NCBI GenBank assembly: GCA_021776135.1
Contig: JAJFGL010000012.1
Coordinates: forward strand, 23,258-87,257
Length of the DNA stretch: 64,000 bases
Reading direction: 5' to 3'
From: Kiloniellaceae bacterium
GTDB lineage: Bacteria > Pseudomonadota > Alphaproteobacteria > Kiloniellales > J153
The translations under genes were made by a program, and so were the position numbers. How positions within the stretch are numbered: the first letter of the stretch is position 1; every line of letters begins with the position of its first letter. The notes under the pieces are model-generated. The model did no database searches. It was not told where the DNA came from and saw nothing but the letters and a program-made list of their open reading frames with translations. Positions 1-64,000 of this stretch are shown here, in pieces.

Positions 1-330
1 TATGGCGTTACACGGGCGTGTGGAATAAGCGCTGCGGACCCGGGGGCAGTACCCGGCGCCTCCACCAATATTTCCTTCTCGGCCGCCGGGCAGAAAAGGA
101 ACCTCTTGGGGGCGAAATAGGATCGACGCGCGTGGTAAAGATGCGTTCGGCGCCCGGCATGGTACCGCCGTTATCGGGCCGTATTATAGTTGCAAACGAC
201 AACTATGGTGAGGCTCGCCTCGCCGCTTAATTGCGGCTGGTAAGCCAAATTAAGTCCTCGGCCTTCACACGCCGGGGCGGGGTTCGGGGCGCACCTGGCA
301 ACAGAAGCGCCCCACTTACCCTCCTGAAAC
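1..330 (+). ncRNA. ssrA: two-piece (circularly permuted) tmRNA gene: acceptor piece, spacer hairpin, then coding piece; both outer ends approximate and the 5' end may precede the window
   Basis: T-arm ccggg/7-nt loop/cccgg (40-56) abuts acceptor 3' strand cgcctcc + a + cca (57-67). Spacer hairpin at 68-107. gggggcgaaataggatcgacg (108-128) resembles the tmRNA 5' consensus, and GGGGGCG pairs with CGCCUCC giving a G3:U pair. Tag frame 192-230 = ANDNYGEARLAA-stop, followed by a hairpin. Confidence 0.8.
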
Positions 331-378
331 CCAGCGGCGGCCGGAGCGCGGGGGAATAAAACGAATCGGGGATGGAAC

Positions 379-906
379 ATGCCGGAAGACGGCCTGAAAT
401 ACGACCGCATGGTGGAGCAAGCGCTACGCAGCGTTGTTCGGCGTTCCTTGAGCTATGCCGCCGAAAACGGCCTGCCGGGCGAGCATCATTTCTATATTAC
501 CTTCCGGACCGACGACCCCGGAACTCAGATCCCGCCAAGCCTGCGCGAGCAATTCCCCGAGGAAATGACCATCGTCCTGCAGTATCAATTCTGGGATCTG
601 GAGGTCACGGAGGAGGGGTTTTCAGTCACCTTATCGTTCGGCGAGGCGCCGCGAAAGCTGATCGTCCCCTTCCCGGCCGTGGTTGCCTTCGCCGATCCTT
701 CGGTACAGTTCGGACTGCAGTTCGAGACCGCAAATGGCGCGCCCGCCACGCCACAATCCGGCAGCGAAGCAGAGGATGCCGGCCCGGAAAACCCCGCCAA
801 GGCCGCGCCGGCCGAGCCGCGCGCGGAGCAGCCGGCGGGCGAAGAGGCCACAGCGCCGACCGAAAACGTGGTGTCTTTCGATAGCTTCCGTAAAAAATCG
901 ACCTGA
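379..906 (+). CDS. sspB: SspB-like ClpXP specificity-enhancing adaptor (alphaproteobacterial type)
   Basis: 175-aa ORF. The N-terminal ~110 aa resemble the SspB fold family (HHFYITFRT, VLQYQFWDLEV), followed by a long acidic/Pro-Ala-rich linker and a short basic C-terminus. Lies immediately downstream of ssrA. Confidence 0.7.
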   Translation: MPEDGLKYDRMVEQALRSVVRRSLSYAAENGLPGEHHFYITFRTDDPGTQIPPSLREQFPEEMTIVLQYQFWDLEVTEEGFSVTLSFGEAPRKLIVPFPAVVAFADPSVQFGLQFETANGAPATPQSGSEAEDAGPENPAKAAPAEPRAEQPAGEEATAPTENVVSFDSFRKKST

Positions 907-933
907 CGGCCCGCGCGGTAGCGCTCCTTGGTA

Positions 934-1173
934 TTAGTGGCGGCGCGCGATAGTGGCCGGATCCCAGCGTGCGATCCGCTTAGGCTTGGCTTTTTCACGG
1001 TCTTTCCCGGGCCGGCGCAAATCCATGCGCTCAACGAAAGCATCTAGGCGCCGGTTGAGTTCCTGACGCTCCTCGGGAGTCAGGTCTTCATCGGCCACAT
1101 GGGAAAGGTCGCGGTCGCTCAAATCGTCCATTAGCCTGGCCTCTAATCCTCGTGAAGACGCCAAGGGTCGCAA
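934..1173 (-). CDS. small hypothetical protein (alternative start at 1131)
   Basis: 79-aa charged ORF in an otherwise unassigned gap; no family recognised. Confidence 0.35.
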   Translation of the reverse strand: MRPLASSRGLEARLMDDLSDRDLSHVADEDLTPEERQELNRRLDAFVERMDLRRPGKDREKAKPKRIARWDPATIARRH

Positions 1174-1234
1174 AGCGGAGTTAAGGAAACCTTAGGGATA
1201 GCCCGCGGCCCGCCGCAGGTATTAGGATACCTCC

Positions 1235-1600
1235 ATGAACGCGAAACGCGGCCTCGCGAACCGGACGGTAAGCCTACTGATGCCCCTGGGGCCGGTTCGG
1301 GCGCGGGCCATGTTCGGCGGCTTTGGGATATTTCACGAGGATCTGATGTTCGGCCTGATTGCTTTTGAACGGCTTTATTTCAAGGTCGATGCGGACACGA
1401 AGCCGCGTTTCGAGGCGGCGGGCTGCAAAGCCTTCGTCTATGACGGCAAGACCAAACCGACCGAAATGTCCTATTGGACCGTGCCCGAAGACGCACTGGA
1501 AGACCCCGAGGTCCTGCTGCCCTGGGCCGAGTTGGGCCTGGCGGCGGCCCGGCGCGCGCGGGCCAAGAAGCCGCCCAGGAAACGGCGAGGGAGACCATGA
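1235..1600 (+). CDS. TfoX N-terminal domain-containing protein
   Basis: 121-aa ORF with [10 protein letters not shown]...LYFKVD pattern typical of TfoX_N. Stop overlaps the fumC start (ATGA at 1597-1600). Confidence 0.7.
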
Positions 1601-3009
1601 TGAGCGAGACGGCGGAGACCCGAATCGAATCCGATTCCATGGGCGAGATCGCGGTTCCGGCGGCGGCCTATTGGGGGGCGCAGACACAGCGGTCCCTGCA
1701 AAATTTCAAGATCGGGACCGAGACCATGCCCCCGGCCCTGATACGCGCCCTGGGTATTCAAAAGCTGGCGGCGGCGCGCGCGAACATGGCCCACGGGCGG
1801 CTCGACCCCAAGCTGGGCGCGGCTATGAGTTCCGCCGCCGGGGAAATCGCCGCCGGAGACCTGGACGCCGAGTTCCCGCTGGTGGTCTGGCAGACCGGAT
1901 CGGGCACCCAGACCAACATGAACGCCAACGAGGTCATCGCCGGGCGCGCCAACGAAATCCTGAGCGGCCACCGCGGCGGCAAGTCGCCGGTCCATCCCAA
2001 CGACCACTGCAACCTATCGCAGTCCTCGAACGATACCTTCCCGACCGCCATGCACATCGCGGCGGTCGAGGCCATCGCCGGCCAAGCCGTTCCGGCGTTG
2101 CAAAACCTGCACGCGGCCCTGGACGCCAAGGCCCGCGCCTTCGCCAAGATCGTCAAAAACGGCCGCACCCACCTGATGGACGCGACGCCCCTGACCTTGG
2201 GCCAGGAATTTTCCGGCTATGCCGCTCAAGCGGCCTATGGGGCCGAACGCCTGCAATCGGCCCTGCCGCGCCTGTACGCACTGGCCCAGGGCGGCACGGC
2301 GGTCGGCACCGGCCTCAACGCGCCCCAGGGCTTCGCCGAGGACTTCGCCCAAGAGGCCGCGAACATAACCGGCCATCCCTTCGTGACCGCGCCCAACAAG
2401 TTCGAGGCCCTGGCCGCCCACGATGCCCTGGTCGAGGCCTCGGGCGCCCTCAATACCGTCGCCGCCTCGCTTATGAAGATCGCCAACGATATCCGCCTCA
2501 TGGGCAGCGGCCCGCGTGGCGGCTTGGGCGAATTGATGCTGCCCGCCAACGAGCCCGGCTCCTCCATCATGCCCGGCAAGGTCAATCCGACCCAGGCGGA
2601 GGCCCTGACCATGGTCTGCGCCCAGGTCATGGGCAATCACGTCGCCATCACCGTCGCCGGATCGAACGGCCATTTCGAGCTCAATGTCTTCAAGCCGGTG
2701 ATGATCTACAACCTGCTTCAGTCGGCCCGCCTGATCGGCGACGCCTGCGACAGCTTCCGCGCCAATTGCATCGAGGGGCTCGCGGCCAACGAGGCCCACA
2801 TCCGGGCGCTGATGGAACGCTCGCTCATGCTGGTCACGGCGCTCAACCCACACATCGGCTACGACAAGGCGGCCCAGGTCGCCAAGAAGGCTCACGCCGA
2901 AGGCACGACCTTGAAGGAGGCCGCCGTGGCCCTAGGCCTGCTCACCGCCGCGCAGTTCGACGACTGGGTGAAACCCGAAGACATGCTGGGCCCGAAACCG
3001 AAACCGTGA
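1597..3009 (+). CDS. fumC: class II fumarate hydratase
   Basis: ATG at 1597 inside ORF 1474-3009. [25 protein letters not shown]-terminus and fumarate-lyase signature [11 protein letters not shown]. Confidence 0.97.
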
Positions 3010-3233
3010 TCGTCAAGCGCTCCATTAAAATCGCCGGGCACAAGACCAGCGTCAGCCTGGAAGCGGAATTCTGGGACGCGCTCAAGGTCATCGCTGCGGC
3101 GGATGGCGTCTCCCTGAACGCCCTCATCGAGGCCATCGACGCCAAGCGCGCCGGCAATCTTTCCAGCGCCCTCAGGCTCCACGTACTCGAAAATCTTCAG
3201 GCGCGCGGGACTTTGCCGGTGAGAACGCTCTAA
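3006..3233 (+). CDS. ribbon-helix-helix domain protein (RHH_4-like)
   Basis: GTG at 3006 overlaps the fumC stop. 75 aa: [43 protein letters not shown]. Corresponds to the tail of ORF-track entry 1359-3233. Confidence 0.6.
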
Positions 3234-4114
3234 TCTTCGACCCGGTGAACCACGCCCGCCGCCAGTAAGGCCTCATGGCTCGGGAACCATATCTCCGTGT
3301 GGGCGGCGTCGAACACACGTTCCAGGAAATCCTCCGCGACATCCCGGCTCCGATAGAAACGGCGGTCCGTTTCCTGCTCCTTGGCCAGATCGAGGTAGGG
3401 GAGCGGAAGGTTCGCCGAAAGCCCGTATTGGTGGAATCCCAAACGGCCGTCCGCCCCCAGAACTCTTTCAACGCCGCCCATGAAGGCGATGGCGCAGGCC
3501 GAAGAGCAGGAGCCGGCGACATAGGTATTCAATCCGTATCGCCATATGAGTTTCGCCACCCCCCTGCTTTCATAAATGTGCCCGCCATGGCTTTCCAGAA
3601 CCATGACGGTGACCGCCGGATTCTGGTTCAGGATCGCTTCTAGCTTCCTGGTAACGCCTAATTCCAGGCTCCCGTTCAGGCGAACGCGCGTATCGCCGTC
3701 GCTCAGGGTCAGCGCGTATTTCGCCGCCCGCTCGCGTTCCAAGACCTCGGCCGCGAGTTCCATGTCTCGCGCCATGAATGTCTGTTGGTATGCCCCGAAG
3801 ACACCGATCAGGGTGGCGACGATGCTGACGGCAATGCCCATATAGACGCCCCAGACCCACCCGGCGGAACCGAAACCGGACAGGTAACGGTCGCACGACC
3901 GCAACACGCCGACAATCTGCCAGGGATAAATGACCAAATGGCCGATAACCAAGAACGAAACCGTCGCGGCGGCGGCGGCGGGGGACGCTTCGAGAAACGG
4001 CGGGTGGGTAAAGCGGTCGAGATAGAAGACGATCAGGCGCCCAAGCACCAGATTCACCAGGAACGCGCGAAGCAGCGAATGGCGGCCGCGCCAGTGATCG
4101 CGAATATAGCCCAT
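3230..4114 (-). CDS. membrane protein with C-terminal ClpP/crotonase-like (periplasmic protease-like) domain
   Basis: 294-aa ORF with several N-terminal hydrophobic helices. C-terminal VMVLESHGGHIYESRGVA...GSCSSACAIAFMGG pattern. Confidence 0.5.
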   Translation of the reverse strand: MGYIRDHWRGRHSLLRAFLVNLVLGRLIVFYLDRFTHPPFLEASPAAAAATVSFLVIGHLVIYPWQIVGVLRSCDRYLSGFGSAGWVWGVYMGIAVSIVATLIGVFGAYQQTFMARDMELAAEVLERERAAKYALTLSDGDTRVRLNGSLELGVTRKLEAILNQNPAVTVMVLESHGGHIYESRGVAKLIWRYGLNTYVAGSCSSACAIAFMGGVERVLGADGRLGFHQYGLSANLPLPYLDLAKEQETDRRFYRSRDVAEDFLERVFDAAHTEIWFPSHEALLAAGVVHRVED

Positions 4115-4132
4115 GGCGTCCTAGTGCGGTGG

Positions 4133-7100
4133 TTACTTAACCAAACCCTTCAGCAAGCCCTTGAGGCCTTGTTTGAGTATGTCGTCGGGTTTGATCTGTT
4201 GAGGCTGCGCCGGGGCGGGTTGCGCGCCGGTGCCTTCCGCCGGCGCCGGGGCGCGGCGGAAGGCCTGTCCCGATATCTTCGGGTTCGGCTTGTCGAGCGG
4301 CCCGGTGAGCTTGGCGGTCAGATAAGGCGTGTTCGGATCGCCCTCGCGGAAAACATCCGTTTGGGTATTGATTTTCCAAGCCGCCAGATCGGCGGCGCCC
4401 TTGGTCAAAGCCGCGGCCTGGCGGCCGTCCAGGCGCAGATCCTCGGTCACGGCCACACCCTTGTCGATCTTGAACGTCCCTTTGAGCTGGGCGGGCGCAT
4501 CGGCGAAGGCATTGAACAGGACGTTGGTCGTATCGGCCACGCCCCGGATTTCCTTGGCCTTCGCCCCCAGGATGCCGAGCAGGATGGACCCCACCTTCTC
4601 CTCCGCCTTGGCGATCAGGTTCAAGGCGCCGCTCACATCGCCGGTGCCGGCGAGGCCGGAAACGAGTTCCGCCTCGCTGCGGCCCTTGGCCGCGATCGAG
4701 GCGTTGAAGTTCAGCGGTCCCGATATCCGCTCGCTATCGGCCAGGTCTTTCGCGAGCTTGGCCAGGTTGAGTTCGATCGCGGTTATGGCGAGGCCGGTTT
4801 CGATACCCGCGCGGGTGTCGATCTTGCCCGATAACTGGACGGCGCCGCCGTAGAGGGTGCCGCCGAACTTGCGCAGATCGATAACGCCCTCGTTCAAGGC
4901 GGCATCGATGACCGCGTTGTCCAGGCGGGTCCGGTCATTAACCAAGGCGGCGGCCCGTAATTTAAGATCGGCGTCGAATCCGTGCAGCGCGGTGGTATCG
5001 ATAACCGCCCGGGACCAGCGGGCCGAGACATCGGACCTGGCGTCGGTGGGGGTGGTGGTGGGTGCGCCGCCAGGGGCCGGTTTCGCTTTTCCGCCCTTTG
5101 ACGCCGGGGCGGCGAAAGCGGCCAGCGGCAGAACGCCGGTTACGAGATCGGCTGAAATCCTGGGACGAGGGCCGTTTAAATCCAGCCCGAGCGATCCCTT
5201 CACCTCGCTCGGCCCGATCTTTCCGGCGATTCCGCTCAGGTTGATAAGCCGATGGGTGCCCTGAACCCGCGCCGCGAGATCAAACCCCAGTCCCGGCGCC
5301 AATCCGGCCCCGGGGGCGAAAGAGCGGATCAAGGCGGCCAAGTCCGGGTGCTTGACCGCGACTGTCATGTCCAGGGCGTTGATCGCCGGTTCGGTTCCGC
5401 CAAGGTCCGCCGTCAGCCCGCCATCGAGGCTAAGCGGGCCAAGTTGGCCCTTCACCGCGCTCAGTGTAATTATTTGCGCCGTTCCCGCCGCCTTCGCACT
5501 CAAGTCCAGGGCCCCGAATCCGGGCTCGAGGCCGATACCGGGCGACAGGTCGGCAAGCAGCTTCGCCAGATCGCCGTGCCGCCCGCTCAAATCGAGATCG
5601 AACGCCAGGGGTTTGGTCAAGGGGCTAACCCGGCCCTTCGCCGTGAAACGCCCGCCGAGCGCCGTTAAATCGCCGCTCACGCTCAGTTGGTCCTGCATAC
5701 CCTTCACGGTGCCGGAGACAGTCAGACTTTTCGTCCGCGCCAAGGGCCCCGGCGCCGATCCGAGGGCCTTCGCGATCCCGGCCGGATTGGCGGTAGCGAG
5801 ATCGTAGGCCGCGTCCACGGCCGGGGCCGTCGTCAGATCCGTGAAAGTACCGGCCACGCGCAGCTTGGCGCCGTCCGCGATGTCGCCGGCGGAAAACTCG
5901 CGCAGATCGAGAGACGCCTGCTGCAAGGTCGCATCGAAATACAGATCGGCGGCGGCGATCTTTCCCAGGGTCAGGCGGCCAAGGCGAAGGTCGAAATTGG
6001 CGTCGAATTCCCCCAGGAAGGCGGGCGCGGCAAAGCGGGGCGGTTCCGCGGCGCTTTCCTGGGTTTCCCCTGTACCGGATTCCACCGCCGTGGCCAAACC
6101 ATCGGCCGGGCGTTGCGCCGGCAAGTAGGCATCGAGGTCGATCTTGTCGAGCGTCAGTCCAATGCCGACCCCAAGCCGGTCGCGAAGCGCGACCGCGACC
6201 CCGCCGGTTATCCGGCTGAGATCCAAACGAAGGTCGATATCGCCGAGCACGATATCCGATGGAGTCGCGCCGATGTTCATGGCCAAGCTCATCTTGCGCA
6301 GGCGCGACGCCGGAACCTGGCCTACATCGACACCCAGCCAATCGAGAACGCCGCGCAGGTTGTCCGACCCGGCATCCAAACGGCCGTCGAAGCGCAAACC
6401 GGGCGCCGCCCCACCGGCCGGCGCGGCCATGCCGGTCAAGGAAACGTCGGAGCCTCCGGGCAGCAAGGCCAGCGCCTGATTGAATCTCAAGACACCTTCT
6501 TCAAGAGCCAGCGCGAATAAAAATTGCCGGACCACTTGGCCCCGGTACACCACGGCGTCGACCGACACCTCCAGCGACCCAGTCATATCAGCCGGTAAAG
6601 CCAGCGCCGCGGTTTTTTCCTCTGCCGGTTTTGGCGCCGGCGTGGGCGGGGAAGTATCTACTCTGTCCTGCCCCGCCGGCGCATCCCCAGACGGCGGTGC
6701 CAGCAAGGCGTCGAGATCGATACGCGACGCGGAGAGGCGAAGTTGTAAATCCCGGTGCGGCTCCAGCGTGAACTGAATCTCGCCATCCGCTTCGGTTCCG
6801 GCTATCCGAACGGTGAGTTCACTGAACGAGACCTGCTCCGGGTTCGCCGCGACCTCGGACTCGATTGCGAAGGGCTTGGCTAGAATGGCTGGCAGGGACG
6901 CATCCAAGGGCAGCACGGCGGCCAAGGCGGCAAAATCGCTGCCCGTGCCTTTCACGCGGCCGCGCAGGGATAGGCGCTCTTCGTGGCGTGAGAGGGTGCC
7001 GGAAAAGCGCAGCGAGGCCTCCACTTCCGGCACGCCCAGCACCAGGCGAAGAGAAGTGGCGCCGCCATTCACTAGGCTGCCCAGGCTCAATTCGAAATCG

Positions 7101-7717
7101 GTCGCGACACCGCGAACTCGCGCCTTGCCGGAGATGCCAAAGGGGCCCTTCAAGGAGTCCGCGGCGATCTCCGCCGTGAGGGAATCGAGCTTTTCCTCGG
7201 TACCGGAAACGGCGTCGCGGTAGATCAAGGACCCCTCGGTCACGCTCACCCGATCGAAGCGCAGCGCGGCGGCGAGGCCCCCGTCTTGCGGCTCAATATC
7301 TTGGCCAAGACCCGCCGCATCGGACTCCGGGGCCGAGAACTCCCAGTTCTTACGGCCGTCGGGCAGGACCTCGGCCAGGATACGCGGTCTGACCAGATCG
7401 ACGCTTTCAACCCTGATCTCACCCTGCAGAAGCGGTAAAAACGCGATGCGAACCTTCAACGCCTCCAACTTGGCCATGGAAGGGGCGCTGCCGCCTTCGA
7501 TATTGGCGAGGCGAACCCGGGCGGCTGTCAGGGTCGGCGTTGGCAGAAGCACCAAGCCGATATCGCCGTCAATTGAGACGTCGCGGCCGGTCAGATCGAA
7601 AACCTCTTGGGAAATTCGAACCTTATGGGCATTCCAATCGACGAATCCCGGCGCCACCAGAAGGCCCGCGACAAGAATCGCCGCGAGTCCAAGCAGGCCC
7701 AAGCCAAGTTTTTTCAA
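4133..7717 (-). CDS. AsmA family outer-membrane biogenesis protein (large)
   Basis: 1194-aa ORF. N-terminal anchor MKKLGLGLLGLAAILVAGLLVAPGFVDWN plus an AsmA-like start, then a long repetitive beta-rich body. Confidence 0.85.
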   Translation of the reverse strand: MKKLGLGLLGLAAILVAGLLVAPGFVDWNAHKVRISQEVFDLTGRDVSIDGDIGLVLLPTPTLTAARVRLANIEGGSAPSMAKLEALKVRIAFLPLLQGEIRVESVDLVRPRILAEVLPDGRKNWEFSAPESDAAGLGQDIEPQDGGLAAALRFDRVSVTEGSLIYRDAVSGTEEKLDSLTAEIAADSLKGPFGISGKARVRGVATDFELSLGSLVNGGATSLRLVLGVPEVEASLRFSGTLSRHEERLSLRGRVKGTGSDFAALAAVLPLDASLPAILAKPFAIESEVAANPEQVSFSELTVRIAGTEADGEIQFTLEPHRDLQLRLSASRIDLDALLAPPSGDAPAGQDRVDTSPPTPAPKPAEEKTAALALPADMTGSLEVSVDAVVYRGQVVRQFLFALALEEGVLRFNQALALLPGGSDVSLTGMAAPAGGAAPGLRFDGRLDAGSDNLRGVLDWLGVDVGQVPASRLRKMSLAMNIGATPSDIVLGDIDLRLDLSRITGGVAVALRDRLGVGIGLTLDKIDLDAYLPAQRPADGLATAVESGTGETQESAAEPPRFAAPAFLGEFDANFDLRLGRLTLGKIAAADLYFDATLQQASLDLREFSAGDIADGAKLRVAGTFTDLTTAPAVDAAYDLATANPAGIAKALGSAPGPLARTKSLTVSGTVKGMQDQLSVSGDLTALGGRFTAKGRVSPLTKPLAFDLDLSGRHGDLAKLLADLSPGIGLEPGFGALDLSAKAAGTAQIITLSAVKGQLGPLSLDGGLTADLGGTEPAINALDMTVAVKHPDLAALIRSFAPGAGLAPGLGFDLAARVQGTHRLINLSGIAGKIGPSEVKGSLGLDLNGPRPRISADLVTGVLPLAAFAAPASKGGKAKPAPGGAPTTTPTDARSDVSARWSRAVIDTTALHGFDADLKLRAAALVNDRTRLDNAVIDAALNEGVIDLRKFGGTLYGGAVQLSGKIDTRAGIETGLAITAIELNLAKLAKDLADSERISGPLNFNASIAAKGRSEAELVSGLAGTGDVSGALNLIAKAEEKVGSILLGILGAKAKEIRGVADTTNVLFNAFADAPAQLKGTFKIDKGVAVTEDLRLDGRQAAALTKGAADLAAWKINTQTDVFREGDPNTPYLTAKLTGPLDKPNPKISGQAFRRAPAPAEGTGAQPAPAQPQQIKPDDILKQGLKGLLKGLVK

Positions 7718-7875
7718 GTCGATTTCCTTTGTCCCGGCCGGAAAATCCGAAAATCACCGGCGCGACCAACTCGTCATTGCGCCCGGCCCGGTTTCGGCTA
7801 AGCTAATGAAACAGTGTTGTGCGGGCAAACACTACCCGATGGCCCGCTGCGAGCGTGGTGGATAGAATCTAACTC

Positions 7876-8073
7876 ATGGGCGAGGTCGTCGATCTCGAAA
7901 TTTACCGCAAGCGGTTGAAGCGCGGTGCGGCGTGTGGGCCGGGCCCAGGCGGCCGCCGATCCCCGAACACGGAATCGCGGGACGCCAAGCCGTCCGGCAA
8001 GACCGGCAAACCCAAGCGGCGCGGCACAGTGGACAAATCCAAGATCGAATCGAAGGATTCGACATCGGATTGA
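7876..8073 (+). CDS. small basic hypothetical protein
   Basis: 65-aa ORF in an intergenic gap; weak resemblance to small alphaproteobacterial DUF proteins; uncertain. Confidence 0.3.
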   Translation: MGEVVDLEIYRKRLKRGAACGPGPGGRRSPNTESRDAKPSGKTGKPKRRGTVDKSKIESKDSTSD

Positions 8074-8131
8074 CGGTGCTTCAAGCTTTCCAAACTCTTC
8101 TCAAGCCGCGGCAATAGCGGAACATTGAACC

Positions 8132-8749
8132 ATGTTCTATGAAACCAGCGACAACCGGCACGGGCTGCCGCACGATCCCTATAAAAGCTGTATCGTGCCC
8201 AGGCCGATCGGTTGGATTTCGACCCTCAGCGCCAAGTCCGTGGTGAATTTGGCGCCCTATAGTTTTTTCAACGGGGTCGCCTCCGATCCGCCCATGGTTA
8301 TGTTTTCGGCCAACGGCCCGGCCCAGCGTCCAACCAAGGATACCCTGGCGAACTGCGCCGACACGGGGGAATTCGTCTTTAACTTGGCGACCTGGGATTT
8401 GCGCGAGGAAATGAACCGCACCAGCGCCCCGGCCAATCCCGGTGCGGATGAATTCGAACTGGCGGGCCTGGAGAAAGCCCCTAGCGTTCTGGTCAAGCCG
8501 CCGCGGGTCAAGGCATCGCCCATCCATATGGAATGCCTAGTCGAGCGGATCCTGGACCTGCCCTGCGCCGACCCCAAGGGGCGCAACGCCATGGTCTTGG
8601 GGCGGGTCGCTGGCATCCATATCGACGATCGTGTCCTGACCGGCGGCCTGATCGACATGGCCAAGCTGCGCCCGATCGCCCGCCTCGGTTACATGGACTA
8701 CGCGCGGGTCGATTTCGTGTTTTCCATGGACCGGCCGGGTCCGGGTTAA
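8132..8749 (+). CDS. flavin reductase family protein (FMN-binding split barrel)
   Basis: 205 aa; PRPIGWISTLS...NLAPYSFFNGVASDPPMVMFS pattern. Confidence 0.8.
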   Translation: MFYETSDNRHGLPHDPYKSCIVPRPIGWISTLSAKSVVNLAPYSFFNGVASDPPMVMFSANGPAQRPTKDTLANCADTGEFVFNLATWDLREEMNRTSAPANPGADEFELAGLEKAPSVLVKPPRVKASPIHMECLVERILDLPCADPKGRNAMVLGRVAGIHIDDRVLTGGLIDMAKLRPIARLGYMDYARVDFVFSMDRPGPG

Positions 8750-10134
8750 ACCTCGACGATCTTGCCGGGGTTCATGATGTTATCGGGGTCGAGGGCGATC
8801 TTGAGCTGACGCATCGCCCCGACGCCTTCGCCGTGTTCGGCTTTCAGGTATTTCATCTTGCCGATGCCGATGCCGTGTTCGCCGGTGCAGGTTCCGCCCA
8901 TGTCCAGGGCGCGCATGACCATGCGCTCGTTCAGCGCCTCGGTGCGCGCCATTTCCTCCGTATCGTCCGGGTCGATAATGAAACAGACATGGAAATTCCC
9001 GTCGCCGGCATGGCCGACGATGGGCGCCAGCAGGCCGGAACTCTCGATATCCGCCTTGGTCGCCAGGATACAGTCGGCCAAGCGTGAGATCGGCACGCAG
9101 ACATCCGTCGCCCAGCCCTTGGAGCCGGGACGAAGCGCCAGCGCCGCATAGTAGGAATCGTGACGCGCTTGCCACAGTTTATTCCGGTCCTCCTGCTCGC
9201 GCGCCCAGCGGAAATCGCCGCCGCCGAACTCACCGGCAATCTCGCCCACCATCTCGACCTGTTCGCGCACCCCGGCCTCGGTGCCGTGAAACTCGAAGAA
9301 AAGCGTGGGCTGGACCGGGTAATCGAACTTCGAGTAGCGGTTGACCGCGTCCATTTGAACCTCGTCCAGTAGTTCAATGCGCGCGATCGGGATACCGGAT
9401 TGTATGGTGGTCATGACCGTATTCACGGCGCCCTGAAGATCGGCGAAGGGACAAACGGCTGCGGAAATCGCCTCGGGAATGCCGTTAAGGCGAAGCTGGA
9501 CCTCGGTAATGACCCCAAGCGTCCCTTCCGAGCCGACGAACAGCCGGGTCAAATCGTAACCGGCCGCCGACTTGCGCGCCCGGCCGCCGGTGCGCACGAT
9601 CCGGCCGTCGGCCATGACCACCGTCAGGCCCAGGACATTTTCGCGCATGGTCCCATAGCGGACCGCGTTGGTGCCCGACGCCCGGGTCGCGGCCATGCCG
9701 CCCAGGGAGGCGTCGGCCCCCGGATCGATGGGAAAGAAAAGGCCCGTACCGCGTAGGTATTCGTTCAATTGCTTGCGCGTGACCCCGGCTTGAACCCGGC
9801 AATCCAGGTCTTCGGCATTGACCTCCAGCACTTGGTTCATGGCTGACAGGTCGATACAGACCCCGCCTTTCAAGGCCGCCACCTGGCCTTCCAGGGAGGT
9901 GCCGGTGCCAAAGGGGATCACGGGAAGCCGGTGCCGGGCGCCAATCTCGACGATCCGCGCCACTTCCTCGGTGGATTCAGCGAAGGCGACCGCATCCGGC
10001 GGTTGGCTGGGGTAGTAGGATTCGCCCCGGCCATGTTGTTCGCACACGGATGAAGAAGTGGATAGCCGCTTGCCTAAAAGCGCGCGCAATTCCTCAAGCG
10101 CGGTGTCTTGTGTCTGCTCTTCCATTATAGACAT
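8746..10134 (-). CDS. FAD-binding oxidoreductase (D-lactate dehydrogenase/GlcD family)
   Basis: 462 aa; FAD_binding_4-type region PFGTGTSLEGQ...GGMAATRASG...GSEGTLGVITE. Confidence 0.85.
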   Translation of the reverse strand: MSIMEEQTQDTALEELRALLGKRLSTSSSVCEQHGRGESYYPSQPPDAVAFAESTEEVARIVEIGARHRLPVIPFGTGTSLEGQVAALKGGVCIDLSAMNQVLEVNAEDLDCRVQAGVTRKQLNEYLRGTGLFFPIDPGADASLGGMAATRASGTNAVRYGTMRENVLGLTVVMADGRIVRTGGRARKSAAGYDLTRLFVGSEGTLGVITEVQLRLNGIPEAISAAVCPFADLQGAVNTVMTTIQSGIPIARIELLDEVQMDAVNRYSKFDYPVQPTLFFEFHGTEAGVREQVEMVGEIAGEFGGGDFRWAREQEDRNKLWQARHDSYYAALALRPGSKGWATDVCVPISRLADCILATKADIESSGLLAPIVGHAGDGNFHVCFIIDPDDTEEMARTEALNERMVMRALDMGGTCTGEHGIGIGKMKYLKAEHGEGVGAMRQLKIALDPDNIMNPGKIVEV

Positions 10135-10204
10135 ATGTGCTTCCTACGCATAATTCCGCACGCCACTATAGCATTAAACGTCTGCCGTGGGCAGACTGGA
10201 CGCC

Positions 10205-12259
10205 ATGGTCCGCGACCCAAGATACGACGTCCTGTTCGAACCGGTCCGGATCGGCCCGGTCACCGCCCGTAACCGCTTTTATCAGGTTCCTCATTGCAAC
10301 GGCATGGGCCACCGGCGGCCCCAGGCCGAGGCCGCCTCGCGCGCGGTTCGGGCGGAGGGCGGCTGGGCCGTCATCTGCACCCAGGAATGCGAAATCCACC
10401 CCAGCGGCGAGGTAACCCCCTCTATCGAAGCGCGGCTGTGGGACGATAAGGACATCCCGGCCCTGGCCCTCATGACCGAGGCGGTTCACCGGCACGGATC
10501 CCTGGCGGCCATCGAACTGGTCCACAACGGTCCTTCCGGGGCCAACCGCTACAGCCGGGAGGTGCCTCTGGGTCCCTCCCACCAACCCGCCGGGCGCTGG
10601 GATCCGGTTCAGGCGCGGGCCATGGATCTGGCCGACATCCGCGCCTACCGGCAATGGCACCGCGACGCGGCCCGGCGCGCCAAGACCGCCGGTTTCGATA
10701 TCGTCTATGTCTATGCCGGGCACGACCTCTCCCTGCCCATGCATTTCCTGCAACGCCGGCGCAACGACCGGAGCGACGAGTACGGCGGCAGCCTGGAAAA
10801 CCGCGCGCGCCTGCTGCGCGAGGTGATCGAGGACACCAAGGCCGAGGTCGGCGCCAGTTGCGCCGTCGCCGTGCGTATCGCGGTCGACGAATTGCTCGGC
10901 GCGGATGGCATCGCCAGCGCGGACGAAGGCCGCGACGTCATAGAAATGCTGGCCGAATTACCCGACCTTTGGGATGTGAACGTCAGCGATTGGGATAACG
11001 ATTCCCTGACCTCGCGCTTCGGCCAGGAAGGCGGGCAGGAACCCTTCACCGCCTTCGTCAAACAAGTCACCAGCAAGCCGGTGGTCGGAGTCGGGCGTTT
11101 CACCTCACCCGACACCATGGTCTCGCAGATCAAACGCGGGGTTCTGGATTTTATCGGCGCGGCGCGGCCCGCCATCGCCGATCCCTTCCTGCCCAAAAAG
11201 ATCGAGGAAGGCCGCCTCGATGATATCCGCGAGTGCATCGGCTGCAATATCTGCGTCACCGGCGACCGCTTCGCCGCCATCAGCCGCTGCACCCAAAACC
11301 CGACCATGGGCGAGGAATGGCGCAAGGGCTGGCACCCCGAGCAAGTGCCGGCGAAAACCAGCGAGGAGTCGATCCTGATTGCCGGCGCCGGTCCCGCCGG
11401 CCTGGAATGCGCCCTGGCCCTGGGTCAAAGAGGATACCAAGTGCATTTGGCCGAGGCCGGCACGGTCTTGGGCGGCCGGGTGGTGCTGGAATCCCGGCTT
11501 CCCGGCCTGGCCGCCTGGATCCGGGTGCGCGACTACCGCCTTCAACAACTGGACAAGATGACCAACGTCGAGATCTATCGCGACAGCCGTCTGACGCCCG
11601 AGCATGTCTTGGAATTCGGCGCCGCCCGGGTCGTCGCCGCCACCGGCGGCACTTGGCGGCGCGACGGTGTTGGGCGGGCTAATTGGCAGGCGGTTCCGGG
11701 CCTGGAGACTTCCCAGGTTTACACGCCCGACGACATCATGGCCGGCGCCATGCCGCGGGGGCCGGTTTTGATCTACGACGACGATCATTACTACATGGGC
11801 GGCGTCCTGGCTGAAAAACTGCGGGCCGGGGGTCTGGAAGTGACCTTGGCGACGCCGGCTCCTTCCGCCTCGGCCTGGTGCGACTACACCCTCGAACTCG
11901 CGCACATCCAAAAGCGGCTTCTGGAGGCGGGAGTGACGATTCTGCCCAACCGCCGCCTTGTAGCTTTGCATGAAGACCGCGCGGACTTGGCTTGCGTTTA
12001 TACCGGGGCGCTCAGCCAGCTGGCCTGCGCCGCGCTCGTTACCGTGACCGCCCGCCTGCCAAACGACGATCTTTACCGGGCGCTAATCGCCCAGGACGAG
12101 GGTCTGAAAGAGGCGGGCATAGAAAGCGTCACCGCCATCGGCGACGCCTTGGCGCCCTCGACCATCGCCGCCGCGGTCTATGCCGGGCACAAGTACGCGC
12201 GGAGCCTGGGAACCGAGCCTGACGGTAAGATCGCCTTTAAACGCGAGTTTCCAGGCTAA
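10205..12259 (+). CDS. trimethylamine/dimethylamine/histamine dehydrogenase-family FMN + 4Fe-4S + ADP-binding oxidoreductase
   Basis: MVRDPRYDVLFEPVRIGPVTARNRFYQVPHCNGMG N-terminus (Cys at the position of the covalent-FMN Cys of TMADH). CIGCNICV...C cluster motif and GAGPAGLE dinucleotide fold. The ORF track starts at GTG 10187. Confidence 0.85.
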   Translation: MVRDPRYDVLFEPVRIGPVTARNRFYQVPHCNGMGHRRPQAEAASRAVRAEGGWAVICTQECEIHPSGEVTPSIEARLWDDKDIPALALMTEAVHRHGSLAAIELVHNGPSGANRYSREVPLGPSHQPAGRWDPVQARAMDLADIRAYRQWHRDAARRAKTAGFDIVYVYAGHDLSLPMHFLQRRRNDRSDEYGGSLENRARLLREVIEDTKAEVGASCAVAVRIAVDELLGADGIASADEGRDVIEMLAELPDLWDVNVSDWDNDSLTSRFGQEGGQEPFTAFVKQVTSKPVVGVGRFTSPDTMVSQIKRGVLDFIGAARPAIADPFLPKKIEEGRLDDIRECIGCNICVTGDRFAAISRCTQNPTMGEEWRKGWHPEQVPAKTSEESILIAGAGPAGLECALALGQRGYQVHLAEAGTVLGGRVVLESRLPGLAAWIRVRDYRLQQLDKMTNVEIYRDSRLTPEHVLEFGAARVVAATGGTWRRDGVGRANWQAVPGLETSQVYTPDDIMAGAMPRGPVLIYDDDHYYMGGVLAEKLRAGGLEVTLATPAPSASAWCDYTLELAHIQKRLLEAGVTILPNRRLVALHEDRADLACVYTGALSQLACAALVTVTARLPNDDLYRALIAQDEGLKEAGIESVTAIGDALAPSTIAAAVYAGHKYARSLGTEPDGKIAFKREFPG

Positions 12260-12425
12260 AGGGCGTCATCCCGGAAAGCGCCGCCAGGCGCTTATCCACG
12301 GGTGTCAGGTTTAAAATTGTGGGCACGTTCCATCGTGTTTATTTTAACTGCGTTCAAGCATTCTTCGGGTATTTGGACAGGGAAACCGCGCGGCCTCGCA
12401 AACCCTGAAAACTTGGCGAAGCTGT

Positions 12426-12529
12426 CACCCCCACCCCAACCCTCCCCCGTCGAAGGGGGAGGGGGTAAGAGGAATAGCACTGTCTTTTTCTCCCTCCCCC
12501 CTTGAGGGGGAGGGTTGGGGGTGGGGGGA
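12426..12529. repeat. pair of G/C-tract hairpins forming a composite inverted repeat between convergent genes
   Basis: cacccccaccccaaccctcccccgtcgaagggggaggggg (12426-12465) and ctccctccccccttgagggggagggttgggggtgggggg (12491-12529). Each is internally palindromic and the two are near reverse complements of each other. Confidence 0.8.
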
Positions 12530-12637
12530 CTTGCGGTGCCGGGAACCCTTTCAGGCGGCTATCGCAAAATTATACCGGACAACAGTGGGCGCTTATCCAG
12601 GATTTTGGGTGCCTGGGGATGATGATTCACCGCTTCT

Positions 12638-13540
12638 CTAAGCGGCACAGACTTTCGAGGCCGTGGCCGGCTGGCGCACCAGGGCGCTATAGGCGTCCGA
12701 GAGGCTTCGCGTGATCGCCCCCGGCGTGAAGCGGTAGTCATCGATGGCTCCCACCGGGGTTACCTCGGCGGCGGTGCCGGTCAGGAAGACCTCGCTGGTC
12801 TTGGCGAAGTCCTCGGGCATGATGACCCGCTCTATCACCTCGAACCCCCGCTCGCGCGCCAGCTCGATGACCGTGCGCCGGGTGATCCCGTCCAGGAAGC
12901 AATCGGGGACCGGGGTATGCAGCCTGCCGTCCTGGACCAGGAAGATGTTGGCGCCGGTCGCCTCGGACACCTGGCCGCGATGGTCGAGCATCAGGCAGTC
13001 GTGATAGCCCTGATCCTCCGCCAGGTGCTTGGACATGGTGCAGATCATATAGAGGCCGGCGGCCTTGGCATGAACCGGCGCTGAATTCGCCGGCGGGCGG
13101 CGCCAGGGCGAGGTCATCAGGCGGATGCCCTTGGCGCGCAACTCCGGGTCGAAATAGCTGGGCCATTCCCAGGCCGCGACGACCACATTGATCCGGGTCG
13201 CCTGGGCGGAAATTCCCATCATCTCGCTGCCGCGCCAGGCAACCGGGCGGACATAGGCGTCGGTCAGATTATTCACCCGCAGCACCTCTTCGGCGGCGGC
13301 ATCGATTTCAGGCACCGTATAGGGCAGCTCGAAGCCCAGAATCTCGCCCGAACGGCGCAAGCGCTCGTGATGTTCGCTCATCTTGAAGATGGCGCCATTG
13401 TAGGCGCGCTCACCCTCGAATACGCTGCTGCCGTAGTGCAAGGCATGGCTTAGGATGTGCAGCTTGGCCTCGCGCCAGGGCACCAACGCTCCGTTGTACC
13501 AAATGAGTCCATCGCGGTCGTCGAAGGGAATTAGGGACAT
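12638..13540 (-). CDS. ilvE: branched-chain amino acid aminotransferase
   Basis: 300 aa; IWYNGALVPWREAKLHILSHALHYGSSVFEGERAY typical of class IV aminotransferase. Confidence 0.93.
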   Translation of the reverse strand: MSLIPFDDRDGLIWYNGALVPWREAKLHILSHALHYGSSVFEGERAYNGAIFKMSEHHERLRRSGEILGFELPYTVPEIDAAAEEVLRVNNLTDAYVRPVAWRGSEMMGISAQATRINVVVAAWEWPSYFDPELRAKGIRLMTSPWRRPPANSAPVHAKAAGLYMICTMSKHLAEDQGYHDCLMLDHRGQVSEATGANIFLVQDGRLHTPVPDCFLDGITRRTVIELARERGFEVIERVIMPEDFAKTSEVFLTGTAAEVTPVGAIDDYRFTPGAITRSLSDAYSALVRQPATASKVCAA

Positions 13541-13677
13541 GGCTGCCTCGCCTCGTTCGTTCAGCCCGCTCGATTTGAGCCTGGGGCCGGTTAGCAGTCT
13601 AAAGTTCTCGTCCAGGCCCCCCGGCTATCGCGGAGTCAAACGCCTGAACTGGACAAATCGTGCCGGAAAACGCTTGT

Positions 13678-13711
13678 TTGGATCATATTCGGCATGATCT
13701 CAATGATCCAA
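13678..13711. promoter_or_regulatory. candidate operator: 9-bp perfect inverted repeat ttggatcat-N16-atgatccaa in the ilvE/marR divergent region
   Basis: Read directly: ttggatcat at 13678-13686 and atgatccaa at 13703-13711, in an AT-rich spacer ~60 bp upstream of the MarR gene. Confidence 0.3.
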
Positions 13712-13768
13712 GCTAACACTATTACGCAATATAAGTCAACAGTACTGTCATAAAAAACGGAAGCCGCC

Positions 13769-14260
13769 ATGTCTGACCTGAAATCGGGCCCTAACCCCTT
13801 GTTCCTGCGCGAGGAGGAACTGCGCCAAGCGATCGAGCTGCTCTATTTCGCCTATCGCGGTTTTACCGCCGAGCCGGATCAAATCCTATCCGACTACGGC
13901 TTTGGCCGGGCCCACCACCGGGTAATCTATTTCGTCGGCCGCCACCCGGGGATTACGGTCAGCGAGCTTTTGCGAATTCTGGGAATCACCAAGCAAAGCC
14001 TGTCCCGGGTTCTGGGGCAACTGGTCCAGGAGGGTTTCATCCGGCAGACCATGGGCACACGCGACCGGCGCCAACGCTTGCTGGAATTGGCCGAAAAAGG
14101 GCGGGCCCTGGAAAAAGCCCTGACCGATACCCAAAGGGTCCGCTTGGCCCAGGCCTTCCGCGAATCGGGGGCCGAAGCGGTCGAAGGCTTTCGTGCCGTC
14201 CTCTATAACCTGACCGACGAAGTTTATCGCCGGCGTTTCGATGCCCATGGAACATCCTAG
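13769..14260 (+). CDS. MarR family transcriptional regulator
   Basis: 163 aa; winged-helix region ITVSELLRILGITKQSLSRVLGQLVQEGFI...DRRQRLLELAEKG. Confidence 0.85.
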   Translation: MSDLKSGPNPLFLREEELRQAIELLYFAYRGFTAEPDQILSDYGFGRAHHRVIYFVGRHPGITVSELLRILGITKQSLSRVLGQLVQEGFIRQTMGTRDRRQRLLELAEKGRALEKALTDTQRVRLAQAFRESGAEAVEGFRAVLYNLTDEVYRRRFDAHGTS

Positions 14261-14285
14261 AGCGGGTGCTCTATACTCCACGGCC

Positions 14286-14984
14286 ATGGCCCTAGACGCC
14301 CCCCATATCCTCGTTGTTGACGACGACACGCGCCTGCGGGCCTTGCTGCGGAAATTCCTGGCCGAGCAGGGGTTTTGCGTGACCGATGCGACCGACACGG
14401 CGGATGCCCGAAACAAGATGGTGTCCTTGGCCTTCGACCTCATGGTGCTCGACGTCATGATGCCGGGGGAGAACGGCTTGGATTTGATCCGCTCGCTGCG
14501 CCCTGGCAACAATGTTCCGGTGCTGTTGCTAACGGCGCGCGGCGAATCTGAAGACCGGATAGCGGGCCTGGAAAGCGGCGCCGACGATTACCTCGCCAAG
14601 CCCTTCGAGCCGCGCGAGCTGGTCCTGCGTATCAACGCCATCCTGCGCCGCACCCAGGAACCGGAAGCAGACCTGGAAGGGCCCCCGGACGGCATCGTAC
14701 GCTTTGGCGATTTCAGTTTCGATCTGGTCCGCGAGGAATTGCACAAGGCCGGGTGCTACGTACGTCTCACCGCCGCCGAATCCTCGCTTCTCAAGACGCT
14801 CGCCCGGCGCCCGGGAAAAGCCATGGACCGCGACGCCTTGAGCGCCGAAAGCCCGGTGATAGGCTGCGGCCGGGCCATAGACGTGCAGGTGACGCGGCTT
14901 CGCCGTAAGATCGAGGAGAATCCGAAGTTTCCACGCTATCTTCGCGCCGTGCGCGGGGTGGGTTACTCCTTTGTACCCGATTAA
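14286..14984 (+). CDS. OmpR-family response regulator
   Basis: ATG 14286 (ILVVDDD receiver start). DVMMPG phospho-acceptor region and a C-terminal winged-helix ending VRGVGYSF. Confidence 0.9.
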   Translation: MALDAPHILVVDDDTRLRALLRKFLAEQGFCVTDATDTADARNKMVSLAFDLMVLDVMMPGENGLDLIRSLRPGNNVPVLLLTARGESEDRIAGLESGADDYLAKPFEPRELVLRINAILRRTQEPEADLEGPPDGIVRFGDFSFDLVREELHKAGCYVRLTAAESSLLKTLARRPGKAMDRDALSAESPVIGCGRAIDVQVTRLRRKIEENPKFPRYLRAVRGVGYSFVPD

Positions 14985-14987
14985 ACC

Positions 14988-15178
14988 AGGGCCTGTTGAC
15001 ACTTAGGATGCCGCCGCGGTTGAGCCAGAATGACGCGAGGTTAGGAGCGAGGACGCAGGACATGCTGAGCATATTCAAGGACGAGCGACGCGGCCTCGCG
15101 TCATTCTGGCCCAATCCCGCTGGGACGGGTCGTCTTATCCCACCCGCCTCGGCGGCATCCTAAGTGTCAACAGGCCCT
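14988..15178. mobile_element. MITE-like element, family A, full copy (191 bp) inserted between response-regulator and kinase genes
   Basis: 29-bp perfect terminal inverted repeats agggcctgttgacacttaggatgccgccg (14988-15016 / 15150-15178). Internal 17-bp inverted repeat gccagaatgacgcgagg / cctcgcgtcattctggc. No ORF. Confidence 0.8.
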
Positions 15179-15202
15179 AGCACCAGTTTCACGCCGCCGG
15201 GA

Positions 15203-16573
15203 ATGAACGCATCCGCCATGGCGACCTTAACCGCGCCGAGTCAACCGGCCTCGTTTCTCAAGCGGATCCTGCCGCGCACCTTGCTTGGGCGGGCGCTGCT
15301 GATCATCTTGTCTCCCTTGGTTCTGCTACAGGTTATTTCGACCTGGGTCTTTTACGACCGGCACTACGACACCACGACCAAGCGTCTAAGCCAGGCCTTG
15401 GCCGGGGAAATCGCCACCGTGATACAAATGATGGTGCGCGATCCTGGATCGGTCGAGCGCCTGCAGATTTTCCGCATGGCGCAGCAATCCATGTTTCTGA
15501 ACCTCAAGCTCGAGGAAGGCGAGCGTTTGGCCGTTATCTCAAGCGGCGAATCGCTTAATCCCTTCACCAGCGTCCTCGAACGTAAACTGACCACAGCCTT
15601 AACGACCTACGTGGCCCGGCCGTTTCTGATCGACACGCAGTTCGCTCGGAAACAGGTAAGTATTCAGGTTCAATTGGCGGATGGCGTGCTTCATATCGTG
15701 GTCCCCCGGGACCGGCTGTTTAGCTCCACGACCTATATTTTCATTATGTGGATGGTCGGCAGCTCGATCGTTCTATTCGGGGTCGCGGTCGTGTTCATGC
15801 GCAACCAGGTAAAACCCATACGCCGCTTGGCCCAGGCGGCGGAACGCTTCGGAAAGGGCCGCGATGTCGCCAACTTCAAACCCGAAGGCGCGACCGAGGT
15901 CCGCCAAGCCGCCGCCGCCTTCTTGCAGATGCGCCACCGGATCAAGCGCCAGATCGAACAGCGCACGGAATTTCTGGCCGGCGTCAGTCACGATCTGCGA
16001 ACCCCGCTAACGCGTATGAAGCTGCAACTGGCCATGCTTCCAGGTAGCGCTGAATCGGAAAGTCTTCAGGCCGACGTGAGCGAGATGGAAGCCATGGTCG
16101 AGGGTTATCTGGCCTTCGCGCGCGGCGAGGGCGCCGAAAAGCCGGTACAGACGGAAGTATCACATCTCTTGAGCGAGGTGGTCGGACGCATGCGCGGTCA
16201 AACGGTGGCGATCGACTTGCATATCGAAGAGGATCTGAAGGTTCCCTTGCGGCGCGAGGGCATGCGGCGTTGCCTAACCAACCTGATCGCCAACGCGCAG
16301 CGGTACGCGACCCAAGTGACCGTCAGCGCGGGACGGCGAGGCCATACGCTCGAGGTGCTGATCGACGACGACGGCCCTGGGATTCCGCCGGACAAGCGCG
16401 AGGAAGTATTCCGGCCGTTTTACCGCCTCGACCCATCGCGCAATCCGGAAACCGGCGGCGTCGGGCTGGGCCTGACCATCGCGCGCGACGTGGTGCACAA
16501 TCATGGTGGCGAGTTGACCCTGGAAGACGCGCCCGGCGGGGGCTTACGCGCCCGTATTTGGCTACCCGTCTAA
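15203..16573 (+). CDS. EnvZ-like sensor histidine kinase
   Basis: Two TM segments, HAMP, H-box FLAGVSHDLRTPLT, and N/G boxes (NLIANAQRYA, DDDGPGIP, GGVGLGLTIA). The ORF-track start at 15164 lies inside the MITE repeat, so ATG 15203 (or 15218) is preferred. Confidence 0.9.
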   Translation: MNASAMATLTAPSQPASFLKRILPRTLLGRALLIILSPLVLLQVISTWVFYDRHYDTTTKRLSQALAGEIATVIQMMVRDPGSVERLQIFRMAQQSMFLNLKLEEGERLAVISSGESLNPFTSVLERKLTTALTTYVARPFLIDTQFARKQVSIQVQLADGVLHIVVPRDRLFSSTTYIFIMWMVGSSIVLFGVAVVFMRNQVKPIRRLAQAAERFGKGRDVANFKPEGATEVRQAAAAFLQMRHRIKRQIEQRTEFLAGVSHDLRTPLTRMKLQLAMLPGSAESESLQADVSEMEAMVEGYLAFARGEGAEKPVQTEVSHLLSEVVGRMRGQTVAIDLHIEEDLKVPLRREGMRRCLTNLIANAQRYATQVTVSAGRRGHTLEVLIDDDGPGIPPDKREEVFRPFYRLDPSRNPETGGVGLGLTIARDVVHNHGGELTLEDAPGGGLRARIWLPV

Positions 16574-16587
16574 ACCGGCTGGCCCGC

Positions 16588-16938
16588 CTAAAACAGACGG
16601 CCGCCGTTCGGGACGCTCTTGTCCGGGGTGAGCAGCACGACCGACCCTTGCGCATCGGGGAAACCGAGCACGAGAATCTCGGACATGAACTTGCCGATTT
16701 GCTTGGCCGGGAAATTGACCACCGCGGCGACCTGACGGCCAGGCAGGCTTTCGGGCGTATAGTGCGCCGTTAGCTGCGCCGAGGTCTTGCGCACACCGAG
16801 ATCATCGCCGAAATCGACCCAAATCTTGATCGCCGGCTTGCGCGCTTGAGGATAAGGCTCGGCGCGCACCACCGTTCCCGCGCGTACGTCGAGCTTCAAA
16901 AAATCGTCGAATCCGATCGTTTCGCCCGGCCCGCTCAT
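16588..16938 (-). CDS. csaA: tRNA-binding domain chaperone CsaA
   Basis: ATG 16938; FLKLDVRAGTVVRAEPYPQARKPAIKIWVDFG...GFMSEILVLG pattern. Confidence 0.75.
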   Translation of the reverse strand: MSGPGETIGFDDFLKLDVRAGTVVRAEPYPQARKPAIKIWVDFGDDLGVRKTSAQLTAHYTPESLPGRQVAAVVNFPAKQIGKFMSEILVLGFPDAQGSVVLLTPDKSVPNGGRLF

Positions 16939-17048
16939 CGCCGCCCCCCGAATTTCCGGGGCAAGGCTATCACCGGCTAAAAATGCGGACAAGAAAAAGG
17001 GGCCGCCCTGGAAGGCGGCCCCCTGTAACCATAACTTAGGTATCAAAG

Positions 17049-17537
17049 TTACTTGGTGGCGGTGGCCGGAACCACGGCGCTGTTGGCTTTCGTCATGGCG
17101 CCCGTCAGCTCATCCAAGCTGGCAGTGAAACGATCGGCAAGAACCTCGGTCGCCTTGGCGTTCGACTTGCTGCTCATCTCGGCCAGCTCGCGCGCGCTGT
17201 TCAGAGACAGCTCATAGGCTTCCTTGACCAGGGCGGTCTGGGTGGCGAGCTTCTCGGCCGGCTGACCGGGCTTGGACATTTCGCTCACGACCTTGGTGGT
17301 CTCTTCCATCACCTTGCGCATGATTTCGCTCTGACGCTGGAAGATGGCTTGGAAGCCCTCCAGAGCGAGCTTGTTGGCGGCGGTCACCGCCTCGACGTTC
17401 TTGCGCTGGCTCTCCATCAGAGCCTTCGAGTCGACGCCGGGCATCTTGAACTGCTCCGCCATCTTGCTGAAATCCATCAACTCACCGAAGTTCCCGTCGA
17501 GAAAGGGGTTTCCGGTCTTTACCTGTGCTTTGGCCAT
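17049..17537 (-). CDS. phaP: phasin family protein (PHA granule-associated)
   Basis: ATG 17537; 162 aa, helical, MAKAQVKTGNPFLDGNFGELMDFSKMAEQFKMPGVD...NVEAVTAANKLALEGFQ. Confidence 0.85.
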   Translation of the reverse strand: MAKAQVKTGNPFLDGNFGELMDFSKMAEQFKMPGVDSKALMESQRKNVEAVTAANKLALEGFQAIFQRQSEIMRKVMEETTKVVSEMSKPGQPAEKLATQTALVKEAYELSLNSARELAEMSSKSNAKATEVLADRFTASLDELTGAMTKANSAVVPATATK

Positions 17538-17649
17538 CGATCTTCTCCTGTTGGGTGGCTGCACTCACGATTGCTGCAGCGCACAAATTTGATATGACAC
17601 TTATATGCGCTTCCGATCTCGAAGGTCAAGAGTTTTTTTGTGCACTGCA

Positions 17650-17660
17650 CCATAAATTAA
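17650..17660. promoter_or_regulatory. palindrome GTGCAcTGCAC (TGC-N3-GCA) ~113 bp upstream of the phasin gene; possible PhaR-type operator
   Basis: Read directly in the AT-rich phasin leader region. Functional assignment is inference only. Confidence 0.2.
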
Positions 17661-17822
17661 CCATAACCCGGAATTTAGGCTTTTCAGGCGCGCCGAAAAA
17701 CCCTGGCAGCCACCATTCGCATCCAGGTTTTAGTTATTGTTGAATAAATCCAATGAGTTATTTTTTGCCGCCGAAAGGGCGCCGCAAGAAAATCCAGGCG
17801 GCGGCACTTCGGGCATATGTCC

Positions 17823-18470
17823 CTAGGCTGCCGCCGGGGCCTCTTTATCGTGTTTATGCCGCAACTGCGAACACCTCGCGGCCAGCCATTCCGCCCGGCG
17901 CAGATGCCGGTCCAGGCTGGCCATGGTCCGGCTCAGGTCGGGGCTCTCGTCGCGCAACCACACGCGCAGGGTGGCTAGGTATATGGCGCTCAAGGCCTTG
18001 ATCCGCACGATCCCACGCAAACCGCTGGCCGACAGCTCCGCCGCTTCCAGCATACAAGCCATGGACCGCGCCAGGGAGACCAGGCCACAGAGGCCCATGA
18101 CCGGATCGCGGGCCTGGCCGCAAACGATGCTCCCGACCCCCGCCTTGGCCGGCGCCAGGGCGTCGAAGCGGCGCATAATGACGTTGAACAGGCGGTCGCG
18201 GGCGCTGCCGCCCCGATCTTCCTGTTCCTGCCCGGCCAGAACCGCCCGGTCGATTCGCCGCGCGAAACCGGTCAGAACCGCGCCCTTCGAGGGGTAAATG
18301 TCATAGGCATCCGCTAGGGACAGGCCCGCCGCCTCGGCGATCTCGGCCAGGGAGATATCGCGCCATGCCTTGTCCGCGGCCAGCACCAAGGCCGCATCGA
18401 CAATCCGCTCGGCGGCATCGCCCTTGGGCGCCGCCTTACTGGTCTTCATTTTCGCCGTCTTACCCGCCAT
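17823..18470 (-). CDS. TetR/AcrR family transcriptional regulator
   Basis: 215 aa; N-terminal HTH WRDISLAEIAEAAGLSLADAYDIYPSK. Confidence 0.8.
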   Translation of the reverse strand: MAGKTAKMKTSKAAPKGDAAERIVDAALVLAADKAWRDISLAEIAEAAGLSLADAYDIYPSKGAVLTGFARRIDRAVLAGQEQEDRGGSARDRLFNVIMRRFDALAPAKAGVGSIVCGQARDPVMGLCGLVSLARSMACMLEAAELSASGLRGIVRIKALSAIYLATLRVWLRDESPDLSRTMASLDRHLRRAEWLAARCSQLRHKHDKEAPAAA

Positions 18471-18547
18471 GGCCGCCTCCCATGTAAACCCTTAGTATAG
18501 ATGTGGGGCGCGTGGAACGCTATTGAAGCCCCCCGAACGCCTTTCGC

Positions 18548-19393
18548 TCAAGAGGCCAGTTCGCGGGCCCGCCGGGTGGCGGCGGCTATGGCCCGGTCCA
18601 TGAGCGCTTGCAAGCCATCCGGCGCCATGAGCACCCGGAGCGCCTCCTGGGTCGTGCCGGCTGGGCTGGTCACGTTCTCGCGCAGCTTGGCGGCCGGAAG
18701 ATCGCTCAGGCGGACCAATTCGCCCGCCCCGGCCACGGTCGCGCGCGCGATCCGCATGGACAAGTCTTCGGGCAAGCCGGCCTCGGCCCCGGCCCGGGCC
18801 AGGCATTCAATCAAGAGGAAAACATAAGCCGGGCCGCCGCCGGAGACAGCGGTCACCGCGTCGAGCAAGGCTTCGTCCCCGACCCAGGCGACCTCGCCCA
18901 CCGCCGCCATCAAGGTCTCGGCCAAGGCCTTCTGGCGCGAAGAGGCGGCGGCATTCGCGCACAGCACGGACATGCCCCGGCCCACCGCGGCGGGGGTGTT
19001 GGGCATGGCCCGGACAATCGCCGCATCGCCGCCGAAGACGGCCTCGAAAGCGCCCATGGTCCGGCCGGCGGCGATGGAAAGAATCAGCGTTCCCGGCCCG
19101 GCCGCCGCCGCGCCGGCGCCAATAGCCGCGTCCATTTGTTGCGGCTTGACCGCCAGCACCATGACCGCCGCCGGTCGCCCGGCGGGAAGCTCATCCAGGC
19201 GCGCGGCGTGAACCAGGCCCCGGGCGGCGAAGGGGGCGGCGCTTTCGGCATGGGGTTCGACCACCGCGATATCGCGCGGCGCAGCGCCGCGGCGCAGCCA
19301 GCCTTCCAGCAAGGCGGCGCCCATCTTGCCGCAACCGACCAGGATCAGCGGGCCGCCTAGATCGAGTTTTTCATCCGATCCCGCGCCCGGCAT
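18548..19393 (-). CDS. proC: pyrroline-5-carboxylate reductase
   Basis: 281 aa; LVGCGKMGAALLEG Rossmann start and C-terminal VTSPAGTTQEAL motif. Confidence 0.92.
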   Translation of the reverse strand: MPGAGSDEKLDLGGPLILVGCGKMGAALLEGWLRRGAAPRDIAVVEPHAESAAPFAARGLVHAARLDELPAGRPAAVMVLAVKPQQMDAAIGAGAAAAGPGTLILSIAAGRTMGAFEAVFGGDAAIVRAMPNTPAAVGRGMSVLCANAAASSRQKALAETLMAAVGEVAWVGDEALLDAVTAVSGGGPAYVFLLIECLARAGAEAGLPEDLSMRIARATVAGAGELVRLSDLPAAKLRENVTSPAGTTQEALRVLMAPDGLQALMDRAIAAATRRARELAS

Positions 19394-19399
19394 CGCGCC

Positions 19400-19903
19400 C
19401 TAGGCCTCGCCGAGTGTATCCATGCGCGCGACCGTCAGGGCGTCGGCGATACTGCGCCCGCCCCACACGACTAGCTGCAAGGCCGGATAGAAGCGCTCGC
19501 ATTCAAGGATCGCGGCGTCCAGGAGATCCTCCAACTGCTCGGCGCTGAGCCCGGCCGCGCCGCGCATGGGGATGGCGTGCCGGAACATTGTCGTCGAGTC
19601 TTCGCGCACGAAATCGAAGTGGCCGAGCCAAAGATCCTCGTTGACGCTGGCCAATAACTCATAGACCGCGCCGCGTTTCGTTTCGGGTATGCGCTGATCC
19701 AACTGGCACGACACGAACATGGCGTTCATGTGGCGGTCCCAAACCACGAACAGGCGATAATCGCACCAGCGGCCGCCGACCTGCACCATCAACTCGCACT
19801 CGCTATGCCGGTCGAAGGTCCAGTCGTTGGCGCTCACCAACTCCTCCAAGGTATCGAGAGGATTGGATAGAACTTCAAGGTATCGATCCGCCAGGCCCGC
19901 CAT
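19400..19903 (-). CDS. YbjN domain-containing protein
   Basis: ATG 19903 within ORF 19400-20035; pattern NPLDTLEELV...WTFDR...MFVSCQLD consistent with the YbjN family. Confidence 0.6.
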   Translation of the reverse strand: MAGLADRYLEVLSNPLDTLEELVSANDWTFDRHSECELMVQVGGRWCDYRLFVVWDRHMNAMFVSCQLDQRIPETKRGAVYELLASVNEDLWLGHFDFVREDSTTMFRHAIPMRGAAGLSAEQLEDLLDAAILECERFYPALQLVVWGGRSIADALTVARMDTLGEA

Positions 19904-20104
19904 GTCGACTTCGAACGCCCCCTCATAAAGCCGGTGCCGCATCGATCTAAAGAAACGCACGCGGCAACCAAATATGGAGTGGCCAATCCGGACACCCACT
20001 AAATATAGCGTGCCATCTTCGCAGCGGGCACGCAATAGCGGTGTCCTGTGGGTAAAATCCGAACTTCGAAAGAGTCTTGGGGTTTCGGCGCCAAGACGCG
20101 CCGG

Positions 20105-20413
20105 CTAGCCGCTTGGCTTGGCCGCGCGTTTGCGGGGGGATGATTTTTTGCCCCCGGCGCCGGACTGCGCCTTGAGGCGCCGTTCAAGCTCGGCCACTTT
20201 CTTGGCGAGATCCTCTTGTTCGGCGCGCGCCTTGGCGGCCATGGTCTTGACGGCATCGAATTCCTCGCGGCCGACCAAATCCATTTGCAGCAGGATTTTT
20301 TCGAATTGCTCGCGCAGGCGCGCTTCGATCTCGCCGCGCATCCCCGCCGCGATCCCGACGGCCCCGCTGGCCACCCGCGCCAAGTCGTCCAACAGCCGGT
20401 TTTGGGTTTGCAT
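20105..20413 (-). CDS. ubiK: accessory factor UbiK family protein
   Basis: 102 aa; MQTQNRLLDDLARVASGAVG...MDLVGREEFDAVKTMAAKARAEQE coiled coil. Confidence 0.7.
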   Translation of the reverse strand: MQTQNRLLDDLARVASGAVGIAAGMRGEIEARLREQFEKILLQMDLVGREEFDAVKTMAAKARAEQEDLAKKVAELERRLKAQSGAGGKKSSPRKRAAKPSG

Positions 20414-20529
20414 AATTTTCGCCCCTTCTACATTGATCGGCGGGAACCCCTATATAGACTATGGCAAGCACCCCCGGCCCTTCAAGCTACCCTTTCGCGG
20501 CGCGCGAAGAGAGTTTAGGTGACGATCCC

Positions 20530-21327
20530 ATGATAGCGGCGATATCCTTTCCTCAGATCGATCCGATCGCGATCTCGCTCGGCCCCCTGGCGATCCGCTG
20601 GTATGCGCTCGCCTACATCACCGGACTCTTGCTGGGGTGGCGGTACTGCCGCTGGTTGGCCAAGCGGCCCCCGGCGTTGTTGAGTGAGAGCGCCGTCGAC
20701 GATTTTCTTTTGTGGGCCACCCTCGGCGTCATTCTGGGCGGGCGTCTGGGCTATATCCTGTTTTATCAATTCGATTATTACCTCGCCAATCCGTTTCAAG
20801 TCCTGTTCATTTGGCGCGGCGGGATGAGTTTCCACGGCGGCATGCTGGGGGTCGCGGCGGCCATTGTCCTATTCGCGCGCAAGGTCAAGGTGCCGGTTTT
20901 CGTTCTGGGCGATATCGTCGCCACCGTGGCGCCCATCGGGTTGTTCTTCGGCCGCATCGCAAATTTTGTGAACGCCGAGTTGTTTGGCCGCCCGACCGAG
21001 CTTCCTTGGGGCGTTATTTTCCCCGGCCAGACCGTGCCCCGTCACCCCAGCCAGCTCTACGAGGCCGGACTGGAGGGCCTCTTGATGCTCACGGTGCTGT
21101 TCATTCTGGTGCGCGCCGGGGGCTTGGCGCGCCAGGGGCAAGCGAGTGGCGTTTTCCTGATCGGTTACGCCCTAGCGCGCACCCTGGTCGAACTGGTTCG
21201 CCAGCCCGATCCGCAACTGGGATTCATATTTAGCGGCGTCACCATGGGTCAGATCCTTTCCGGCCCCATGCTGGTGGCCGGGATAGCACTCCTGTTCTGG
21301 TCGCGCCGCCGCGTAATCTCCGCGTAA
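20530..21327 (+). CDS. lgt: prolipoprotein diacylglyceryl transferase
   Basis: ATG 20530; IRWYALAYITGLLLGW...GGMSFHGG...GRIANFVNAELFGRPT...HPSQLYEA. Confidence 0.93.
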   Translation: MIAAISFPQIDPIAISLGPLAIRWYALAYITGLLLGWRYCRWLAKRPPALLSESAVDDFLLWATLGVILGGRLGYILFYQFDYYLANPFQVLFIWRGGMSFHGGMLGVAAAIVLFARKVKVPVFVLGDIVATVAPIGLFFGRIANFVNAELFGRPTELPWGVIFPGQTVPRHPSQLYEAGLEGLLMLTVLFILVRAGGLARQGQASGVFLIGYALARTLVELVRQPDPQLGFIFSGVTMGQILSGPMLVAGIALLFWSRRRVISA

Positions 21328-21330
21328 GTC

Positions 21331-22455
21331 GTGGCCGGTCAATCCAAGCCGCTCGCCGAGCGGATCGCCAGGCGGATCGAGCGCCTGGGGCCCATGACCC
21401 TGGCCGAGTACATGACCGCGGCGCTCAGCGATAGGGCGCACGGCTATTACATGACCGGCGACCCGCTTGGCGCTCAAGGCGACTTCGTGACCGCCCCCGA
21501 GATCAGCCAGATGTTCGGCGAGATGATCGGCCTGTGGTGCGCCGAAACCTGGAATCGCATGGGTGCGCCCAAGGTTTTCAACCTGATCGAACTCGGCCCG
21601 GGGCGCGGCACCTTGATGGCCGATGCCCTGCGCGCCGCCCGCGCCGTACCCGGCTTCCTGGAAGCGGCCCGGCTCCATTTAGTGGAGACCGGCCCGGCCC
21701 TGCGGGCGCGCCAGGAAGAAACCTTGAAATCGGCCGGCGCCGGGCTGGGCGCCCCGCCAAGCTGGCATGGCGCCCTGTCGGGCGTGCCCCAGGGCCCCCT
21801 GCTTCTGATCGCCAATGAATTCTTCGATGCCTTGCCGGTGCGTCAATTCGTGCGCGGAGACGAAGCCGGCGGCCTAGGCTGGCGCGAACGGCTGGTCGCC
21901 CTCTCCGATGACGGCCAATCCCTGGTCTTCGTCTTGGGCCCGGCGACACGGAAAGCCGATGCCCTGCTGCCGCCCGAAGCCGCCGAGGCACCGCCCGGCG
22001 GCACCTTCGAGATTTCGCCCGCTTCCAGCGCCATCGCCGGCGAAATCGGGGCCCGGATCGCCCAAGACGGCGGCGGCGCCTTGATTATCGATTATGGCGC
22101 GGCGCGCCCGCCCGGCGAAGCCACTTTGCAAGGCGTGCGGCGCCACGCCCGTCACGACGTCCTGGAAACCCCAGGGCAGGCGGACCTGACGGCCCATGTC
22201 GATTTCACGGCCCTGAGCCGGGCCGCCGCCACGGCGGGCGCCAAGGCCTGGGGACCGGTGCCCCAGGGTCGCTTCCTGTCCCGTCTTGGAATCGCCGCCC
22301 GCGCGGAAAGCTTGAGCGCCACCGCCAGTCCCGCCCAGGATCGCGGCATCGCCGCCGCCTTGGCGCGCCTCACGGACCCGGAACACATGGGCGCGCTGTT
22401 CAAGGCCCTGGCCTTGGCCCATCCCAGCCTCGATGCGCCGGCCGGATTTGCGTGA
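21331..22455 (+). CDS. class I SAM-dependent methyltransferase, MidA/NDUFAF7 family
   Basis: 374 aa; GDFVTAPEISQMFGEMIGLW...LIELGPGRGTLMAD. Confidence 0.8.
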   Translation: MAGQSKPLAERIARRIERLGPMTLAEYMTAALSDRAHGYYMTGDPLGAQGDFVTAPEISQMFGEMIGLWCAETWNRMGAPKVFNLIELGPGRGTLMADALRAARAVPGFLEAARLHLVETGPALRARQEETLKSAGAGLGAPPSWHGALSGVPQGPLLLIANEFFDALPVRQFVRGDEAGGLGWRERLVALSDDGQSLVFVLGPATRKADALLPPEAAEAPPGGTFEISPASSAIAGEIGARIAQDGGGALIIDYGAARPPGEATLQGVRRHARHDVLETPGQADLTAHVDFTALSRAAATAGAKAWGPVPQGRFLSRLGIAARAESLSATASPAQDRGIAAALARLTDPEHMGALFKALALAHPSLDAPAGFA

Positions 22456-22477
22456 AGCGGCCGCGAAAGCCTAGGCT

Positions 22478-22561
22478 AGGGCTTGTTGACAATTAGGATG
22501 CCGCCGCGGCGGGATTGGGCCAAAATGACGCGAGGCCGCATCCTAATTGTCAACAGGCCCT
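22478..22561. mobile_element. MITE-like element, family A, short copy (84 bp)
   Basis: agggcttgttgacaattaggatgccgccg (22478-22506) and gcatcctaattgtcaacaggccct (22538-22561). The core retains gccaaaatgacgcgagg. Ends 5 bp before the pgeF start codon. Confidence 0.75.
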
Positions 22562-22566
22562 AGAGA

Positions 22567-23358
22567 ATGTCCGATACCAAGCAGCCCGATAAACTCACGA
22601 CCGCCGTCCTCGACCAAGCGAGCGGCGTGCGCCACGCATTTTTCGGCCGTGGCGGCGGGGTCAGCGGCGGCCTCTACAGCTCGCTCAATTGCGGTTTCGG
22701 TTCCGGCGACGACCCGGTCAAGGTCGCGGAAAACCGGGCGCGGGCCATGGGCGGGATCGGGGTTCAGGCCGAGCGCCTGGTCACCGCCTATCAGGTTCAT
22801 TCCAGCGAGGTCGCCAGGGTTGTGCGTCCATGGAATCGTGAGGCGGCGCCACGGGCCGATGCCATGGTCACCAAGGAACCTGGACTGGCCCTGGGAATCC
22901 TGACCGCCGACTGCGTGCCTATACTACTGGCCGACCGGAAAGCCGGAGTCATCGGCGCCGCTCACGCGGGTTGGCGCGGGGCCTTGAACGGCATTGCCGA
23001 AGCCGTGATCGCGGCCATGGTCGAGCTGGGCGCGCGCCGCGATGCCATCGTGGCCGGTATCGGCCCGGCGATCGGGCCGCGTTCCTACGAGGTCGGACCG
23101 GAATTCCCGGCGCCGTTCCTCGAACAAGCGGCCGGCAACGCCGACTTTTTCCGCGATGCACCGCGCGGCGGCCACGCTTACTTCGATATCAAGGCCTATG
23201 TCGCGCGCCGCTTAGGCGACGCCGGTCTAGGCCATGTCGAAACCCGGCCCGAGGATACCTGTGCCGAGGAAAACCGGTATTTCAGTTACCGCCGGTCCTG
23301 TCATCGCGACGAAGCCGACTACGGCCGCTGTCTCTCGGCCATTGTCCTCGCGCCATGA
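22567..23358 (+). CDS. pgeF: peptidoglycan editing factor PgeF (YfiH/laccase-domain family)
   Basis: 263 aa; QVHS...TADCVPILL...AHAGWRG motif series. Confidence 0.85.
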   Translation: MSDTKQPDKLTTAVLDQASGVRHAFFGRGGGVSGGLYSSLNCGFGSGDDPVKVAENRARAMGGIGVQAERLVTAYQVHSSEVARVVRPWNREAAPRADAMVTKEPGLALGILTADCVPILLADRKAGVIGAAHAGWRGALNGIAEAVIAAMVELGARRDAIVAGIGPAIGPRSYEVGPEFPAPFLEQAAGNADFFRDAPRGGHAYFDIKAYVARRLGDAGLGHVETRPEDTCAEENRYFSYRRSCHRDEADYGRCLSAIVLAP

Positions 23359-24506
23359 CCCTGCACTTCACCAAAGAAGAGCTGGCTACACGCCGGAACC
23401 GGGTGTGCGCGGCCATGGCGCGCGCCGGCCTGGACGGCATGCTCCTGTTCCGCCAAGAGAGTATGTACTACCTGACCGGATACGACACCTTCGGCTACGT
23501 CTTTTTTCAGTGCCTCTTTCTGGGCGGCGATGGGCGCATGACCCTCTTGACCCGGGCGCCCGACCTGCGCCAGGCGCGCGAGACCTCGGTAATCGAGGAT
23601 ATCCGCATCTGGACCGACGGACCCGACGCCGAGCCGGCGCGGGAACTACGGGCAATTCTCGAGGAACACGGCTGCCGGGGTAAAACCCTCGGCGTCGAAT
23701 ACGAAGCCTATGGCCTGACCGCGCGCAACGGTAAGCGTCTGGATGCCGCCCTCGACGGCTTTGCCGGCTTACGTGACGAATCCGAATTGATCTCCCGCCA
23801 GCGCGTCGTGAAAAGCGCGGCCGAGATCGGCTATGTACGCCGCGCCGCCCACCTGGCCGACGATGCCTTGGAGGCCGCCCTGCCCCTGGTCCGGCCGGGC
23901 GCCTTCGAAGGCGATATCCTGGCCGCCATGCAGGGCGCGGTATTTCGCGGCGGCGGCGACTATCCCGGTAACGAATTCATTATCGGCTCGGGCCCGGCGT
24001 CCTTGCTGTGCCGCTATCGAAGCGGCCGCCGCCATCTGGACGCGGACGATCAATTGACCCTGGAATGGGCGGGCGTGGAGCGGCACTACCACGCAGCCAT
24101 GATGCGCACCCTGCGCCTGGGGCCGCCGCCGGCCGCGCAAAGCGAGATGTTCAAGGCCGCGCGCGACGCGCTGCTCGCGGTCGAAGGCGCCTTGCGTCCG
24201 GGCCAGTGCTTTGGCGCCGCCTTCGACGCCCATGCTCGCACCCTGGACGCCGCCGGCTACGCGGAACACCGCATGAATGCCTGCGGCTATTCCCTGGGCA
24301 CGACCTTTGCGCCGAACTGGATGGACTGGCCGATGCTTTACCGCGGCAACCCGGTCGAGATCGTGCCCGGCATGACCGTATTCGTGCATATCATTATTTT
24401 CGACAGCGGCCGGGGCCTCGCCATGGCCCTGGGGCGGACCAGCCATATCGGAAACGGCGGCGGCGAGGTTTTGTCGCGCATGCCGTTGGAATTCGCGGTT
24501 AGCTAA
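23355..24506 (+). CDS. M24 family metallopeptidase (Xaa-Pro dipeptidase/creatinase/ectoine-hydrolase-like)
   Basis: ATG 23355 overlaps the pgeF stop (ATGA). Creatinase-like N-domain plus pita-bread C-domain. Tail of ORF-track entry 22971-24506. Confidence 0.8.
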   Translation: MTLHFTKEELATRRNRVCAAMARAGLDGMLLFRQESMYYLTGYDTFGYVFFQCLFLGGDGRMTLLTRAPDLRQARETSVIEDIRIWTDGPDAEPARELRAILEEHGCRGKTLGVEYEAYGLTARNGKRLDAALDGFAGLRDESELISRQRVVKSAAEIGYVRRAAHLADDALEAALPLVRPGAFEGDILAAMQGAVFRGGGDYPGNEFIIGSGPASLLCRYRSGRRHLDADDQLTLEWAGVERHYHAAMMRTLRLGPPPAAQSEMFKAARDALLAVEGALRPGQCFGAAFDAHARTLDAAGYAEHRMNACGYSLGTTFAPNWMDWPMLYRGNPVEIVPGMTVFVHIIIFDSGRGLAMALGRTSHIGNGGGEVLSRMPLEFAVS

Positions 24507-24598
24507 AGCCGCCATGCCGCACCTTTTCATCTTCGCCTGCCTGTTCCTGACCGCCATGGCCGCAAGCTGTGTTTTGCTTTGAGAGGAACCCTTAGTCC

Positions 24599-25450
24599 GT
24601 GACGCGGCTCCTGATACTCGTCGTTTGCCTCGCCGGATTGGGTTCCTGCGGCCAGGTGCCCCGGCCTTTCGAGCATCGCGCGGCGCATGAGAGCGACCTG
24701 CTCGTGCTCAAGGACCGCGCCGGAATCGTTGTCGCCCCCCTGGCCGGCGACTTGCCGGCCGACCCCATGCGCCTGGCCTCGGCCATGGCGAAACGTCTGC
24801 GGGATTTGAATATCCCGGCCACCACCCACGCGGTGAATGACGAAAGCCGCTATCTGCACGGCTGGGTGGTGCGAAAGCCCTTGGCGGCGGCGCCGGACCG
24901 TCTGATCCTGGAATGGGAGCTGTGGGATCTGGATGGGCGTCTTATCGGCGGCTATACCCAGCGCCGGCCGCTTGAGCCCAGCGGCGGCGCCGCCCTGATA
25001 AACGCCGTGGCCAGGGAGGCGGCGCCTAAAATCGCCGCCTTGGTGCAGGAAGCACCGGTGACCGAGACCAGAATACCCGGTTTCCCAGGCGCCAGCGTGT
25101 TCGTGGCGCCGCTTGACGCCGGACCGGGAGATTCGGCGCGCAGCCTGATTCCGGCCCTACGGGCCGAACTGGCCGCCGCCGGGCTTCCGGTGTCCAAGCA
25201 ACAAGGCCCCGGCGACCTGCTGGTCCAAGGGAATATCGATCTGGAGCCGGCCCCGAACGGCCAGGAGGAAATCGCCATAGCCTGGACCGTTGCGGCAAGC
25301 CAGGACGGCAAGGAACTGGGCCGGATCGACCAGCGGAACCAGATCCCGGCCGGCAGCTTGGACGGCCCCTGGGGCGCCCTTGCCGTTGAAATAGCCCGCG
25401 GCGCGGCGGCGGGTATTATGAAGCTCCTAAACCAGGCTGCGGCCCCCTGA
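24599..25450 (+). CDS. hypothetical lipoprotein
   Basis: 283 aa; signal peptide with lipobox LAGLGSCG; no family recognised. Confidence 0.5.
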   Translation: MTRLLILVVCLAGLGSCGQVPRPFEHRAAHESDLLVLKDRAGIVVAPLAGDLPADPMRLASAMAKRLRDLNIPATTHAVNDESRYLHGWVVRKPLAAAPDRLILEWELWDLDGRLIGGYTQRRPLEPSGGAALINAVAREAAPKIAALVQEAPVTETRIPGFPGASVFVAPLDAGPGDSARSLIPALRAELAAAGLPVSKQQGPGDLLVQGNIDLEPAPNGQEEIAIAWTVAASQDGKELGRIDQRNQIPAGSLDGPWGALAVEIARGAAAGIMKLLNQAAAP

Positions 25451-25577
25451 AGATTCTCTCCCCCGGACCTGTTTACACACCGGCGCCGCGTTGATAATGT
25501 CCGCCCGCTCGGGGCAAGGCGGTCCCGGATATCCTTGGCACCGATAGCACGGCGCGCGGCCCAGCAGGCTCCTAGTC

Positions 25578-26522
25578 ATGAAAATTATGACCGGCAACAG
25601 CAATCGGCCCCTGGCCGAGGCTATATCGGCATTTCTCAACCTCCCCCTCACCAAGGCCAGGGTCCGGCGGTTTTCGGACATGGAGGTTTTTGTCGAGATC
25701 GACGAAAACGTGCGCGGCGAAGACGTTTTTCTGATCCAGTCCACCTCCTATCCGACGAACGATAATCTGATGGAGCTTCTGGTCGCACTCGATGCCCTTA
25801 AACGGGGCTCGGCGCGGCGGATCACGGCGGTCATCCCCTATTACGGCTATGCCAGGCAAGACCGCAAATCCGGCCCCCGCACGCCGATCTCGGCCAAGCT
25901 GGTGGCCAACTTGATAACCTCCGCCGGCGCCGACAAGGTTCTGACCTTGGATCTCCATGCGGCGCAAATTCAGGGTTTTTTCGACATACCCACCGACAAC
26001 CTCTTCGCCGCCCCGGTCTTTACCAAGGACATCGTGGAGCGCGTCAACGGCGAAGGCTTGTCCATCGTATCGCCTGACGTGGGCGGCGTCCTGCGGGCTC
26101 GGGCCATCGCCAAGCGCCTTGACGCCGATCTGGCGATCATCGACAAGCGGCGCGAGCGCGCGGGCGATTCCGAGGTCATGCATATCATCGGCGACATCAA
26201 GGACCAGCGCTGCATCCTGGTTGACGATATCGTCGATTCCGCCGGCACCCTGTGTAACGCGGCCGAGGCGCTGATGAACGCCGGCGCCAAGTCGGTCAGC
26301 GCCTATGTAACCCACGGGGTTCTGTCCGGCGGCGCCGTGGCGCGGGTGAGCGCCTCGCCCCTGCAGGAGCTGGTCATGACCGATTCCATTCAGGCAACGG
26401 AGGCCGTGCGCGTGGCGCAGAACACCCGGCAGATTACCATCGCCCCGCTTCTTGGCGAGGCCATGCGGCGGATCAGCGAAGAACGATCCGTTTCCAGCCT
26501 GTTCCACGTCGCGAGCGGGTAA
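25578..26522 (+). CDS. prs: ribose-phosphate pyrophosphokinase
   Basis: 314 aa; [25 protein letters not shown] and PRPP-binding [12 protein letters not shown]. Confidence 0.96.
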
Positions 26523-26568
26523 CCGAAAACCGGGACCGGCACCCCTGGAGGCCGGCCCGGACACGATC

Positions 26569-26600
26569 CCGGCGGATGTTCGCGCCGGATAGCTTTTTTT
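26569..26600 (+). terminator. candidate rho-independent terminator after prs
   Basis: Stem ccggcg (26569-26574) / cgccgg (26583-26588), 8-nt loop, then atagcttttttt. Confidence 0.5.
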
Positions 26601-26616
26601 AATTAGGAGTGAGACC

Positions 26617-27291
26617 ATGAGCGATATCGTTAGCATGCCCGCGAAAACGCGGGAGCGGGCCGGGAAGGGGCCAGCCCGCGCGGCCCGGCGAGCCGGGCTG
26701 GTACCCGGCGTCATCTATGGCGCCAAGAAAGATCCCCTGATGATTACCTTGGACCCGCGCGATGTGTTCAAGGGCCTGAAGACCGGCTCCTTCCTCGCCA
26801 CGATTTACGAACTCGAAATCGGCGGTAAAAAGGAACAGGTTCTGCCCCGCGACGTGCAATTCCACCCGGTCACCGACAATGCGATGCATGTCGACTTCCT
26901 GCGCGTTTCGGCGGCCACCTCGGTCACGATCGAGGTTCCAGTCCATTTCCTGAACGAGGAAGAATCCCCGGGCGTGAAACGCGGCGGTTTGCTGAATATC
27001 GTCCGCCACGAGATCGAGATGACGTGCCGCGCCGACGCGATACCGGACCAGATCGTTGTCGACCTGACCGGACTCGAGATTGGCGATAGCGTCCACATCA
27101 GCTCGATCTCCCTGCCCGATGGCGTAGAGCTGACGATCACCGACCGCGACTTCACGATTGCGACCATCGCCGCGCCGACCCTGGCCGTCGAAGAGGAAGA
27201 AGAAGCCGAAGCCGCGGAAGGCGCGGAAGAAGACGCGGAAGGCGAGGAAGGCGAGGAAAAGACCGAGGAGGAAGGCGAGAGCGAGGGCTAA
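26617..27291 (+). CDS. rplY: 50S ribosomal protein L25/general stress protein Ctc
   Basis: 224 aa; L25 beta-barrel N-half and an acidic E-rich tail. Confidence 0.9.
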   Translation: MSDIVSMPAKTRERAGKGPARAARRAGLVPGVIYGAKKDPLMITLDPRDVFKGLKTGSFLATIYELEIGGKKEQVLPRDVQFHPVTDNAMHVDFLRVSAATSVTIEVPVHFLNEEESPGVKRGGLLNIVRHEIEMTCRADAIPDQIVVDLTGLEIGDSVHISSISLPDGVELTITDRDFTIATIAAPTLAVEEEEEAEAAEGAEEDAEGEEGEEKTEEEGESEG

Positions 27292-27318
27292 GCCCCCGCT
27301 TCTCACTGACCCTGACCC

Positions 27319-27942
27319 ATGGAACTCTTGGTTGGGCTCGGCAATCCCGGCCCACGCCACGCCAACAACCGGCACAATATCGGATTCATGGCGTTGGACG
27401 AAATCGTCCGGCGCCATGGCTTCGGCCCTTGGCGCGTGCGCTATCAGGGCCGCGTGGCCGAAGGGCGTATCGGCGCCAAGCGGGTTCTGGCCTTGAAGCC
27501 GGAAACCTATATGAACGAATCCGGCCGCGCGGTCGGCGAAGCGGCGCGCTTCTTTAAGCTGGACCCCGGCCAAGTCACCGTGATCTACGACGAGATCGAC
27601 CTCAAGCCCGGCAAGATCAAGGTCAAGACCGGCGGCGGCGCCGGCGGCCATAACGGCATCCGCAGCATCGATTCGCACATCGGCCGCGATTACCGGCGGG
27701 TCCGCCTGGGTATCGGCCACCCAGGGCAAAAAGACCTGGTCCATGGCTATGTGCTGCGCGATTTCGCCAAGCCTGAGATGCCCGGTGTCGAAAAGCTGAT
27801 CGCCGCCGTGGCCGGGGAACTGCCGCTTTTGATGGACGGCGACGAGGGCGCCTTCATGTCGCGTGTCGCCCACTTGACCGCGCCGCCCAAGCAATCCAAG
27901 CCTGATACAGGCGCTACCAAGGGCGAAGCGGATGGGATTTAA
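27319..27942 (+). CDS. pth: peptidyl-tRNA hydrolase
   Basis: 207 aa; [21 protein letters not shown] and GGHNGIRSI motifs. Confidence 0.95.
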
Positions 27943-29029
27943 CTGCGGCATTGTCGGCCTGCCCAACGTCGGCAAATCGACCCTGTTCAACGCCTTGACC
28001 GAAACGGCGGCGGCGGAATCGGCCAATTACCCCTTCACCACCATCGAACCCAATATCGGCCGGGTGCCGGTGCCCGATGGACGCCTGGAAACGATCGCGC
28101 GCATCGGCAAGTCGGCCAAGGTCATCCCGACCGTTCTGGAGTTCGTGGACATCGCCGGCCTGGTGCGCGGGGCCTCCAAGGGCGAAGGTCTGGGCAATAA
28201 ATTCCTGGCCAATATTCGCGAAGTCGACGCCATCGTGCATGTCCTGCGCTGTTTCGAGGGGGAAACCACCCACGTCGAAGGCTCCGTCGATCCGGTCCGC
28301 GACGCGGAAACCGTCGAGACCGAATTACTCCTGGCCGATCTGGACAGCGTCGAGCGGCAAGCGGACGCGGCGGTCAAGCGTGCGCGGGGGGGCGAGAAGG
28401 AGGCCAAGGCGCGCCTGGCCATTCTGGAGCCGGTCGCGGCGGCCTTGGGCGCGGGTAAGCCGGCGAGCAGCGTCGAGATCGCCAAGGATCTCATGCCTCT
28501 GTTCCGGCAACTCAATCTCCTGACCGCCAAACCCATCCTCTATATCGCCAATGTCGAGGAGGACTCGGCGGCGGCGGGGAACGGCCATTCGGCGAGGGTC
28601 GCCGCCATGGCGGAGGCGAAGGGGGCCGCGTGCGTGGTCATCTCGGCCGCGATCGAAGCCGAGGTCGCGGGCCTGAGCAACGCCGAGGAGCGCCTGGATT
28701 TCCTGGACTCCCTCGGTCTTAAAGAACCCGGCCTGGCCCGGATCGTGCGTGCCGGTCACAACTTGCTGAACCTTATCGCCTTTTTCACCGTCGGCCCCAA
28801 GGAAGCGCGCGCCTGGACCTTGGAGCGCGGCGGCAAGGCCCCCCAGGCCGCCGGAGTCATCCATACCGATTTCGAACGCGGGTTCATCCGGGCGGAAACC
28901 ATCGCCTATGACGACTTCGTCGCCTGCGGCGGCGAACAGGGGGCCAAGGAAATGGGCAAGATGCGCGCCGAGGGCCGCGACTACACCGTCAAGGACGGCG
29001 ACATCTTTCATTTCCGCTTTAATGTTTGA
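27932..29029 (+). CDS. ychF: redox-regulated ATPase YchF
   Basis: 365 aa; [19 protein letters not shown]-loop and a C-terminal TGS-like domain. Confidence 0.96.
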
Positions 29030-29075
29030 GCATCGGGGCCGATATAAAGAGCTGGCAATACGGAGGACCGGAATT

Positions 29076-29438
29076 ATGAACGGCACGGCAAACCCCCACA
29101 AGATCGGCGAGCGGATAACCATCAAGGCCCCTGGCACCCGGGCGCGCGCCCGTTTCAAGGGCGAAACCCTCGCCGAGAGCGACAGCGCGCTGGTTCTCCT
29201 GGAGACCGGCTATCCGCCGCGGTTTTATTTTCCGCAAGAAGACGTGCGTATGGACCTGCTCAGCCGCAGCGGCGCTAAGACGCACTGCCCCTTCAAAGGA
29301 GACGCCGCCTACTGGAGCCTTACGGCCGGCGGCGAGACGCTTGAGAATGCGGCCTGGGCCTATTTGGACCCGCTACCCGAAATCGCGATCATCGCCGGTC
29401 ACCTGAGTTTCGCCGATCAGGTCGAGATCGAGACCTAG
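29076..29438 (+). CDS. DUF427 domain-containing protein
   Basis: ATG 29076 with cggagga RBS; GYPPRFYFPQEDV...THCPFKGDAAYWS. Confidence 0.75.
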   Translation: MNGTANPHKIGERITIKAPGTRARARFKGETLAESDSALVLLETGYPPRFYFPQEDVRMDLLSRSGAKTHCPFKGDAAYWSLTAGGETLENAAWAYLDPLPEIAIIAGHLSFADQVEIET

Positions 29439-29444
29439 AGCAAG

Positions 29445-29720
29445 GTGCCTTCCCCCGCTATGCCTAGCCTATGGCATTTCGCGGCCGCCGACGGCACCCC
29501 GCGCAACGCGCTGAAGGTCGCCTTGGTGGTCGGCGCCATCCTGACGCTGATTAATCAGGGCGATGTCATCTTGGCCGGCGGGATGCCGGACATGGTCAAG
29601 GCCGGGCTGACCTTCGTGGTGCCCTATCTGGTCGCGACCTATGGCGCGGTCACGGCCAAGCGCACGGGATGGCGCGCGCGCCAAAAGGCCGATGCTGGGA
29701 AAGAGATCCCCTACTTATAG
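29445..29720 (+). CDS. NrtS-family small membrane protein
   Basis: 91 aa; ALKVALVVGAILTLINQGD...VPYLVATYG pattern. Start may be 29463. Confidence 0.55.
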   Translation: MPSPAMPSLWHFAAADGTPRNALKVALVVGAILTLINQGDVILAGGMPDMVKAGLTFVVPYLVATYGAVTAKRTGWRARQKADAGKEIPYL

Positions 29721-30889
29721 GGATCCGCCGCGTCGCGCAGGCCATCGCCGAAAAAGTTGAAGGCCAAGATCAGCACAATGACCGGCACCACCGGCAGCAT
29801 GAGCCAGGGATAAAGCGCGACCACGTTGATGTTCTGCGCCTCGTTCAAAAGCACGCCCCAGGACGTGATCGGCGGACGCAAGCCGAGACCGAGGAAGCTG
29901 AGCGCGGTCTCGCCCAGGATCATGGTCGGAATGGTCAAGGTCGCCGAAGCGATCAGATGGCTCATGAAACCGGGCATCAGATGGCGGGCGATAATCCGGG
30001 TTGGGCTGGCGCCGATTAGTTGGGCCGCGACGCAGAAATCCTCCTCGCGCAAGGCCAGCAGTTTCGAGCGCACGGCGCGCGCCAAGCCGGTCCAGTCGAT
30101 TAAACCCAGTATGGCGCTGATACCGAAGTAAATCAGAATCGGGCTCCAGGTCACCGGCAGAATCGCCGAAAGCGCCATCCACAACGGGATTTCCGGAAAC
30201 GAGCGAACGACCTCGATAACCCGCTGTATGATGGTGTCGGCCAAGCCGCCGTAATAGCCGGCGATACCGCCAATGATGAGCCCAAGGGTGAAGCTGATGA
30301 CAATGCCGATCAGCCCCACGGTCAGGGATATACGCGCGCCGTAAATAATCCGCGACAGCATATCGCGGCCCAGGCGATCGGTGCCGAGCAGGAAGAGCGT
30401 GCCGTCTTCCGGCGGACAGACGAAGTGGAAAGACCCCGGCACAAGACCCCAAAATTCATAGGAATCGCCAAGGCAGAAAAAGCGAACCGGCTGAACCTTG
30501 GATGTGTCCGGCGTATATTCGCGTTTCAGGTTCTCCATATTCAGCCGGTAGTTCCAGGGGTAAACGAAAGGACCGATAAATTCACCCTCGTGGACAAGAT
30601 GCACGGATTGCGGCGGTGTATAGATGAAGTTCGTATTTTGACGGTGCAGATCGTAGGGCGCGAGAAATTCGCTAAACAAGACCGACCCGTACAAAAGCAG
30701 AAGAATAACGCCGCTGAACATGGCGACCTTGTGGCGTTTCAGCTTCCACCACATCAATTGCCACTGGGAGGCCAGGTAGTATTTCTCCTGCTCCGGCGTC
30801 AGCTTTTCGACCGAATAGGGATCGAAGGGCGCATCGGAAACGTAATGACCGTGCCGGCCGCCCGCGCCTGGTTCGTCGGCCGAACTCAT
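29711..30889 (-). CDS. peptide ABC transporter permease (YejE/OppC-like)
   Basis: 392 aa; multi-TM, with the BPD-transporter EAA-like loop region. Confidence 0.9.
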   Translation of the reverse strand: MSSADEPGAGGRHGHYVSDAPFDPYSVEKLTPEQEKYYLASQWQLMWWKLKRHKVAMFSGVILLLLYGSVLFSEFLAPYDLHRQNTNFIYTPPQSVHLVHEGEFIGPFVYPWNYRLNMENLKREYTPDTSKVQPVRFFCLGDSYEFWGLVPGSFHFVCPPEDGTLFLLGTDRLGRDMLSRIIYGARISLTVGLIGIVISFTLGLIIGGIAGYYGGLADTIIQRVIEVVRSFPEIPLWMALSAILPVTWSPILIYFGISAILGLIDWTGLARAVRSKLLALREEDFCVAAQLIGASPTRIIARHLMPGFMSHLIASATLTIPTMILGETALSFLGLGLRPPITSWGVLLNEAQNINVVALYPWLMLPVVPVIVLILAFNFFGDGLRDAADPYK

Positions 30890-31884
30890 CTTGTTGTGCC
30901 TCCTTGCAGACGGATGCGCGGGTCGAGCACCGCGAGCGCCAGGTCGGAGACCAGCACGCCAACGACAGTCAAGGAAGCCAGGAACATCAGGAACGATCCA
31001 GCCAGGTACATATCCTGGCTACGCAGCGCACCGAGCAACATGGGGCCGGTGGTAGGCAAGGATAGTATGATCTCGACCACCGCCGCGCCGGATATGATGC
31101 TGGGCAAAAGGCTGCCGATGTCGGCGATGAAAAAGTTGAGCGATAGCCGGAAGGGATATTTCAGCAGCAGCTTCAAGGGCGGCAGACCCTTGGCCCGCCC
31201 GGTCACGACGTATTGCTTCTCCAACTCGTCGAGAAGATTCGCGCGTAAGCGGCGAATCATGCCGGCGGTACCGGATGTCCCAATAACGATGACCGGTATC
31301 CAAATATGCTCCAGCACAGAAACGATCTTCGGCCAGGTCCAGGGCTGGTCGATATATTGCGCATCCATAAGGCCGCCGACCGAAGTTCCGAAAAACACAT
31401 TGGCTATATAAAGCAGGACTAGAGCGAGCAAAAAATTCGGCGTCGCGAGCCCGATGAACCCCAAGAATGTGAGCGTATAATCGCCCCAGCTATACTGCCT
31501 GACGGCGGAATAAAGACCGATGGGAAACGAAATAATCCAGGTGAAGACAATCGTCATAAGGGAAACCAGCGCGGTCAAATAGAGCCTGTCGCCCACAACC
31601 TCCGTCACCGGCAGGCGGAACTCGAAGGAATATCCGAAATCGCCGTGCAACATGCCCCAGACCCAGTATACGTACTGCTCCATGACCGGCCGGTCGAAAC
31701 CGTACTGGCGGCGCAAGGCCTCGATCTTTTCGAGATCGACGGATTCGCCCTGGGACTGAAGCTCGGCGATATAGCTTTCGAAATAGTCGCCGGGCGGAAG
31801 CTGAATAATGACGAATATGATCAGACTGATCGCGAGCAGGGTCGGGATCATGATAAAGAAGCGATGTACGATATAAGTGAGCAT
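30886..31884 (-). CDS. peptide ABC transporter permease (YejB/OppB-like)
   Basis: 332 aa; MLTYIVHRFFIMIPTLLAISLIIF start typical of DppB/OppB-type permeases. 4-bp overlap with the downstream permease gene. Confidence 0.9.
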   Translation of the reverse strand: MLTYIVHRFFIMIPTLLAISLIIFVIIQLPPGDYFESYIAELQSQGESVDLEKIEALRRQYGFDRPVMEQYVYWVWGMLHGDFGYSFEFRLPVTEVVGDRLYLTALVSLMTIVFTWIISFPIGLYSAVRQYSWGDYTLTFLGFIGLATPNFLLALVLLYIANVFFGTSVGGLMDAQYIDQPWTWPKIVSVLEHIWIPVIVIGTSGTAGMIRRLRANLLDELEKQYVVTGRAKGLPPLKLLLKYPFRLSLNFFIADIGSLLPSIISGAAVVEIILSLPTTGPMLLGALRSQDMYLAGSFLMFLASLTVVGVLVSDLALAVLDPRIRLQGGTTR

Positions 31885-31904
31885 GGCGGCTTATACAGAA
31901 GGTC

Positions 31905-32172
31905 CTAGAGCGCTTTCCGACCTTACGGACCCATTCGATGGGCCAGATCCGTTCACTCGGCTAAGCTGCGGCGCGCCGCGCGATGCGGGACATCGGGCTA
32001 GCGGCGGAGCGACGCCGATGAGCGGATATGGCCCACCGCAGGCCGGTATTTCGCGCCCGCTGGACGTCGTTGCGGCCCGCTTGCGGTCATCAAGACCGCG
32101 GTGCGGACCGCGCCTAGCCAGCAGACGCGAAATACCGGTCGAATGGGTCCGTAAGGTCGGAAAGCGCTCTAG
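31905..32172. mobile_element. MITE-like element, family B, copy 1 (268 bp) inside the ABC operon
   Basis: 34-bp perfect terminal inverted repeats ctagagcgctttccgaccttacggacccattcga (31905-31938 / 32139-32172). The core is shared with 48356-48621. Confidence 0.8.
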
Positions 32173-32198
32173 ATATCCAGCCTTACGATGCAGCCCGC

Positions 32199-34127
32199 TC
32201 ATCTCTGGGCCGCCCGGCGTTCGTCCGACAACCAGAATGTATCCATCTTGTAGATGCCGAAATACGCGCTCGGGCTCCAAGAATAGATGCCCTTCGCGGG
32301 CACGTTATTCAGGCCCTTGGCGACCACGACCGGTTGCGGCACACCGCTGATCGTGCCAATGGAAAATACCTGGTCCGCGCGTAGTTTCAATATCTTATGC
32401 CAAGCCTGCGCGCGTGCCTCCTTGGTTTTGGCGCGGCGCCAATCCTTGTAGAAACCGAGCAATTCCTCCGCCGCGGGCAGATCGGGTTTCTGCCCGGATT
32501 TCGCGGAAGACTCGAAATACTCCCCCCACTTCGACCATTGCAGTTGAATCTGTTCCGAGGGCACGAATTCCGACGGCGCCGTATCGGCCGTCGGCAAGGC
32601 GTTATCGAGGCCGGACCAGACCGACATGACCGCCTGGCCGGCGAAAACCCGGTTGCGGAACACTTCGCGTTGCGAGGGTTTGGTGAACAGCTCGACGCCG
32701 ATCTTTTTCCAATCCGTCTTGATCAGTTCAAGCATGTCCGTTTCTTCGGTGCTTTCGCCCGAGGAGTCTATGATAATCTGCATGGGCCGGCCGTCGGGCA
32801 ACAGCCGGACGCCGGAATTGTCGCGCTCGGATAAGCCGATTTGGTCCAGCAAGGCATTGGCCATCTTGATATCGGTTTGGGCCCAGGCATTCCGGTAGGC
32901 GGGATCGTATAAGGGACTCTCCGGCAGAACCGTGTCCGCGCCGGGCTTGGCCAGTCCGAAGTAAAGAACCTGATTGATCGCGTTACGGTCTATGGCGATT
33001 GAAAGCGCGCGCCGGAATCGCACGTCGTGCATAAGCGTGCGCCAAGCGGGATCTTCCGCCGTCAAATTTGGGTATAAAGCTACCTTTGAACCTAAAGCGG
33101 TGGTCCAAAGACGAAGCTGATATCCCTTATCCTTCTCGCCCTGCTTCAGAAATGTGTAGTGGTCGAATCTGATTGAGCGGGCTTGCAGGTCGGTCTCGCC
33201 AAAACCGGTCTTGGCCGGAATCAAATTTTGATCCGAGATATTGACGATGACCCGGTCCAGGTAAGGAAGTTGCCGCCCGGCGCTGTCGACCCGGTGATAA
33301 TACGGGTTGCGCGAGAATACGAAACGTTCGGCGGGCCGGGGGGTGGTGTTTATCCAGGGCTGCAGAACCGGCAGGTCGATGTTATCGAAGCGGTACTGTT
33401 CGTCCGTGCGATTAAAGAGGCTGACCCAGTTTAGCGCCGAGGCTTCCTCAACCCTCGCCGCCAAGGCTTTCGGCGCGGCGTAAGCGGCATGAAACTGCTT
33501 TAGGTAGTGGGCCGGCCGGTAAATATACAGCGGCCGCGCGCCGGCGATGGCGGGCAGGAAAAAGGGGTTCGGTTTCGACCAGCTATAGCGAATGGTCCGG
33601 TCATCGACGATCGCGACTTGCGGCGCCTCGCCGTCGACCCTGAGCACCTTCGGCGGGCCGAAGGGTGAAATTTCCTCGTTATTGACCACGTCTTCCCAGT
33701 AGAAGCGGAAATCTTCCGCGGTGAAGGCTTGCCCATCCGACCAGCGGTGATTCTTTCGTAATTTGAAGGTGAATATCCTTTGCTCCTCGACATCGACTGT
33801 TTCGATAATGTCGGGAACAAGGTCCAGGTTAACGTCATAACCGACCAGGCGGGCGTACCCGAAAACGGTCATCAAACGGATGTCTTTTTGGCGCCCCATC
33901 AGGGTGATGATCTCTCCGCCGTGACGGCCCAGGACTTGATCCTTGGGGATCAGCGCGGCGACGGCGGGCGGGTCCGGAAGGCGTTCCCTGGCCGCCGGCA
34001 AGGCGCCGCTGGCGATCAAGGGTTCAAGCATGGGCGGCTCGATAATTTTACCGGCGCGTGCCGTCTGCGCGAAAGCGCAAAGCAACACGGCCAATGAGCT
34101 TGTAAGAAAGTATTTTGAAATTCTCAT
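32199..34127 (-). CDS. ABC transporter substrate-binding protein, family 5 (YejA-like)
   Basis: 642 aa; signal peptide, large SBP_bac_5-type body. Confidence 0.9.
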   Translation of the reverse strand: MRISKYFLTSSLAVLLCAFAQTARAGKIIEPPMLEPLIASGALPAARERLPDPPAVAALIPKDQVLGRHGGEIITLMGRQKDIRLMTVFGYARLVGYDVNLDLVPDIIETVDVEEQRIFTFKLRKNHRWSDGQAFTAEDFRFYWEDVVNNEEISPFGPPKVLRVDGEAPQVAIVDDRTIRYSWSKPNPFFLPAIAGARPLYIYRPAHYLKQFHAAYAAPKALAARVEEASALNWVSLFNRTDEQYRFDNIDLPVLQPWINTTPRPAERFVFSRNPYYHRVDSAGRQLPYLDRVIVNISDQNLIPAKTGFGETDLQARSIRFDHYTFLKQGEKDKGYQLRLWTTALGSKVALYPNLTAEDPAWRTLMHDVRFRRALSIAIDRNAINQVLYFGLAKPGADTVLPESPLYDPAYRNAWAQTDIKMANALLDQIGLSERDNSGVRLLPDGRPMQIIIDSSGESTEETDMLELIKTDWKKIGVELFTKPSQREVFRNRVFAGQAVMSVWSGLDNALPTADTAPSEFVPSEQIQLQWSKWGEYFESSAKSGQKPDLPAAEELLGFYKDWRRAKTKEARAQAWHKILKLRADQVFSIGTISGVPQPVVVAKGLNNVPAKGIYSWSPSAYFGIYKMDTFWLSDERRAAQR

Positions 34128-36025
34128 GACGCGAGGGCCTCTGGCCGGGTTTCGGCGGCCGCGCGCACGAAATGCTCTTCTCCCAAATCGAAAAGCTTCG
34201 ACGGCGCCGCTTCGTTCAAGGTGAATGGTGCCGGAAAATCGGCGGACCCCGCCAGCTTCATGGCGGATATATGCCCAAAATCCAACTTACGGTCAGGATC
34301 GGGATGCGGCACGGCCGACAACAATGTCTTGGTATAGGGATGCACCGGATTGGAAAACAAGACATCGCGCGGCGCGACCTCGACCAAGCGGCCGTCGTAC
34401 ATGACCGCGATGCGATCCGCCATGTAATCGACAACCGCGAGATTATGCGAAATGAAAAGGTAGGTCAGCCCAAGCTCGCCTTGTAAATCTTTCAACAGAT
34501 TCAAAATTTGCGCCTGGATGGACACGTCCAGGGACGACACGGGTTCATCGCATATCAAGAGTTCGGGCTGCAGCGCCAGGGCGCGGGCGATACCCAAGCG
34601 CTGGCGTTGGCCGCCCGAAAAACTATGCGGATAGCGGCGCAGAAAACGTATGTCCAGGCCAACCAGGCGCATGAGTTCCTTGACCAACTCGATGCGCTCC
34701 TCCGGGGTGCCTACTTTGTGAACCACCAAGGGCTCGCTGATGATATCGAGCGCGGTCATGCGCGGGTTCAGCGACCCGAAGGGATCCTGGAAAATGAATT
34801 GGACCCGGCGCCGGAAGCTAAGCAGGGCATCGCCTTCCAAGGACAGAACATCGATTTCCTCGCCGGGGGTCAGGTAGGTCACCGTACCCGCGTCCGGCAG
34901 AAGGGCGCGCATGATGACCTTGCTGGCGGTCGTCTTTCCGCAGCCGGATTCGCCGACCAGGCCCAGGCATTCCCCGCGCCGGACCGTGAAGCTGACATCG
35001 TCGACCGCCGTCATCTTCACCTTGGCGCCCAGGCCCAGGATACCTTGTTGACGCAAGGTGAAGGACTTAGTCAGCCCCTTCACCTCCAGCAGGGCGTCGC
35101 CGGTCTTGACCCGGCCCCGGTTGTCCGTGCCGTCCGGCGCGGCCTTGCGCAGCAAACTGGCCTTACCCGGCGCGATCTCACGGATGGGGATCAATCTTTC
35201 GCCGCGGGTCATGTTAGTGCGCGGCACGGCGGTGAAGAGCGCCTTGAGATAGGGGTGTTCCGGCCGGGCGAAAATCTCGCCGCAGGGGCCGCTTTCCACA
35301 ACCTTGCCGTGATACATCACCACAACCTCTTCGGCGATATTGGCGACCACCCCAAGGTCGTGGGTGATGATCAGGACCGCCATGCCAAGCTCGCGCTGCA
35401 GATCGATCAATAGCTTGAGTATCTGGGCCTGAATGGTCACGTCCAGGGCCGTCGTCGGCTCATCGGCGATGAGCAGCGATGGGCGGCAAATCAAGGCCAT
35501 GGCGATCATGGCGCGCTGGCGCAACCCGCCCGACAATTCGAAAGGATAGGCATTGAGGGCGGCGGCGGGATTGGGGAAACCGACCAGGCGAAGCATTTCC
35601 TGGGTCAGGCCGCGCCCGGTCTCACTGTCGACGTCGCGGTGCAGGAACAAAGCCTCGCCAACCTGATCGCCGATCGTATGGACCGGCGACAAGGAAGTCA
35701 TGGGCTCCTGAAAAATGATCGATATATGGCCGCCGCGTATGGCGCGCATGGGTGCGCCGTCCCGGTTCAGCGCGGCGATATCGATCTCGGCGCCCGTCTT
35801 GGCCGGATCCCGGTACAGAATCTGGCCGCCGTCTATCCGCCCGACCTTGGGCAATATCCCCATGATCGCCTGAGCGACTGTGGACTTACCCGATCCGGAT
35901 TCGCCAACCAAGGCAACGGTAGAGCCTTTCCGGATATCGAAGGAAACGCCATCGACCGCGGGCACAATCGACCCATGGATACGAAACCCGACCTCCAGGT
36001 TACGAACCGAAAGGACGTCATTCAT
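34124..36025 (-). CDS. ABC transporter ATP-binding protein, fused double ATPase (YejF-like)
   Basis: ATG 36025. Two Walker A motifs ([18 protein letters not shown]) and two LSGG signatures. Confidence 0.93.
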
Positions 36026-36038
36026 ACAGCGCGGGCCC

Positions 36039-36698
36039 CTACCTACGGCCAATCAGCATGAAGCGGGTATAGCGCCGCCGCTTTAACATGCCTTCGTAAT
36101 ACAGCTCGCTCATGGGCAGCTGCACTTTAAGCGCCGCCAGATCGGCGACGCAGTTGACGTGCTCGTCGCAATCGAAATAGTCGTTCGATTGGACGGCCAT
36201 CGGCATGCCCGCGGGAATCCGGCCGTACCAATCGGCCTCGGGGGGCATGTGTTCGCAGCTCGTGTTGATCACCAGATTCGGCGCTTGCCCGGCGCCAAGC
36301 CTATAATCCAGGGTTACCGCATCGGCGGTAATCGCCTTGAAGCGGCCTTGGGCGCTGGCTGTCGCGTTAACACGCTCCGCCACCGGTGCGCAGACCGGAT
36401 CGATATCGTAGCTCAGAACCCGCGCCACCCGAAACCGTGCATCGCCTAGCAAAAGGGCGCCAAGGGCGCCGTACCAGCCGCCTAGGACATGGACGGTCCC
36501 GAAGTCTCCGCCCAGGGTCTCGTAGGTACGGTCGAGCAACCAGGTCTTGCTGGCGATCTGATTGGCATTGAAGGCATGTTCAAGCCCCTCGGGCGGCGCG
36601 GTGAAGCGCCCGCGCACGCCTTCGCTGAAATCCGCCGGGCCGCTAAAAGCCGCCAAGTCGGTTAGGGTTTCGGACTTCAGGCCGTCGTGGTCAAACAT
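36039..36698 (-). CDS. hypothetical protein, possibly methyltransferase-like
   Basis: ATG 36698; VHVLGGWYGALGALLL glycine-rich strand-loop. Assignment is weak. Confidence 0.4.
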   Translation of the reverse strand: MFDHDGLKSETLTDLAAFSGPADFSEGVRGRFTAPPEGLEHAFNANQIASKTWLLDRTYETLGGDFGTVHVLGGWYGALGALLLGDARFRVARVLSYDIDPVCAPVAERVNATASAQGRFKAITADAVTLDYRLGAGQAPNLVINTSCEHMPPEADWYGRIPAGMPMAVQSNDYFDCDEHVNCVADLAALKVQLPMSELYYEGMLKRRRYTRFMLIGRR

Positions 36699-36979
36699 CG
36701 AAATAACTGCTCCCCCGCCCCTCCCCTGCCCGCGAGCAAGGGAAAAGCCCGATCGTCGTACCCATGCCGTGCGCGGCCCGGCCCAGGCCGGAGCCAATTC
36801 GCCGGGCAAGCCGGCCCGCCATGGCTTTTGCCTTGTCTTGCTCTTCCGGCGGCTGGCCTATGGTGTTTTGTGCGGCCACCCAGGTCAAGCTCTTGTTCTA
36901 CGAGGTTATCTTGAACTTCGGGCTGGCCTGGGCTGTAATCGGCGGCACAACGTGAATTATGGGACATTTGGGGCCCAGG

Positions 36980-37399
36980 ATGCGCCAGGAACGTCACCTC
37001 ATCAAACTGCGGGCCGCCGCCCAGGGCATGGTCGAATTCACGCCCGAGGTGGCGGATTGGGTTGCCGGCGAGGGTTTTCGCGAGGGCCTCCTGACCCTTT
37101 TCATCCGCCACACCTCGGCCTCGCTTCTGATCCAGGAAAACGCCGATCCCGACGTTCTATACGATCTGCAGGCCTGGATGGACGCGGCGGCGCCCCAGGA
37201 CGCGCGGCTATACCGTCACGGCGCCGAAGGCCCCGACGACATGCCGGCCCACATAAAAAGCGCGCTGACTCAAAGCCATCTGAGCATTCCCCTTGGCGAT
37301 GGGAAAATGATGCTTGGCGCCTGGCAGGGGATTTACCTTTTCGAGCACCGCCGCCAGCCACGCGAGCGGCAGGTCGTTCTGCATTACATAGGCGAATAG
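36980..37399 (+). CDS. yjbQ: secondary thiamine-phosphate synthase enzyme YjbQ
   Basis: LTLFIRHTSASLLIQENADPDV...DDMPAHIKSAL...GIYLFEHR motif series. Confidence 0.85.
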   Translation: MRQERHLIKLRAAAQGMVEFTPEVADWVAGEGFREGLLTLFIRHTSASLLIQENADPDVLYDLQAWMDAAAPQDARLYRHGAEGPDDMPAHIKSALTQSHLSIPLGDGKMMLGAWQGIYLFEHRRQPRERQVVLHYIGE

Positions 37400-37480
37400 A
37401 TAATCGCACCCAAGGCGGCGGGCCACGGAAGGTGCCCAAGAGAACCTTCCGCGCCCGGTCGTTGGTATTTTCGAAAAACC

Positions 37481-37557
37481 TGGTCGGGGAGAGAGGATTC
37501 GAACCTCCGGCCCCCGCCTCCCGAAGACGGTGCTCTACCAGGCTGAGCTACTCCCCG
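37481..37557 (-). tRNA. tRNA-Pro (anticodon CGG)
   Basis: Reverse complement CGGGGAGTAGCTCAGCCTGGTAGAGCACCGTCTTCGGGAGGCGGGGGCCGGAGGTTCGAATCCTCTCTCCCCGACCA folds as a cloverleaf. Anticodon loop TTCGGGA; encoded CCA. Confidence 0.95.
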
Positions 37558-37633
37558 GAGCGGCCGGTTTATAGCGGCTTGCCAGCGCCTTGGCAACGGC
37601 CGAGCGCCGGCCGGGAAGTACGGAAAAAATGCC

Positions 37634-38764
37634 CTAAGCGGCGACCTGCTCGAGCTTGTCCATGAGAAAATCGATATCTTCCTTGGCAAAGGTCGATGCC
37701 GGATCCTCGAATTGCGTCAACATACGTTCCAGCATCTTGCTAATAAACCGGGCTCTATCGTTGGGTCCGCCGTCATAGTCGGTTTCCGACGTCAGATCGA
37801 TGCCCGCGCGAAAAACCGGGTACCAGCGCTTCGGCAGATTGGTCTTCAGGTAGATGGACTGCAATCCCAGCCCGCCGTCATCGTGAATTAAAATTCGGGC
37901 GTTCGGCAAGGCGACATTCGCGAGGCAGGCCAAGCCGCGCTCGAAGAAACTCAAGTCGCCTACGCTGATGGCCCGAAGCAAGAGCGAAGGCGTCAAGCGC
38001 CGCTTGCCGTGAAGCTGAAATACCAGGTCTTTCAAGTCCGCATCGGACGAACCGAATTGTACCAGGTTCATGGTCGCGCGTTCGCGCGCTTGAAGGATCA
38101 GGCTCGACGCGACATCGACCGTCAGTTCCTGTTTCTCCGAAAGATAATCCTGCAATTTCTGGGACACGGCCTCGATAAGCTGTTCGGAAATCGCGGCTGG
38201 CAAACTAGCCCGGCGGGACAGGGAATCGGAGACCCGGGTGCTGTTATCGTACTCGTCAATCACACGCTCCAGCGCGCTTTCATTCAGGTCCGCGCCTTCG
38301 TTGGAAACCAGGCGCGCGACCGCGGTTTCGTTTCCGGTATCGATCAGGGCGTCCGCCACGGTCGCGGAAACAAGGGGCCGTTGCGCCACCGCGACTTGCT
38401 TGACTTCGGACTGCCCGCGCACGATCCCAACTAAGTCCGCGTCGGACAGAACCTCGGAGAACTTAATCATCGGCAGCGCCACCGAATCGACATCGTTCGC
38501 GAGCGACAGGGCGACATCGCGCGGCAAGTCAGGAGAGGATTTCAGGTGTGCGGCAAGCGTTTCCCGGACCATGACCTCTGTATCCTTGACCAGAGTCCGA
38601 AAGATATCTTCCGCGATCAGGCGTTCTTTTTCGGTCAGGCCGCCGGTCGAAAACTTCTCCGCGATTTTCCCCGACGTGGTAGCCCGGTTATCGGCCGAAG
38701 GGTTGACCAGGAGGTTTTGGACATCCGCGGCGCTAAGCCGCTGTCGAACGATTTCTTCTGTCAT
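37634..38764 (-). CDS. DUF2336 domain-containing protein (paralog 1)
   Basis: 376 aa; helical-repeat protein. Aligns along its whole length with 38963-40090. Confidence 0.8.
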   Translation of the reverse strand: MTEEIVRQRLSAADVQNLLVNPSADNRATTSGKIAEKFSTGGLTEKERLIAEDIFRTLVKDTEVMVRETLAAHLKSSPDLPRDVALSLANDVDSVALPMIKFSEVLSDADLVGIVRGQSEVKQVAVAQRPLVSATVADALIDTGNETAVARLVSNEGADLNESALERVIDEYDNSTRVSDSLSRRASLPAAISEQLIEAVSQKLQDYLSEKQELTVDVASSLILQARERATMNLVQFGSSDADLKDLVFQLHGKRRLTPSLLLRAISVGDLSFFERGLACLANVALPNARILIHDDGGLGLQSIYLKTNLPKRWYPVFRAGIDLTSETDYDGGPNDRARFISKMLERMLTQFEDPASTFAKEDIDFLMDKLEQVAA

Positions 38765-38872
38765 CGCGCGCTAATTCCGCAGTCCGTGATTCCACATCCG
38801 CCACATATAACCCTCGGGCCGGCGTAGTGCGATCCAAAGAGCCTGGGCGTCTATAGTATGCTGATAGGTCGG

Positions 38873-38887
38873 TTAATCTAGGATTAA
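38873..38887. promoter_or_regulatory. CtrA-type box TTAA-N7-TTAA, 109 bp upstream of DUF2336 paralog 1
   Basis: ttaatctaggattaa read directly; matches the TTAA-N7-TTAA consensus exactly. Confidence 0.4.
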
Positions 38888-38962
38888 CACGTTATAATTC
38901 AAATGCTTAGATGATGTTGAATGGTGTAGAGCGCACCCTGCTCCACACATGGCGGCTGTTGC

Positions 38963-40090
38963 TCAGGCCGCGATTTGGCGAAGCTTGGTAATTAAAAACT
39001 CGATATCGGAAGAACTGATATTCATCGTGGGGTCTGGGAAACGGGTCAAGACGCGCTCCAGCATTTTCTCGACATAGCGCTCCCGGTCATTGCTGCCGCC
39101 GTCGTAGTCGGTTTCAACCGCGAGGACTATCGCGGCACGAAACGCCGGATACAGCGTCTTCGGCAACTTGGCCCGTAAGTACAGGGATTCGAGCCCAAGC
39201 ATTCCCGCATCGTGGATCAGCAGTTGTACATTTTGTAACGGCAGACCCGTTAACGTCGCGACGGAACGTTCGAAGAACGCCAAGTCGCCCGTGCACAAGG
39301 CGCGCAAGAGCAACGAAGGCGTTAAGCCGTTCTTGCGATGAAGCTGAGCGATCAAGGTATCGAGTTCGTCATCGCTGGAGCCATTGTCCAGAAGGCTCAT
39401 GATGGCCCGTTCGCGAACCTGGAGGATGAGATTGCTTGCGATATCGGGCGACACGTCATGCTTATCGATCAGGTATTCATGCAAGCGGTCGGACATCGCG
39501 GCGACCACACGCTCTGAAATGGCGGGGGGAAGATCGAGCCGCCGGGTCAAGGAATCCGTCACCGCGGTGCTGCTTGAATAATTCTCCACGACCCGGTCGT
39601 AGGCCGTTTCGCTTATCCGCGCTCCTTCATTGCGCACCAGGCGCGCCACCGCTTCTTCGTTGCCGGTATCCACCAAGGCGTCGGAAACCTGCTCTGAGAC
39701 CTGGGGCCGTTGCGCGACAGCCGACTGTTTCGCGGCGCTCTCGCCGCGAACAATGGCGATCAGATCTTCATCGGTCAGAACATCGGAGACCTTGAGTAGC
39801 GGCAAGGCGACCGACTCCACATCCCGAGCCAAGGTAAGGGCGACATCGCGTGGCAAATCCGGGTTGGTCTTGAGGTGCGCGGACAAGGCTTGGCGCACGC
39901 GAATCTCGGCATCCGCCGAAAGGAGCCGGAAGATATCTTCCGCGATGCGCCGTTCCTTGTCGTTGAAGGCCGAGACATCGAAAGACTTAGCTATAGTGGT
40001 CGTGGTGGCGGCGCGCGCCTCGGGGGATGGATCGGAAAGCAGACGGGCAACATCGTCTTTGCTCAGCCATTGCGTGTTTTTTTCCGTCAT
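38963..40090 (-). CDS. DUF2336 domain-containing protein (paralog 2)
   Basis: ATG 40090 (MTEKNTQW, parallel to MTEEIVRQ of paralog 1). The ORF track extends to 40147. Confidence 0.8.
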   Translation of the reverse strand: MTEKNTQWLSKDDVARLLSDPSPEARAATTTTIAKSFDVSAFNDKERRIAEDIFRLLSADAEIRVRQALSAHLKTNPDLPRDVALTLARDVESVALPLLKVSDVLTDEDLIAIVRGESAAKQSAVAQRPQVSEQVSDALVDTGNEEAVARLVRNEGARISETAYDRVVENYSSSTAVTDSLTRRLDLPPAISERVVAAMSDRLHEYLIDKHDVSPDIASNLILQVRERAIMSLLDNGSSDDELDTLIAQLHRKNGLTPSLLLRALCTGDLAFFERSVATLTGLPLQNVQLLIHDAGMLGLESLYLRAKLPKTLYPAFRAAIVLAVETDYDGGSNDRERYVEKMLERVLTRFPDPTMNISSSDIEFLITKLRQIAA

Positions 40091-40199
40091 ATCGAACTGG
40101 CACCGTTTGTTTGGTTGCCCTGCGGCATCCGGAATGGCTCCGGTCATGGACCGGAAAAATACTCGCCTACCTCAAGGAATAGTATGACTTATGCCTGGT

Positions 40200-40214
40200 T
40201 AAGCTTAGTTTAAC
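40200..40214. promoter_or_regulatory. CtrA-type box TTAA-N7-TTAA, 110 bp upstream of DUF2336 paralog 2
   Basis: ttaagcttagtttaa read directly. Preceded by tagtatg, as at the paralog-1 site. Confidence 0.4.
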
Positions 40215-40248
40215 GGCTGTCTTCTAAAGAGATCAGGGCCCTTTCCAT

Positions 40249-40294
40249 GGGCCCGTAGGGCAGGAAAAAGGGGGCCCGTAGGGCAGGAAAAAGG
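40249..40294. repeat. 23-bp perfect tandem duplication (x2)
   Basis: gggcccgtagggcaggaaaaagg at 40249-40271 and 40272-40294, immediately 3' of the stop of the 40298-41056 gene. Confidence 0.9.
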
Positions 40295-40297
40295 GGC

Positions 40298-41056
40298 CTA
40301 ATTTCGCGCCAGCAAGGCGGCGGCGACGGCGCGCACCTGATCCTCGGCCGACACATCCATGTACGAGGTCACCTCCAGATCGCGATCCTCGTAAATGTCG
40401 CGATCCGGGTGCTTTTCGGCCCAGTCGGAGGTCGCGGCGTCGCGCGCGTCCAACAAGGTCGTGATCTGCGGCTTAAACAGGCAAATCATGGCCGTAATCC
40501 AGCGATTGACCGGCCAGGACGGCTGTGTGTGGTCTATTTTGAAGTAATCCAACAGGGTCTTGACGTCCTGGGCCGTGTACCAGACTTCGCCCGTTACCCA
40601 GCGGTTTACCGTAAACAGGCGAAATGGCAGGCCCTTGTTATCCATGGCAATGGCGATCAGGTGGCTCAGCGCGTCGTCCGGGTCTTCCGGGGCCTTGTAT
40701 CCCGCCACGGGCGCCGGCTTGACGCCCGGCGGCATGCCGCGCGGCCGAATGAAGGTGTGGAAATGGCCGTGCTCGTCGTCGAATCGCTCTTCGACCGGGT
40801 GCGCGTGGAAATAGTATTGACCGTGAGTTTCGCGGTCGTACACGTCGCCCGGCGGGTAATGATCCCATTCGTAAAAAGTTTCGTGGCTCTTAATCAACTC
40901 GCCAACGAGATTGTCGCTGGTTTTGGCCAGGGCACGGTAAATCTCCACGACCTCCCGTCCCGCCTCGGCCATGGATTCCAGGTCATCCCGATCCAAGCCA
41001 TCGAGGTTCAGGTCGAAATCGGTTCTATACCCGTGAAGAAAGCTATCGTTGCGCAT
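40298..41056 (-). CDS. conserved hypothetical protein (His-rich central region)
   Basis: 252-aa ORF with good coding character (YYFHAHPVEERFDDEHGHFHTF); family not recognised with confidence. Confidence 0.55.
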   Translation of the reverse strand: MRNDSFLHGYRTDFDLNLDGLDRDDLESMAEAGREVVEIYRALAKTSDNLVGELIKSHETFYEWDHYPPGDVYDRETHGQYYFHAHPVEERFDDEHGHFHTFIRPRGMPPGVKPAPVAGYKAPEDPDDALSHLIAIAMDNKGLPFRLFTVNRWVTGEVWYTAQDVKTLLDYFKIDHTQPSWPVNRWITAMICLFKPQITTLLDARDAATSDWAEKHPDRDIYEDRDLEVTSYMDVSAEDQVRAVAAALLARN

Positions 41057-41143
41057 GATTTGAATGTAGCCGCCGCCGCGGCGATGTGCGAGCCCTAAAG
41101 ACCAGGAATTCTATATGGATAAGGATTTTTACGGTCCCAAGTA

Positions 41144-42004
41144 TTACTCCGCGACGAGCCGAAATCCGATCAGGATGTGTTTGAGTTTGGCGGGCCGGCC
41201 ATGGCGCGCCGCGGGCCGGCAAACCCCGCATCCGGAATCGTCCCAGGAACCGCCCTTGACGATAAAACGCGCCCCGCCGGTGGCCGTCGCCGTCCACTCG
41301 AAGACCTGACCGGCGGCGTCCAGCAGTCCATAGGGGCTGGCCCCGCCAGGAAAGCTGTTCACGGGCAAGGTATCGAAGGGCCCCCGGTCGTGGCTATTCA
41401 AGAGTTCTGGCCGCCAGTCATCGCCCCAGGGGAAGCGGGCGCCCGCCGGCCCGCGCGCGGCCTTTTCCCATTCCCTCTCCTCCGGTAGCCGCCAAGTCCG
41501 CCCGGTCGTCTCCGATAGCCAGCGGGCATAGGCCCGCGCGTCCCCATGGGACACCAGAACCACGGGATGCGCCGCCCGTCCCGCTGGAAATCCGTCTTGA
41601 ACCCAGGCATGGCGGCGCGTCCGCTCGTAAGGGTGGATAAGACCGTAACCGCGCCAGGTCTTGGCATCGACGCCGGGCGCCGGATGCCCGGTGGCGGCGA
41701 TGAAAGCCGCGTATTGCGTGTTGGTAATCGGCGTTCGGGTAATCTTAAACGCGCTAAGCTCGCGCTTGGTTCGCTTGGCTTCGTTTTCGTACCACTTCGA
41801 TTTGCGCGTAACGCTATGACCGTAAGCGGCTTCGTCGAGCAGATAGGCGGCCTCCCGCTCCGCGCGGTCCGACCCGGCGATGTAGGGCCCGGCCGGAACC
41901 GCGATCAGGCCGGGAGCCTTCACCGGCGGCGGCGCGCCGTTCAAAGGCGAACAGGACACGGCAAGCAGCAAGACGGCAGGGACTATCCAATTCATGAAAG
42001 TCAT
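41144..42004 (-). CDS. formylglycine-generating enzyme family protein (SUMF1/EgtB/PvdO-type), secreted
   Basis: 286 aa; signal peptide ending in Cys; HPVVLVSHGDARAYARWL...RLPEEREWEKAARG...GGSW...IGFRLV. Confidence 0.85.
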   Translation of the reverse strand: MTFMNWIVPAVLLLAVSCSPLNGAPPPVKAPGLIAVPAGPYIAGSDRAEREAAYLLDEAAYGHSVTRKSKWYENEAKRTKRELSAFKITRTPITNTQYAAFIAATGHPAPGVDAKTWRGYGLIHPYERTRRHAWVQDGFPAGRAAHPVVLVSHGDARAYARWLSETTGRTWRLPEEREWEKAARGPAGARFPWGDDWRPELLNSHDRGPFDTLPVNSFPGGASPYGLLDAAGQVFEWTATATGGARFIVKGGSWDDSGCGVCRPAARHGRPAKLKHILIGFRLVAE

Positions 42005-42007
42005 TCT

Positions 42008-42874
42008 CTAGTCCCAGCCATAGCTGGCCAATAACTCGCGGGCGGCCGCCGGGCCGGCGAGCGGGCGGCCGACCGCCTTGGCAGTGGCGGCGGCGGCGGC
42101 CACCAAGGCGGCGTTATCGGGCGCGCGCGACCCATCCGCCAATAACATATTATTCTCAAAGCCGACGCGAACGTGGCCGCCGAATGCGGTGGCGGTGGCG
42201 GCGCAGGCCGCTTCCCGGGCGCCGAAGGCGCACACCGCCCAAGGATGCGCGGACTCGTTCGCGTTCAGGAAAGGCATGAGATCGCCCGGTTCAGAGACTT
42301 GTCCCGGCGTATAGCGGCCAAGAACGAAGAGCGCGAAGTGACGCCCCGGCGGCACGATCCCGCGCGCGATAAGATCGTCAAGGCGGTGCAGATCGTCGCT
42401 CGAATAGAGGATAAACTGGGGGAGTACGGCCTCGTCCCGCATCCAGGCAAAGAAGCCGGCCGCTTCGGTCTCGCGTTCGGCGCTGGGCACGATTTCGCGC
42501 ACCGACAGGCTGACAGCCTCGGGACGCAGTTCCCGCACCATGGCCATCTGCTGTTCCGGTTGGTAGATCCCGACGGCCTCCGAGGTAACCTGGATAATAA
42601 TATCCTGGCCCAGCTCACGGCGCACCGCCGCCATGGCCGCGCGGTAGGTTTCGGCGTCCAGGGTGTGCCCGCCCCGGCGGTCGCGCACATGGAGATGTAT
42701 CATGGCGGCGCCGGCTTCGGCGCAGGCGGCGGCGCAGGCGGCGATGTCGTCCGGGGTCATGGGCAGGGCCGGGTGATCCGCCTTGGTCTTGCGCGCCCCA
42801 TTGGGCGCGACCGTCAGGATCAAGGGATCCCAGGGTTTGGTTTCCGGCGCCGGCGCGCCCGCGGTTTCGCTCAT
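42008..42874 (-). CDS. 3-keto-5-aminohexanoate cleavage enzyme family (BKACE/DUF849)
   Basis: ATG 42874; ILTVAPNGARKTKADHPALPMTPDDIA...AAMIHLHVRD. Confidence 0.8.
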   Translation of the reverse strand: MSETAGAPAPETKPWDPLILTVAPNGARKTKADHPALPMTPDDIAACAAACAEAGAAMIHLHVRDRRGGHTLDAETYRAAMAAVRRELGQDIIIQVTSEAVGIYQPEQQMAMVRELRPEAVSLSVREIVPSAERETEAAGFFAWMRDEAVLPQFILYSSDDLHRLDDLIARGIVPPGRHFALFVLGRYTPGQVSEPGDLMPFLNANESAHPWAVCAFGAREAACAATATAFGGHVRVGFENNMLLADGSRAPDNAALVAAAAATAKAVGRPLAGPAAARELLASYGWD

Positions 42875-44220
42875 GCCGGCACGGCCGCATCCGGCAGTTC
42901 CGCGATCGCCGCATCCACCGCCGCGGCCAGTGTCTTGGCGATGCGTTCCACATGCTCGTCTTGCACAATGAAGGGCGGCGCCAGGAGAACATGATCGCCT
43001 TTGGCGCCGTCCAAGGTGCCGCCGCCCGGATAACACATGAGGCCGCGCGCCATGGCCTGGGACTTGATCCGGGTGTGAAGATGCAATTCGGGGGCGAAAG
43101 GCGTCATGGCGGCGCGCTCGGCCACCAGCTCGATACCGATGAACAGGCCGCGCCCGCGAATGTCGGCCACATGAGGATGATCGGCGAAGCCCGCGCGCAA
43201 AAACTCCCGCAGCCGGGCGCCCTGGACCCGCACGTTTTCAAGCAGGTCTTCGCGCTCGATCGCTTGTTGCACCGCGAGGCCGGCGGCGCAGGAGGTGGGG
43301 TGCCCGATATAGGTGAAACCGTGCTGAAAGAATCCCGTGCCCGTGGCGATGGCATCGTAAATCTTGCCCGACACCAAACAGGCCCCGATAGCCTGATAGC
43401 CGGCGCCCAAGCCCTTGGCGCAAGTCAGAAGGTCCGGGGCGATACCCTCTTGCTCGCAGGCATAGAGAGTGCCGGTGCGGCCCATGCCGCACATCACCTC
43501 GTCCAAAATCAACAAGATCCCATACTTGTCGCAGATCTCGCGTATACGCTTGAAATAGCCCGGAACCGGGGCGACGGCGCCGGCGGTCGCGCCGACCACG
43601 GTCTCGGCTATGAAGCCGATCACGCTATCCGGCCCCTGGACCAGAAGTTCTTTCTCCAGTTCGTCGGCCATGCGCCGGCCATAGTCTTCCTCGCTTTCCT
43701 GCGAGGGTTTGCCGCGGAAGGCGAAACAAGGCGGAATGTGGCTGACGTCGATCAGAAGCGGCTCGAACAACGCACGCCGCGCCCGGTTGCCGCCGGCGGC
43801 GAGCGCGCCCAGGGTGTTGCCGTGATAACTTTGCCAGCGGGCGATGAACTTGCGCCGTTGCGGCTGGCCGATTTCCACGACGTATTGGCGCGCCAGCTTC
43901 ATGGCGGATTCGTTCGCCTCGGACCCGCCGGAGACGAAAAGGACACGGTCAAGCCCAGCTGGCGCGCGCTCTATCAGATGCCTGGCCAAGTCTTCCGAGG
44001 GCGCATTGGTGAAAAACGAGGTATGGGCATAGGGCAGCCGGTCGAGCTGATCCTTGATCGCCTGGATGACAGCGGGGTGACTGTGGCCCAGGCAAGAGAC
44101 TGCGGCTCCGCCCGAGGCATCGAGATACCGCTTGCCGTCGCTGTCCACCACATAGACGCCGTCGCCCTTGACCGCGAGCGGATAGCTGTGACGGGTGTGC
44201 CTATGGAAAACATGCGGCAT
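42871..44220 (-). CDS. class III (omega) aminotransferase
   Basis: 449 aa; LDASGGAAVSCLGHSHP, LILDEVMCGMGRTG, TCAKGLGAGY (PLP Lys). Stop overlaps the BKACE start (ATGA). Confidence 0.9.
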   Translation of the reverse strand: MPHVFHRHTRHSYPLAVKGDGVYVVDSDGKRYLDASGGAAVSCLGHSHPAVIQAIKDQLDRLPYAHTSFFTNAPSEDLARHLIERAPAGLDRVLFVSGGSEANESAMKLARQYVVEIGQPQRRKFIARWQSYHGNTLGALAAGGNRARRALFEPLLIDVSHIPPCFAFRGKPSQESEEDYGRRMADELEKELLVQGPDSVIGFIAETVVGATAGAVAPVPGYFKRIREICDKYGILLILDEVMCGMGRTGTLYACEQEGIAPDLLTCAKGLGAGYQAIGACLVSGKIYDAIATGTGFFQHGFTYIGHPTSCAAGLAVQQAIEREDLLENVRVQGARLREFLRAGFADHPHVADIRGRGLFIGIELVAERAAMTPFAPELHLHTRIKSQAMARGLMCYPGGGTLDGAKGDHVLLAPPFIVQDEHVERIAKTLAAAVDAAIAELPDAAVPA

Positions 44221-44390
44221 GATCGGGGTCTCCTAACATGGGCTGTAATCGTGCGCGATCGTCCAATCCAGCAGGTTACACCGCATCGCCCCCCGGCGCG
44301 CAAGCCGGCGTTGTCGGAGAAGAAACCTCTTTGTAGTATCGTCGCCGCGGACGCTCGCCGATTCTTATTTGGACTGGGGAAAACACAACC

Positions 44391-44906
44391 ATGGATATTA
44401 GGGATCATATCCGAACGGTGCCGAATTTCCCCAAGCCGGGAATACTGTTTTACGACATCTCAACCCTGCTGATGCATGGACCTGCCTGGCAAGAGACCAT
44501 GGTGCAGCTTGAAGCGGCCGTGGCGCCCTATCGCCCCGATATTCTCGCCGGGATAGAATCCCGAGGGTTCCTGGTCGCGGCCCCCTTGGCGCTAAAGCTG
44601 GGTCTCGGCTTCATCATGGTGCGAAAGCAGGGCAAACTGCCCGGCGCCACCGTGCCCTATACCTACGATCTGGAATACGGCACCGACACCATTGAAATCC
44701 AGGCGGACGCGGTGCATCGCGGACAGAGGGTGGTAGTCCTCGACGATCTTCTGGCGACCGGCGGCACCATGGGCGCGGCGGTCGAACTGCTGCGTCAATG
44801 CGGCGCCGAGGTAAGCAGCGCCGCCTGCTTGATCGAGTTGGCATTTCTTAAAGGGCGGGAAAAGCTCGATATTCCGGTCACGACCCTGGTCAGCTACGAT
44901 GAGTAG
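44391..44906 (+). CDS. apt: adenine phosphoribosyltransferase
   Basis: 171 aa; [15 protein letters not shown] and [13 protein letters not shown]. Confidence 0.95.
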
Positions 44907-44918
44907 GGCAGGACCGAA

Positions 44919-46421
44919 TTAGTCCCCGCCGCTGGTGCGCACGACCAGGCAATCTTGCCTGCCGGTACGAATTCGGGCGCAGAATTTCACCGCCTCGCTA
45001 AACCCGGGAAAAGGGCCGGTGCGCACCCGGATGACCGTGCCCTGCCGCGTCAGCTTGGTCTCGTGCAATTTAAGATCCATACCCGATAAAGCCTCGGGAA
45101 ACCGGGTTTGAAGCTTCCGCCATTCCCGCCGCGCGCCGTCGTGTGTCTTGACCGACGCCAACTGCACGACAAAATCCGAGCTTGGCGCGCCGGCCGAGGA
45201 TACCGGGGACGAGGGCCCGGCGGCATCACCCGGCTTGCGCACGGGGACCGGCGCGGTAATGGCGTTCTCGCTCTGGGTCGCTGCCGGTTTACGCACCGGC
45301 AGCGGCGCCAGGAGGCTACTATCGTTCTTCGGCGCCTTCGCCCCATCGCCGGCCGCCGGTGCTGTTTCGCTTGGCGCTAGCCCGGCTGGGGCCGTGTTTA
45401 AGTCTTCGGCTGCGGGTAGCTTCTTCGTTTCGGCGGTAATTTTGACCTTGCCCTGAACCGCCTTAAGAACCAGACCGAACTCGTGAGCCCCTTGCGGCAG
45501 GGGCCGGTCGGGAACGAAAACCCACTCGCCGGCAGCATCCGTTTTTACGGTGCCGATAGGCGTCCCATTGTCCAAAAGGATAAGCTCCGCGTTCGGCGCC
45601 GCGCGGCCCGCGATCACCGCGTCGCCATTCGGCTCGATCCGCACCAAATCGACGGAGGGCGCCGCCGATTCGGTATCGGCGGCGGCGCTTGAGGTTTCAC
45701 TGGAAATCTCAGGCTCTGATTCCGTGCCGGACGTTGGCGCCACCGCGCTGGTTTCTTCCTGAATGGCGGCGGGTTCCATCCTCTCCTGGCCCGCGCTGCC
45801 GGACGCGACGCGCGGTGCGGGCGTCTCGGCAACGAAGGACCACCAGGCGACGACGCCTATCAAGAAAACCGCGGCGGCGCCCCAGGCCATCCAATTCCGT
45901 TCCGCCGCTGGCGCGGCGGCCAGGGGCGTTGGCGAAGCTTCGCTGGAGACTTTGGCCCTGTCCAACGCCTCTAGCGGATCGGAATCCGATTCGGCGCCGG
46001 GGCTCCCAAGGCGCGGCGGCTTAACCTTATCCGGCTTTCCGGATGCGGCGGAGATATCTTGGGGCTCTGGCCCGGCGGCCGTCTCCTCGCCTCGATCCCC
46101 TCCGTTCGCCTTGCTTATCCGTTCCAGCAAGTGGGGCGAGACCAGTTCCCAGGTTTCGCTCCGTTCAGGCCGGCTCCGATGAAGAGCGAAGGGCAGTAAA
46201 CTGGCCGGTGGCGGGGGATCGTTCACGGGAAGGGTCGCTGTCCCGTCTTCAAGATCCGGCACCAGGGTAAGTTGCGCCGGCGGCGCCGGCACGGCGCCGG
46301 ATTCCGGCGTTTCGGTTTCGGTTTCGGCCTCGTCAAGCGCCGCCTTACGCAAGCCAAGCGGCATGGCGGCGCCCTTATTGGCCAGAAGTCCGCGCGAAGA
46401 GGATTGCCGTTGCAGGGTCAT
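44919..46421 (-). CDS. SPOR domain-containing, Pro/Ala-rich single-pass membrane protein
   Basis: 500 aa; TM helix WMAWGAAAVFLIGVVAWW and a C-terminal SPOR-like region FVVQLASVKTHDGARREWRKL...IRVRTGPF. The true start may be internal. Confidence 0.7.
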   Translation of the reverse strand: MTLQRQSSSRGLLANKGAAMPLGLRKAALDEAETETETPESGAVPAPPAQLTLVPDLEDGTATLPVNDPPPPASLLPFALHRSRPERSETWELVSPHLLERISKANGGDRGEETAAGPEPQDISAASGKPDKVKPPRLGSPGAESDSDPLEALDRAKVSSEASPTPLAAAPAAERNWMAWGAAAVFLIGVVAWWSFVAETPAPRVASGSAGQERMEPAAIQEETSAVAPTSGTESEPEISSETSSAAADTESAAPSVDLVRIEPNGDAVIAGRAAPNAELILLDNGTPIGTVKTDAAGEWVFVPDRPLPQGAHEFGLVLKAVQGKVKITAETKKLPAAEDLNTAPAGLAPSETAPAAGDGAKAPKNDSSLLAPLPVRKPAATQSENAITAPVPVRKPGDAAGPSSPVSSAGAPSSDFVVQLASVKTHDGARREWRKLQTRFPEALSGMDLKLHETKLTRQGTVIRVRTGPFPGFSEAVKFCARIRTGRQDCLVVRTSGGD

Positions 46422-47131
46422 AGAAAACCCGACCGCGCGGGGCCGCCGCTAGCCGCGAGTCTGCCGACCGGCGGCAGGGGCGGCAGAGAGGGCAGGGCCA
46501 CCGGCCGGGCAAAGCCCGATAAACGGCCGCTTAGATACCGCCACAATGCCAAAACTTCTTCCGCCGAGCGGGACTTGCCGGGCAGTTCCATCACCGTCCG
46601 TCCATCGATCATGCTGGCCGCGAAATCGACCCGCTGGTGGACGATCACCGGCGCCAGCATCCCGTACTGCGACAATATGGTTATCGCCTCGTTGGTGATG
46701 CGCGCCCGTGGCGCGGCGCCGTTCAAGACAAAAACCAGGGGCCGGCCCAGATGCTCGACCAGTTCAACCGTGGCCCCGAGCGAGAGTAAGTCATGGGGGC
46801 TAGGCCGGCTCGGTATGACAACGAGATCCGATAAGCGAATGACATCGGCTATAGCCGAGCTCAAAGCCGGCGGCGTATCGATCACCAGCAATTGTATGCC
46901 CAGATCGCGTAACCGCGCTATGTCGTCCGGCAGGTCCGGAACCGAGGTTTGGACAAAGACCGGGGTCTCGGCCACCCGCTTATTCCACCAATCGGCAAGG
47001 CTTCCCTGGGGGTCGGCATCAACCATGGCTACCGGGCCCGCGCCCGCAAGTTCTGCTTGAACCGCCAAGTGGCCAGCCAGAGTCGTCTTACCTGAGCCCC
47101 CCTTGCGTGAGGCGACCACAATCACTTTCAT
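46418..47131 (-). CDS. ParA/MinD-like ATPase (orphan)
   Basis: ATG 47131; deviant Walker A SRKGGSGKTT; VDADPQGS. Stop overlaps the SPOR gene start (ATGA, 46418-46421). Confidence 0.85.
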   Translation of the reverse strand: MKVIVVASRKGGSGKTTLAGHLAVQAELAGAGPVAMVDADPQGSLADWWNKRVAETPVFVQTSVPDLPDDIARLRDLGIQLLVIDTPPALSSAIADVIRLSDLVVIPSRPSPHDLLSLGATVELVEHLGRPLVFVLNGAAPRARITNEAITILSQYGMLAPVIVHQRVDFAASMIDGRTVMELPGKSRSAEEVLALWRYLSGRLSGFARPVALPSLPPLPPVGRLAASGGPARSGFL

Positions 47132-47329
47132 TCGACCACAACCCGCTGAAATAGGCCAAGAACCAGCCACAAGCGCCAGAATTTCCCCGCGCCTGCATTT
47201 GCAGCTTCTTCCAGCCAACACAATATATGTCACGCCGACCAGGAGACACTACAAGATATTGTTTCACTAGGGAAGCCTCGAACCGCGGAAATGAGTTGTT
47301 TTTCTACTTATAATCAAACCGCGGCGGCT

Positions 47330-47349
47330 AGGGCCTGTTGACACTTAAG
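47330..47349. repeat. solo terminal repeat of MITE family A
   Basis: agggcctgttgacacttaag matches the first 19-20 nt of the family-A terminus. No partner repeat nearby. Overlaps the tadA stop codon (47345-47347). Confidence 0.6.
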
Positions 47350-47821
47350 CGCCCCGGCGGCGCGAGAAAAAATTCTTGAGCATGGCCGCGCTTCTGGTTT
47401 CCTCAAGGCCGCCGAAAACCTCCGGCCGATGGTGGCAGGTCGGCTGCTCGAATATACGCGCGCCATGATCCACGCCGCCGCCCTTGGGATCGTAGGCGCC
47501 GAAATAGACCCGCCTTATCCGCGCCAGGGACATCGCCGCCGCGCACATGGCGCAGGGTTCGAGAGTCACATAGATATCCGCGTTCACAAGCCGTTTCCGG
47601 CCCAGCCGCCGCGCCGCCTCCCGAAGCACGAGCATCTCCGCGTGCGCGGTCGGATCGTGCTGGCTTTCGACCCGGTTGTGGTCGCGCGCCAAAACCTCGC
47701 CCGTAAGCCCGTCGATCAAGACCGCGCCAACCGGCACCTCGCCCAGTTCCACGGCCGCCCGCGCCTCTTGCAAAGCCATAGCCATGGGTGAAAGAACGCT
47801 CGAAGACGGGTGCGTGGACAT
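47345..47821 (-). CDS. tadA: tRNA adenosine(34) deaminase
   Basis: 158 aa; HAEM...and TLEPCAMCAAA zinc motifs. Confidence 0.93.
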   Translation of the reverse strand: MSTHPSSSVLSPMAMALQEARAAVELGEVPVGAVLIDGLTGEVLARDHNRVESQHDPTAHAEMLVLREAARRLGRKRLVNADIYVTLEPCAMCAAAMSLARIRRVYFGAYDPKGGGVDHGARIFEQPTCHHRPEVFGGLEETRSAAMLKNFFSRRRGA

Positions 47822-47836
47822 GGCCGCAGGGTACGC

Positions 47837-47884
47837 CCGGTCTTGTCTTAGATCAAAGCCCCGGTCTTGTCTTAGATCAAAGCC
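47837..47884. repeat. 24-bp perfect tandem duplication (x2)
   Basis: ccggtcttgtcttagatcaaagcc at 47837-47860 and 47861-47884, in the tadA/DUF3775 divergent spacer. Confidence 0.9.
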
Positions 47885-47950
47885 AAGGTCTGCCCGGTAC
47901 CGTAAATTCGTGGAAATTCGGATCGCGCAAGCAAGGATGGGGCAAGAACC

Positions 47951-48358
47951 ATGCTCGAGATGGAACCGGAGACGGTCTACTTATTGATTCTCAAGTCACG
48001 CGAATTCGATGAAAAGGACGCGCCTGGGGAAACCCCAGGCCAGGATGACAGCCCGGCCGAACGGCAAATCGATAGCGGCATGGACTACTTCGATGGCGAC
48101 CCGCTCGCGCAAGAAATCAAGGACGCGATCGACGGTCTGAACGAGGATCATCAGGCGGAATTGGTGGCGCTCACCTGGCTCGGACGCGGCGACTTCACGG
48201 CCGGGGAGTGGCGCGACGCCCTGGGCATGGCCCGCGAAAGGCGCAGCAATCCAACCTCCGAATACCTCTTGGGGACGCCCATGTTGGGCGACTACCTTGA
48301 AGAGGGCCTCACGGCCCTGGGATATACCATCGAAGACCTGGAGCCGGACACGGTTTAG
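47951..48358 (+). CDS. DUF3775 domain-containing protein
   Basis: 135 aa; VYLLILKSREFDEK...ELVALTWLGRGDF. The stop TAG (48356-48358) is the first 3 nt of the adjacent MITE. Confidence 0.8.
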   Translation: MLEMEPETVYLLILKSREFDEKDAPGETPGQDDSPAERQIDSGMDYFDGDPLAQEIKDAIDGLNEDHQAELVALTWLGRGDFTAGEWRDALGMARERRSNPTSEYLLGTPMLGDYLEEGLTALGYTIEDLEPDTV

Positions 48359-48621
48359 AGCATGTTCCATTCATATTGACCCATTTGATGGTGCCAAATC
48401 AGCCCAGCGGTTAGGCGCGGAACGCCGCGCGATGTGGGGCATCGGGCAAGTTCCGCAACGACGCCGATGGGCTGACTTGGCCCACCGGAGGCCGGTATTT
48501 CGCGCCCGCTGGACGTCGTTGCGGCCCACTTGCGGTCATGAAGACCGCGGCGCGAACCGCGCCTAGCCAGCAGACGCGAAATACCAGTCAAATGGCTCAA
48601 TATGAATGGAACATGCTCTAG
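48356..48621. mobile_element. MITE-like element, family B, copy 2 (266 bp)
   Basis: Terminal inverted repeats tagagcatgttccattcatattgacccatttga / tcaaatggctcaatatgaatggaacatgctcta (1 mismatch). The ~110-bp core is nearly identical to 32030-32140. Confidence 0.8.
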
Positions 48622-48729
48622 CGCCGCCGTTGCCTCGCCCCGGCCGGCGACCTATAAGTCGGCCATGCTCTCCAGGCGCCACTTAAAACCAAGTTTTAGC
48701 GCGAAAAACCGATCTCGCGGCGGTGAAGG

Positions 48730-49584
48730 GTGACCGCCAAGGGCGAGCGCATCGCCAAGGTGATCGCCCGCGCCGGCGTCTGTTCCCGGCGCGAGGCGGA
48801 GCGCCTGATCGCCGATGGCCGGGTGCGTCTCGACGGCGCCGTCTTGTCCAGCCCGGCGGTTACGGTGACCGCCGAGTCCAACATCATGATCGACGGCAAG
48901 GCCCTGCCGGCGCCCGAAGCAGCCCGCCTGTGGCGCTACCACAAGCCGCGCGGCACGGTAACCAGCGCCCGCGATCCCGGCGGCCGCCCCACCGTCTTCG
49001 ATAACCTGCCCGCCGGGCTGCCGCGCGTGGTCAGTATCGGACGCCTGGATATCGCCTCCGAGGGCCTGCTTCTGCTGACCAACGACGGGACGCTTAAACG
49101 CAAACTGGAGCTGCCGGCGACCGGCTGGACCCGCCGCTACCGGGTGCGAGTTCACGGCAAGGCCGATCCCGCGGCCTTGGCCAAGTTAAGCCAGGGCGTG
49201 CGCGTCGCGGGAATCCAATACGGCCCGATCCAGGCAAGCCTGGAACGCCAAACCGGCGCCAATGCCTGGATCAAGATCGCCCTTAAGGAAGGCAAGAACC
49301 GGGAGGTCCGGCGGGTCATGGAACACCTGGGGCTGGACGTGAACCGCCTGATCCGCGTCGCCTTCGGGTCGTTCCAGCTTAGCGAGCTTAAACCCGGCGC
49401 GGTCGAGGAGATACCCGGCAAGGTGGTGCGCGAACAGCTTGGCGAAGGCCAGGGCGCGACAAAGAAAGCCGGCGCCGCCTGGGCCAAGCCACGCCCCAAG
49501 AAGCCCGTCAAGTCCCGCCAGCGCGAAGCCCCCGCCAGTGGAAGGCCAGGAAAGAAAGATGCGAATCGTCGGCGGCCGGCATAG
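48730..49584 (+). CDS. rluB: 23S rRNA pseudouridine synthase (RluB/RsuA family)
   Basis: S4 domain ERIAKVIARAGVCSRREAERLI; catalytic GRLDIASEGLLLLTND; basic tail. GTG start. Confidence 0.88.
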   Translation: MTAKGERIAKVIARAGVCSRREAERLIADGRVRLDGAVLSSPAVTVTAESNIMIDGKALPAPEAARLWRYHKPRGTVTSARDPGGRPTVFDNLPAGLPRVVSIGRLDIASEGLLLLTNDGTLKRKLELPATGWTRRYRVRVHGKADPAALAKLSQGVRVAGIQYGPIQASLERQTGANAWIKIALKEGKNREVRRVMEHLGLDVNRLIRVAFGSFQLSELKPGAVEEIPGKVVREQLGEGQGATKKAGAAWAKPRPKKPVKSRQREAPASGRPGKKDANRRRPA

Positions 49585-50140
49585 GGGCCGGCGCCTGGAG
49601 GCGCCCGATGGTCTGGCTGTGCGCCCGACCGCGGACCGCACCCGCGAATCCATTTTCAATATCCTGACCCAGGGCAAGCTCGATTGGCGCCGGTCCGGCG
49701 CGGCGGCGAATAACCCCCTGCAAGACGCGCGGGTGCTGGACGCCTTCGCCGGCACCGGGGCCCTGGGGCTCGAAGCGCTGTCGCGCGGTGCCGGCGCGGT
49801 TATTTTCATGGAGGAACACGCCACCGCCCTGGCCGCGTGCAAGCGCAACATCGCCGCCCTCGGTGAAGCCGCCCGTGCCCAAGCGCTCCAGTGCGATGTC
49901 CTGCGCCCGCCGCGCGCCGGAGCGCCGTGCGAGCTGGTGCTGATGGACCCGCCCTACAATCAAGGTCTGGCGCCGCCCGCCTTGCGCGCACTCCTGGCTG
50001 CGGGCTGGCTGGCGCCGGGGGCGCTGACCGCGGTCGAACTCATGGCCGTCGAAGACTTCGATGCGCCGGCGGAATTCGAAATCCTGGACGAGCGCAAATA
50101 CGGCAAGGCGCGGGTCGTGTTCCTGCGCGCGCCGGTTTAG
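49559..50140 (+). CDS. rsmD: 16S rRNA (guanine966-N2)-methyltransferase
   Basis: ATG 49559; MRIVGGRHRGRRLEAPDGLAVRPTADRTRESIFN and LVLMDPPY. Confidence 0.9.
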   Translation: MRIVGGRHRGRRLEAPDGLAVRPTADRTRESIFNILTQGKLDWRRSGAAANNPLQDARVLDAFAGTGALGLEALSRGAGAVIFMEEHATALAACKRNIAALGEAARAQALQCDVLRPPRAGAPCELVLMDPPYNQGLAPPALRALLAAGWLAPGALTAVELMAVEDFDAPAEFEILDERKYGKARVVFLRAPV

Positions 50141-50149
50141 CGGTTTCGG

Positions 50150-50506
50150 TTAACCCCCCGGCGCTTCGTGGGTCTTGACCTGGCCGCGCGCCTTGCGGGC
50201 GTGGTCTTCCAGTTGCCGGGCGGCGGCGTTAAAGGAATCGCGTACCGCCACATACACGTCCTCGTGGGCGTGGTTGCTGGCGCCGCTCCGGTTCACGACG
50301 ATCTCCTTGCCGGGTACGGAGATATCGATCCGCACCTCATAGACGATACCCTTGTGGCTATGCTTGTGGGGGGCCTCGACCACCACCCGGCAGCCGATTA
50401 TCCGATCGAAATAGCGCTCCAGTTTTGACGCCCGCTCCCGGACAGTGGCCTCGACGGCGTCGGAACGGTCCATATTGTGGAAAGTCACTTCCAAGGGAAT
50501 CTGCAT
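50150..50506 (-). CDS. HPF/RaiA family ribosome-associated protein
   Basis: 118 aa; MQIPLEVTFHNMDRSDAVEATVRERASKLERYF. Confidence 0.8.
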   Translation of the reverse strand: MQIPLEVTFHNMDRSDAVEATVRERASKLERYFDRIIGCRVVVEAPHKHSHKGIVYEVRIDISVPGKEIVVNRSGASNHAHEDVYVAVRDSFNAAARQLEDHARKARGQVKTHEAPGG

Positions 50507-50600
50507 ATCCGGTATCCTTCTGGGTTAACCCAAGCGGCGCTTCGTCCCGTGAGTATAGCGCGCGGACCGGCCTAGGGTTCCTTGATTTCCCTCAAGACAT

Positions 50601-52400
50601 CTAGCGGCGCCCGAACAGGCGTTCGATATCGGCCAGTTTCAACTCGACATAGGTCGGGCGGCCATGATTGCACTGGCCGGAATGGGGAGTGGCCTCCATC
50701 TGGCGCAGCAGGGCGTTCATCTCGTCCACATTGAGGCGGCGTCCGGCCCGCACCGAACCGTGGCAGGCCAAGGTGCCGCAGACCTCTTGCAAGCGTTCCT
50801 TGAGGGCCAGGGATTGACCGATTTCCGCCAGTTCGTCGGCCAAATCGCGGACCAGGCCCTGCACGTCGAGATCGCCCAGCAGGGCCGGCACCTCGCGGAC
50901 CACCACGGCGCCGGGGCCGAAGGCCTCGAGCACCAGTCCCAGGGCGGCCAATTCTTCGCTACGCTCGCTCAAGCGCGCCGCCGCCTCGGGCTCCAATTCC
51001 ACCACCTCCGGCATCAAAAGCGCCTGGCGGGTCACGCCTTGGGCGGCCATTTGCTGCTTCATGTCTTCGTAAACCAGGCGCTCGTGGGCGGCGTGCTGAT
51101 CGACGATGACAATGCCGTCGGCGGTTTGCGCGACCACATAGGTTTCATGGACCTGCGCCCTGGCGGCGCCCAAGGGGTAGTCCGCGTCCAGGTTTTCCGG
51201 CGCCTGGTCCGCGGCCGCGCCGGGCGCCGCCGCCAGCGCCGGCAAGGGCGCTTGGCCCGCCAGGGATGTTTCGGCCAAGCCTCGTGGCGCTACGCCGCCG
51301 GCGCGGGCGCGCCAGGTCTGGGCCACGCCTGGATTATGGCCGGGGCGAAAGGCGCCCAGGGCCGCCTGGGCCACGCTGCTTGATGCCCGGTGTCCCGCTT
51401 CGGCCAGGGCATGGCGGCAGGCGCCGACGATCAGGCCGCGTATCAGGCCGGGATCGCGAAAGCGGACCTCGGCCTTGGCCGGGTGGACGTTCACGTCGAC
51501 CGCCTCGGCGGGCAGGTCCAAAAACAGAGCCAGAAGGGCGTGGCGGTCGTGGGCCAGGAAGTCGTGATAGGCGCCGCGAACCGCGCCGTGGAGCAGCTTA
51601 TCGCGCACCGGGCGCCCGTTCACGAAGAGGTACTGATGGCGCGCGTTGCCCCGGTTCAGGGTCGGCAGGCCGATATATCCGCTGAGTTTGACGCCCTCGC
51701 GTTCGGCCTCGATGGGCAGGGCGTTGGCGGCGAAATCCCGGGCCATGACCGCGCCCAAGCGTGCTAGCCGCGTATAATTAAGTGCGCCTTGCGTAGAGGG
51801 TAAGTGCAGTAATTTGCGCGTTCCGTCGAATAAAGTGAAGCCGACCCGGGGGTGCGCCATGGCCAAGCGCTGCATGGCGTCGAGGACATAGCCCTGCTCC
51901 GTGCGCGTGGTCTTGAGGAACTTCAGACGCGCCGGGGTGGCGAAAAAAAGATCCCGCACCTCGATCCGGGTGCCGGGGGCTTGCGCGGCCGGGGTCAGCG
52001 CGCCGCGCCGTCCGCCCTCGACGCTCAGGGACCAGGCCTGGGCGCCGTCTTGCCCGCCGCGGACCCGGCTGGCGAGGCTGAGGCGCGAGACCGCGCCGAT
52101 GGAGGGCAGGGCCTCGCCGCGGAAGCCCAGGGTCGCGATGTTGACCAGATCGTCGCCGGGCAGCTTGGAGGTCGCGTGGCGCTCCAGGGCCAGTTCGATC
52201 TCGGGCCCGCTCATGCCCTGGCCGTCGTCGGCGACCGAAATAAATGTGCGGCCGCCGTCGCGCAAGACCACGTCGATCTGCTTGGCGCCGGCGTCCAGGG
52301 CGTTTTCGACCAGTTCCTTGACCGCCGCCGCCGGGCGCTCGATCACCTCGCCGGCGGCGATGCGGTTGACCAGGGTTTCCGGCAGGCGGCGCAGGGTCAT
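50601..52400 (-). CDS. mutL: DNA mismatch repair endonuclease MutL
   Basis: ATG 52400 ([39 protein letters not shown]). Start overlaps the pgi stop (ATGA). ORF-track entry 50601-53255 is over-extended. Confidence 0.95.
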
Positions 52401-53701
52401 GTCTTGGCCCCGTCCAGATAGTTCCGGGTCAGAACCTTGCTCTCCTCGACCGCCGGCTGATCGAAGGGGTTCACCCCCAGAAGATCGGCGGCGAGGATGG
52501 TCTCGAGCATGAAATGCATCATGAGCCCGCCCAGTGCCGCCTCGTCCACCCGTTCCACCGACAGCAGCCGCACCGGGCGGCCATTCTTCGCCAGGGTCTC
52601 GGCGGTCGCCCGGGCCGAGGCGGCGATCAGGTCGCCCAGGGGCCGCCCGGCCAGGTAAGCGGCCCCGGCGGCCTTGGCGAAGGCCGCGTCCATGACCGGC
52701 CCTTCGCCGCCGCAGGCGGGCATGACCAGGGTGAACATCTTGTCGCGCGGCCCGGCCAGGTAGAGCTGCAGCTGAGAATGATGATCCGCCGTGCCCAGGG
52801 CCCGCAGGGGCGTGGTGCCGGTGCCGTCCTTGCCCAGGCTCTCGGCCCAAAGCTGCCGGTACCAGAGGCCCAGGTTGGCCCAGCGGTCCTCGTAGGTCAT
52901 GAGAACGCTTTGCGTAATGCCCCGTTCCTGCAGCAGCCCCATGGCGATGGCGGCGCCCAGGGCCGGGGCCACGTCCTCGACCCGCTTCGCCTCCAGGGCG
53001 GCGCGCAGAACTTCGTTCGCGCCACGCCGCAAGGCCGCCACATCGAGCCCGGCGAGCAGCCCCGGCAAGGCGCCGACAACGGAAAACACGGAAAACCGCC
53101 CGCCGATCCCCGGGTGGTGCGCGATGACCCGTAGGCCGTGACTGGCGGCGATGCGCGACACAGGGCTCTCCCCCGCCTCGGTGATGACGACCGCATGATC
53201 GCCAAGCGCCGCCCGCCCCACCGCCGCCGCCAAGGCCGGCAGCAGGACCGCGCACTGAGCCAGGGTTTCCGCCGTCCCGCCCGATTTGGAGATAATGACC
53301 AGGCCGGTGCGCGCCAAGTCCAGCGCCCCCAGGAGCGCCGCCATGGTGTCGGGATCGACGTTATCGAGGAAGTGCAGACGCGGCCCGCCCAGGGCCGGCC
53401 CGAACCCCCGGTCCGAAAGGGCATACAAGGTCTTGCCGCCCAGGGACGAGCCCCCGGTGCCGAGGATAACCGCGTCGTCCAAACGCCCGCGCCAATCCTC
53501 GGCCAGGGCGCTCAGGTCTTCCAGGTCGCCGCTGTCCCGGACAACGCCCAAGGCCGGCAAACCGCCCGCGCCGAAAACCTGGCACAGCCGGTCATGGGCC
53601 GGCGCGGCGGCCATGAGCCCGCGCGTCAGGGCCCCATCGCTCAAGCCCCCTTCGCCGATATGATCGGCCAGGCAGGTATCCGTCAGGTGTTTGAAGGTCA
53701 T
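52397..53701 (-). CDS. pgi: glucose-6-phosphate isomerase (short bacterial type)
   Basis: 434 aa; [13 protein letters not shown], two SIS-like halves, C-terminal [10 protein letters not shown]. Confidence 0.9.
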
Positions 53702-53868
53702 GATGGCGGCAAGCTATCAGAGTCGCGGGACGCCGGGAAGCGGGCGGTGGGAGGAAAATGCGACGGAATGCGATTTGAGGTGCCGAGAGCGCAAGGTCGA
53801 ATCGAATGTCGGTTCAGCGGATGAAAGCGGTCGTTGTTCTTATGCGATGAGAGAGTCCGGGGTTAGCC
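53664..53868. repeat. direct repeat copy A (native pgi 5' end plus ~170 bp upstream)
   Basis: tcggccaggcaggtatccgtcaggtgtttgaaggtcatgatggcggcaagctatcagagtcgcgggac...ggatgaaagcggtcgttgttcttatgcgatgagagagtccggggttagcc. Recurs at 62533-62739 and in part at 57392-57490. Confidence 0.85.
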
Positions 53869-54050
53869 ATTTTCAAAAGTTCGCCGGATTCGGAATACCG
53901 TCAGCTCAAGGGCTGGAATCGACCCAACGCGGACGTTCATGGGCAAGCCCGTTTACTTCCGCTTTGGGGGCAGAAGGAAACATTAGACAATGATTACTAT
54001 ATTCTAGTATTGGTTGTGATCCAACTTGGTTTTCTTTTAGACTGCCTTAA

Positions 54051-55817
54051 ATGGACCGTTTTGAATTCACCCGGCTTTTTTGTGAACGTCCCCAATCGTA
54101 TGCATGGTTTTTGGGTGCTGGTGCGTCCCGGAATGCGAATCTTCCAACTGCGGAAGACATCCTTACAGATTTAAAGCGGCGTTATTACTGCTCGGAAGAA
54201 AATCAAGAATATTCCACCAAAGATATGCAGAACGAGGCAGTGAGGTCGACCGTTGAGGCATATGTCAAGACGCGCGGTTTTCCTGAACGTTGGGCTCCCG
54301 AAGAATACACAACATATTTTCAGACAATCTTCGGTGAAGACCGTGAGCGGCAACGTCGATACATAATTGGCATGTTAGCGGAAGACCGCGTTCGACTAGC
54401 CGTCGGTAATCGTGTGTTCGGCGCGCTCTTGGCAAGCGGTCTCGCGCGAGTCGCGTACACAACGAATTTCGACACCGTCGTGGAAAAATCGATCGCGGAA
54501 ATCGCCGGAAAGTCACTTTCTGCGTTTCACCTCGAAGGCGCGCATGGTGCAATTGCTGCCATCAACAACGAAGCGTATCCATTTTACTGCAAACTACATG
54601 GTGACTTTCGCTATGACAGCATCAAAAACCTCCAAGCCGATCTTGCCTCACAGAATGAAGACTTGTCGCGCAGTCTTGTAAATGCCGCCAATCGTTTCGG
54701 TCTGATTGTTGTTGGCTACTCCGGACGCGATGCCAGCGTCATGGGTTTACTGCGCGAAGCTCTCGACAACTCAAATCCGTTTCCCCATGGCGTATTCTGG
54801 ATGATCACCAAAGGGTCAGCGGCACCCAAACCAGTTACTGAATTTATAGAAGCCGCGCGTGTACGCGGTGTAACAGCCGAAATGGTGGAGATCGAGACTT
54901 TTGACACCTTAATGCTCCGCCTATGGCGGAATTTGACTGAGCGTCCAGAAGGTATGGACGAGAAGGTACGCAAGGGGCGCGTTGATGCCGTGTCTCTTCC
55001 AATTCCGGAGACCGATGGCGATAGACCGTTGATGCGGTACAATGCCCTTCCGGTTTTATCTATTCCTGATACGTGTTTTATCTTGGAACTGAAAACCAAG
55101 CCGACTTGGGAAACCGTCGGTCCTACTCTCAGGGAAGCTGACCACAATCTCATCACGACCGTTGATGATGATTTGATGGCATGGGGCGATCTTGATGATG
55201 CGCAATCGGTGTTCGGTGACGACTTTGTTGGCTCGTCAGAACATAGTTTCGAGTCGGACTGGCGAAAGACAGGCCGGTTGCACATCAAAAAGTTCTTAGA
55301 AGACGGCATAGGTAAAGCGTTCGCGCGCACGCGTCCGCTTCTCATGCGTCGGCGAGGATCTGGCGTCGTGCTGATCGTCGACAAGATGGCGGATGACGTG
55401 GGCATATTCGAACCACTCCATGCGATAACGGGCAAGACGACTGGCACAATCGCAGGCTTGTCCATTCCCGAAACTGAAGAGCACGATGCGGTCAACAAAG
55501 TGGACTTCGCAGAATCGGTTCGGATCAGTCTCGCATGGGGCGATGACCGTCTTTGGTTGCTGCTAAAGCCTGACGTGTGGATTTGGCCCCCATTCGCACG
55601 TCGTCACGCAACTCAATGGCTGGAGAAACGGAGGGGAGATCGAAGAAACGACAAGCACGATATGCTATTGAGCGCCTGGATATCCGTGCTCACCGATGGC
55701 GCAGGTCGCGCCGAAGACGTGACCCTCACGGCTTTTGAAGGTGAATCAGGACCGGGGAACCCATCCTATAGAATCTCCAGCAGAACCGGATACTCGAACA
55801 AGCGGGGACGCCGATGA
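54051..55817 (+). CDS. SIR2-APAZ protein (SIR2_2-type NADase domain + Argonaute-associated APAZ-like C-terminal region)
   Basis: 588 aa. [14 protein letters not shown] (aa 19-32), YTTNFD (N139, D141), CKLHGD (H183), VVGYSGRD (aa 220-227). About 330 further aa carry no enzyme motif. Stop overlaps the pAgo start. Confidence 0.85.
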
Positions 55818-57253
55818 GCTCAATCATTCTACCCGCCTACGTGTCGGTGCCAGAACCTGAACTATTGTTCCACAATAAGGGCAGAGATCGCCATCCGCTG
55901 CGAGGGCTCATTGATCATGGTCCGTTTAGCTTGCGGTTTGGTGCGCCTTCACGCGTCAGGTTCGCACTCGTCGCTCCCAAAAACGAAATGGCCCGGCTCG
56001 AAAACCTTGTTCATGAATTGGGTCAAACCGCAAAGCCGCGAGAAGCGATAAACTACTACCCGGACTATCCCGGATTTGAGACGGTGTTCCGCACTCCAAT
56101 CGCGCCGATCGATGACACACTCAAATTCGTGCTTCCGCAGGACTTGGACCGGTTCGCAGATGAAAACGACAAAATCAAAATGGCGCGTTTGCTTTTTTCT
56201 GAGATCGCGAAGCTGCGTACTCTCAAGGGGCAATTCGATGTCGCCCTGATTTATCTGCCGCGTCGATGGAGCGCTTGCTTTGAAGGCGAAAACTTCAATC
56301 TTCACCATTACCTAAAAGCGTTCTGCGCTCCGTCTCAGATTCCGATCCAGATTCTAAACCAGGACAGCTTCGACAGAATATGTCGCGCAAACGTCATGTG
56401 GGGGTTGTCCGTGGCGCTGTTCGCGAAGGCGAACGGAGAACCTTGGAAGCTGACAGGTCTCGACCCTCAAGAAGCCTTCATCGGCATCAGCTACGCGATG
56501 CGGAGAAAAGCTGGCAACAGCGGTCAGGAATACACAACATGTTGCAGCCAAATATTCGACCCAGACGGCACAGGGTTTAGGTTTGTTGCCTATGATGCAA
56601 AGGAATTCACTGAGGATCGACGACGGAACCCTTACCTTTCCTACTATGAAATGCAGTCGGTGCTTTCAAAGAGCATGTACGTCTACCAGCAGGGTCATGT
56701 CGGGCGCACGCCCAGAAAAATCACGATCCACAAAAATACCGAATTCAAGCCGGAGGAGATTGAAGCCGCGCTTGATAGTTTCAATGAGGGTACGGAGGTT
56801 GAATTGGTCCAGGTCGTTCAATCAACGGATTGGGCAGGCTTACGTTACACACCAGGCCGGGCCGCTTCGATAGACAAACCCGCCGAAAGTCAGAAAGCGC
56901 ACAACTATCCAGTAGAGCGGGGAACATATGTTCCGATGAGCGCAAATGAAACGCTGGCGTGGACGCAAGGAAGTGTCCGGGGTGTGCAGCTTCAGAACCC
57001 AAATTATTATGTCTACAAAGAAGGGGCGTTAAAGCCTACACCTTCACCAATTTTACTACGTCGCTTTTCGGGATCAGGTGGCTGGCACGAGACGGTCAAC
57101 GGAGTTCTTTCGCTAACCAAAATGGATTGGAACAACAATACGCTCTATAAGAAACTACCGGTCACCATGGTGTATTCCAGTCGTTTTGCGGAGATCATTC
57201 AGCAGAACCCAGAATTGGTTGATCAGGTCTATGATTTCCGCTGTTTCATGTGA
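55814..57253 (+). CDS. short prokaryotic Argonaute (MID + PIWI only, predicted catalytically inactive)
   Basis: 479 aa. [20 protein letters not shown] hallmark and H164-x3-K168...Q179...K205 pocket spacing. PIWI catalytic positions read as S226 (FIGISY), N308 (IHKNT) and S456 (VYSSRFAE). ggggac RBS before ATG 55814. Confidence 0.85.
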
Positions 57254-57391
57254 ACCTGCGTTATGTACGCAATTGGGATATTAGCGGACGTTACGTGCGG
57301 CCATGGCCAACGGCTCCTCTTGGCCGATGGTTGCCATTGCTCTCCAATCTGGTCAATGACCGATTAGGGTCAGATTCAGAGATTCCAATGA

Positions 57392-57490
57392 CCCCTCGCC
57401 GATATTATCGGTCAGGTGTTAGAAGGTCATGATGGTGACAAGCTAACAGAGTCGCGGGACGGCGGGCAGCGGGCGGGGGTCGGAAAATGC
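57392..57490. repeat. direct repeat copy B (degenerate pgi 5' end plus upstream)
   Basis: The reverse strand reads atg acc ttc TAA cac ctg acc gat aat atc ggc gag ggg (pgi codons 1-19 with K4 to stop and a 15-nt deletion), then gatggtgacaagctaacagagtcgcgggacggcgggcagcgggcgg. Confidence 0.8.
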
Positions 57491-57593
57491 CGCAAAAATG
57501 AAATTCGCTGGCTCTAACTGCATTGAAAACACACAACCGGAAACGAAAGGCGCGCCAGGATCTTGGCCGCCGTGCGGTTTTGAATGCGCGGTT

Positions 57594-58475
57594 CTATCGG
57601 GGCGCGGGGGCGCCGTGAATGATGCCTTTTTCGCGGCCGGTGACGCGGGTCTGGCGCATGCGCCGCCGCCAGCGGCTGGCATCGTACCCCGTCCCCCGGT
57701 GCAACATGCAGCGGTTGTCCCAGATCGCCGTATCGCCGGCTTGCCAGCCATGGGCGTAGATGTGCCGCGGTTGCGTCGCGCGTTCGAGCAGCTCGTCGAG
57801 CAGACGGCGGCTGTCGATACCGGACCAGCCCGGGATCGAGCGGGCGTGCGAGCCGACGTAATAGTTCTTGAGGCCGTTCGCCGGGTTTTCGCGCACCAGC
57901 CGGTGCATGACCGGAGGCAGCGATGCCGCGTGGTTCGGATCGACCGGCGCGACCTGGCTTCTGGAAAAGACGTAGTCATGGATCACGCCAAGCGGCGCAA
58001 TCGTTTCACGCAGGTCTCCGTCCAGCTGCCCATAGGCCGCGCGCATGCTGGCGAAGGCGGTCGCGCCCCCTTCGCCCGGCACCTCGTAGGCGTGGAGAAT
58101 CGAGACGAAGGACGGCACCTCGCGAAAGGAGGAGTCCGAATGCCACAACTGGTTGCCGGTCGCGTAGCGGGTGCTGGCATGGGCGTTGTCGCGCTTCGAG
58201 CCGTCATCCTCCACGTTGCCGACGGTGCCGAAGTAGGTCACCTTTCCGGTCTTCCCGAGGGTCACGTGTTCGGCCTCCGCCTCACCCAGAAGGCGGGTGA
58301 AGGCCAGCTGCTTCTCGTCGGTCATGTCCTGGCCGGGAAAGCATAGGAACGAATAGGTATCGATCGCGTCCCGGATCGCCGCCAAGTCGCCGTCCGGCAT
58401 ATGGCCGGTTAAGGCGGTCCCGGTCACGCGGGCGCCGAAATCATCGTGCAGGGGTTCGATACCGAGGTGACTCAT
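57594..58475 (-). CDS. TauD/TfdA family Fe(II)/2-oxoglutarate dioxygenase
   Basis: 293 aa; WHSDSSF (His-x-Asp facial triad region) and a C-terminal AIWDNRCMLHR. Confidence 0.85.
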   Translation of the reverse strand: MSHLGIEPLHDDFGARVTGTALTGHMPDGDLAAIRDAIDTYSFLCFPGQDMTDEKQLAFTRLLGEAEAEHVTLGKTGKVTYFGTVGNVEDDGSKRDNAHASTRYATGNQLWHSDSSFREVPSFVSILHAYEVPGEGGATAFASMRAAYGQLDGDLRETIAPLGVIHDYVFSRSQVAPVDPNHAASLPPVMHRLVRENPANGLKNYYVGSHARSIPGWSGIDSRRLLDELLERATQPRHIYAHGWQAGDTAIWDNRCMLHRGTGYDASRWRRRMRQTRVTGREKGIIHGAPAPR

Positions 58476-58595
58476 GGCCGCTAAAGTGGTGGTTCCAAAT
58501 TATCCAATAACCCTCGGCCATGGCATAGTCGAATTATCCCCCGGCGGCGAGTCGAATTTCGAATCGCCGGCGCGAAATAGTGAACTATAACTTGG

Positions 58596-59567
58596 TCAGC
58601 AGCCCGCGACGCAGATGCCGCCGCCGTCGAACTCCATGGTCCTTTCGCTCAAGGGTAGGTGCACCGGCACCTTGACCGCCGTGATGAAGGCGTCGGTCTT
58701 GGTGCCGGCGACGACCTTGCCGCCCTCTGTGGCGACCTCGTTGGCGTGCGAGACAATGACGCTGTTCGGCTTGACCAGGTCGTTGATAACGAAGGCCGCT
58801 TCCGTCGGCCCGGTGGTGAAGACGTCGCCGATGTTCATGACCGCGAGCGTGGCCTTGTAGTGCCGGCGTACCACGCTGTCCTGCTCGGCGGTAATCCCGG
58901 TATCGCCCGACAGGTAAACGACGAGCCCGTTCGAGAAGGTCAGCACGTAGCCGGTCGGCGGGCCGGCATAGCCCGCGAGGCCGGCCGCCTTGAGCAGTTT
59001 TCCAAGTTCGCCCCCGATAAAGGCTGGATTGACGCCATTCGAGTGAACCGCCGGAACGGTGGTGATCTTGACGCCGCCGAACGCGCGCGCCGAGCCGAAG
59101 CGCGCGAGTTGCGATTTTTTCTCATCGCCGCCCAGCGCCTTCAACTTGGCGCCGAAAAACTTCCGCATCTCGCTGCCGGTGACAATCGTCGCGTTCTTGG
59201 CAAGGGCGATGTTGACGGTGTTGGTGTTCGGCGCCGCCGTGACGGAAAGCGTCGGCTCGCCGCAGGTTCCCGCGTTGGGCTGCGGCTGATGCTTGTCGCC
59301 GGCATGGTCGCCATGCATGTGGCTTACCAGAACCACATCGATCTTGCCGAGGCGCGGATCCTTGGCGCCCGCCACCGTGCGGCCCGCGTCATACAAAATT
59401 CTCGTGCCGTTCGGATCCTCGAAGATCATCGCCCGGTCGAATTTGCAGAATTCGCCTTTTACGAGCCCAAGCGGGGTGACCTTCACGTTGGCCGCCTTAG
59501 CGGGATGCCCGGCAAGGCCCACTAACCCGGCGGCCAAGGCCACCAGGACATAACGAATGGTGCGCAT
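58596..59567 (-). CDS. secreted MBL-fold metallo-hydrolase
   Basis: 323 aa; signal peptide MRTIRYVLVALAAGLVGLAGHPAKA; VLVSHMHGDHAGD metal motif. Confidence 0.8.
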   Translation of the reverse strand: MRTIRYVLVALAAGLVGLAGHPAKAANVKVTPLGLVKGEFCKFDRAMIFEDPNGTRILYDAGRTVAGAKDPRLGKIDVVLVSHMHGDHAGDKHQPQPNAGTCGEPTLSVTAAPNTNTVNIALAKNATIVTGSEMRKFFGAKLKALGGDEKKSQLARFGSARAFGGVKITTVPAVHSNGVNPAFIGGELGKLLKAAGLAGYAGPPTGYVLTFSNGLVVYLSGDTGITAEQDSVVRRHYKATLAVMNIGDVFTTGPTEAAFVINDLVKPNSVIVSHANEVATEGGKVVAGTKTDAFITAVKVPVHLPLSERTMEFDGGGICVAGC

Positions 59568-59883
59568 CGGATGCTCTCCTTCTAACTAAGTGCCCGTTAC
59601 CCGAATCCTCCCCCGCATCCCCTGAGTTTATCGATTTTCAGGTTCGGAGAAAGTGGGTTCGCTCATCTTCGCAGCCTTGCGTGAGAGCACAGGCGCGCAC
59701 GAGTTCTTAGGTCATACACGAAATAAAAATTCCCTTACTATTAGAAAACAATGATTAAAATCAAATATTATATCGCTGCAATTTTCACATCACGTATGTT
59801 TTATCAAGAATATGTCATATAAATATTGTAAAATACTCGTGTGTGCACTATATGTTTATTGGCAGCAAATCATTGCTGCCGGA

Positions 59884-60045
59884 ATGAAAGACATTTACAT
59901 GTCCTTTAAGAATTTTTCCTCGGCACAAGACGCCTCGAGTAAAAGCAGCCCCGGCGACAAGTCCAAGCCCGCGCAGGCCGCCGTTCAACCGGCCACACAA
60001 CCTGACAAGACACCGGACGAAGCCGCGCCGACGCCCAAGTCGTAG
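59884..60045 (+). CDS. small Pro/Lys/Ala-rich hypothetical protein (start 59884 or 59899)
   Basis: Short ORF after a very AT-rich spacer; low-complexity sequence, uncertain. Confidence 0.3.
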   Translation: MKDIYMSFKNFSSAQDASSKSSPGDKSKPAQAAVQPATQPDKTPDEAAPTPKS

Positions 60046-60122
60046 CCGTCGGATTGGAGGGAGCAAAAGCCGCCTCCGCCACGCGTGAATTTGACGGTGA
60101 GGCCGCAAGCAGGACCCAGCCG

Positions 60123-60458
60123 ATGACGATGCGCACGAGCAAGAAAACGGTGACTTTCAGGAAGCCCTTCATCCTGGGCGGGTTCGATGAGGTGCTGCCG
60201 GCCGGCGCCTACAGCGTGGAATCCGATGAGGATCTCTTGGAAGGTGTTTCCTTCCCCGCCTACCGGCGGGTTTTGACCGTCATCCACCTTCATGCGAAGC
60301 CCGGCTATCCGAACCGTACGCAGACTTTGACAATCGTACCGAGTGAATTGGACGCAGCCCTGGAGCGCGACAAGGCGCCCGCATTGCCCCAAGAAAAGAG
60401 CGACCGTCAAGCCATGGAACGAGGCGAAGACGAGGGGATGTTCGTTCACCCTAGGTGA
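60123..60458 (+). CDS. conserved hypothetical protein
   Basis: ATG 60123 within ORF 60054-60458; TVTFRKPFILGGFDEVLPAGAYSVESDEDLLEGVSFPAYRR; no family name recognised. Confidence 0.5.
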   Translation: MTMRTSKKTVTFRKPFILGGFDEVLPAGAYSVESDEDLLEGVSFPAYRRVLTVIHLHAKPGYPNRTQTLTIVPSELDAALERDKAPALPQEKSDRQAMERGEDEGMFVHPR

Positions 60459-60720
60459 ACAACCGCCTCATAGAGCCTTTGAGTACGGGTGTTGCCAAAT
60501 TTAAGGCTCAAGCGGGTAGCGCTGAGTGAAGCCGCGATCCACTGGCGCGCCCTGGGCTAATCCAGAGCCGGTGCGCGTCTGTGGGAACCCACAGAATGCA
60601 CACGCGAAGCATAACGGTAACGGCTGGGATTGCGATCGGCCTTACCGAAAACAAAGCGATGGGGTCGCTTCGCGTTGAAGCGAGAGTAAAGAGTGCGATC
60701 ACAGAGAAAGGCATGAGACT

Positions 60721-61032
60721 ATGACGGACGAAACGGTCGACCTCGACGAGCGTCGCGGCATGGCCGCTCAAAAAGCGACGGAATTTCGCCGCCAGCGCCT
60801 CCACGAGTTTCATTCCGACCAGGCGGCCTTGCAACGCCGCCAGGAAGAGCTCGAGAGACTTCTCCTGGCCGCTCCGGCAGAGACTTGGCCGGAGGCAGCC
60901 GCCAAGGCGCAGTATCTTATCCAGCTCTTCGCCGCCACACTGGAGGCTCAGGAACCGCGCCGCAAGGAACTGATCGCCCACGCACTCGACGATCTCACCC
61001 GTCTGTGCGAGCGCGCGAAGGAAGAGTCATGA
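60721..61032 (+). CDS. hypothetical helical protein
   Basis: 103 aa, predicted coiled/helical. Stop overlaps the next ORF start (ATGA, 61029-61032). Confidence 0.5.
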   Translation: MTDETVDLDERRGMAAQKATEFRRQRLHEFHSDQAALQRRQEELERLLLAAPAETWPEAAAKAQYLIQLFAATLEAQEPRRKELIAHALDDLTRLCERAKEES

Positions 61033-61220
61033 CCAAATCCACGGCGGCAAAAGCGCTCGGCGATCAGCCGTCCTTGGAAGACCCCAAGGTTCGCCAATGC
61101 CTCAGATGCCAAGCCACGTTTCCGAGCAAGTGGTCCGGCGAGCGGATCTGTTTTCGCTGCAAATCTACTAATGCATGGCGGAACGGCGCGCCGCTTAGGT
61201 CCAGCTCTTTTTCGCAATAG
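61029..61220 (+). CDS. small zinc-ribbon protein (CxxC...CxxC)
   Basis: 63 aa; CLRCQATFPSKWSGERICFRCK. Translationally coupled to 60721-61032. Confidence 0.5.
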   Translation: MTKSTAAKALGDQPSLEDPKVRQCLRCQATFPSKWSGERICFRCKSTNAWRNGAPLRSSSFSQ

Positions 61221-61280
61221 ACATTAGAACTCTACCGCCAAGCGGCCGAGCCGCATACGCCAAGGAAGGAACCTAAAAAT

Positions 61281-61466
61281 ATGAACACGTCAAATCGTGG
61301 ATCGAAGCATGTCTGCCGGAAGTGCGAGAGAATGTATTACGATCTGGGAAAGCAGATCGTCGCTTGTCCGATATGCGGCGTTAAGCCGCTTCCGCAGAAA
61401 GCGCCAAGAGCGGCTTCGCCGGTTAGAAAAGCCGTCTCCACGGCCTTCAGGCGATACCCGGCGTAG
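61281..61466 (+). CDS. TIGR02300-like (FYDLN-acid family) zinc-ribbon protein
   Basis: 61 aa; CRKCERMYYDLGKQIVACPICG. Confidence 0.6.
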   Translation: MNTSNRGSKHVCRKCERMYYDLGKQIVACPICGVKPLPQKAPRAASPVRKAVSTAFRRYPA

Positions 61467-61477
61467 GCTCTCGCAAC

Positions 61478-61741
61478 ATGACATTGAATTTTCCGAACCG
61501 GAGCCGCAGCTACGAGGAAAGACGGAACCTTGTTCGCTTCTGGGGATATGACACCGCGCTGGAGATTTCGTTTTTCGTGGAGGTGAGCGCTCTCTTCAAG
61601 TTGTATCCGCAAACGAAGAACGAGGAAGCCGGCTATTTGGAGGCGTTCGATACCGCTCGGGACAGAATCCACGAGGCCGCCCGCAAGGTCTATTCGAAAA
61701 CCCGCCAAGGCGCCTACATCCTGGCCGCGGCGGATTTCTGA
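61478..61741 (+). CDS. DUF1488 domain-containing protein
   Basis: 87 aa; MTLNFPNRSRSYEERRNLVRFWGYDTALEISFFVE. Confidence 0.7.
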   Translation: MTLNFPNRSRSYEERRNLVRFWGYDTALEISFFVEVSALFKLYPQTKNEEAGYLEAFDTARDRIHEAARKVYSKTRQGAYILAAADF

Positions 61742-61977
61742 ATTTGCCCGGTATTTCTCTGGCCCAACCTCGTCTTAATTGAGAGGGAAGATCCCAAATA
61801 TCGTCAAAATATCCGTATCGAATATATTATAAAAAGCATTGTTATCAGAAGATTACGGAGCAATATAGCCGGCTATTTATTTTTATTAATATTTAGGTTT
61901 TACTGACTTCTATTTTCGGGTATATTTATAGGTTATTGAGGGGAGAAATAATTTTTCCCCAAAGGGAGAACAACCAA

Positions 61978-62328
61978 ATGAAACAACTTGAATGGCTAAA
62001 GCCTGCACTATTTGGCGCCGCGGCCGGTGCTGTCGCGCTCGCGGTCGTCGGCTTCTCATGGGGCGGATGGATGACCGGCGGGGCGGCCGAGAAATTGGCC
62101 TACAATCAGGCGCGGCTCGAAGTCGTCGCCGCCTTGGTGCCGATCTGCATGGAACAGTCCAACCAGGACCCGCAGGTCGTGGCCATGCTTGCCCAGTTGA
62201 AGGACACCAGCAGCTATCAGCGCAACGACATGCTCATGAAAGCCGGCTGGGCCACGATGCCAGGTTCAAGCGATCCCAATCGGGACGTCGCGCGCGCGTG
62301 CATGGCAAAACTGGCGGCCCAGTTCTAG
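61978..62328 (+). CDS. hypothetical membrane-anchored protein
   Basis: ATG 61978 with agggaga RBS; one TM helix ALFGAAAGAVALAVVGFSWGGW. Confidence 0.55.
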   Translation: MKQLEWLKPALFGAAAGAVALAVVGFSWGGWMTGGAAEKLAYNQARLEVVAALVPICMEQSNQDPQVVAMLAQLKDTSSYQRNDMLMKAGWATMPGSSDPNRDVARACMAKLAAQF

Positions 62329-62357
62329 GGTCTTTACGGTTCTAGGGTCTTTACGGT
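62324..62357. repeat. 17-bp perfect tandem duplication (x2) spanning a stop codon
   Basis: ttctagggtctttacgg at 62324-62340 and 62341-62357. The first unit contains the TAG stop of 61978-62328. Confidence 0.9.
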
Positions 62358-62447
62358 TTTGATGGAATCAAAACCGGATCCTAAGTTTTTTGTTTTGTCG
62401 TGTTTCCGGACGGAAAACCGGCATCCACATTTCCTGGAACCACTCTA

Positions 62448-62570
62448 GGACTTCGGCGCCTTCCTATTCGACACCACGCCATCCGGCCGCCCGACAATAA
62501 CCACCGCCAGCTTGTCGGCGTCGTAGAGCCGTTCGGCCAGGCAGGTATCGGTCAGGTGTTTGAAGGTCAT
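62448..62570 (-). pseudogene. pgi 5' remnant: first 12 codons identical to pgi ([12 protein letters not shown]), then unrelated sequence to a stop after 41 codons
   Basis: Reverse strand from ATG 62570: atg acc ttc aaa cac ctg acc gat acc tgc ctg gcc gaa..., ending with tag at 62448-62446 by my hand translation (end coordinate approximate). Confidence 0.6.
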
Positions 62571-62739
62571 CCTGGCGGCAAGCCATCAGAGTCGCGGGAC
62601 GGCGGGAAGCGGGCGGGGCTGGTTCGTGTATCGACGTGAAATTTTATGCGCCGCGAGAGTGGATGGCGAAGTTGAATGCCGGCTATGCGGCTGAAAGCGG
62701 TCGTTGTTCTTGTGCGGTGAGAGAATCCGGGGTTTGCCA
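62533..62739. repeat. direct repeat copy C (pgi 5' end plus upstream)
   Basis: Aligns with 53664-53868. Both ends are near-identical (tcggccaggcaggtatc...gcgggcgg; ctgaaagcggtcgttgttcttgtgcggtgagagaatccggggtttgcc) and the middle is more diverged. Confidence 0.85.
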
Positions 62740-62999
62740 GGCGCGGACATTAGGACGCGGGATGTGTGAGCCGTCCACTGCATCCAGACCTGACTCTGCC
62801 AGCGTGGGTGTGCTGTGTCTGCTGTTGGAGCCAAGACGGGATTTCCAGGCCTGACCGCACCCACGGCCGAGTTTAACCCTGAGGCGACAAAGCGGATCCC
62901 TTGCCAAGGGTAAATTATGGCTAAGGGAAAATTAAGGCGTTCTCGTCTATTGGTGGAACATTCCGCACATGCTTCACGAGGTCTGGGAGGGGAAGCGCC

Positions 63000-64000
63000 G
63001 TGACTACGTTAGTGGGTGCCAGCAACGGCGCCACCAAGCCTTCGCACCGTGGACGAGCCGAAACCGCGGGGTCCTATGGCCTGACGACACAGATCCGTCT
63101 GCTGGCCGGCTTGCTGGTGTTCAGCCTGGCGCTGACATTGGCGCTCCTGTTCTGGTCGGCGAAGAGCCAGGATAAGATCGCGGTCGGCAGCTCTCGCCAT
63201 CTTGCCAGCACCGCGCTAGGCGTGCAGCTGGGCTACCTGAAAAAGATCCTGACCGATTACACCTACTGGGACGAGGCCTATCAGAAAACGGTCGAGACCT
63301 TCGATACCGACTTTTTCGATGAGAACTTTGGCGCTGGCGATTATCTCCGGGATACCTTCGGCATCACCTCCAGCTTTGTCATGGGACCGGACAATCGGGT
63401 GCTACGTCACATGCACGACTCGGTGATTGTCGAGGACGCAGGGGCAATGAACATCGACGCCCACATGGAAGGCGTTTTCAGCAAGCTCATCGAAAGGGCG
63501 CGCCGCGCGGTCGCCGGTGAGTTTCTGGCAACGGGTGGTTTTGTCAAGGTGGCTGACCAGTTGTACTTCGTGGCGGTCCGGGTCATCCATCCACATACCG
63601 AAGACTTGTTGGCAAAGGCCGAGATCACGCCAGCCAACGCCTATGTCGCTGTCTTTATGCGTCCGCTCGACGACGAATTGCTGCAAACTCTCGCTCGTGA
63701 TTTTGATCTCAAGAACCTCAGCTACGTTGCCGATATCGATCTACCCAGCGGTCTCACGCAGCCGCTCTATGGCGCGGATGGCCAGCAGTTTGGTACTTTG
63801 AAGTGGCAAATCGATCTGCCCAGCCGCCATGTGCTGTACGGCGTCTTACCCGCGTTGCTGGCTACCATCGTATGCATTGGGTTGCTGAGCTGGTACGTTC
63901 TGAGCCGCCTGCGCCGTGGCCAAACGGAACTGTGGCACGCGATGCAACGGGCGCAGTCGGCGGACCAAACCAAGACCGAGTTCCTGGCCAACATGAGCCA
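63000..64000 (+). CDS. CHASE4-type sensor histidine kinase, 5' partial (runs off the window); absent from the ORF track
   Basis: Hand translation from GTG 63000 gives an open frame to 64000: TM (LLAGLLVFSLALTLALLF), periplasmic YTYWDEAY...LYFVAV region, second TM, then the H-box start QTKTEFLANMS. Start codon uncertain. Confidence 0.75.
   Translation, partial: MTTLVGASNGATKPSHRGRAETAGSYGLTTQIRLLAGLLVFSLALTLALLFWSAKSQDKIAVGSSRHLASTALGVQLGYLKKILTDYTYWDEAYQKTVETFDTDFFDENFGAGDYLRDTFGITSSFVMGPDNRVLRHMHDSVIVEDAGAMNIDAHMEGVFSKLIERARRAVAGEFLATGGFVKVADQLYFVAVRVIHPHTEDLLAKAEITPANAYVAVFMRPLDDELLQTLARDFDLKNLSYVADIDLPSGLTQPLYGADGQQFGTLKWQIDLPSRHVLYGVLPALLATIVCIGLLSWYVLSRLRRGQTELWHAMQRAQSADQTKTEFLANMS

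Follow-up and report, generated by a model that had tools for sequence, protein, structure and literature searches.

The stretch upstream of pgi in this Kiloniellaceae genome is, in our moderately confident reading, a cargo hotspot between the core genes M16b and pgi, in which three copies of the pgi start are the scars of additive insertions. Homologous recombination at the 5' end of pgi, either a single crossover (Campbell-type) or one-sided, is the probable, though not secure, route by which the cargo came in, and it would have left behind the fragments of the flanking genes. The evidence comes from the whole 64-kb stretch of DNA analysed here (the window) and from the corresponding loci of related genomes.

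The pgi leader and first codons occur as three direct copies, A (53664-53868), B (57392-~57525) and C (62533-62739), all oriented like pgi on the minus strand and recovered by a repeat search and MAFFT alignment at the positions given for them in the earlier note. The search of the repeat against the window that the note had proposed returned these three copies and no others. When up to 3 mismatches are allowed, a 21-mer of the pgi start matches only A, B and C, and so does a 20-mer of the leader, for chance expectations of 0.00 and 0.03 matches, respectively, confirming that the repeat is real and far above chance. Copy A is made up of pgi nt 1-38 and ~167 nt of leader, the latter comprising a proximal part (53702-53747), a variable patch (53748-53783) and a distal part (53784-53868). 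Copy C has pgi nt 1-38 and ~169 nt of leader, and copy B a degenerate version of pgi nt 1-54 with ~95 nt of leader. Copies A and C align with 172 matches, 27 mismatches and 13 gap positions, their identities being 37/38 over pgi nt 1-38, 42/46 in the proximal leader, 22/37 in the patch and 71/86 in the distal leader. The alignment of A and B has 107 matches, 24 mismatches and 17 gap positions. All three copies are mutually diverged, with a longest exact run between A and C of ~21 nt, and their alignment is a mosaic of shared positions without clear polarity. As had been noticed before, copy C retains the ATG and 12 identical pgi codons, in an ORF at 62445-62570 on the minus strand. Copy B does carry the two described lesions, a change of codon 4 from AAA (Lys) to a TAA stop and a 15-nt deletion, which lies between short GAT repeats, but its leader homology runs on to ~57525 instead of ending at 57490. 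Copy A is the working pgi start, and B and C are non-functional fossils.

The end-points of the copies differ from one junction to the next, both on the pgi side (+38, +54 and, for a repeat found in the related MAG L163, +140) and on the leader side (~-40, ~-95 and ~-167). The overlap common to all copies, including both of those in L163, spans ~-40..+38. A recombinase core site could hide in this overlap, a point to be set against the homology-driven explanation.

As for the nature of the repeated leader, it has no Rfam match at E≤1, its alifold consensus is weak and devoid of covariation, and single-sequence z-scores range from -0.4 to +2.2. A structured RNA or riboswitch was rejected on this absence of an Rfam match, of covariation and of stable structure. 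A phage or viral origin of the repeat was also rejected: the pgi-start 20-mer is absent from IMG/VR viral contigs, and the matches to a distal-leader 17-mer in the same collection are those expected by chance, none of them being extended by nhmmer.

Pfam, NCBIfam and PADLOC searches bore out the proposed order pgi-A-[SIR2/pAgo]-B-[TauD, MBL]-C-[CHASE4 kinase]. The intact pgi gene (52397..53701, minus strand; Pfam PGI, NCBIfam PRK03868) codes for a glucose-6-phosphate isomerase of 434 aa, with 81% aa identity to that of a Kiloniellaceae MAG. Downstream of it lies mutL (50601..52400, start approximate, minus strand), with the Pfam domains MutL_C, DNA_mis_repair and HATPase_c_3 on the extended ORF. 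The two genes form a conserved pair whose order is kept in L163 and other relatives.

Island 1 (53869..57391, plus strand, ~50% GC) carries a gene for a SIR2-APAZ protein of 588 aa (54051-55817, plus strand; PADLOC Aga_SIR2-PNTD1-PNTD2, E = 4.6e-186) and one for a short pAgo of 479 aa (55814-57253, plus strand; PADLOC pAgo_I, E = 1.2e-186), which overlap by 4 nt. From the adjacency of SIR2-APAZ and short (MID-PIWI) pAgo genes and from family-level profile matches, the pair is predicted to be a SPARSA module. It resembles the SPARSA defence systems already described (PMC9097488, PMC11452484) in its two overlapping genes and very strong profile matches. Nothing unusual was noticed in it, and it is cargo rather than part of the repeat phenomenon. 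The module is flanked by stretches of ~130 nt.

Island 2 falls into two halves. The one proximal to pgi (57594..59567, minus strand, GC 60-68%) contains Pfam-supported genes for a TauD/TfdA dioxygenase (57594-58475, minus strand) and a hydrolase of the metallo-beta-lactamase fold (MBL; 58596-59567, minus strand). Their homologues in GCA_021776175.1, with 87% and 77% nt identity, respectively, lie in an ordinary stretch of chromosome, 5.8 kb from each other. The distal half (59600..62444, plus strand, GC 43-60%) holds small ORFs, among which a FYDLN_acid ORF (61281-61466, plus strand) and a DUF1488 ORF (61478-61741, plus strand). On the other side of copy C, a gene for a CHASE4 sensor histidine kinase, identified by translation and Pfam, has an open frame from 62925 and runs off the window (62925..64000, plus strand). 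Its GC content is 57-60% and its best database homologue is 61% identical, and it is probably further cargo. The repeats thus bracket accessory DNA, as proposed earlier, whose composition (~50% GC for SPARSA, 43-60% for the small-ORF patch) is unlike that of the core (~68-73%).

The island side of copy C holds a further trace. Remnant X (62445..62532, minus strand) is an 88-nt piece of the M16 peptidase gene M16b, namely its last 29 codons with the stop, which continues the reading frame of pgi after codon 12. Its product matches the C-terminus of the M16b encoded on this same 92,439-bp contig (P0005) at 29/30 aa, and at the nt level the segment is 76-81% identical to the 3' end of M16b in the related genomes L003, L004, L163 and L168. 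At this junction (62532/62533), which is seen in one MAG contig only, a point against the explanation favoured here, the order is permuted: pgi nt 1-38 comes first and the 29 terminal M16b codons after it, opposite to the native arrangement. The two segments share at most 4-5 nt of similarity at the join, where the protein predicts GCCGA versus GCCAA. The permuted junction requires an illegitimate join and a duplicative insertion. Such an order is expected at the closure point of a circle or at the end of an incoming fragment. Given that X is so similar to its own genome's M16b and that the leaders of A and C are only ~83-91% alike, X must be younger than the leader copies, or of other ancestry. 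As the full M16b gene is present on the same contig but outside the window, the array probably continues beyond 64000. An integrase could sit in that outer part, up to M16b, which is also to be borne in mind against the explanation we favour.

The order ileS-lspA-DUF3035-M16a-M16b-pgi-mutL is kept across dozens of relatives, and in most of them, including the closest cargo-free ones (L002-L004), the end of M16b and pgi are 46-200 bp apart. Judging from this gene order, the insert-free state is M16b-pgi, and not pgi beside the CHASE4 kinase, the arrangement that the earlier note had put up for checking. The kinase was rejected as a native pgi neighbour: relatives have M16b in its place, and the low-GC kinase gene has no close homologue. 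The same gap contains genes for a membrane protein and ParDE in L163, CMD, Lumazine_bd and TetR genes in L168, and low-GC inserts in L006 and L082. With its conserved M16b and pgi flanks and a cargo that differs among the window and these four loci, the gap behaves as a cargo hotspot in several Kiloniellales genomes, in agreement with the earlier proposal of a pgi-proximal hotspot. Defence or addiction cargo is present in the window (SPARSA) and in L163 (ParDE), the other cargo being metabolic or regulatory. It is thus a mixed hotspot, documented in a handful of genomes.

Two of these genomes have kept debris comparable to that of the window. In L163, the ParDE cassette is flanked by a pgi repeat of 180 bp (-40..+140), whose two copies are identical over ~95 nt and then diverge, with the end of the remnant resembling the window allele. 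On sequence grounds, this pattern looks like the hybrid left by a single crossover. In L168, the gap harbours a displaced internal fragment of M16b (aa 369-392, 22/24 identical). Remnants of the pgi 5' end were found at only 2 of ~170 pgi loci, which counts against the homology-driven explanation, L163 being the only convincing case of the same scar at another pgi locus; a repeat in L143 was set aside, as it sits downstream of pgi. No closer relative or same-species empty site was found, the pgi cluster at 90% identity having one member and the best metagenome match being at 76%.

Recombination at the pgi 5' end would most likely have proceeded as follows. Related strains would supply DNA of this same gap, which would enter the cell with its own pgi leader and first codons and would recombine with the resident pgi 5' region via short homology. 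The incoming molecule might be a circle, integrated by a single crossover, or a linear molecule with one homologous and one illegitimate end. Both routes would add cargo instead of replacing the resident content; in both, leader and pgi would stay intact on the near side, and the resident pgi start would be left in truncated form on the far side. The join between pgi codon 12 and M16b codon -29 at copy C would represent the illegitimate junction of one such molecule. As A, B and C share no exact run longer than ~21 nt, RecA-mediated exchange between the present copies should be inefficient, and the events would therefore be old or would have involved better-matched alleles. Of the two modes of integration that the earlier note had left side by side, site-specific or Campbell-type, the latter fits best; the former is at odds with the absence of a recombinase in 53.7-64 kb and with end-points at +38, +54 and +140. 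The scenario of two successive insertions is too simple, in view of the M16b remnant at C, of the TauD and MBL homologues at same-lineage-level identity elsewhere in a relative's chromosome, and of a distal leader copy at another L168 locus.

The components of this scenario have known counterparts. In a conjugation study in Escherichia coli, circular DNA with one homology arm integrated by single crossover, generating target duplications of 109-950 bp (PMC3240628). Likewise, direct repeats of the target segment bracket the inserts in both the window (A, B and C) and L163 (the ParDE cassette), their length is variable (~95-205 bp in the window), no dedicated recombinase is needed and a hybrid allele pattern is found, here in L163. 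Unlike in that experiment, the events considered here are natural, old and diverged, and the circular intermediate is hypothetical. Unlike in plain Campbell-type integration, the other flanking gene is involved as well, through an illegitimate join at one junction. The locus also resembles the products of homology-facilitated illegitimate recombination, in that foreign DNA is added beside a conserved anchor gene with a junction of little or no homology. In the classical form of that process, the recipient DNA between anchor and join is usually deleted, whereas the recipient sequence is duplicated here. Finally, fixed core-gene flanks, a cargo that varies by genome and a lack of obvious mobile-element genes inside are shared with the core defence hotspots cDHS1/2 of Pseudomonas aeruginosa, for which transfer via flank homology was proposed (PMC10250203). 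Those hotspots were described as scar-free and, unlike them, the gap studied here has kept truncated copies of both flanking genes between cargo blocks, in a handful of genomes.

It is tempting to go further and to view the cargo modules (SPARSA, ParDE and others) as integrase-free cassettes, each with a portable pgi leader and first codons as its single homology arm. Such cassettes, once looped out between repeats, would enter the pgi locus of related cells again by host recombination alone, and selection for an intact promoter of the pgi-mutL pair would always regenerate a functional leader. We regard this extended form of the model as improbable.

Site-specific tandem accretion is an unlikely alternative, if one with several points in its favour. 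Elements whose tyrosine or serine recombinases recognise a site within the leader or the first codons of pgi would have integrated in turn, the repeats being attL, hybrid and attR, and the present blocks would be integrase-less, CIME-like derivatives (cis-mobilizable elements) mobilised in trans. As in ICE/IME/CIME arrays, tandem blocks are separated by direct repeats from one end of the target gene: islands 1 and 2 lie between copies A, B and C, and pgi has been restored intact. For ICEs and IMEs, there is ample documentation of tandem accretion at a single att site. The overlap shared by all copies and the location of the far end of the array outside the window are also compatible with accretion. 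In contrast to such arrays, the visible part contains no integrase, the repeat boundaries vary at every junction, the target is the 5' end and leader of a protein gene, and a fragment of the opposite flanking gene is present. No integrase or recombinase domain was detected by Pfam, NCBIfam and PADLOC in any ORF of 53.7-64 kb, and hence none at an element end there, nor was a recombinase found in the core flank (32-50 kb), an integrase near tRNA-Pro, or homologues of the recombinases of L165 and L167 in the window. Near-identical SPARSA modules of other genomes do reside in elements that encode large serine recombinases, a relaxase and TraG, but at the DNA level the homology to other carriers spans 54003/54030-57255 only and goes no further than the two ORFs. 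An att x att exchange would leave the M16b remnant at pgi codon 12 unexplained, the displaced M16b fragment of L168 shows that flank debris is not pgi-specific, and viral contigs lack the pgi-start 20-mer.

Somewhat less likely still is an in situ tandem duplication, in which an illegitimate sister-strand exchange would have doubled the segment from the last 29 codons of M16b to pgi codon 12, creating the pgi/M16b join, before the copies lost, gained or replaced cargo. The end of a segment joined to its start is the classical signature of such an event, X matches its own genome's M16b, and TauD and MBL look lineage-native, their 77-87% nt identity to a relative being near the 80% of pgi. However, the leaders of A and C have diverged by 9-17% outside the patch (22/37 identical within it) and X shows no aa change in 28 codons, which is inconsistent with a single duplication date unless gene conversion took place. 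Moreover, the DNA upstream of C, with the kinase gene, has no similarity to that upstream of B or A, and the hybrid allele pattern of L163 would go unexplained.

The repeat might instead be a dispersed or regulatory sequence, a portable promoter or leader or a small mobile repeat beside many cargo genes, whose threefold presence near pgi would be incidental to insertion; we consider this very unlikely. The distal ~120 nt of the leader do occur once at an unrelated L168 locus, within 1.9 kb inserted between ribF and ileS, where no flank duplication was found, and in A, C and L168 they end at the same ...GCCA boundary, facing a divergently transcribed cargo gene. Nevertheless, every copy in the window also includes 38-54 nt of genuine pgi coding sequence, the window has no copies besides A, B and C, Rfam matches and structural signal are lacking (z-scores about 0 or above), and this is the one off-locus copy in ~2 Mb of related loci. 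The distal leader may travel with cargo for reasons outside the homology-driven model, which is a reservation about that model.

That a metagenome assembler concatenated strain variants of the hotspot is highly improbable: the window does come from a MAG contig, Logan contigs break near copy B and within X (contig L162 stops exactly 30 nt into it) and the copy C junction is without independent support, but 52149-57380 (A and island 1) and 57361-62474 (B, island 2 and part of X) recur at 100% identity in a Logan assembly made independently from run SRR15505516, and with no exact run of ≥22 nt shared between copies and ≤4-5 nt of similarity at the pgi/M16b join, a de Bruijn assembler had nothing to mis-join.

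The locus is a well-documented example of a known process rather than of a new principle. How core hotspots without a recombinase gain defence and accessory genes is usually inferred from flank conservation alone, as a clean double crossover goes without a trace. At this locus the traces have been kept: both flanking genes left truncated copies, pgi and M16b meet in a permuted junction, and a second genome has a hybrid repeat. Taken together, they draw a concrete and testable picture of insertion that is additive and driven by homology. Its value is that of a worked example and of a site for read-level or PCR tests. As for the cargo, SPARSA, an Argonaute system directed against plasmids and phages, appears here as a bare two-gene unit moving between recombinase-bearing mobile elements and a chromosomal hotspot.

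The start of pgi (52397-53701, minus strand, Pfam PGI) is present in three direct copies, as the earlier note had claimed. A repeat search of window positions 50000-64000 returned a three-copy direct family (53664-53747, 57393-57476 and 62533-62616) with a two-copy extension (53784-53869 and 62654-62739), and alignment confirmed the register. Two short repeat-unit probes, for which 0.00 and 0.03 matches were expected by chance, matched the positions of the copies only (64-kb window, up to 3 mismatches). Copy A (53664-53868) is the true pgi start with ~167 nt of upstream sequence. Copy B (57392 to ~57525) extends to pgi nt 54 and shows in the alignment both the TAA at codon 4 and the 15-nt deletion ascribed to it previously, and the ATG and 12 codons identical to pgi reported for copy C (62533-62739) were recovered in its ORF. 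Between A and C, with 172 matches, 27 mismatches and 13 gap positions in total, identity is graded along the unit, at 37/38 in the pgi part, 42/46 in the proximal leader, 22/37 in a variable patch and 71/86 in the distal leader. The present copies have no exact run of more than ~21 nt in common, and for this reason B and C are best regarded as fossils. The relationship among the three is mosaic and star-like, the patch being common to A and B, the distal part to A and C, and two point states to B and C.

The proximal ~46 nt of the leader are common to A, B, C and the functional copy of L163, a locus of the related MAG GCA_021776175.1. They contain the motif GCGACTCTG(A/T)TAGC (53713-53726, 57442-57455 and 62582-62595), also found upstream of pgi in the comparison loci L002, L004, L082 and L163, and conserved 12-35 nt before the pgi ATG in all Kiloniellaceae relatives; it may represent an operator or promoter element. 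A similar GGACTCTCTCA lies in the distal leader, at its far end. The distal ~120 nt (53745-53868 and 62614-62739) are common to A, C and the L163 remnant, and are missing from L002-L004. Their single off-locus copy, on the JGI contig L168 (2508-2628, minus strand), stops at the same ...GCCA boundary and is part of a 1.9-kb insertion between ribF and ileS (2451-4392) that carries a beta-lactamase-family gene and has no flank duplication. The idea that the repeated leader is an RNA element was rejected, as it gave no known-RNA match and no structural signal. A repeat of another kind was seen in L143, where a 76-nt copy (5340-5415, 88% identical) of the -91 to -17 segment upstream of pgi sits ~1.9 kb downstream of that gene.

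The closest pgi proteins are from Kiloniellaceae MAGs (81%, 77% and 76% amino acid identity), with no closer relative in the metagenome collection or the 90% protein cluster. In these relatives, as in dozens of Rhodospirillales/Kiloniellales loci, the order is ileS-lspA-DUF3035 lipoprotein-M16a-M16b-pgi-mutL, usually with 46-200 bp between the M16 peptidase gene M16b and pgi. Judging from this gene order, the insert-free neighbour of pgi is M16b and not the CHASE4 kinase, which had been envisaged as directly adjoining pgi in strains without the insert. None of ileS, lspA, M16a and M16b is found in the window, but an M16b protein, P0005, is encoded on a 92,439-bp NCBI contig that we infer, from its matching length, to be the one carrying the window pgi and pAgo. 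The M16b gene is therefore presumably outside the window, beyond 64000, and the variable region extends past the visible 10.3 kb.

In a BLAST comparison of relatives with the window, the ~90 nt immediately preceding pgi in L002, L003 and L004 matched 62447-62538, which abuts copy C on its island side and corresponds to the 3' end of M16b. There, pgi codons 1-12 run in frame into the final 29 M16b codons (ERLYDADKLAVVIVGRPDGVVSNRKAPKS*), forming a 41-codon chimeric ORF (62445-62570, minus strand) whose M16b part is identical to the C-terminus of P0005 at 29/30 positions, the sole mismatch being at the join. The native order is M16b-leader-pgi, whereas that at copy C is leader-pgi(1-12)-M16b(3' end), a permutation that cannot arise by deletion. 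The join may mark the point where an M16b...pgi segment closed into a circle, the end of an imported fragment or a tandem-duplication junction. Upstream of the chimeric ORF lie a promoter-like site (62669-62641) and the pgi leader, and the ORF might be transcribed into island 2, the TauD/MBL/small-ORF block between B and C, where TauD and MBL share its orientation. One Logan contig of SRR15505516, L162, stops within the M16b remnant, exactly 30 nt from its stop-codon side (62474), a break that is suggestive only, being consistent with bases (k-1-mer) shared with the real M16b. Logan contigs also break 12-30 nt before copy B, L001 at 57380 and L162 at 57361.

The same gap is variably filled in other genomes. 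L163, reached via M16b homologues, has the order M16b, 293-aa membrane protein, 54-codon pgi 5' fragment, ParD, ParE, intact pgi. Its ~830-bp ParDE cassette is flanked by a direct repeat of -40 to +140 of pgi, whose copies are identical over approximately the first 95 nt of pgi and diverged after, and the end of the pgi remnant resembles the window allele; this looks like the reciprocal-hybrid pattern that a single crossover would leave. In L168, CMD, Lumazine_bd and TetR genes follow M16b, and after this cargo comes a displaced internal M16b fragment (13272-13343; aa 369-392, 22/24 identical), the intact gene lying 1.9 kb upstream of it. A weak distal-leader-like match (13209-13264) precedes that fragment and a G/A-rich hairpin-like stretch follows it. 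L006 and L082 have low-GC inserts in the M16b-pgi gap, and in more distant relatives the gap is occupied by genes typical of their lineage, with core GC. Among ~170 pgi loci, convincing pgi 5' remnants are present in the window and L163 only, and this scarring is therefore recent or restricted to their sublineage.

The gene content reported previously (SIR2/pAgo, TauD, MBL and CHASE4 kinase) is correct. GC content is ~68-73% for mutL and pgi, ~50% for the SPARSA block between A and B, 60-68% for TauD and MBL, 43-60% for the small ORFs and 57-60% for the kinase gene, which continues past the window end. SIR2-APAZ and the short pAgo, which form the SPARSA defence module, were each detected by PADLOC with E ~1e-186. 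At identities of at least 90%, the pAgo occurs in a Hyphococcus/Marinicaulis MAG and other contigs, its 90%-identity cluster including genes of L165 and L167 (both 8001-9440) and L166 (7742-9181). SPARSA is found beside large serine recombinases, TraG and relaxase in the alphaproteobacterial contigs L165 and L166, and beside IS630/PIN/ParDE genes in L167. The DNA homology of other SPARSA carriers to the window is confined to the two ORFs (54003/54030-57255) and ends within ~20-50 nt of both, so that what is shared is the bare module alone, which moves as a two-gene unit. The TauD and metallo-beta-lactamase-fold (MBL) proteins of island 2 have homologues in the L163 genome at 87% and 77% nucleotide identity, as compared with 80% for pgi, which suggests that part of the island is relocated lineage-level DNA and not foreign. 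On L169 of that genome, an otherwise ordinary stretch of chromosome, 5.8 kb and six genes separate MBL (1242-2213) from TauD (8001-8879), in the same order and orientation as in the window (58596-59567 and 57594-58475), and the window pair appears to be a relocated or condensed form of this arrangement.

No recombinase, transposase or excisionase domain was found in any ORF between 53.7 and 64 kb, and the recombinases of L165 and L167 have no homologue within the window. The earlier interpretation of the repeats is supported in part, with Campbell-type insertion the better fit and no sign of a site-specific integrase in the visible array. Ordinary core genes make up the 32-50 kb flank, and no integrase is present at its tRNA-Pro(CGG) gene, which is directly adjoined (region 37481-40147) by two DUF2336 paralogues in tandem (37634-38764 and 38963-40147, minus strand). 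Elsewhere, ~110 nt at 12424-12532 match both strands of L169:16635-16749, near thiS/moaE, suggesting a palindromic or inverted element at the L169 site.

A conserved two-gene frame, M16b and pgi, thus encloses variable content, and the end-points of the pgi 5' direct repeats differ at every junction. Cargo would have been added when circularised hotspot DNA integrated by a homology-driven single crossover or, alternatively, through recombination that was homologous on one side and illegitimate on the other. After each event, the resident pgi start would persist distally in truncated form, with an intact leader and pgi on the proximal side, and selection for pgi-mutL expression would keep the complete leader beside pgi. 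In Escherichia coli, circular DNA bearing a single homology arm integrates by this single-crossover route, generating duplications of 109-950 bp and outnumbering true homology-facilitated illegitimate recombination events (PMC3240628). Core hotspots of defence systems devoid of mobile-element genes are also known, and their transfer has been suggested to proceed by flank homology (PMC10250203).

Site-specific accretion of elements at the pgi 5' site would fit the overlap of all copies in -40 to +38, and the distal end of the array lies beyond the window, but we consider it unlikely, as it leaves both the M16b remnants and the variable repeat boundaries unexplained. In-situ tandem duplication of an M16b...pgi segment accounts for the pgi/M16b join; it is rather improbable nonetheless, since an undiverged M16b remnant (62445-62532, minus strand) sits beside leaders whose divergence, the variable patch apart, is 9-17%, and no residual similarity links the segments upstream of A, B and C. 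The off-locus copy in L168 speaks for a dispersed or regulatory repeat, a reading that is highly improbable given that every copy contains genuine pgi codons. Mis-assembly is scarcely credible because the copies share no k-mers and two Logan contigs agree with the window at 100%, although the C junction is seen in the MAG contig only.

It is tempting to speculate that the blocks are integrase-free cassettes that carry their own homology arm and use it to home to pgi, an idea that we regard as rather doubtful. The locus is an accessory and defence hotspot flanked by core genes and bearing probable Campbell-type duplication scars. This is a known kind of thing, unusual here mainly for how legible its scars are.

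Follow-up and report, generated by a model that had tools for sequence, protein, structure and literature searches.

The closest described relative of the locus analysed here is GsSir2/Ago, the SPARSA system of Geobacter sulfurreducens, which is represented in the Protein Data Bank by entries 8IN8, 8JKZ, 8JL0, 8K87, 8K88, 8Y7Z, 8Y80 and 8Y82 (Zaremba et al. 2022; PMC10781750; PMC11452484), the solved 8in8 and 8y80 chains being those of the G. sulfurreducens complex (PMC11452484). Clade S1B, or SPARSA-B, has been defined by Koopal et al. 2022 (PMC9097488) and includes XavSIR2-APAZ and CcSir2/Ago. The mechanism and the phenotypes of GsSir2/Ago have been described (bioRxiv 10.1101/2021.12.14.472599, PMC10781750, PMC11452484). 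In GsSir2, N142 and H186 are proven catalytic residues (PMC10781750, PMC11452484), and the Y168A substitution abolishes tetramers.

The window, i.e. the whole 64,000-nucleotide stretch of Kiloniellaceae DNA under analysis, contains a two-gene operon that very probably is a functional, horizontally acquired SPARSA-B (S1B, Sir2/Ago) abortive-infection system, lodged at the 5′ end of pgi in a slot of variable content. An earlier note on this DNA had proposed a Sir2-APAZ/short Argonaute operon with the architecture and gene order of the S1B (SPARSA) systems; each element of that proposal (SIR2_2 domain, APAZ region and overlapping MID-PIWI Argonaute) is supported, and GsSir2/Ago is indeed the closest characterised system. 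The operon comprises:

54003..54050, + strand: 48-nt conserved leader 5′ of the Sir2-APAZ start, in an AT-rich stretch, defined by homology with locus L003
54051..55817, + strand: Sir2-APAZ gene, 588 aa, ATG start
55814..57253, + strand: short prokaryotic Argonaute gene (MID and PIWI only), 479 aa, ATG start

Both reading frames lie where they had been placed in the earlier note, are free of internal stops and overlap by 4 nt (ATGA, 55814-55817). In the closest genome locus (L003) the DNA homology runs from 54003 exactly to the Argonaute stop codon at 57253. The GC content falls to 0.445-0.46 around 53900-54199, and the leader presumably contains the ribosome-binding region and may also include part of the promoter.

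The first protein can be divided on the basis of homology to the GsSir2 domain limits (PMC10781750), and its functional residues have been mapped onto GsSir2, as follows:

~aa 1-306, nt 54051-54968, + strand: Sir2 NADase domain
~aa 306-328, + strand: Sir2-APAZ linker
~aa 328-588, nt 55032-55814, + strand: APAZ domain
54465-54467, + strand: catalytic codon N139
54597-54599, + strand: catalytic codon H183
Sir2-APAZ G22-A34, + strand: NAD cofactor loop

The SIR2_2 motif series that the earlier note had read in this frame is present in full in the translation ([14 protein letters not shown] at aa 19-32, YTTNFD at 136-141, CKLHGD at 180-185 and VVGYSGRD at 220-227), and the Pfam SIR2_2 profile matches aa 134-260 with E = 2.2e-13. 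The PADLOC model Aga_SIR2-PNTD1-PNTD2 is matched nearly end to end (E = 4.6e-186, aa 10-584, model positions 1 to 556 of 558), and the alignment with GsSir2-APAZ (PDB 8in8_B/8y80; E = 3.9e-127, 37% identity) extends over aa 5-582, so that SIR2 is followed within the protein by a C-terminal APAZ domain, in the region after the SIR2 motifs where one had been expected. Residues N139, H183, G22-A34, S224, R226 and D227 correspond to Gs N142, H186, G25-A37, S227, R229 and D230, and N139, H183, G22, A23, A34, S224, R226 and D227 are conserved in 63-64 of 64 homologues; N139 and H183, which had been put forward as sites for mutagenesis, are thus the exact equivalents of the proven catalytic pair. The public gene call of this protein, of 530 aa, starts 58 codons too late and loses the NAD-binding loop, and the annotation is corrected here by a start that restores these 58 codons.

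The second protein is an Argonaute reduced to the MID and PIWI domains. It matches the PADLOC pAgo_I model (E = 1.2e-186) over aa 6-479, corresponding to positions 5-457 of a 457-position model, and GsAgo (PDB 8in8_C, 473 aa) over the same residues with E = 9.3e-170 and 54% identity; the MID-PIWI hallmark previously noticed, [13 protein letters not shown], is found at aa 201-213 of the translation. At 479 aa and collinear with the 473-aa GsAgo, the protein lacks the N and PAZ domains, in agreement with the earlier remark that it is too short to hold them. A long pAgo (long-A or long-B) was ruled out, given this length and a match to TtAgo confined to residues 237-666 of 685, its MID-PIWI part. 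Profile searches of both proteins had been suggested as a check, and their outcome was uneven: the SIR2_2, PADLOC SIR2-APAZ and pAgo_I profiles gave matches, while Pfam Piwi gave none with the second protein at E ≤ 0.1 and NCBIfam returned an Argonaute match only below threshold. In view of the overwhelming matches in PADLOC and PDB, the missing Piwi match is not counted against an identification as Argonaute.

The 5′-phosphate pocket (H164, I180) and the metal site (N440 with the C-terminal M479) are built from the same residues as in Gs (H166, I182, N434 and M473); together with F156, R188, Y240, K402 and the N272 and Y274 residues of the sensor loop (D261-S276), they are invariant or nearly so among 80 homologues. 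The PIWI domain is predicted to be catalytically dead, its DEDX tetrad being replaced by S226/R270/N308/S456 opposite TtAgo D478/E512/D546/D660. As the structural papers do not name the GsAgo equivalents, the mapping was obtained directly, by aligning a profile of 80 family members to TtAgo (pTT27, L086); this alignment is weak (E = 0.011), with the flanking motifs GxDxx/GISYA and RDG/KNT in register. Across the family, serine occupies its tetrad position in 79 of 80 proteins and asparagine in 77 of 80, the other two positions being mostly basic or non-acidic.

With GsSir2/Ago the locus thus shares two genes that overlap and follow the same order (588 and 479 aa, against chains of 587 and 473), collinearity of both proteins over their full length, an identical NADase dyad, NAD loop, S/R/D motif, 5′-phosphate pocket, metal/C-terminus site and sensor-loop tip, and a dead PIWI domain. 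It differs in the modest identity of the two proteins quoted above, in a gene overlap of 4 nt rather than the 11 nt found in Gs, in the replacement of Gs APAZ Y530/F532 by D/R, and in its alphaproteobacterial host and genomic context.

Ranking of the match scores would place the Argonaute in S1B rather than in S1A, S2A or S2B: the operonic pAgo_I model scores 619 bits against 320 for the fused model, the remaining PADLOC pAgo models score at most 201 bits with the exception of the unclassified PDLC02436 (393) and PDLC02384 (289), and GsAgo scores 569 bits against at most 86 for the other PDB short-pAgo chains. Like S1B systems in general, the locus pairs a SIR2-APAZ protein with a DEDX-less short pAgo in one operon, its best PADLOC models are those of the operonic class I pair, and no clade-defining feature differs. 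The fused SIR2-APAZ-pAgo proteins of S1A (PgSir2-Ago, JomSPARSA) resemble it to the extent that PDLC02420 matches the Sir2-APAZ half with 2e-65 and the Argonaute half with 1.4e-95; however, two separate genes are present here, and the scores of the fused model are about half, or less, of those of the operonic models.

SPARTA (TIR-APAZ, S2A) and SPARDA (nuclease-APAZ, S2B) follow the same principle, their sensor being a short pAgo and their effector an APAZ fusion, and the Argonaute described here is distantly similar to PDB short-pAgo chains (E = 1e-16 to 1e-23), among which we presume SPARTA entries to be included. In contrast to these systems, the effector here is a SIR2 protein, and the Argonaute similarity is partial in length and far weaker than that to GsAgo; with SIR2 as the effector and no TIR match, a SPARTA identity was ruled out. 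Thoeris ThsA and DSR2 share the SIR2_2-type NADase domain with its Asn/His dyad (PMC10781750), but carry SLOG or the DSR2 body where APAZ is found here, and respond to a signal nucleotide or a phage tail-tube protein where an Argonaute would act as the sensor here. ThsA was likewise rejected, since the C-terminal 260 aa align to the GsSir2 APAZ and the neighbouring gene encodes an Argonaute, not ThsB.

By analogy with GsSir2/Ago and, as regards the heterodimer, also with CcSir2/Ago, the translationally coupled genes would produce Sir2-APAZ and the MID-PIWI Argonaute for assembly into a 1:1 heterodimer, in which APAZ would substitute for the missing N/PAZ lobe. The nuclease-dead Argonaute would take short 5′-phosphorylated RNA guides into its MID pocket (H164, I180 and a metal bound via N440 and M479), and the guide would pair with complementary single-stranded DNA of an invading plasmid or phage. 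Pairing is expected to displace the PIWI sensor loop and to release the Sir2 domain; the complexes would then oligomerise, to tetramers if the Gs model holds, and the N139/H183 site would hydrolyse NAD+, so that the infected cell would be killed or arrested and defence achieved.

Of the elements involved in oligomerisation, the catalytic loop, the sensor-loop tip (N272/Y274) and R293 (Gs R296) are conserved, while several Sir2-Sir2 and Ago-Ago contacts of the Gs tetramer are substituted: H158 by S155, Y168 by H165, Q192 by D189, N244 by S241, Q297 by N294 and, in the pAgo, H104 by T102. Furthermore, Gs D164, which reads the guide 5′-A, is N162 here (the family having D in 47 and N in 32 members), and Gs H310, which contacts a 2′-OH, is E310. 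The mutagenesis-proven interface residues and these two guide contacts not being kept, and the Sir2-APAZ identity being so limited, it could be argued that this is a genuine SPARSA-B operon which departs from GsSPARSA in its oligomeric interface and 5′-nucleotide or guide preference, and hence in the replicons that it senses (GsSPARSA favours 5′-AU RNA guides and senses ColE-type origins). Such a departure appears improbable in the light of the conserved catalytic loop, NAD loop, sensor-loop tip and R293, and because the interface positions vary family-wide and the window proteins carry the majority residue at four of the six (64-80 homologues), the interface substitutions are ordinary family variation and not a feature of this locus. 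As a natural variant with the majority residue at several interface positions and N for D at the 5′-A position, the operon could help to separate general from Geobacter-specific aspects of SPARSA activation.

The family is large, with 1,394 proteins at E ≤ 1e-30, and members are found in 20 plasmid records; a search for the Sir2/Ago cassette in phages found none. In the public protein collection that was searched, the homologue described here is without name or accession. Of the 77 genome loci that extend far enough upstream for assessment, 76 have the Sir2-APAZ gene immediately before that of the Argonaute. As the family is so large and the phenotype, biochemistry and cryo-EM structures of its members are already published, the locus, though unmistakably a member, is an ordinary one in a family already solved and characterised biochemically, and not a discovery; its sequence nowhere departs from the family consensus, and for the biology of defence systems it matters little, being one more alphaproteobacterial SPARSA-B homologue among over a thousand.

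Against L003 and L004, dN amounts to 0.07-0.25 with dS saturated, for which reason the NG86 dN/dS ratio is not computable and the qualitative conclusion alone is used: dN being low despite saturated synonymous sites, both genes are under purifying selection. This selection, which is strong with respect to the closest homologues, speaks against the idea that the operon is a silent or non-functional passenger, recently arrived, unexpressed or unprotective, and decaying. That idea could draw on a GC content strongly atypical for the host, on an orphan Argonaute adjoining an integrase gene in one relative (L029), evidence that disruption of such cassettes does occur, and on the lack of a recognisable promoter: a scan of the + strand gave no sigma-70 consensus match upstream of the operon and no promoter or terminator around it, with counts not exceeding those in shuffled sequence, in a test that is uninformative for an alphaproteobacterium. 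With both frames intact, all functional residues present and an identical cassette recovered in an independent sequencing run, a decaying passenger is very improbable.

The operon is horizontally acquired, foreign DNA beside the host pgi gene. The site is delimited by:

52397..53701, − strand: pgi, glucose-6-phosphate isomerase (PF00342 PGI), the host backbone gene at the insertion site, followed by mutL
53648..53761, − strand: proximal (functional) pgi leader and first ~18 codons, the left boundary repeat (direct-repeat families D1 and D2; alignment with the leaders of relatives)
57392..57490, − strand: distal, decayed pgi leader and 5′ end, the right boundary repeat (repeat search and alignment with the leaders of relatives)
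62445..62537, − strand: remnant of a backbone M16_C peptidase gene, last 31 codons (tblastn of the L085 M16_C, 81% over aa 415-445)

The foreign origin follows from the drop in GC (0.518 over the operon, against 0.687 in the left and 0.642 in the right flank) and from the empty or alternatively occupied sites of relatives; the acquired patch suspected in the earlier note is therefore borne out, the close relatives of the host carrying different content, or none, at this position. The alphaproteobacterial host named there also stands, with an alpha-type tmRNA at 1-316 and PGI relatives named Kiloniellales. The pgi orthologues are 81-86% identical, and the synteny PGI-MutL-HPF-RsmD is conserved in the relatives.

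A duplication of ~115 nt brackets the operon, the proximal and distal copies of the pgi leader being 88% identical. The functional start codon of pgi lies at 53701-53699 on the minus strand; the distal copy, which reads ATG ACC TTC TAA on the same strand and has a 15-nt deletion, shares 89% identity with the leader of pgi in one relative (L084). Five other Sir2/Ago loci have no flanking direct repeats around the cassette, and the leader repeats therefore belong to the pgi site and not to the cassette. The M16_C gene directly precedes pgi in the relative with the empty site, so that its remnant marks the far edge of a variable slot of ~8.7 kb. The remainder of the slot (57.5-64 kb) encodes TauD, an MBL-fold protein and ten small ORFs without Pfam match, and no recombinase, transposase or other defence gene was found in it.

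In two relatives (L083 and L084) this slot is occupied by ParDE, and in a third it is empty. Together with the intrinsic toxicity of an NAD+-depleting effector, the ParD/ParE pair in the equivalent place might suggest that the operon serves mainly as an addiction or stabilisation module for a pgi-adjacent island rather than in immunity. This can be given hardly any credence: those homologues that have been characterised stay inert in the absence of an invader, their trigger being guide/target recognition, an antitoxin-like partner is absent, and the sharing of a slot is uninformative on function.

A further and rather unlikely proposal concerns the operon's mode of arrival, namely that in this group of Kiloniellales-like alphaproteobacteria the pgi 5′ end might serve, without any recombinase, as a site where small defence or toxin-antitoxin cassettes are exchanged. 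A circular intermediate bearing a copy of the pgi leader would be integrated there through a single crossover of the Campbell type. Such integrase-free entry would duplicate the leader to varying extents (+8, +50 and +165 nt into pgi) and, if it does take place, would illustrate concretely how minimal defence operons pass from one genome to another. In any case, the slot flanked by pgi leaders is a neat instance of a variable hotspot whose cargo differs between relatives, and would lend itself to the study of the integrase-free exchange of defence cassettes.

The operon comprises two genes, of which the first ends and the second begins within a shared ATGA:

54051-55817, forward strand: ORF1, Sir2-APAZ, 588 aa, no internal stops
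55814-57253, forward strand: ORF2, short Argonaute (Ago), 479 aa, no internal stops

Both are open throughout, with the coordinates and overlap that an earlier, sequence-only note had given them, and all the motifs quoted there are found in the translations. The SIR2 domain that the note had read in ORF1 was recovered with Pfam (SIR2_2, 2.2e-13, aa 134-260) and, together with the proposed APAZ region, with the PADLOC model of Argonaute-associated SIR2-APAZ proteins ('Aga_SIR2-PNTD1-PNTD2', 4.6e-186), which covers nearly the full length. That ORF2 is a short Argonaute is borne out by the PADLOC class I short-pAgo model, matched end to end (1.2e-186), and not by Pfam, where nothing was found at E <= 0.1. 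In a search of all PDB chains, ORF1 (aa 5-582) matched a 'Sir2 superfamily protein' (3.9e-127) and ORF2 (aa 6-479) a 'Piwi domain protein' (9.3e-170), both from entries 8IN8, 8JKZ, 8JL0, 8K87, 8K88, 8Y7Z, 8Y80 and 8Y82; 8Y7Z, 8Y80 and 8Y82 are the Geobacter sulfurreducens SPARSA complex (GsSPARSA; PMC11452484), to which the identity over aligned pairs is 54% (Ago) and 37% (Sir2-APAZ). Other short-pAgo chains in the PDB matched ORF2 only at 1e-16 to 1e-23, and fused S1A-type PADLOC models scored roughly half or less of the operonic ones. Thus, the PADLOC and PDB matches of both proteins establish that the Sir2-APAZ/short-Ago assignment was right, and they support the reading of the operon as a textbook SPARSA-B system, i.e. 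one further representative of an already known type, of low interest to the specialist.

All the residues reported to be functionally important in published GsSPARSA mutagenesis and structures were mapped onto the window proteins. Sir2-APAZ retains its catalytic dyad, N139/H183 (Gs N142/H186), a G22-A34 cofactor loop with A23 and A34 in place, and S224, R226 and D227 (Gs S227, R229 and D230). Ago has H164 and I180 for contact with the 5'-phosphate, N440 and the C-terminal M479 as metal ligands, F156 and R188, which read the guide 5' end, Y240 and K402 as contacts to the 2'-OH, and the tip N272/Y274 of a sensor loop of the same length as in Gs. MAFFT alignments of homologues drawn from genome loci (64 of Sir2-APAZ, 80 of Ago) show little or no variation at these positions. 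As a test of PIWI inactivity, the Ago family was profile-aligned to TtAgo (encoded on megaplasmid pTT27 of T. thermophilus HB27), in whose sequence D478/E512/D546/D660 were confirmed; the window counterparts are S226, R270, N308 and S456, in an alignment that is weak (E = 0.011), collinear from MID to C-terminus and with the classical motifs in register. At these positions the family has serine in 79/80 and asparagine in 77/80, the remaining two being mostly basic or non-acidic.

The NCBI gene call for Sir2-APAZ (530 aa) begins at M59, too late to include the NAD-binding loop (G22-A34), which is invariant:

54051-54224: Sir2-APAZ codons 1-58, missing from the NCBI call

The start at 54051 is backed by the Logan call and by all homologues, and the 588-aa product is thus the one that homology favours.

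Several Sir2-Sir2 or Ago-Ago contact residues of the active Gs tetramer are replaced:

Tetramer contacts of GsSPARSA and their window counterparts
Gs H158: window S155
Gs Y168: window H165
Gs Q192: window D189
Gs N244: window S241
Gs Q297: window N294
Gs Ago H104: window T102

Further differences are Gs D164 to N162, Gs H310 to E310 and Gs APAZ Y530/F532 to D/R. S155, H165, D189 and N294 are the family-majority residues, and at position N162 the family splits between D (47) and N (32). The substitutions are ordinary within-family variation rather than a distinguishing mark of this locus; oligomer interface and 5'-nucleotide preference may differ in detail from Gs.

By homology to the Gs complex, Sir2-APAZ and Ago would form a heterodimer, with APAZ in place of the N/PAZ lobe, in which the catalytically dead Argonaute would load 5'-phosphorylated small RNA guides. 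Pairing of the guide with invader ssDNA would displace the PIWI sensor loop and free the Sir2 domain; the complexes may then oligomerize, and the N139/H183 site would split NAD+ into ADPR and nicotinamide, leading to abortive infection.

The Ago family is large: the protein collection contains 1,394 homologues at E <= 1e-30 (63-95% identical among the best 120), and the window's own Sir2-APAZ and Ago have neither name nor accession in it. A genome scan, at one genome per species, gave 125 relatives, and the 80 loci kept (57-88% identity) belong to Alpha-, Beta- and Gammaproteobacteria, Acidobacteriota, Nitrospinota and others. A Sir2-APAZ match lies directly upstream of Ago in 77 of them; two others (L043 and L077) stop at a contig end, and the only real exception is L029, from Ruegeria denitrificans CECT 5091, where a 461-aa putative integrase (PF13009) precedes Ago. 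This Ago is an orphan whose effector gene seems to have been displaced; the locus (8483-11389) encodes a class I short pAgo 63% identical to that of the window. Ago homologues were also found in 20 plasmid records, nine predicted conjugative, and in none of the phage records searched. Compared with the two most similar genome loci, L003 (Hyphococcus sp. MAG; Ago 88%, Sir2-APAZ 78%) and L004 (Ago 84%, Sir2-APAZ 66%), both window genes show dN of 0.07-0.25 and saturated synonymous sites, which indicates strong purifying selection on them. The identical PGI-Sir2-Ago arrangement occurs in an independent assembly from run SRR15505516.

The host is an alphaproteobacterium, as indicated by an alpha-type two-piece (permuted) tmRNA gene (1-316; Rfam RF01849, 232 bits; 5' end cut by the window start) and by the glucose-6-phosphate isomerase (PGI), whose closest named relatives are Kiloniellales. 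The pair lies in a compositionally distinct patch, the GC content of the operon being 0.518 versus 0.687 (49.0-53.6 kb) and 0.642 (57.6-59.5 kb), with trough edges near 53.75 and 57.5 kb. Neither PGI nor TauD is found near Ago in any of the 80 loci. DNA homology to the closest Ago locus is limited to 54003-57253, i.e. the operon plus a 48 nt leader, so that the mobile unit is essentially the two genes. An imperfect direct repeat of ~115 nt (88% identity, one 15-nt indel) brackets the insertion, and other genes follow:

53648-53761, reverse strand: left repeat copy, real pgi leader and first ~18 codons, ATG at 53701
57392-57490: right repeat copy, decayed pgi duplicate reading ATG ACC TTC TAA
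57594-58475: TauD-family dioxygenase, between the Sir2/Ago module and the M16_C remnant
58596-59567: MBL-fold protein, in the same interval
62445-62537, reverse strand: M16_C peptidase remnant, the last 31 codons, all that survives in the window

All leader copies have a recognizable core, CGCGACTCTG[A/T]TAGCTTG, some 20 nt before the ATG of pgi, with occasional single-base changes.

Relatives (PGI 81-86% identical) share the backbone IleRS-LspA-DUF3035-M16-M16_C-[slot]-PGI-MutL-HPF-RsmD-RluB, with variable content at the pgi 5' end:

L085, 7955-8001: empty slot (46 bp)
L084: ParD/ParE; pgi-leader copies at 36-137 and 919-1020
L083: 293-aa gene, 54-aa duplicated PGI fragment and ParD/ParE; pgi-leader copies at 6804-7158 and 7965-8140

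In the window, the M16_C remnant sets the slot at about 8.7 kb, the IleRS-LspA-DUF3035-M16 genes being absent; about ten small ORFs (57500-62440) are without Pfam match, and AT-rich spacers (GC 0.30 at 59700-59899 and 61800-61999) part the slot genes. A second pgi-leader copy precedes the cargo in L083 and L084 too, with breakpoints into pgi at about +8 nt (L084), +165 nt (L083) and +50 nt (window). Since five other Sir2/Ago loci have no flanking repeats, the duplication is a property of the site and not of the cassette. No recombinase was found in the window's slot, nor an integrase in the filled slots of the window, L083 and L084, as far as these were read; circular DNA with a piece of the pgi leader, integrated by a Campbell-type single crossover, could account for integrase-free, leader-flanked cargo and variable breakpoints. 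This leader-flanked slot with alternative cargo is the one mildly interesting extra.

Beyond pgi, a mechanical ORF list gives mutL as an 884-aa GTG-started ORF (50601-53255, reverse strand) overlapping pgi; homology to the relatives' MutL (605 aa) is confined to 50601-52400 and, therefore, the real mutL start and the pgi stop share 4 nt, an overlap also seen in the relatives. A second stretch of lowered GC (30000-41000; 0.56-0.60 versus about 0.65) surrounds tRNA-Pro(CGG) (37481-37557, reverse strand), the sole tRNA gene in the window, and could be another acquired island.

Follow-up and report, generated by a model that had tools for sequence, protein, structure and literature searches.

Two genes overlap on the plus strand of the window, by which we mean the whole 64,000-nucleotide stretch of DNA that was analysed. 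The first (54051..55817) encodes a SIR2-APAZ effector of 588 aa and lies directly upstream of the second (55814..57253, stop codon included), a short pAgo gene that opens with an ATG and encodes 479 aa comprising a MID and a predicted inactive PIWI domain. The pAgo ATG overlaps the SIR2-APAZ stop codon by 4 bp (ATGA). Among 80 related genome loci, a same-strand SIR2-APAZ gene sits immediately 5' of the pAgo gene in 73 and within the locus in 77.

The two proteins of the cassette

Pfam detected no Piwi domain in the pAgo at E ≤ 0.1. Since the Pfam model is silent on a family that is too diverged for it, we utilised PADLOC and PDB searches. The PADLOC model pAgo_I matches the protein with an E-value of 1.2e-186, and the closest solved relative is the GsAgo of Geobacter sulfurreducens (PDB 8in8_C, E 9.3e-170), with which it shares 53.5% identity from end to end (residues 6-479 against GsAgo 8-473). 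An AF2 model built from a 21-sequence alignment reached a pLDDT of 62.8, with the C-terminal 45 residues below 50, and is adequate for fold neighbours only; a Foldseek search with it ranked SPARSA Ago chains first, followed by those of SPARDA and SPARTA. N and PAZ domains are absent, and residues 4-478 pair with residues 252-683 only of the Thermus thermophilus slicer TtAgo (hhalign). The functional residues of GsAgo that are kept in the pAgo include F156, H164, K168, Q179, I180, N182, R188, N193, K205, Y240, Y365, K402, N440 and M479. The seven residues and three motifs named in an earlier note on this DNA are all present, with FIGISY at 222, ITIHKNTEF at 303 and the third motif at 449.

The upstream protein matches Pfam SIR2_2 (2e-13), the PADLOC model Aga_SIR2-PNTD1-PNTD2 (4.6e-186) and, over residues 5-582, GsSir2 (PDB 8in8_B, E 3.9e-127). 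The NAD+ hydrolysis of GsSir2/Ago is carried out by N142 and H186, a dyad of the Sir2 domain (PMC10781750, PMC11452484). This dyad is intact here as N139 (54465-54467) and H183 (54597-54599), and S224 and R226 correspond to the NAD+ contacts S227 and R229 of GsSir2. Pfam, PADLOC and PDB searches gave no match to a TIR domain in this partner. Membership of the SPARTA group was therefore rejected, as the partner matches SIR2_2 and GsSir2 and lacks a TIR domain.

The PIWI domain and the sensor loop

We aligned a profile of 94 diverse short pAgos, taken from the representatives search, with a profile of 13 TtAgo-family proteins (hhalign, profile-profile), with the posterior confidence of each column quoted out of 9. 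TtAgo residue numbering was verified on the actual gene, located on plasmid pTT27. The profiles align over 388 columns with a probability of 96.9% and an E-value of 1.6e-10. A shallow alignment against the single TtAgo sequence in local mode reached a probability of 5% only, with an identical mapping.

The earlier note had judged by eye that three positions of the catalytic DEDX tetrad are occupied by non-acidic residues, and a proper alignment to a slicer agrees at the columns of D478, D546 and D660. S226 (56489..56491, +), standing where slicers have their first catalytic Asp (GxDV), pairs with D478 at a low posterior of 3. N308 (56735..56737, +) takes the place of the second catalytic Asp (RDG) and pairs with D546 at a posterior of 9. 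S456 (57179..57181, +), at the YAH His/Asp position that is the fourth of the tetrad, pairs with D660 at a posterior of 7. The S226 column contains Gly, Ser or Ala, with Asp in 3 of 129 representatives, and the Ser is invariant in close relatives. A small shift of the alignment cannot bring an acid to S226, because residues 221-235 are free of Asp and Glu and E220 is itself aligned to a TtAgo Glu. Arg, Thr, Asn or Ser fill the N308 column (acid in 0/150 representatives), and the S456 column is variable across representatives (Gln, Asn, Ser, Lys or Gly). Acids at all three mapped positions occur in none of the 273 aligned rows, which comprise the window pAgo, GsAgo and the retrieved homologues.

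The earlier claim that the tetrad is lost thus stands for these three positions, and it had left the Glu finger out of account. TtAgo E512 falls into the pAgo loop D261-S276 (56594..56641, +) with a confidence of 0-1 only, and its partner differs between the alignments, being R271 in the shallow local run and P273 in the profile-profile alignment. The loop carries E264, E267 and D268. It matches the GsAgo sensor loop, whose role as a sensor has been demonstrated (PMC11452484): within it, GsAgo residues 260-274 (YDTREFITDRKGNPY) align without gaps to residues 260-274 of the window pAgo, and the loop tips N272 and Y274 are kept. As three absent carboxylates suffice, we count the PIWI domain as devoid of the DEDX tetrad, the Glu position aside. 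Judged by its sequence, the pAgo has lost its slicer residues and is predicted not to cut targets itself.

The MID pocket and guide binding

An HK-type MID 5'-phosphate pocket spans 56303..56428 (+), with H164 at 56303-05, K168 at 56315-17, Q179 at 56348-50 and K205 at 56426-28. These residues are equivalent to H166, K170, Q181 and K207 of GsAgo, and they conform to the canonical 5'-P MID motif, which can be of HK or RK type (PMC6299218). The earlier assignment of the pocket holds in the alignment to TtAgo, where H164 pairs with R418 (confidence 5 of 9) and K168, Q179 and K205 pair with K422, Q433 and K457 (9 each). The spacing was said to be that of characterised Argonautes; the 37 residues from K168 to K205 do recur in GsAgo, but the distance is 35 in TtAgo and 39 in RsAgo (PMC6299218), so that the likeness is approximate. 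In representatives at 50% identity, the pocket positions are occupied by His in 118/125, Lys in 125/127, Gln in 125/127 and Lys in 128/128. GsAgo N434 and the C-terminal M473 hold the pocket cation (PMC11452484), and their counterparts N440 (57131-33) and the carboxylate of the C-terminal M479 (57248-50) are present here (57131..57250, +); N440 is kept in all 116 non-gap representatives. Given the E-value of 9e-170 between pAgo and GsAgo and the near-invariance of the pocket across the clade, the residue pattern is not a product of chance.

In GsAgo, the guide 5'-phosphate is bound by H166, K170, Q181 and the cation (PMC10781750, PMC11452484). In GsAgo structures, F158, D164, N184, R190 and N195 read the bases A1 and U2, whereas H166 contacts the phosphate. 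Of these base-reading residues, only D164 differs in the window pAgo, which has N162. Its positions for base contact (N162, N182, R188 and N193) lie close to the pocket residues, and among the 273 aligned rows the signature FNHKQNRNK occurs 26 times and the GsAgo signature 9 times. The earlier suggestion that His in place of Tyr may bias the 5' nucleotide is unsupported, as base reading in GsAgo is done by residues other than the His. GsAgo H166A and Q181A retain NADase activity, and only K170 mattered, its mutation lowering activity (PMC10781750). By analogy with H166A, the H164 mutant proposed in the earlier note would probably be uninformative. GsSir2/Ago co-purifies with small RNAs carrying either 5'-P or 5'-OH, with a 5'-AU bias that is stronger in the 5'-P RNAs, so that the 5'-phosphate is a preference and not an absolute requirement. 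Together with the activity of H166A and Q181A, the 5'-OH RNAs indicate that the contribution of the pocket is partly redundant.

Argonautes of the MID-OH type, exemplified by MpAgo with its 5'-OH guides, are defined by replacement of the Y/H/R-K-Q-K residues, absence of the cation site and a CRISPR-associated locus (PMC6299218). This assignment was rejected: the canonical residues and the cation ligands are present, and pgi and TauD flank the cassette where cas genes would be expected for this type.

Genomic context of the cassette

The cassette, with pgi and TauD as its neighbours, has a GC content of ~0.52-0.54 compared to 0.62-0.69 in the flanks, and DNA similarity with 80 related genomes ends at its edges (54003-57253), so that these relatives are uninformative about the insertion site. 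A direct repeat encloses the cassette, one copy of which is a decayed duplicate of the pgi 5' end. The left copy (53648..53761) is the true pgi 5' end, whose minus-strand start codon lies at 53701, together with ~60 bp upstream. The right copy (57392..57490) is 88% identical and represents the decayed duplicate, which reads ATG ACC TTC TAA and has a 15-bp deletion. No flanking repeats were found at eight related loci, which makes the repeat specific to this genome. No empty site was recovered, and exact matches to the pAgo, pgi and TauD proteins came only from contigs of one sample (Logan SRR15505516). A crude consensus search found no sigma-70-like promoter upstream of SIR2-APAZ. Promoters and terminators around the operon did not exceed shuffled expectation, and shuffled sequences scored as well as the real one throughout the region.

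Discussion

That short pAgos as a rule combine an inactive PIWI domain with an HK-type MID pocket has been on record since 2018 (Ryazansky et al., PMC6299218). The demonstration for GsSir2/Ago followed in 2022 (bioRxiv 10.1101/2021.12.14.472599), and the dead PIWI domain and HK pocket of short pAgos were characterised biochemically and structurally in 2022-2024. In line with this work, the two overlapping genes very likely constitute a SPARSA-type defence module in the split arrangement of GsSir2/Ago.

By homology to GsSir2/Ago, the SIR2-APAZ protein and the short pAgo would pair into a heterodimer, in which a ~21-nt 5'-phosphorylated RNA guide, probably starting with 5'-AU, is anchored in the MID pocket. 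Complementary ssDNA of an invader would pair with the guide and displace the sensor loop. The guide- and target-bound complexes may then oligomerise, tetramers having been reported in one study, and the Sir2 domain would hydrolyse NAD+, so that the infected cell is killed or arrested in an abortive infection. How SPARSA is activated is disputed: tetramerisation has been proposed (PMC11452484) versus a conformational change alone (PMC10781750, PMC11370952). In such a module the Argonaute would serve as the sensor and cut nothing. The earlier proposal of 5'-P guide binding without slicing, with the output provided by SIR2, agrees with the experimental results on the 53%-identical GsSir2/Ago. The cassette is intact and probably works as a SPARSA abortive-infection module of an uncultured alphaproteobacterium.

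It is exceedingly unlikely that the pAgo is still a nuclease that relies on non-canonical acids, such as E264, E267 or D268 together with other carboxylates, and that its dead appearance is an alignment artefact. The Glu-finger column is unalignable (confidence 0-1), the loop is rich in acids, with Glu or Asp at position 264 in 82 of 124 non-gap representatives, and the first-Asp column (S226) has a low posterior. However, N308 and S456 are firmly aligned to D546 and D660, S226 has no acid in its vicinity, and the three mapped tetrad columns vary freely among non-acidic residues in the clade, unlike an active site. Structures and papers on GsAgo also describe its PIWI domain as inactive and assign the loop its sensor role (PMC11452484). 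A MID pocket that persists as a structural relic, with the trigger coming from 5'-OH RNA or from guide-free sensing of invader nucleic acid in place of a 5'-P guide, would fit the co-purification of both 5'-P and 5'-OH small RNAs with GsSir2/Ago and the NADase activity of GsAgo H166A and Q181A. We regard this as very improbable, since the H/K/Q/K residues and the cation ligands hardly vary among more than 120 representatives at 50% identity, implying selection on the pocket. Moreover, mutation of GsAgo K170 lowers activity, 5'-P RNAs show the stronger 5'-AU bias, phosphate is seen inside the pocket in GsAgo structures, and the definition of the MID-OH type (PMC6299218) does not apply to this pocket.

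The context of the cassette could also be taken to indicate a recently acquired, non-functional passenger that is unexpressed or mismatched to its host. Its GC content is below that of the flanks, the search upstream of SIR2-APAZ yielded no sigma-70-like promoter, and a decayed target duplication lies on both sides. Yet both ORFs are intact and translationally coupled, every checked catalytic or ligand residue is kept, and the promoter scan was a crude consensus search in which shuffles scored equally well across the region. We regard this explanation, too, as very improbable, and a functional SPARSA module remains our preferred reading.

The finding is correct but ordinary, because a dead PIWI domain and a guide pocket combined with a SIR2 partner are published hallmarks of anti-phage and anti-plasmid SPARSA systems. 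The cassette adds one diverged orthologue (53% identity to GsAgo), and its value lies mostly in annotation. Two features offer modest leads: the natural Asp-to-Asn exchange at the residue that reads A1, and the unusual target duplication on either side of the cassette. Somewhat speculatively, and against the odds, the FNHKQNRNK sub-lineage, with its N162 and altered APAZ, could choose another guide 5' nucleotide than GsSir2/Ago does, or treat the target end in another way; independently of this, the pgi duplicate could record an unrecognised mode of insertion of integrase-less two-gene SPARSA cassettes.

Comparison with known systems

The closest counterpart is GsSir2/Ago, for which structures are available (PDB 8in8, 8jkz, 8jl0, 8k87, 8k88, 8y7z, 8y80 and 8y82). 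Both systems consist of a two-gene operon of SIR2-APAZ and short pAgo, and they share the H/K/Q/K pocket, its cation ligands and the C-terminal Met. The sensor loop with N272/Y274, the Arg and Asn contacts to U2, the Sir2 Asn/His dyad and the Ser/Arg contacts to NAD+ are likewise common to both, as is a Ser at the first tetrad position. On the residue level there are differences. Whereas the tetrad-equivalent residues are S/T/Q in GsAgo, they are S/N/S in the window pAgo; the A1 contact D164 is replaced by N162, and the 2'-OH contact H310 by E310. In the APAZ domain, Y530 and F532, the stacking partners of the target 3' end in GsSir2, are D530 and R532 here. Unlike GsSir2/Ago, the window cassette belongs to an uncultured alphaproteobacterium.

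SPARTA systems (TIR-APAZ; MapSPARTA, CrtSPARTA and BabSPARTA) likewise rely on a short, dead pAgo whose MID pocket is of the canonical 5'-P type, and they share RNA-guided sensing of ssDNA, a sensor loop and NAD(P)+ depletion as the output. However, their effector is TIR and not SIR2, and the Ago identity of only ~18-20% places them in a separate short-pAgo clade. SPARDA and SPARHA, which carry a DREN or HNH nuclease fused to APAZ, share the sensor with a dead PIWI domain and MID pocket (Ago identity 21-23%), but their effector is a filament-forming collateral nuclease, not an NADase.

When comparing the window pAgo with the long-A slicers TtAgo and CbAgo, there is a homologous MID-PIWI lobe with the K/Q/K pocket residues and the C-terminal carboxylate arrangement. 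In contrast to the window pAgo, the slicers possess N and PAZ domains and the full DEDX tetrad (D478, E512, D546 and D660) and cut their targets directly, and their first pocket residue is Arg or Tyr, where the window pAgo has His.

A short Argonaute overlapping a SIR2-APAZ gene

The short prokaryotic Argonaute (pAgo) is encoded on the plus strand by a complete ORF of 479 codons plus stop (55814-57253), downstream of a 588-codon ORF on the same strand (54051-55817) for a SIR2-APAZ protein. The pAgo ATG shares 4 bp (ATGA, 55814-55817) with the SIR2-APAZ stop codon, an overlap that suggests translational coupling of the two genes. No Pfam domain was detected in pAgo at E ≤ 0.1; the upstream protein matches SIR2_2 (2e-13). 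PADLOC is decisive for both genes, identifying pAgo as pAgo_I (1.2e-186) and its partner as Aga_SIR2-PNTD1-PNTD2, that is, SIR2-APAZ (4.6e-186). The best solved-structure matches are the two proteins of the Geobacter sulfurreducens SPARSA (PDB 8in8): the GsAgo chain 8in8_C for pAgo (9.3e-170, residues 6-479; 53.5% identity) and the GsSir2 chain 8in8_B for the SIR2-APAZ protein (3.9e-127, residues 5-582). SPARDA and SPARTA Argonautes rank next for pAgo, at about 18-23% identity. A Hyphococcus sp. MAG is the closest relative, with 88% protein identity.

Loss of the catalytic tetrad

A by-eye reading in an earlier note had proposed that pAgo lacks slicer activity. The residues named there (H164, K168, Q179, K205, S226, N308 and S456) all occupy those positions in the translated ORF, and the motifs FIGISY and ITIHKNTEF and a third, 12-residue motif start at 222, 303 and 449. 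As a reference we utilised TtAgo, the Thermus thermophilus slicer Argonaute, taken as the actual gene from plasmid pTT27, for which the published numbering holds at R418, K422, Q433, K457, D478, E512, D546 and D660. An initial hhalign run, with 21 close homologues set against TtAgo as a lone sequence, reached a probability of only 5%, and therefore two deeper profiles were built: one of 94 near-full-length short pAgos found by exhaustively searching cluster representatives at 50% identity (1534 matches at E ≤ 1e-3), the other of 13 TtAgo-family proteins. The resulting profile-profile alignment (probability 96.9%, E 1.6e-10, 388 columns) gave a mapping identical to that of the first run.

S226, N308 and S456 are paired with the tetrad residues D478, D546 and D660 at posterior confidences of 3, 9 and 7 of 9, respectively, and none of the three is acidic, as the note had claimed. 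The low confidence at S226 is of no real concern, because residues 221-235 contain no Asp or Glu and E220 is paired with a Glu that precedes D478 by six residues in TtAgo. In the secondary-structure prediction, S226 sits within the first strand (220-228), N308 just past strand 302-307 and S456 at the beginning of a C-terminal helix, an arrangement that fits the RNase H topology.

Among the 150 best representatives, for which denominators vary by column, position 226 is G/S/A with 3 Asp, position 308 is R/T/N/S with no acids, and position 456 is Q/N/S/K/G with 4 Asp. Acids at all three mapped positions occur in 0 of 273 aligned rows, comprising the window pAgo, GsAgo and retrieved homologues. 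One homologue from the representatives search, P0132, carries Asp/Asn/Asp and thus two of three acids; seven further family members have one.

The note's DEDX comparison left out one of the four tetrad positions, the Glu finger. No position in pAgo can be assigned to TtAgo E512, which falls on R271 in one alignment and P273 in the other (confidence 0-1), within a loop (D261-S276) that holds E264, E267 and D268. The identically numbered GsAgo loop is the ‘sensor loop’, which is pushed aside by the guide-target duplex and whose tips, N272 and Y274, are required for NADase activation and plasmid interference (PMC11452484). Both tips are kept in pAgo. By analogy with the role documented in GsAgo (PMC11452484), the former finger loop would now serve as a duplex sensor.

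A conserved guide 5'-phosphate pocket

MID pockets of pAgos have been sorted into classes (Ryazansky et al. 2018, PMC6299218), and that of GsSir2/Ago is of the HK type, next to an inactive PIWI domain (Zaremba et al., bioRxiv 10.1101/2021.12.14.472599). In pAgo, H164 aligns with TtAgo R418 (confidence 5 of 9), and K168, Q179 and K205 align with K422, Q433 and K457 (each 9 of 9). The claim that pocket spacing is the same as in characterised Argonautes holds for GsAgo, where the two lysines are likewise 37 residues apart, but is only approximate for TtAgo (35) and RsAgo (39). Across the same 150 representatives, the pocket columns are H in 118/125 (164), K in 125/127 (168), Q in 125/127 (179) and K in 128/128 (205); the cation ligand N440 is present in 116/116, and the C-terminal residue is Met or Ile. 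Taken with the drift of the tetrad columns among non-acidic residues, this pattern is the signature of a guide-anchoring pocket under selection beside an abandoned active site.

In GsAgo cryo-EM structures, H166, K170, Q181 and I182 hold the guide 5'-phosphate together with a cation whose ligands are N434 and the C-terminal M473; base A1 is read by F158, D164 and N184 and base U2 by R190 and N195 (PMC10781750, PMC11452484). Mutation of K170 reduces NADase activity, while H166A and Q181A leave it unimpaired (PMC10781750). The suggestion that His in place of Tyr may bias the 5'-nucleotide is unsupported, since the GsAgo His contacts the phosphate and the bases are read by other residues. The more relevant variable for 5'-nucleotide choice is the natural D to N exchange at position 162, where N-type and D-type residues are both common among aligned homologues.

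Genomic context of the cassette

The cassette lies among housekeeping genes (mutL, pgi, a TauD-family dioxygenase, an MBL-fold hydrolase and HPF). Its GC content is 0.52-0.55 (54003-57253), compared with 0.62-0.69 in the flanking genes, and in 80 related genome loci the DNA is similar only over 54003-57253, exactly up to the cassette edges. Both features fit a minimal two-gene module that was acquired horizontally. SIR2-APAZ lies directly upstream of the pAgo homologue in 73-77 of the 80 loci.

The cassette is flanked by imperfect direct repeats of about 100-115 bp (88% identical). The left copy (53648-53761) includes the true pgi start codon together with about 18 codons of the gene and about 60 bp of upstream sequence; the right one (57392-57490) is a decayed duplicate of the pgi 5' end, with ATG ACC TTC TAA and a 15-bp deletion. 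The repeat resembles either a target duplication or a copy of the pgi 5' end carried by the element. No integrase or transposase was found between the copies, and no comparable flanking repeats in eight related loci.

Exact copies of the proteins were confined to a single sequencing run (Logan SRR15505516). The only public contigs with them (loci L082, L084) both stop at about 57361-57380, just past the pAgo stop and just before the right repeat; the cause might be a presence/absence polymorphism of the cassette within that sample, or simply an assembly break.

Small ORFs without Pfam matches (e.g. 60054-60458, 60721-61032 and 61936-62328) and a DUF1488 protein (61478-61741) occupy 59800-62400, where GC is lower (0.56-0.59); this may be further accessory DNA adjoining the defence cassette. 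Elsewhere, the window start clips an alphaproteobacterial two-piece (permuted) tmRNA gene (1-316; Rfam RF01849, 232 bits), which assigns the host to the Alphaproteobacteria, and 37481-40147 holds tRNA-Pro(CGG) followed by two tandem DUF2336 paralogues on the minus strand (37634-38764 and 38963-40147).

Proposed mechanism and comparison with GsSir2/Ago

GsSir2/Ago is a heterodimer that carries RNAs of roughly 21 nt with a 5'-AU bias, more marked for 5'-P RNAs, and that depletes NAD+ upon sensing plasmid or phage DNA (Zaremba et al., bioRxiv 10.1101/2021.12.14.472599); the GsSir2 dyad N142/H186 is essential (PMC10781750). These functional residues of GsSir2/Ago are all found in the window proteins, except for three differences: GsAgo D164 (A1 contact) is N162, GsAgo H310 (2'-OH contact) is E310, and GsSir2 APAZ Y530/F532 are D530/R532, as read from the 8in8_B alignment.

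Judging from its sequence, pAgo is a MID and PIWI sensor with a dead slicer site and an intact 5'-P pocket and sensor loop, probably coupled in translation to a SIR2-APAZ protein whose NADase site is intact. By homology, pAgo would load a 5'-P RNA guide and recognise invader ssDNA, whereupon the sensor loop would move, the complexes would oligomerise and Sir2 would hydrolyse NAD+, leading to abortive infection. The need for tetramerisation is disputed in the literature (PMC11452484 versus PMC10781750 and PMC11370952). By homology with GsSir2/Ago, the note's core inference, 5'-P guide binding without slicing and output through the SIR2 partner, is judged correct. The observation is confirmed and its interpretation supported; both repeat hallmarks already published for short pAgos and for SPARSA, a system with solved structures, and the cassette is an uncharacterised member of this known kind.

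Follow-up and report, generated by a model that had tools for sequence, protein, structure and literature searches.

The open reading frame at positions 54051-55817 of the window, the 64,000-nt stretch of DNA analysed here, very probably encodes the SIR2-APAZ effector of a two-gene SPARSA-B (clade S1B) short-Argonaute system, and the overlapping gene at 55814-57253 its pAgo partner (Table 1). Homology, domain architecture, conserved residues, predicted fold and operon structure are firm in this analysis. The locus is thus unremarkable within a thoroughly studied type of bacterial defence, where a short Argonaute that senses invading DNA triggers an NAD+-destroying partner. An initial sequence-only reading had proposed a SIR2 NADase effector with a C-terminal APAZ that would dock on the neighbouring pAgo, and all computational tests agree with this proposal.

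Table 1 Features of the SPARSA-B locus and its surroundings, with positions counted from the first letter of the window
Feature	Position	Strand	Detail
SIR2-APAZ gene, effector subunit of SPARSA-B short-Argonaute system	54051..55817	+	588 codons + stop
SIR2 NADase domain, aa 1-305	54051..54965	+	Pfam SIR2_2; 46% identity to Gs Sir2 residues 8-308
GAGAS, start of NAD cofactor-binding loop, aa 22-26	54114..54128	+	loop to A34 = Gs G25-A37
N139 codon AAT, catalytic Asn	54465..54467	+	TTNFD at aa 137-141; = Gs N142
H183 codon CAT, catalytic His	54597..54599	+	KLHGD at aa 181-185; = Gs H186
S224-G225-R226-D227 in GYSGRD, NAD ribose/phosphate contacts	54720..54731	+	Gs S227, R229, D230
Flexible SIR2-APAZ linker, aa 306-327	54966..55031	+	pLDDT <50 at 309-323, full-length model
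APAZ domain, aa 328-588	55032..55814	+	25.5% identity to Gs APAZ residues 331-580
ATGA overlap, pAgo start / SIR2-APAZ stop	55814..55817	+	sequence ...CGCCGATGAGC...
Short pAgo gene, 479 aa, MID-PIWI, sensor subunit	55814..57253	+	PADLOC pAgo_I E=1.2e-186
Low-GC insert, 3.6 kb, two-gene operon as sole cargo	53762..57391		GC ~0.49-0.56 vs 0.61-0.71 flanks
Left flanking direct repeat	53648..53761		first 18 codons of intact pgi (minus strand) + ~60 nt upstream
Right flanking direct repeat, ~88% identical	57392..57490		decayed pgi 5' end: TAA at codon 4, 15-nt deletion

Full-length homology carries the assignment of the 588-aa protein. The best PADLOC model was PDLC02419 Aga_SIR2-PNTD1-PNTD2 (E=4.6e-186), matched over profile positions 1-556 of 558, and residues 5-582 of the query aligned with the Geobacter sulfurreducens (Gs) Sir2-APAZ chains 8IN8_B, 8JKZ_A and 8JL0_A in the PDB (E=4e-127). 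Identity to the Gs protein was 37% overall, with 46% in SIR2 and 25.5% in APAZ. Both SIR2-APAZ and pAgo also matched the fused PADLOC models PDLC02420 and PDLC02384, though far more weakly (E=2e-65 vs 4.6e-186). An antisense 260-aa ORF (54716-55498, minus strand) had no Pfam match and was taken as spurious, as it is the plus-strand frame that is conserved across the family.

Residues ~260-588 had been described as impossible to name from the sequence, and as far as general domain libraries go this holds: Pfam matched SIR2_2 at aa 134-260 (E=2.2e-13), and no Pfam or NCBIfam model covered the region beyond aa 260. The C-terminal region looked unassignable because Pfam covers the SIR2_2 core alone and NCBIfam, which had no match for either SIR2-APAZ or pAgo, covers nothing. 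PDLC02419 and the solved structures do cover the region, so that it can be named after all. The domain boundary implied at ~260 had to be moved, since SIR2 runs to ~305 and is followed by a disordered linker (306-327) and by APAZ from ~328. This layout parallels that of the Gs protein, whose linker between Sir2 and APAZ comprises residues 309-331 (PMC10781750). The AlphaFold (AF2) model of SIR2-APAZ was well ordered up to ~residue 306, and a model of residues 306-588 reached a pLDDT of 87.4.

Foldseek matches of the APAZ model followed a clear order. Gs APAZ came first (target-normalised TM 0.82-0.86, E down to 2e-20), followed by the APAZ regions of SPARTA, SPARDA and SPARHA (E 1.5e-7 to 4e-5, query-normalised TM ~0.45-0.54, 9-14% identity), then by AfAgo-N (8PVV_C, E=2.6e-6), and then, more weakly, by the long Argonautes MpAgo and RsAgo (E 5e-4 to 3e-3, ~190-206 columns). 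No unrelated enzyme fold was found among the Foldseek matches of residues 306-588. The comparison with the N-L1-L2 region of long Argonautes, which the sequence-only reading had suggested for this part of the protein, thus points to a predicted APAZ fold that resembles N-L1-L2 weakly. The fold matches to the split protein AfAgo-N and to MpAgo and RsAgo, at 10-14% identity, fit the literature, in which APAZ is equated with N, L1 and L2 of long Argonautes; unlike in RsAgo and MpAgo, PAZ is absent, and the partner fused to APAZ is an effector domain instead of MID-PIWI. Within the APAZ domain, conservation extends to the basic surface residues R435, R517, R528 and R531.

The two residues expected of a SIR2 NADase, N139 in TTNFD and H183 in KLHGD, are present where they had been placed and equal the mutation-tested Gs dyad. 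Neither varied among 65 aligned homologues (65/65, mean column identity 65%), and G22, A23, A34, Y86, F140, H160, D185, S224, R226 and D227 were likewise invariant. Several of these are NAD-binding equivalents, with G22, A23, A34, S224, R226 and D227 corresponding to Gs G25, A26, A37, S227, R229 and D230. Because the dyad is invariant together with NAD-contacting residues at this level of divergence, the motifs are not chance matches. In the Gs protein, N142A and H186A abolished guide/target-dependent NADase activity (PMC10781750; PMC11452484), A26L and A37F nearly abolished activity and S227A and R229A lowered it (PMC11452484), while D230A abolished defence.

The partner protein was closer still to its characterised homologue, with a PDB match to 8IN8_C at E=9e-170 and 54% identity to GsAgo; Pfam returned no match for pAgo. 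The HK-type 5'-phosphate pocket is kept (H164, K168, I180 and N440, equal to Gs H166, K170, I182 and N434), as is the C-terminal methionine, M479, with its free carboxylate (Gs M473). The sensor loop at aa 261-276 is conserved, N272 and Y274 included. GsAgo and all short pAgos have been reported to lack the DEDX catalytic tetrad in PIWI, and from its identity to GsAgo the present PIWI would be expected to lack it as well. The 4-nt ATGA overlap suggests translational coupling of the two genes. Across related genomic loci, pAgo lay directly after SIR2-APAZ in 9/11, and SIR2-APAZ and pAgo lost identity in parallel (78/88, ~60/77 and 45/56%). A 424-aa ORF that follows pAgo in the Hyphococcus locus was rejected as a third operon gene, being unique to that locus and matching neither Pfam nor PADLOC models.

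We modelled the probable mechanism on the experimentally characterised Geobacter sulfurreducens system, so that the formation of a complex, its choice of guide and target, its activation and its role in defence are all put forward here by analogy. APAZ (aa ~328-588) and SIR2 would hold the MID-PIWI pAgo in a clamp, forming a 1:1 heterodimer built like a long Argonaute without PAZ, and a small guide RNA would be held by its 5'-phosphate in the pAgo MID pocket. Pairing of the guide with complementary ssDNA of an invading plasmid or phage would displace the PIWI sensor loop, and this displacement would release and rearrange the SIR2 domains, which in Gs occurs via tetramerisation. N139 and H183 would thereby be brought into place for the hydrolysis of NAD+, which yields ADP-ribose and nicotinamide, and the resulting NAD+ depletion would cause the infected cell to stop growing or die. 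The heterodimer, an NADase activated by guide RNA and ssDNA, and defence against plasmids and phages have been demonstrated only in Gs and a small number of further homologues.

Overall, the locus shares with GsSir2/Ago (SPARSA-B, S1B; PDB 8IN8, 8JKZ, 8JL0, 8K87, 8Y7Z, 8Y80) the two-gene operon and similar protein lengths (588 + 479 aa here, 584-587 + 473 aa in the Gs PDB constructs). Common to both are the SIR2-linker-APAZ and MID-PIWI architectures, the N/H dyad, the NAD-binding loop and GYSGRD, and in pAgo the HK-type 5'-phosphate pocket, the C-terminal Met and the PIWI sensor loop. It differs from Gs in its high-GC alphaproteobacterial host, in the limited identity of the proteins, at 37% for SIR2-APAZ and 54% for pAgo, and in residues that contact neighbouring subunits, guide or target. 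At the Gs tetramer interface, H158, Y168, Q192, N244 and Q297 of SIR2-APAZ are replaced by S155, H165, D189, S241 and N294, and pAgo H104 by T102; the exact geometry of oligomeric activation may therefore differ from that in Gs. The APAZ aromatic pair Y530/F532, which in Gs stacks on the target 3' end, is D530/R532 here. In pAgo, Gs D164 (guide 5'-A recognition) is N162 and H310 (2'-OH contact) is E310. Judged by these substitutions, the system may not share exactly the guide and target preferences of Gs.

Because the residues of the Sir2-Sir2, pAgo-pAgo and target-3'-end contacts are not conserved, we weighed the possibility that this SPARSA homologue has an oligomeric state unlike the Gs tetramer, or another guide or target preference. 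Mutation-sensitive Gs positions are among those that differ, with H158, Y168, N244, R296-Q297 and pAgo H104 (PMC11452484) represented by S155, H165, S241, R293-N294 and T102. These interface positions vary across the family, position 530 is D in the family majority, and one published study saw no higher-order Gs oligomers. However, R293 (Gs R296), G153, L156, N172, N242 and H246 are conserved, as is the sensor loop that triggers oligomerisation, and interface residues often drift while the mode of assembly stays. A departure of this kind is on balance unlikely, and activation in the Gs manner remains the preferred reading. If true, it would mean an oligomeric geometry or guide/target preference other than that of the Gs paradigm.

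The genomic setting was assessed from base composition, flanking sequence and related loci. In the high-GC host chromosome the operon occupies a low-GC insert bounded by direct repeats of the pgi 5' end (Table 1), and similarity to the Hyphococcus locus at the DNA level was confined to 54003-57253. No integrase or transposase was found in the insert. In a search for the empty site, 80 metagenome loci with pgi relatives at <=76% identity retained the pgi-mutL-hpf synteny, and none carried TauD, SIR2-APAZ or pAgo upstream of pgi. Look-ups of TauD and pAgo returned only two short Logan contigs (run SRR15505516), both 100% identical to the window, and no alternative context. One possible mode of entry is recombination in the pgi 5' end that brought the operon in as a 3.6-kb cassette lacking an integrase; if true, this would be an unusual route for moving minimal defence cassettes. 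This entry, like the separate idea that an alphaproteobacterial SPARSA-B clade with its 588-aa SIR2-APAZ is activated unlike Gs, is an unlikely reading.

Features of this insert could also be read as those of an inactive remnant, in which the operon is the cargo of a decayed integrated element and is neither expressed nor functional. Consistent with such decay, the insert has no integrase or transposase and its right-hand repeat holds pgi only as a decayed fragment. A sigma-70 scan of the plus strand upstream of the operon found no promoter-like site, although such a simple scan is weak evidence in an alphaproteobacterium, and scans for promoters and terminators gave nothing exceeding shuffled expectation. 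Yet neither ORF is truncated or broken by a frameshift or stop, the catalytic, NAD-binding, 5'-phosphate-binding and sensor-loop residues are all retained, and the ATGA coupling of the two genes is kept. SPARSA is moreover known from the literature as a self-contained two-gene system. We consider a dead remnant improbable and an intact, functional operon the better reading.

The absence of a zinc ribbon had been taken as a sign of an NADase rather than a deacetylase, on the ground that no Cys cluster lies between the Asn and His motifs. The Cys4 zinc ribbon of canonical sirtuins sits C-terminal of the catalytic His, not between Asn and His, and a gap between these motifs that lacks Cys therefore tells nothing by itself; what counts is the lack of a cluster in the whole protein. 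This broader absence does hold, as the four cysteines of SIR2-APAZ (C11, C47, C180 and C342) are scattered, no CxxC pair occurs across all 588 aa, and only 2/65 family members contain any CxxC. Among the 50 best Foldseek matches of the SIR2 domain there were no sirtuin deacetylases, and the nearest folds after SPARSA were ThsA, DSR2 and KomC. With four cysteines that form no CxxC and no deacetylase among these 50 matches, a canonical sirtuin deacetylase was rejected. That the domain is a protein deacylase or ADP-ribosyltransferase of the classical sirtuin type, and not an NAD+ hydrolase, is highly improbable: the Asn/His pair and Rossmann NAD-binding motifs are shared with deacetylase sirtuins, and in superposed structures Gs N142 and H186 coincide with N116 and H135 of yHst2 (PMC11452484), but the protein lacks zinc-ribbon cysteines, its closest folds after SPARSA are NADases, and in the Gs homologue helix alpha10 blocks the peptide channel and the product is ADP-ribose according to the literature.

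As a SIR2 NADase, the effector resembles those of several other defence systems. ThsA (Thoeris), DSR2 and KomC share with it a SIR2 Rossmann domain with a helical module, the Asn/His dyad and the absence of a zinc ribbon, and their output is NAD+ depletion as abortive infection, as in SPARSA. They differ in having no APAZ, whereas the present system carries one and would be triggered by its Argonaute; DSR2 is triggered by a phage tail tube protein, ThsA by a cyclic ADPR isomer signal via its SLOG sensor domain, and others of this group by different cues. The single-chain SPARSA-A (S1A) fusions PgSir2-Ago (Paraburkholderia graminis) and JomSIR2-APAZ-Ago (Joostella marina) have the same domain order and NAD+ depletion output, whereas here there are two polypeptides whose stop and start codons overlap. 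SPARTA (S2A), SPARDA and SPARHA likewise combine the APAZ fold with a short pAgo and guide-directed target recognition that switches an APAZ-fused effector; their effectors are TIR, a DREN/DUF4365 nuclease or HNH, in place of SIR2. Membership of SPARTA was rejected, as the N-terminal domain is SIR2 and not TIR and the APAZ part alone resembles SPARTA chains.

Public records of SIR2-APAZ and pAgo proteins leave them unnamed or label them as hypothetical protein, SIR2 family protein or even 'nuclease PIN', and the NCBI copy of the present SIR2-APAZ starts at an internal Met, so that the NAD-binding loop is missing. The locus raises no new biological question, and its chief value lies in correct annotation. 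As a complete SPARSA-B locus, it is a divergent alphaproteobacterial addition to a family that has been studied almost entirely via one Geobacter homologue, and it could be set against that homologue to establish which activation contacts are general.

The reading frame at 54051-55817 (+) is translated without interruption into 588 residues. With the overlapping short pAgo gene it forms a typical, although divergent, new member of SPARSA-B, a defence family that is already known and has solved structures. The PADLOC model for Argonaute-associated SIR2-APAZ proteins (PDLC02419) spanned residues 10-584 (E = 4.6e-186), and in a PDB sequence search residues 5-582 aligned with the Sir2-APAZ subunit from the SPARSA complex of Geobacter sulfurreducens (Gs; 8IN8_B, 8JKZ_A and 8JL0_A; E = 4e-127), with identities in that alignment of 46% in the Sir2 domain, 41% in the linker and 25.5% in the APAZ domain. 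Both searches cover the region of residues ~260-588, in which the sequence-only reading had recognized no nameable motif; the region seemed nameless because Pfam sees only the SIR2_2 core (residues 134-260) and the NCBIfam search of the protein gave no match. The published Gs limits (Sir2 to 308, linker 309-331, APAZ 331-587; PMC10781750), when transferred, agree with the full-length AlphaFold model, in which two confident domains are joined by a segment with pLDDT < 50 (309-323), and both place the end of the SIR2 domain near residue 305, such that the initial boundary of ~260 was too early.

Domains of the SIR2-APAZ protein and features of the insert carrying its operon
Feature	Position or length	Strand	Basis or description
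SIR2 domain	residues ~1-305	+	Gs limits carried over
Linker	residues 306-327	+	Gs limits carried over
APAZ domain	residues 328-588	+	Gs limits carried over
Low-GC stretch carrying the operon	3.6 kb		GC ~0.49-0.56; composition profile
Imperfect direct repeat bounding the insert	53648-53761 and 57392-57490		~100-114 nt, ~88% identical, one 15-nt indel

We modelled residues 306-588 from a 65-sequence alignment (mean pLDDT 87.4, pTM 0.83) and compared the model with the PDB using Foldseek. Gs SPARSA gave the top matches through its APAZ region (E 2e-20 to 1e-17); its APAZ-only chains 8K87_B, 8IN8_B and 8Y7Z_A showed target-normalised TM of 0.82-0.86 and rmsd of 2.6-4.1 Å. Next came APAZ from SPARTA, SPARDA and SPARHA (E 1.5e-7 to 4e-5), then AfAgo-N, a split N-L1-L2 protein (8PVV_C, E = 2.6e-6), and lastly two long Argonautes, MpAgo and RsAgo (E 5e-4 to 3e-3, ~190-206 columns). 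Fold prediction of the C-terminal region had been proposed as a check on APAZ, and the model indeed matches Gs APAZ first and long Argonautes more weakly, which fits the published identification of APAZ as the counterpart of N, L1 and L2 in long Argonautes. An unrelated enzyme fold, named beforehand as the outcome that would count against APAZ, did not appear among the PDB matches of this model.

The catalytic residues lie where they were first read: N139 in TTNFD (residues 137-141; codon AAT, 54465-54467) and H183 in KLHGD (residues 181-185; codon CAT, 54597-54599). They align with Gs N142 and H186, and either mutation, N142A or H186A, is enough to abolish the guide/target-dependent consumption of NAD+ in vitro (PMC10781750; PMC11452484). 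Every other NAD-pocket residue tested or described in Gs is also present: cofactor-loop G25, A26 and A37 as G22, A23 and A34; Y89, F143, H163, D188 and R190 as Y86, F140, H160, D185 and R187; and S227, R229 and D230, the last of which abolishes phage defence in Gs when mutated (D230A), as S224, R226 and D227. All of these except R187 were invariant across 65 aligned homologues, which are 48-95% identical and average 65% identity per column, so the match is far beyond chance.

A zinc-ribbon cysteine cluster had been reported missing between the two catalytic motifs. The Cys4 zinc ribbon of canonical sirtuins follows the catalytic His rather than lying between Asn and His, and the useful statement therefore concerns the whole protein, which indeed lacks such a cluster, having four cysteines (11, 47, 180 and 342) and no CxxC pair. 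The cluster is missing in 63 of the 65 homologues too. After SPARSA, the best Foldseek matches of the full-length model were the defence NADases ThsA, DSR2 and KomC, with no sirtuin deacetylase among the 50 best.

The pAgo gene (55814-57253, +) starts at an ATG overlapping the SIR2-APAZ stop codon (ATGA) and encodes 479 residues matching PADLOC pAgo_I (E = 1.2e-186) and the Gs short pAgo (8IN8_C; E = 9e-170, 54% identity). The Gs residues at the guide 5'-phosphate and metal ion (H166, I182, N434 and C-terminal M473) are retained as H164, I180, N440 and M479, K170 is retained as K168, and the PIWI sensor loop D261-S276 is conserved, including N272 and Y274. pAgo is encoded immediately downstream of SIR2-APAZ in 9 of 11 related reference-genome loci, and the SIR2-APAZ/pAgo identities drop in parallel across related loci (78/88, about 60/77 and 45/56%), as expected for co-evolving subunits. 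Koopal et al. (PMC9097488) defined this two-gene layout as clade S1B, or "SPARSA-B". Sequence and models thus support the sequence-only reading of a SIR2 NADase effector with APAZ and a pAgo partner, with its domain boundary corrected.

Several functional Gs residues are changed in the window proteins. Gs H158, Y168, N244 and Q297 and pAgo H104, mutation of which weakens tetramerisation or activity, are replaced by S155, H165, S241, N294 and T102; the APAZ aromatic pair Y530 and F532, which stacks on the flipped target 3' end, by D530 and R532; and pAgo D164 (5'-A recognition) and H310 (guide 2'-OH contact) by N162 and E310. The five tetramerisation or activity positions vary across the family, and D is the majority residue at position 530. 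Such divergence is ordinary in extent. The system could differ from Gs in oligomeric geometry or guide preference, but we consider this unlikely.

The SPARSA-B operon is flanked by housekeeping genes with GC of 0.61-0.71 (rluB-like, rsmD-like, hpf, mutL and pgi on one flank, TauD-family and MBL-fold genes on the other). The left repeat copy comprises the first 18 codons of intact pgi (minus strand) and ~60 nt upstream; on the right lies a decayed second copy of the pgi 5' end, with TAA at codon 4. No integrase or transposase was found between the copies, and no empty insertion site among 80 metagenomic pgi loci. DNA similarity to Hyphococcus sp. DHS20C05, the closest genomic relative, is limited to 54003-57253, and the operon of that genome adjoins a TraG/VirD4-type T4SS coupling protein (positions 3812-5569 of its locus, L001), so it is probably located on a conjugative element. 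Low GC, the repeats, the confined similarity and the T4SS neighbour make the operon look horizontally acquired. Eight nucleotides after the Hyphococcus operon lies a 424-aa ORF (L001 9489-10763) with an N-terminal CxxC...CxxC motif, which had no Pfam or PADLOC match and was absent from the window and the other related loci.

Elsewhere in the window, low-GC pockets (~0.45-0.48) occur at 59500-59999 and 61500-61999, among small ORFs lacking family matches (60054-60458 and 60721-61032) and a DUF1488 gene (61478-61741). The 59500-62000 region, whose ORFs had no PADLOC match, may be a further segment that was acquired. The sole tRNA, tRNA-Pro (CGG; 37481-37557, -), is not next to the insert. Positions 1-316 carry the 3' part of an alphaproteobacterial tmRNA of the two-piece (permuted) type, truncated at the edge of the window (Rfam RF01849, 232 bits), which places the host in the Alphaproteobacteria. 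The mechanical mutL ORF (50601-53255, -; 884 aa) has an open upstream extension overlapping pgi that is probably a high-GC artefact; the Pfam MutL-domain match begins near 52430.

Public records of these genes are misleading, as a pAgo that shares a 90%-identity cluster with the window pAgo appears in GenBank as "nuclease PIN" (GJL93851.1, Hyphococcus/Marinicaulis MAG), and the window pAgo itself has no Pfam or NCBIfam match. The 100% identical NCBI copy of SIR2-APAZ (P0002) is called from internal M59 as 530 aa, and thereby loses residues 1-58 (54051-54224) with the GAGAS cofactor loop. A Logan copy has all 588 residues, and this gene call and the homologues support the start at 54051.

Homology, architecture, residues and fold were observed in the window proteins, and the biochemistry they suggest is drawn from Gs. 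By analogy, SIR2-APAZ and pAgo would form a 1:1 heterodimer, in which APAZ and SIR2 wrap the MID-PIWI protein, and would load a 5'-phosphorylated small RNA. Pairing of the guide with complementary plasmid or phage ssDNA would move the sensor loop and free the SIR2 domain, whose rearrangement would align the catalytic His; in Gs, one study describes this rearrangement as taking place through a tetramer of heterodimers, which others did not observe. Hydrolysis of NAD+ to ADP-ribose would follow, with growth arrest or death of the infected cell.
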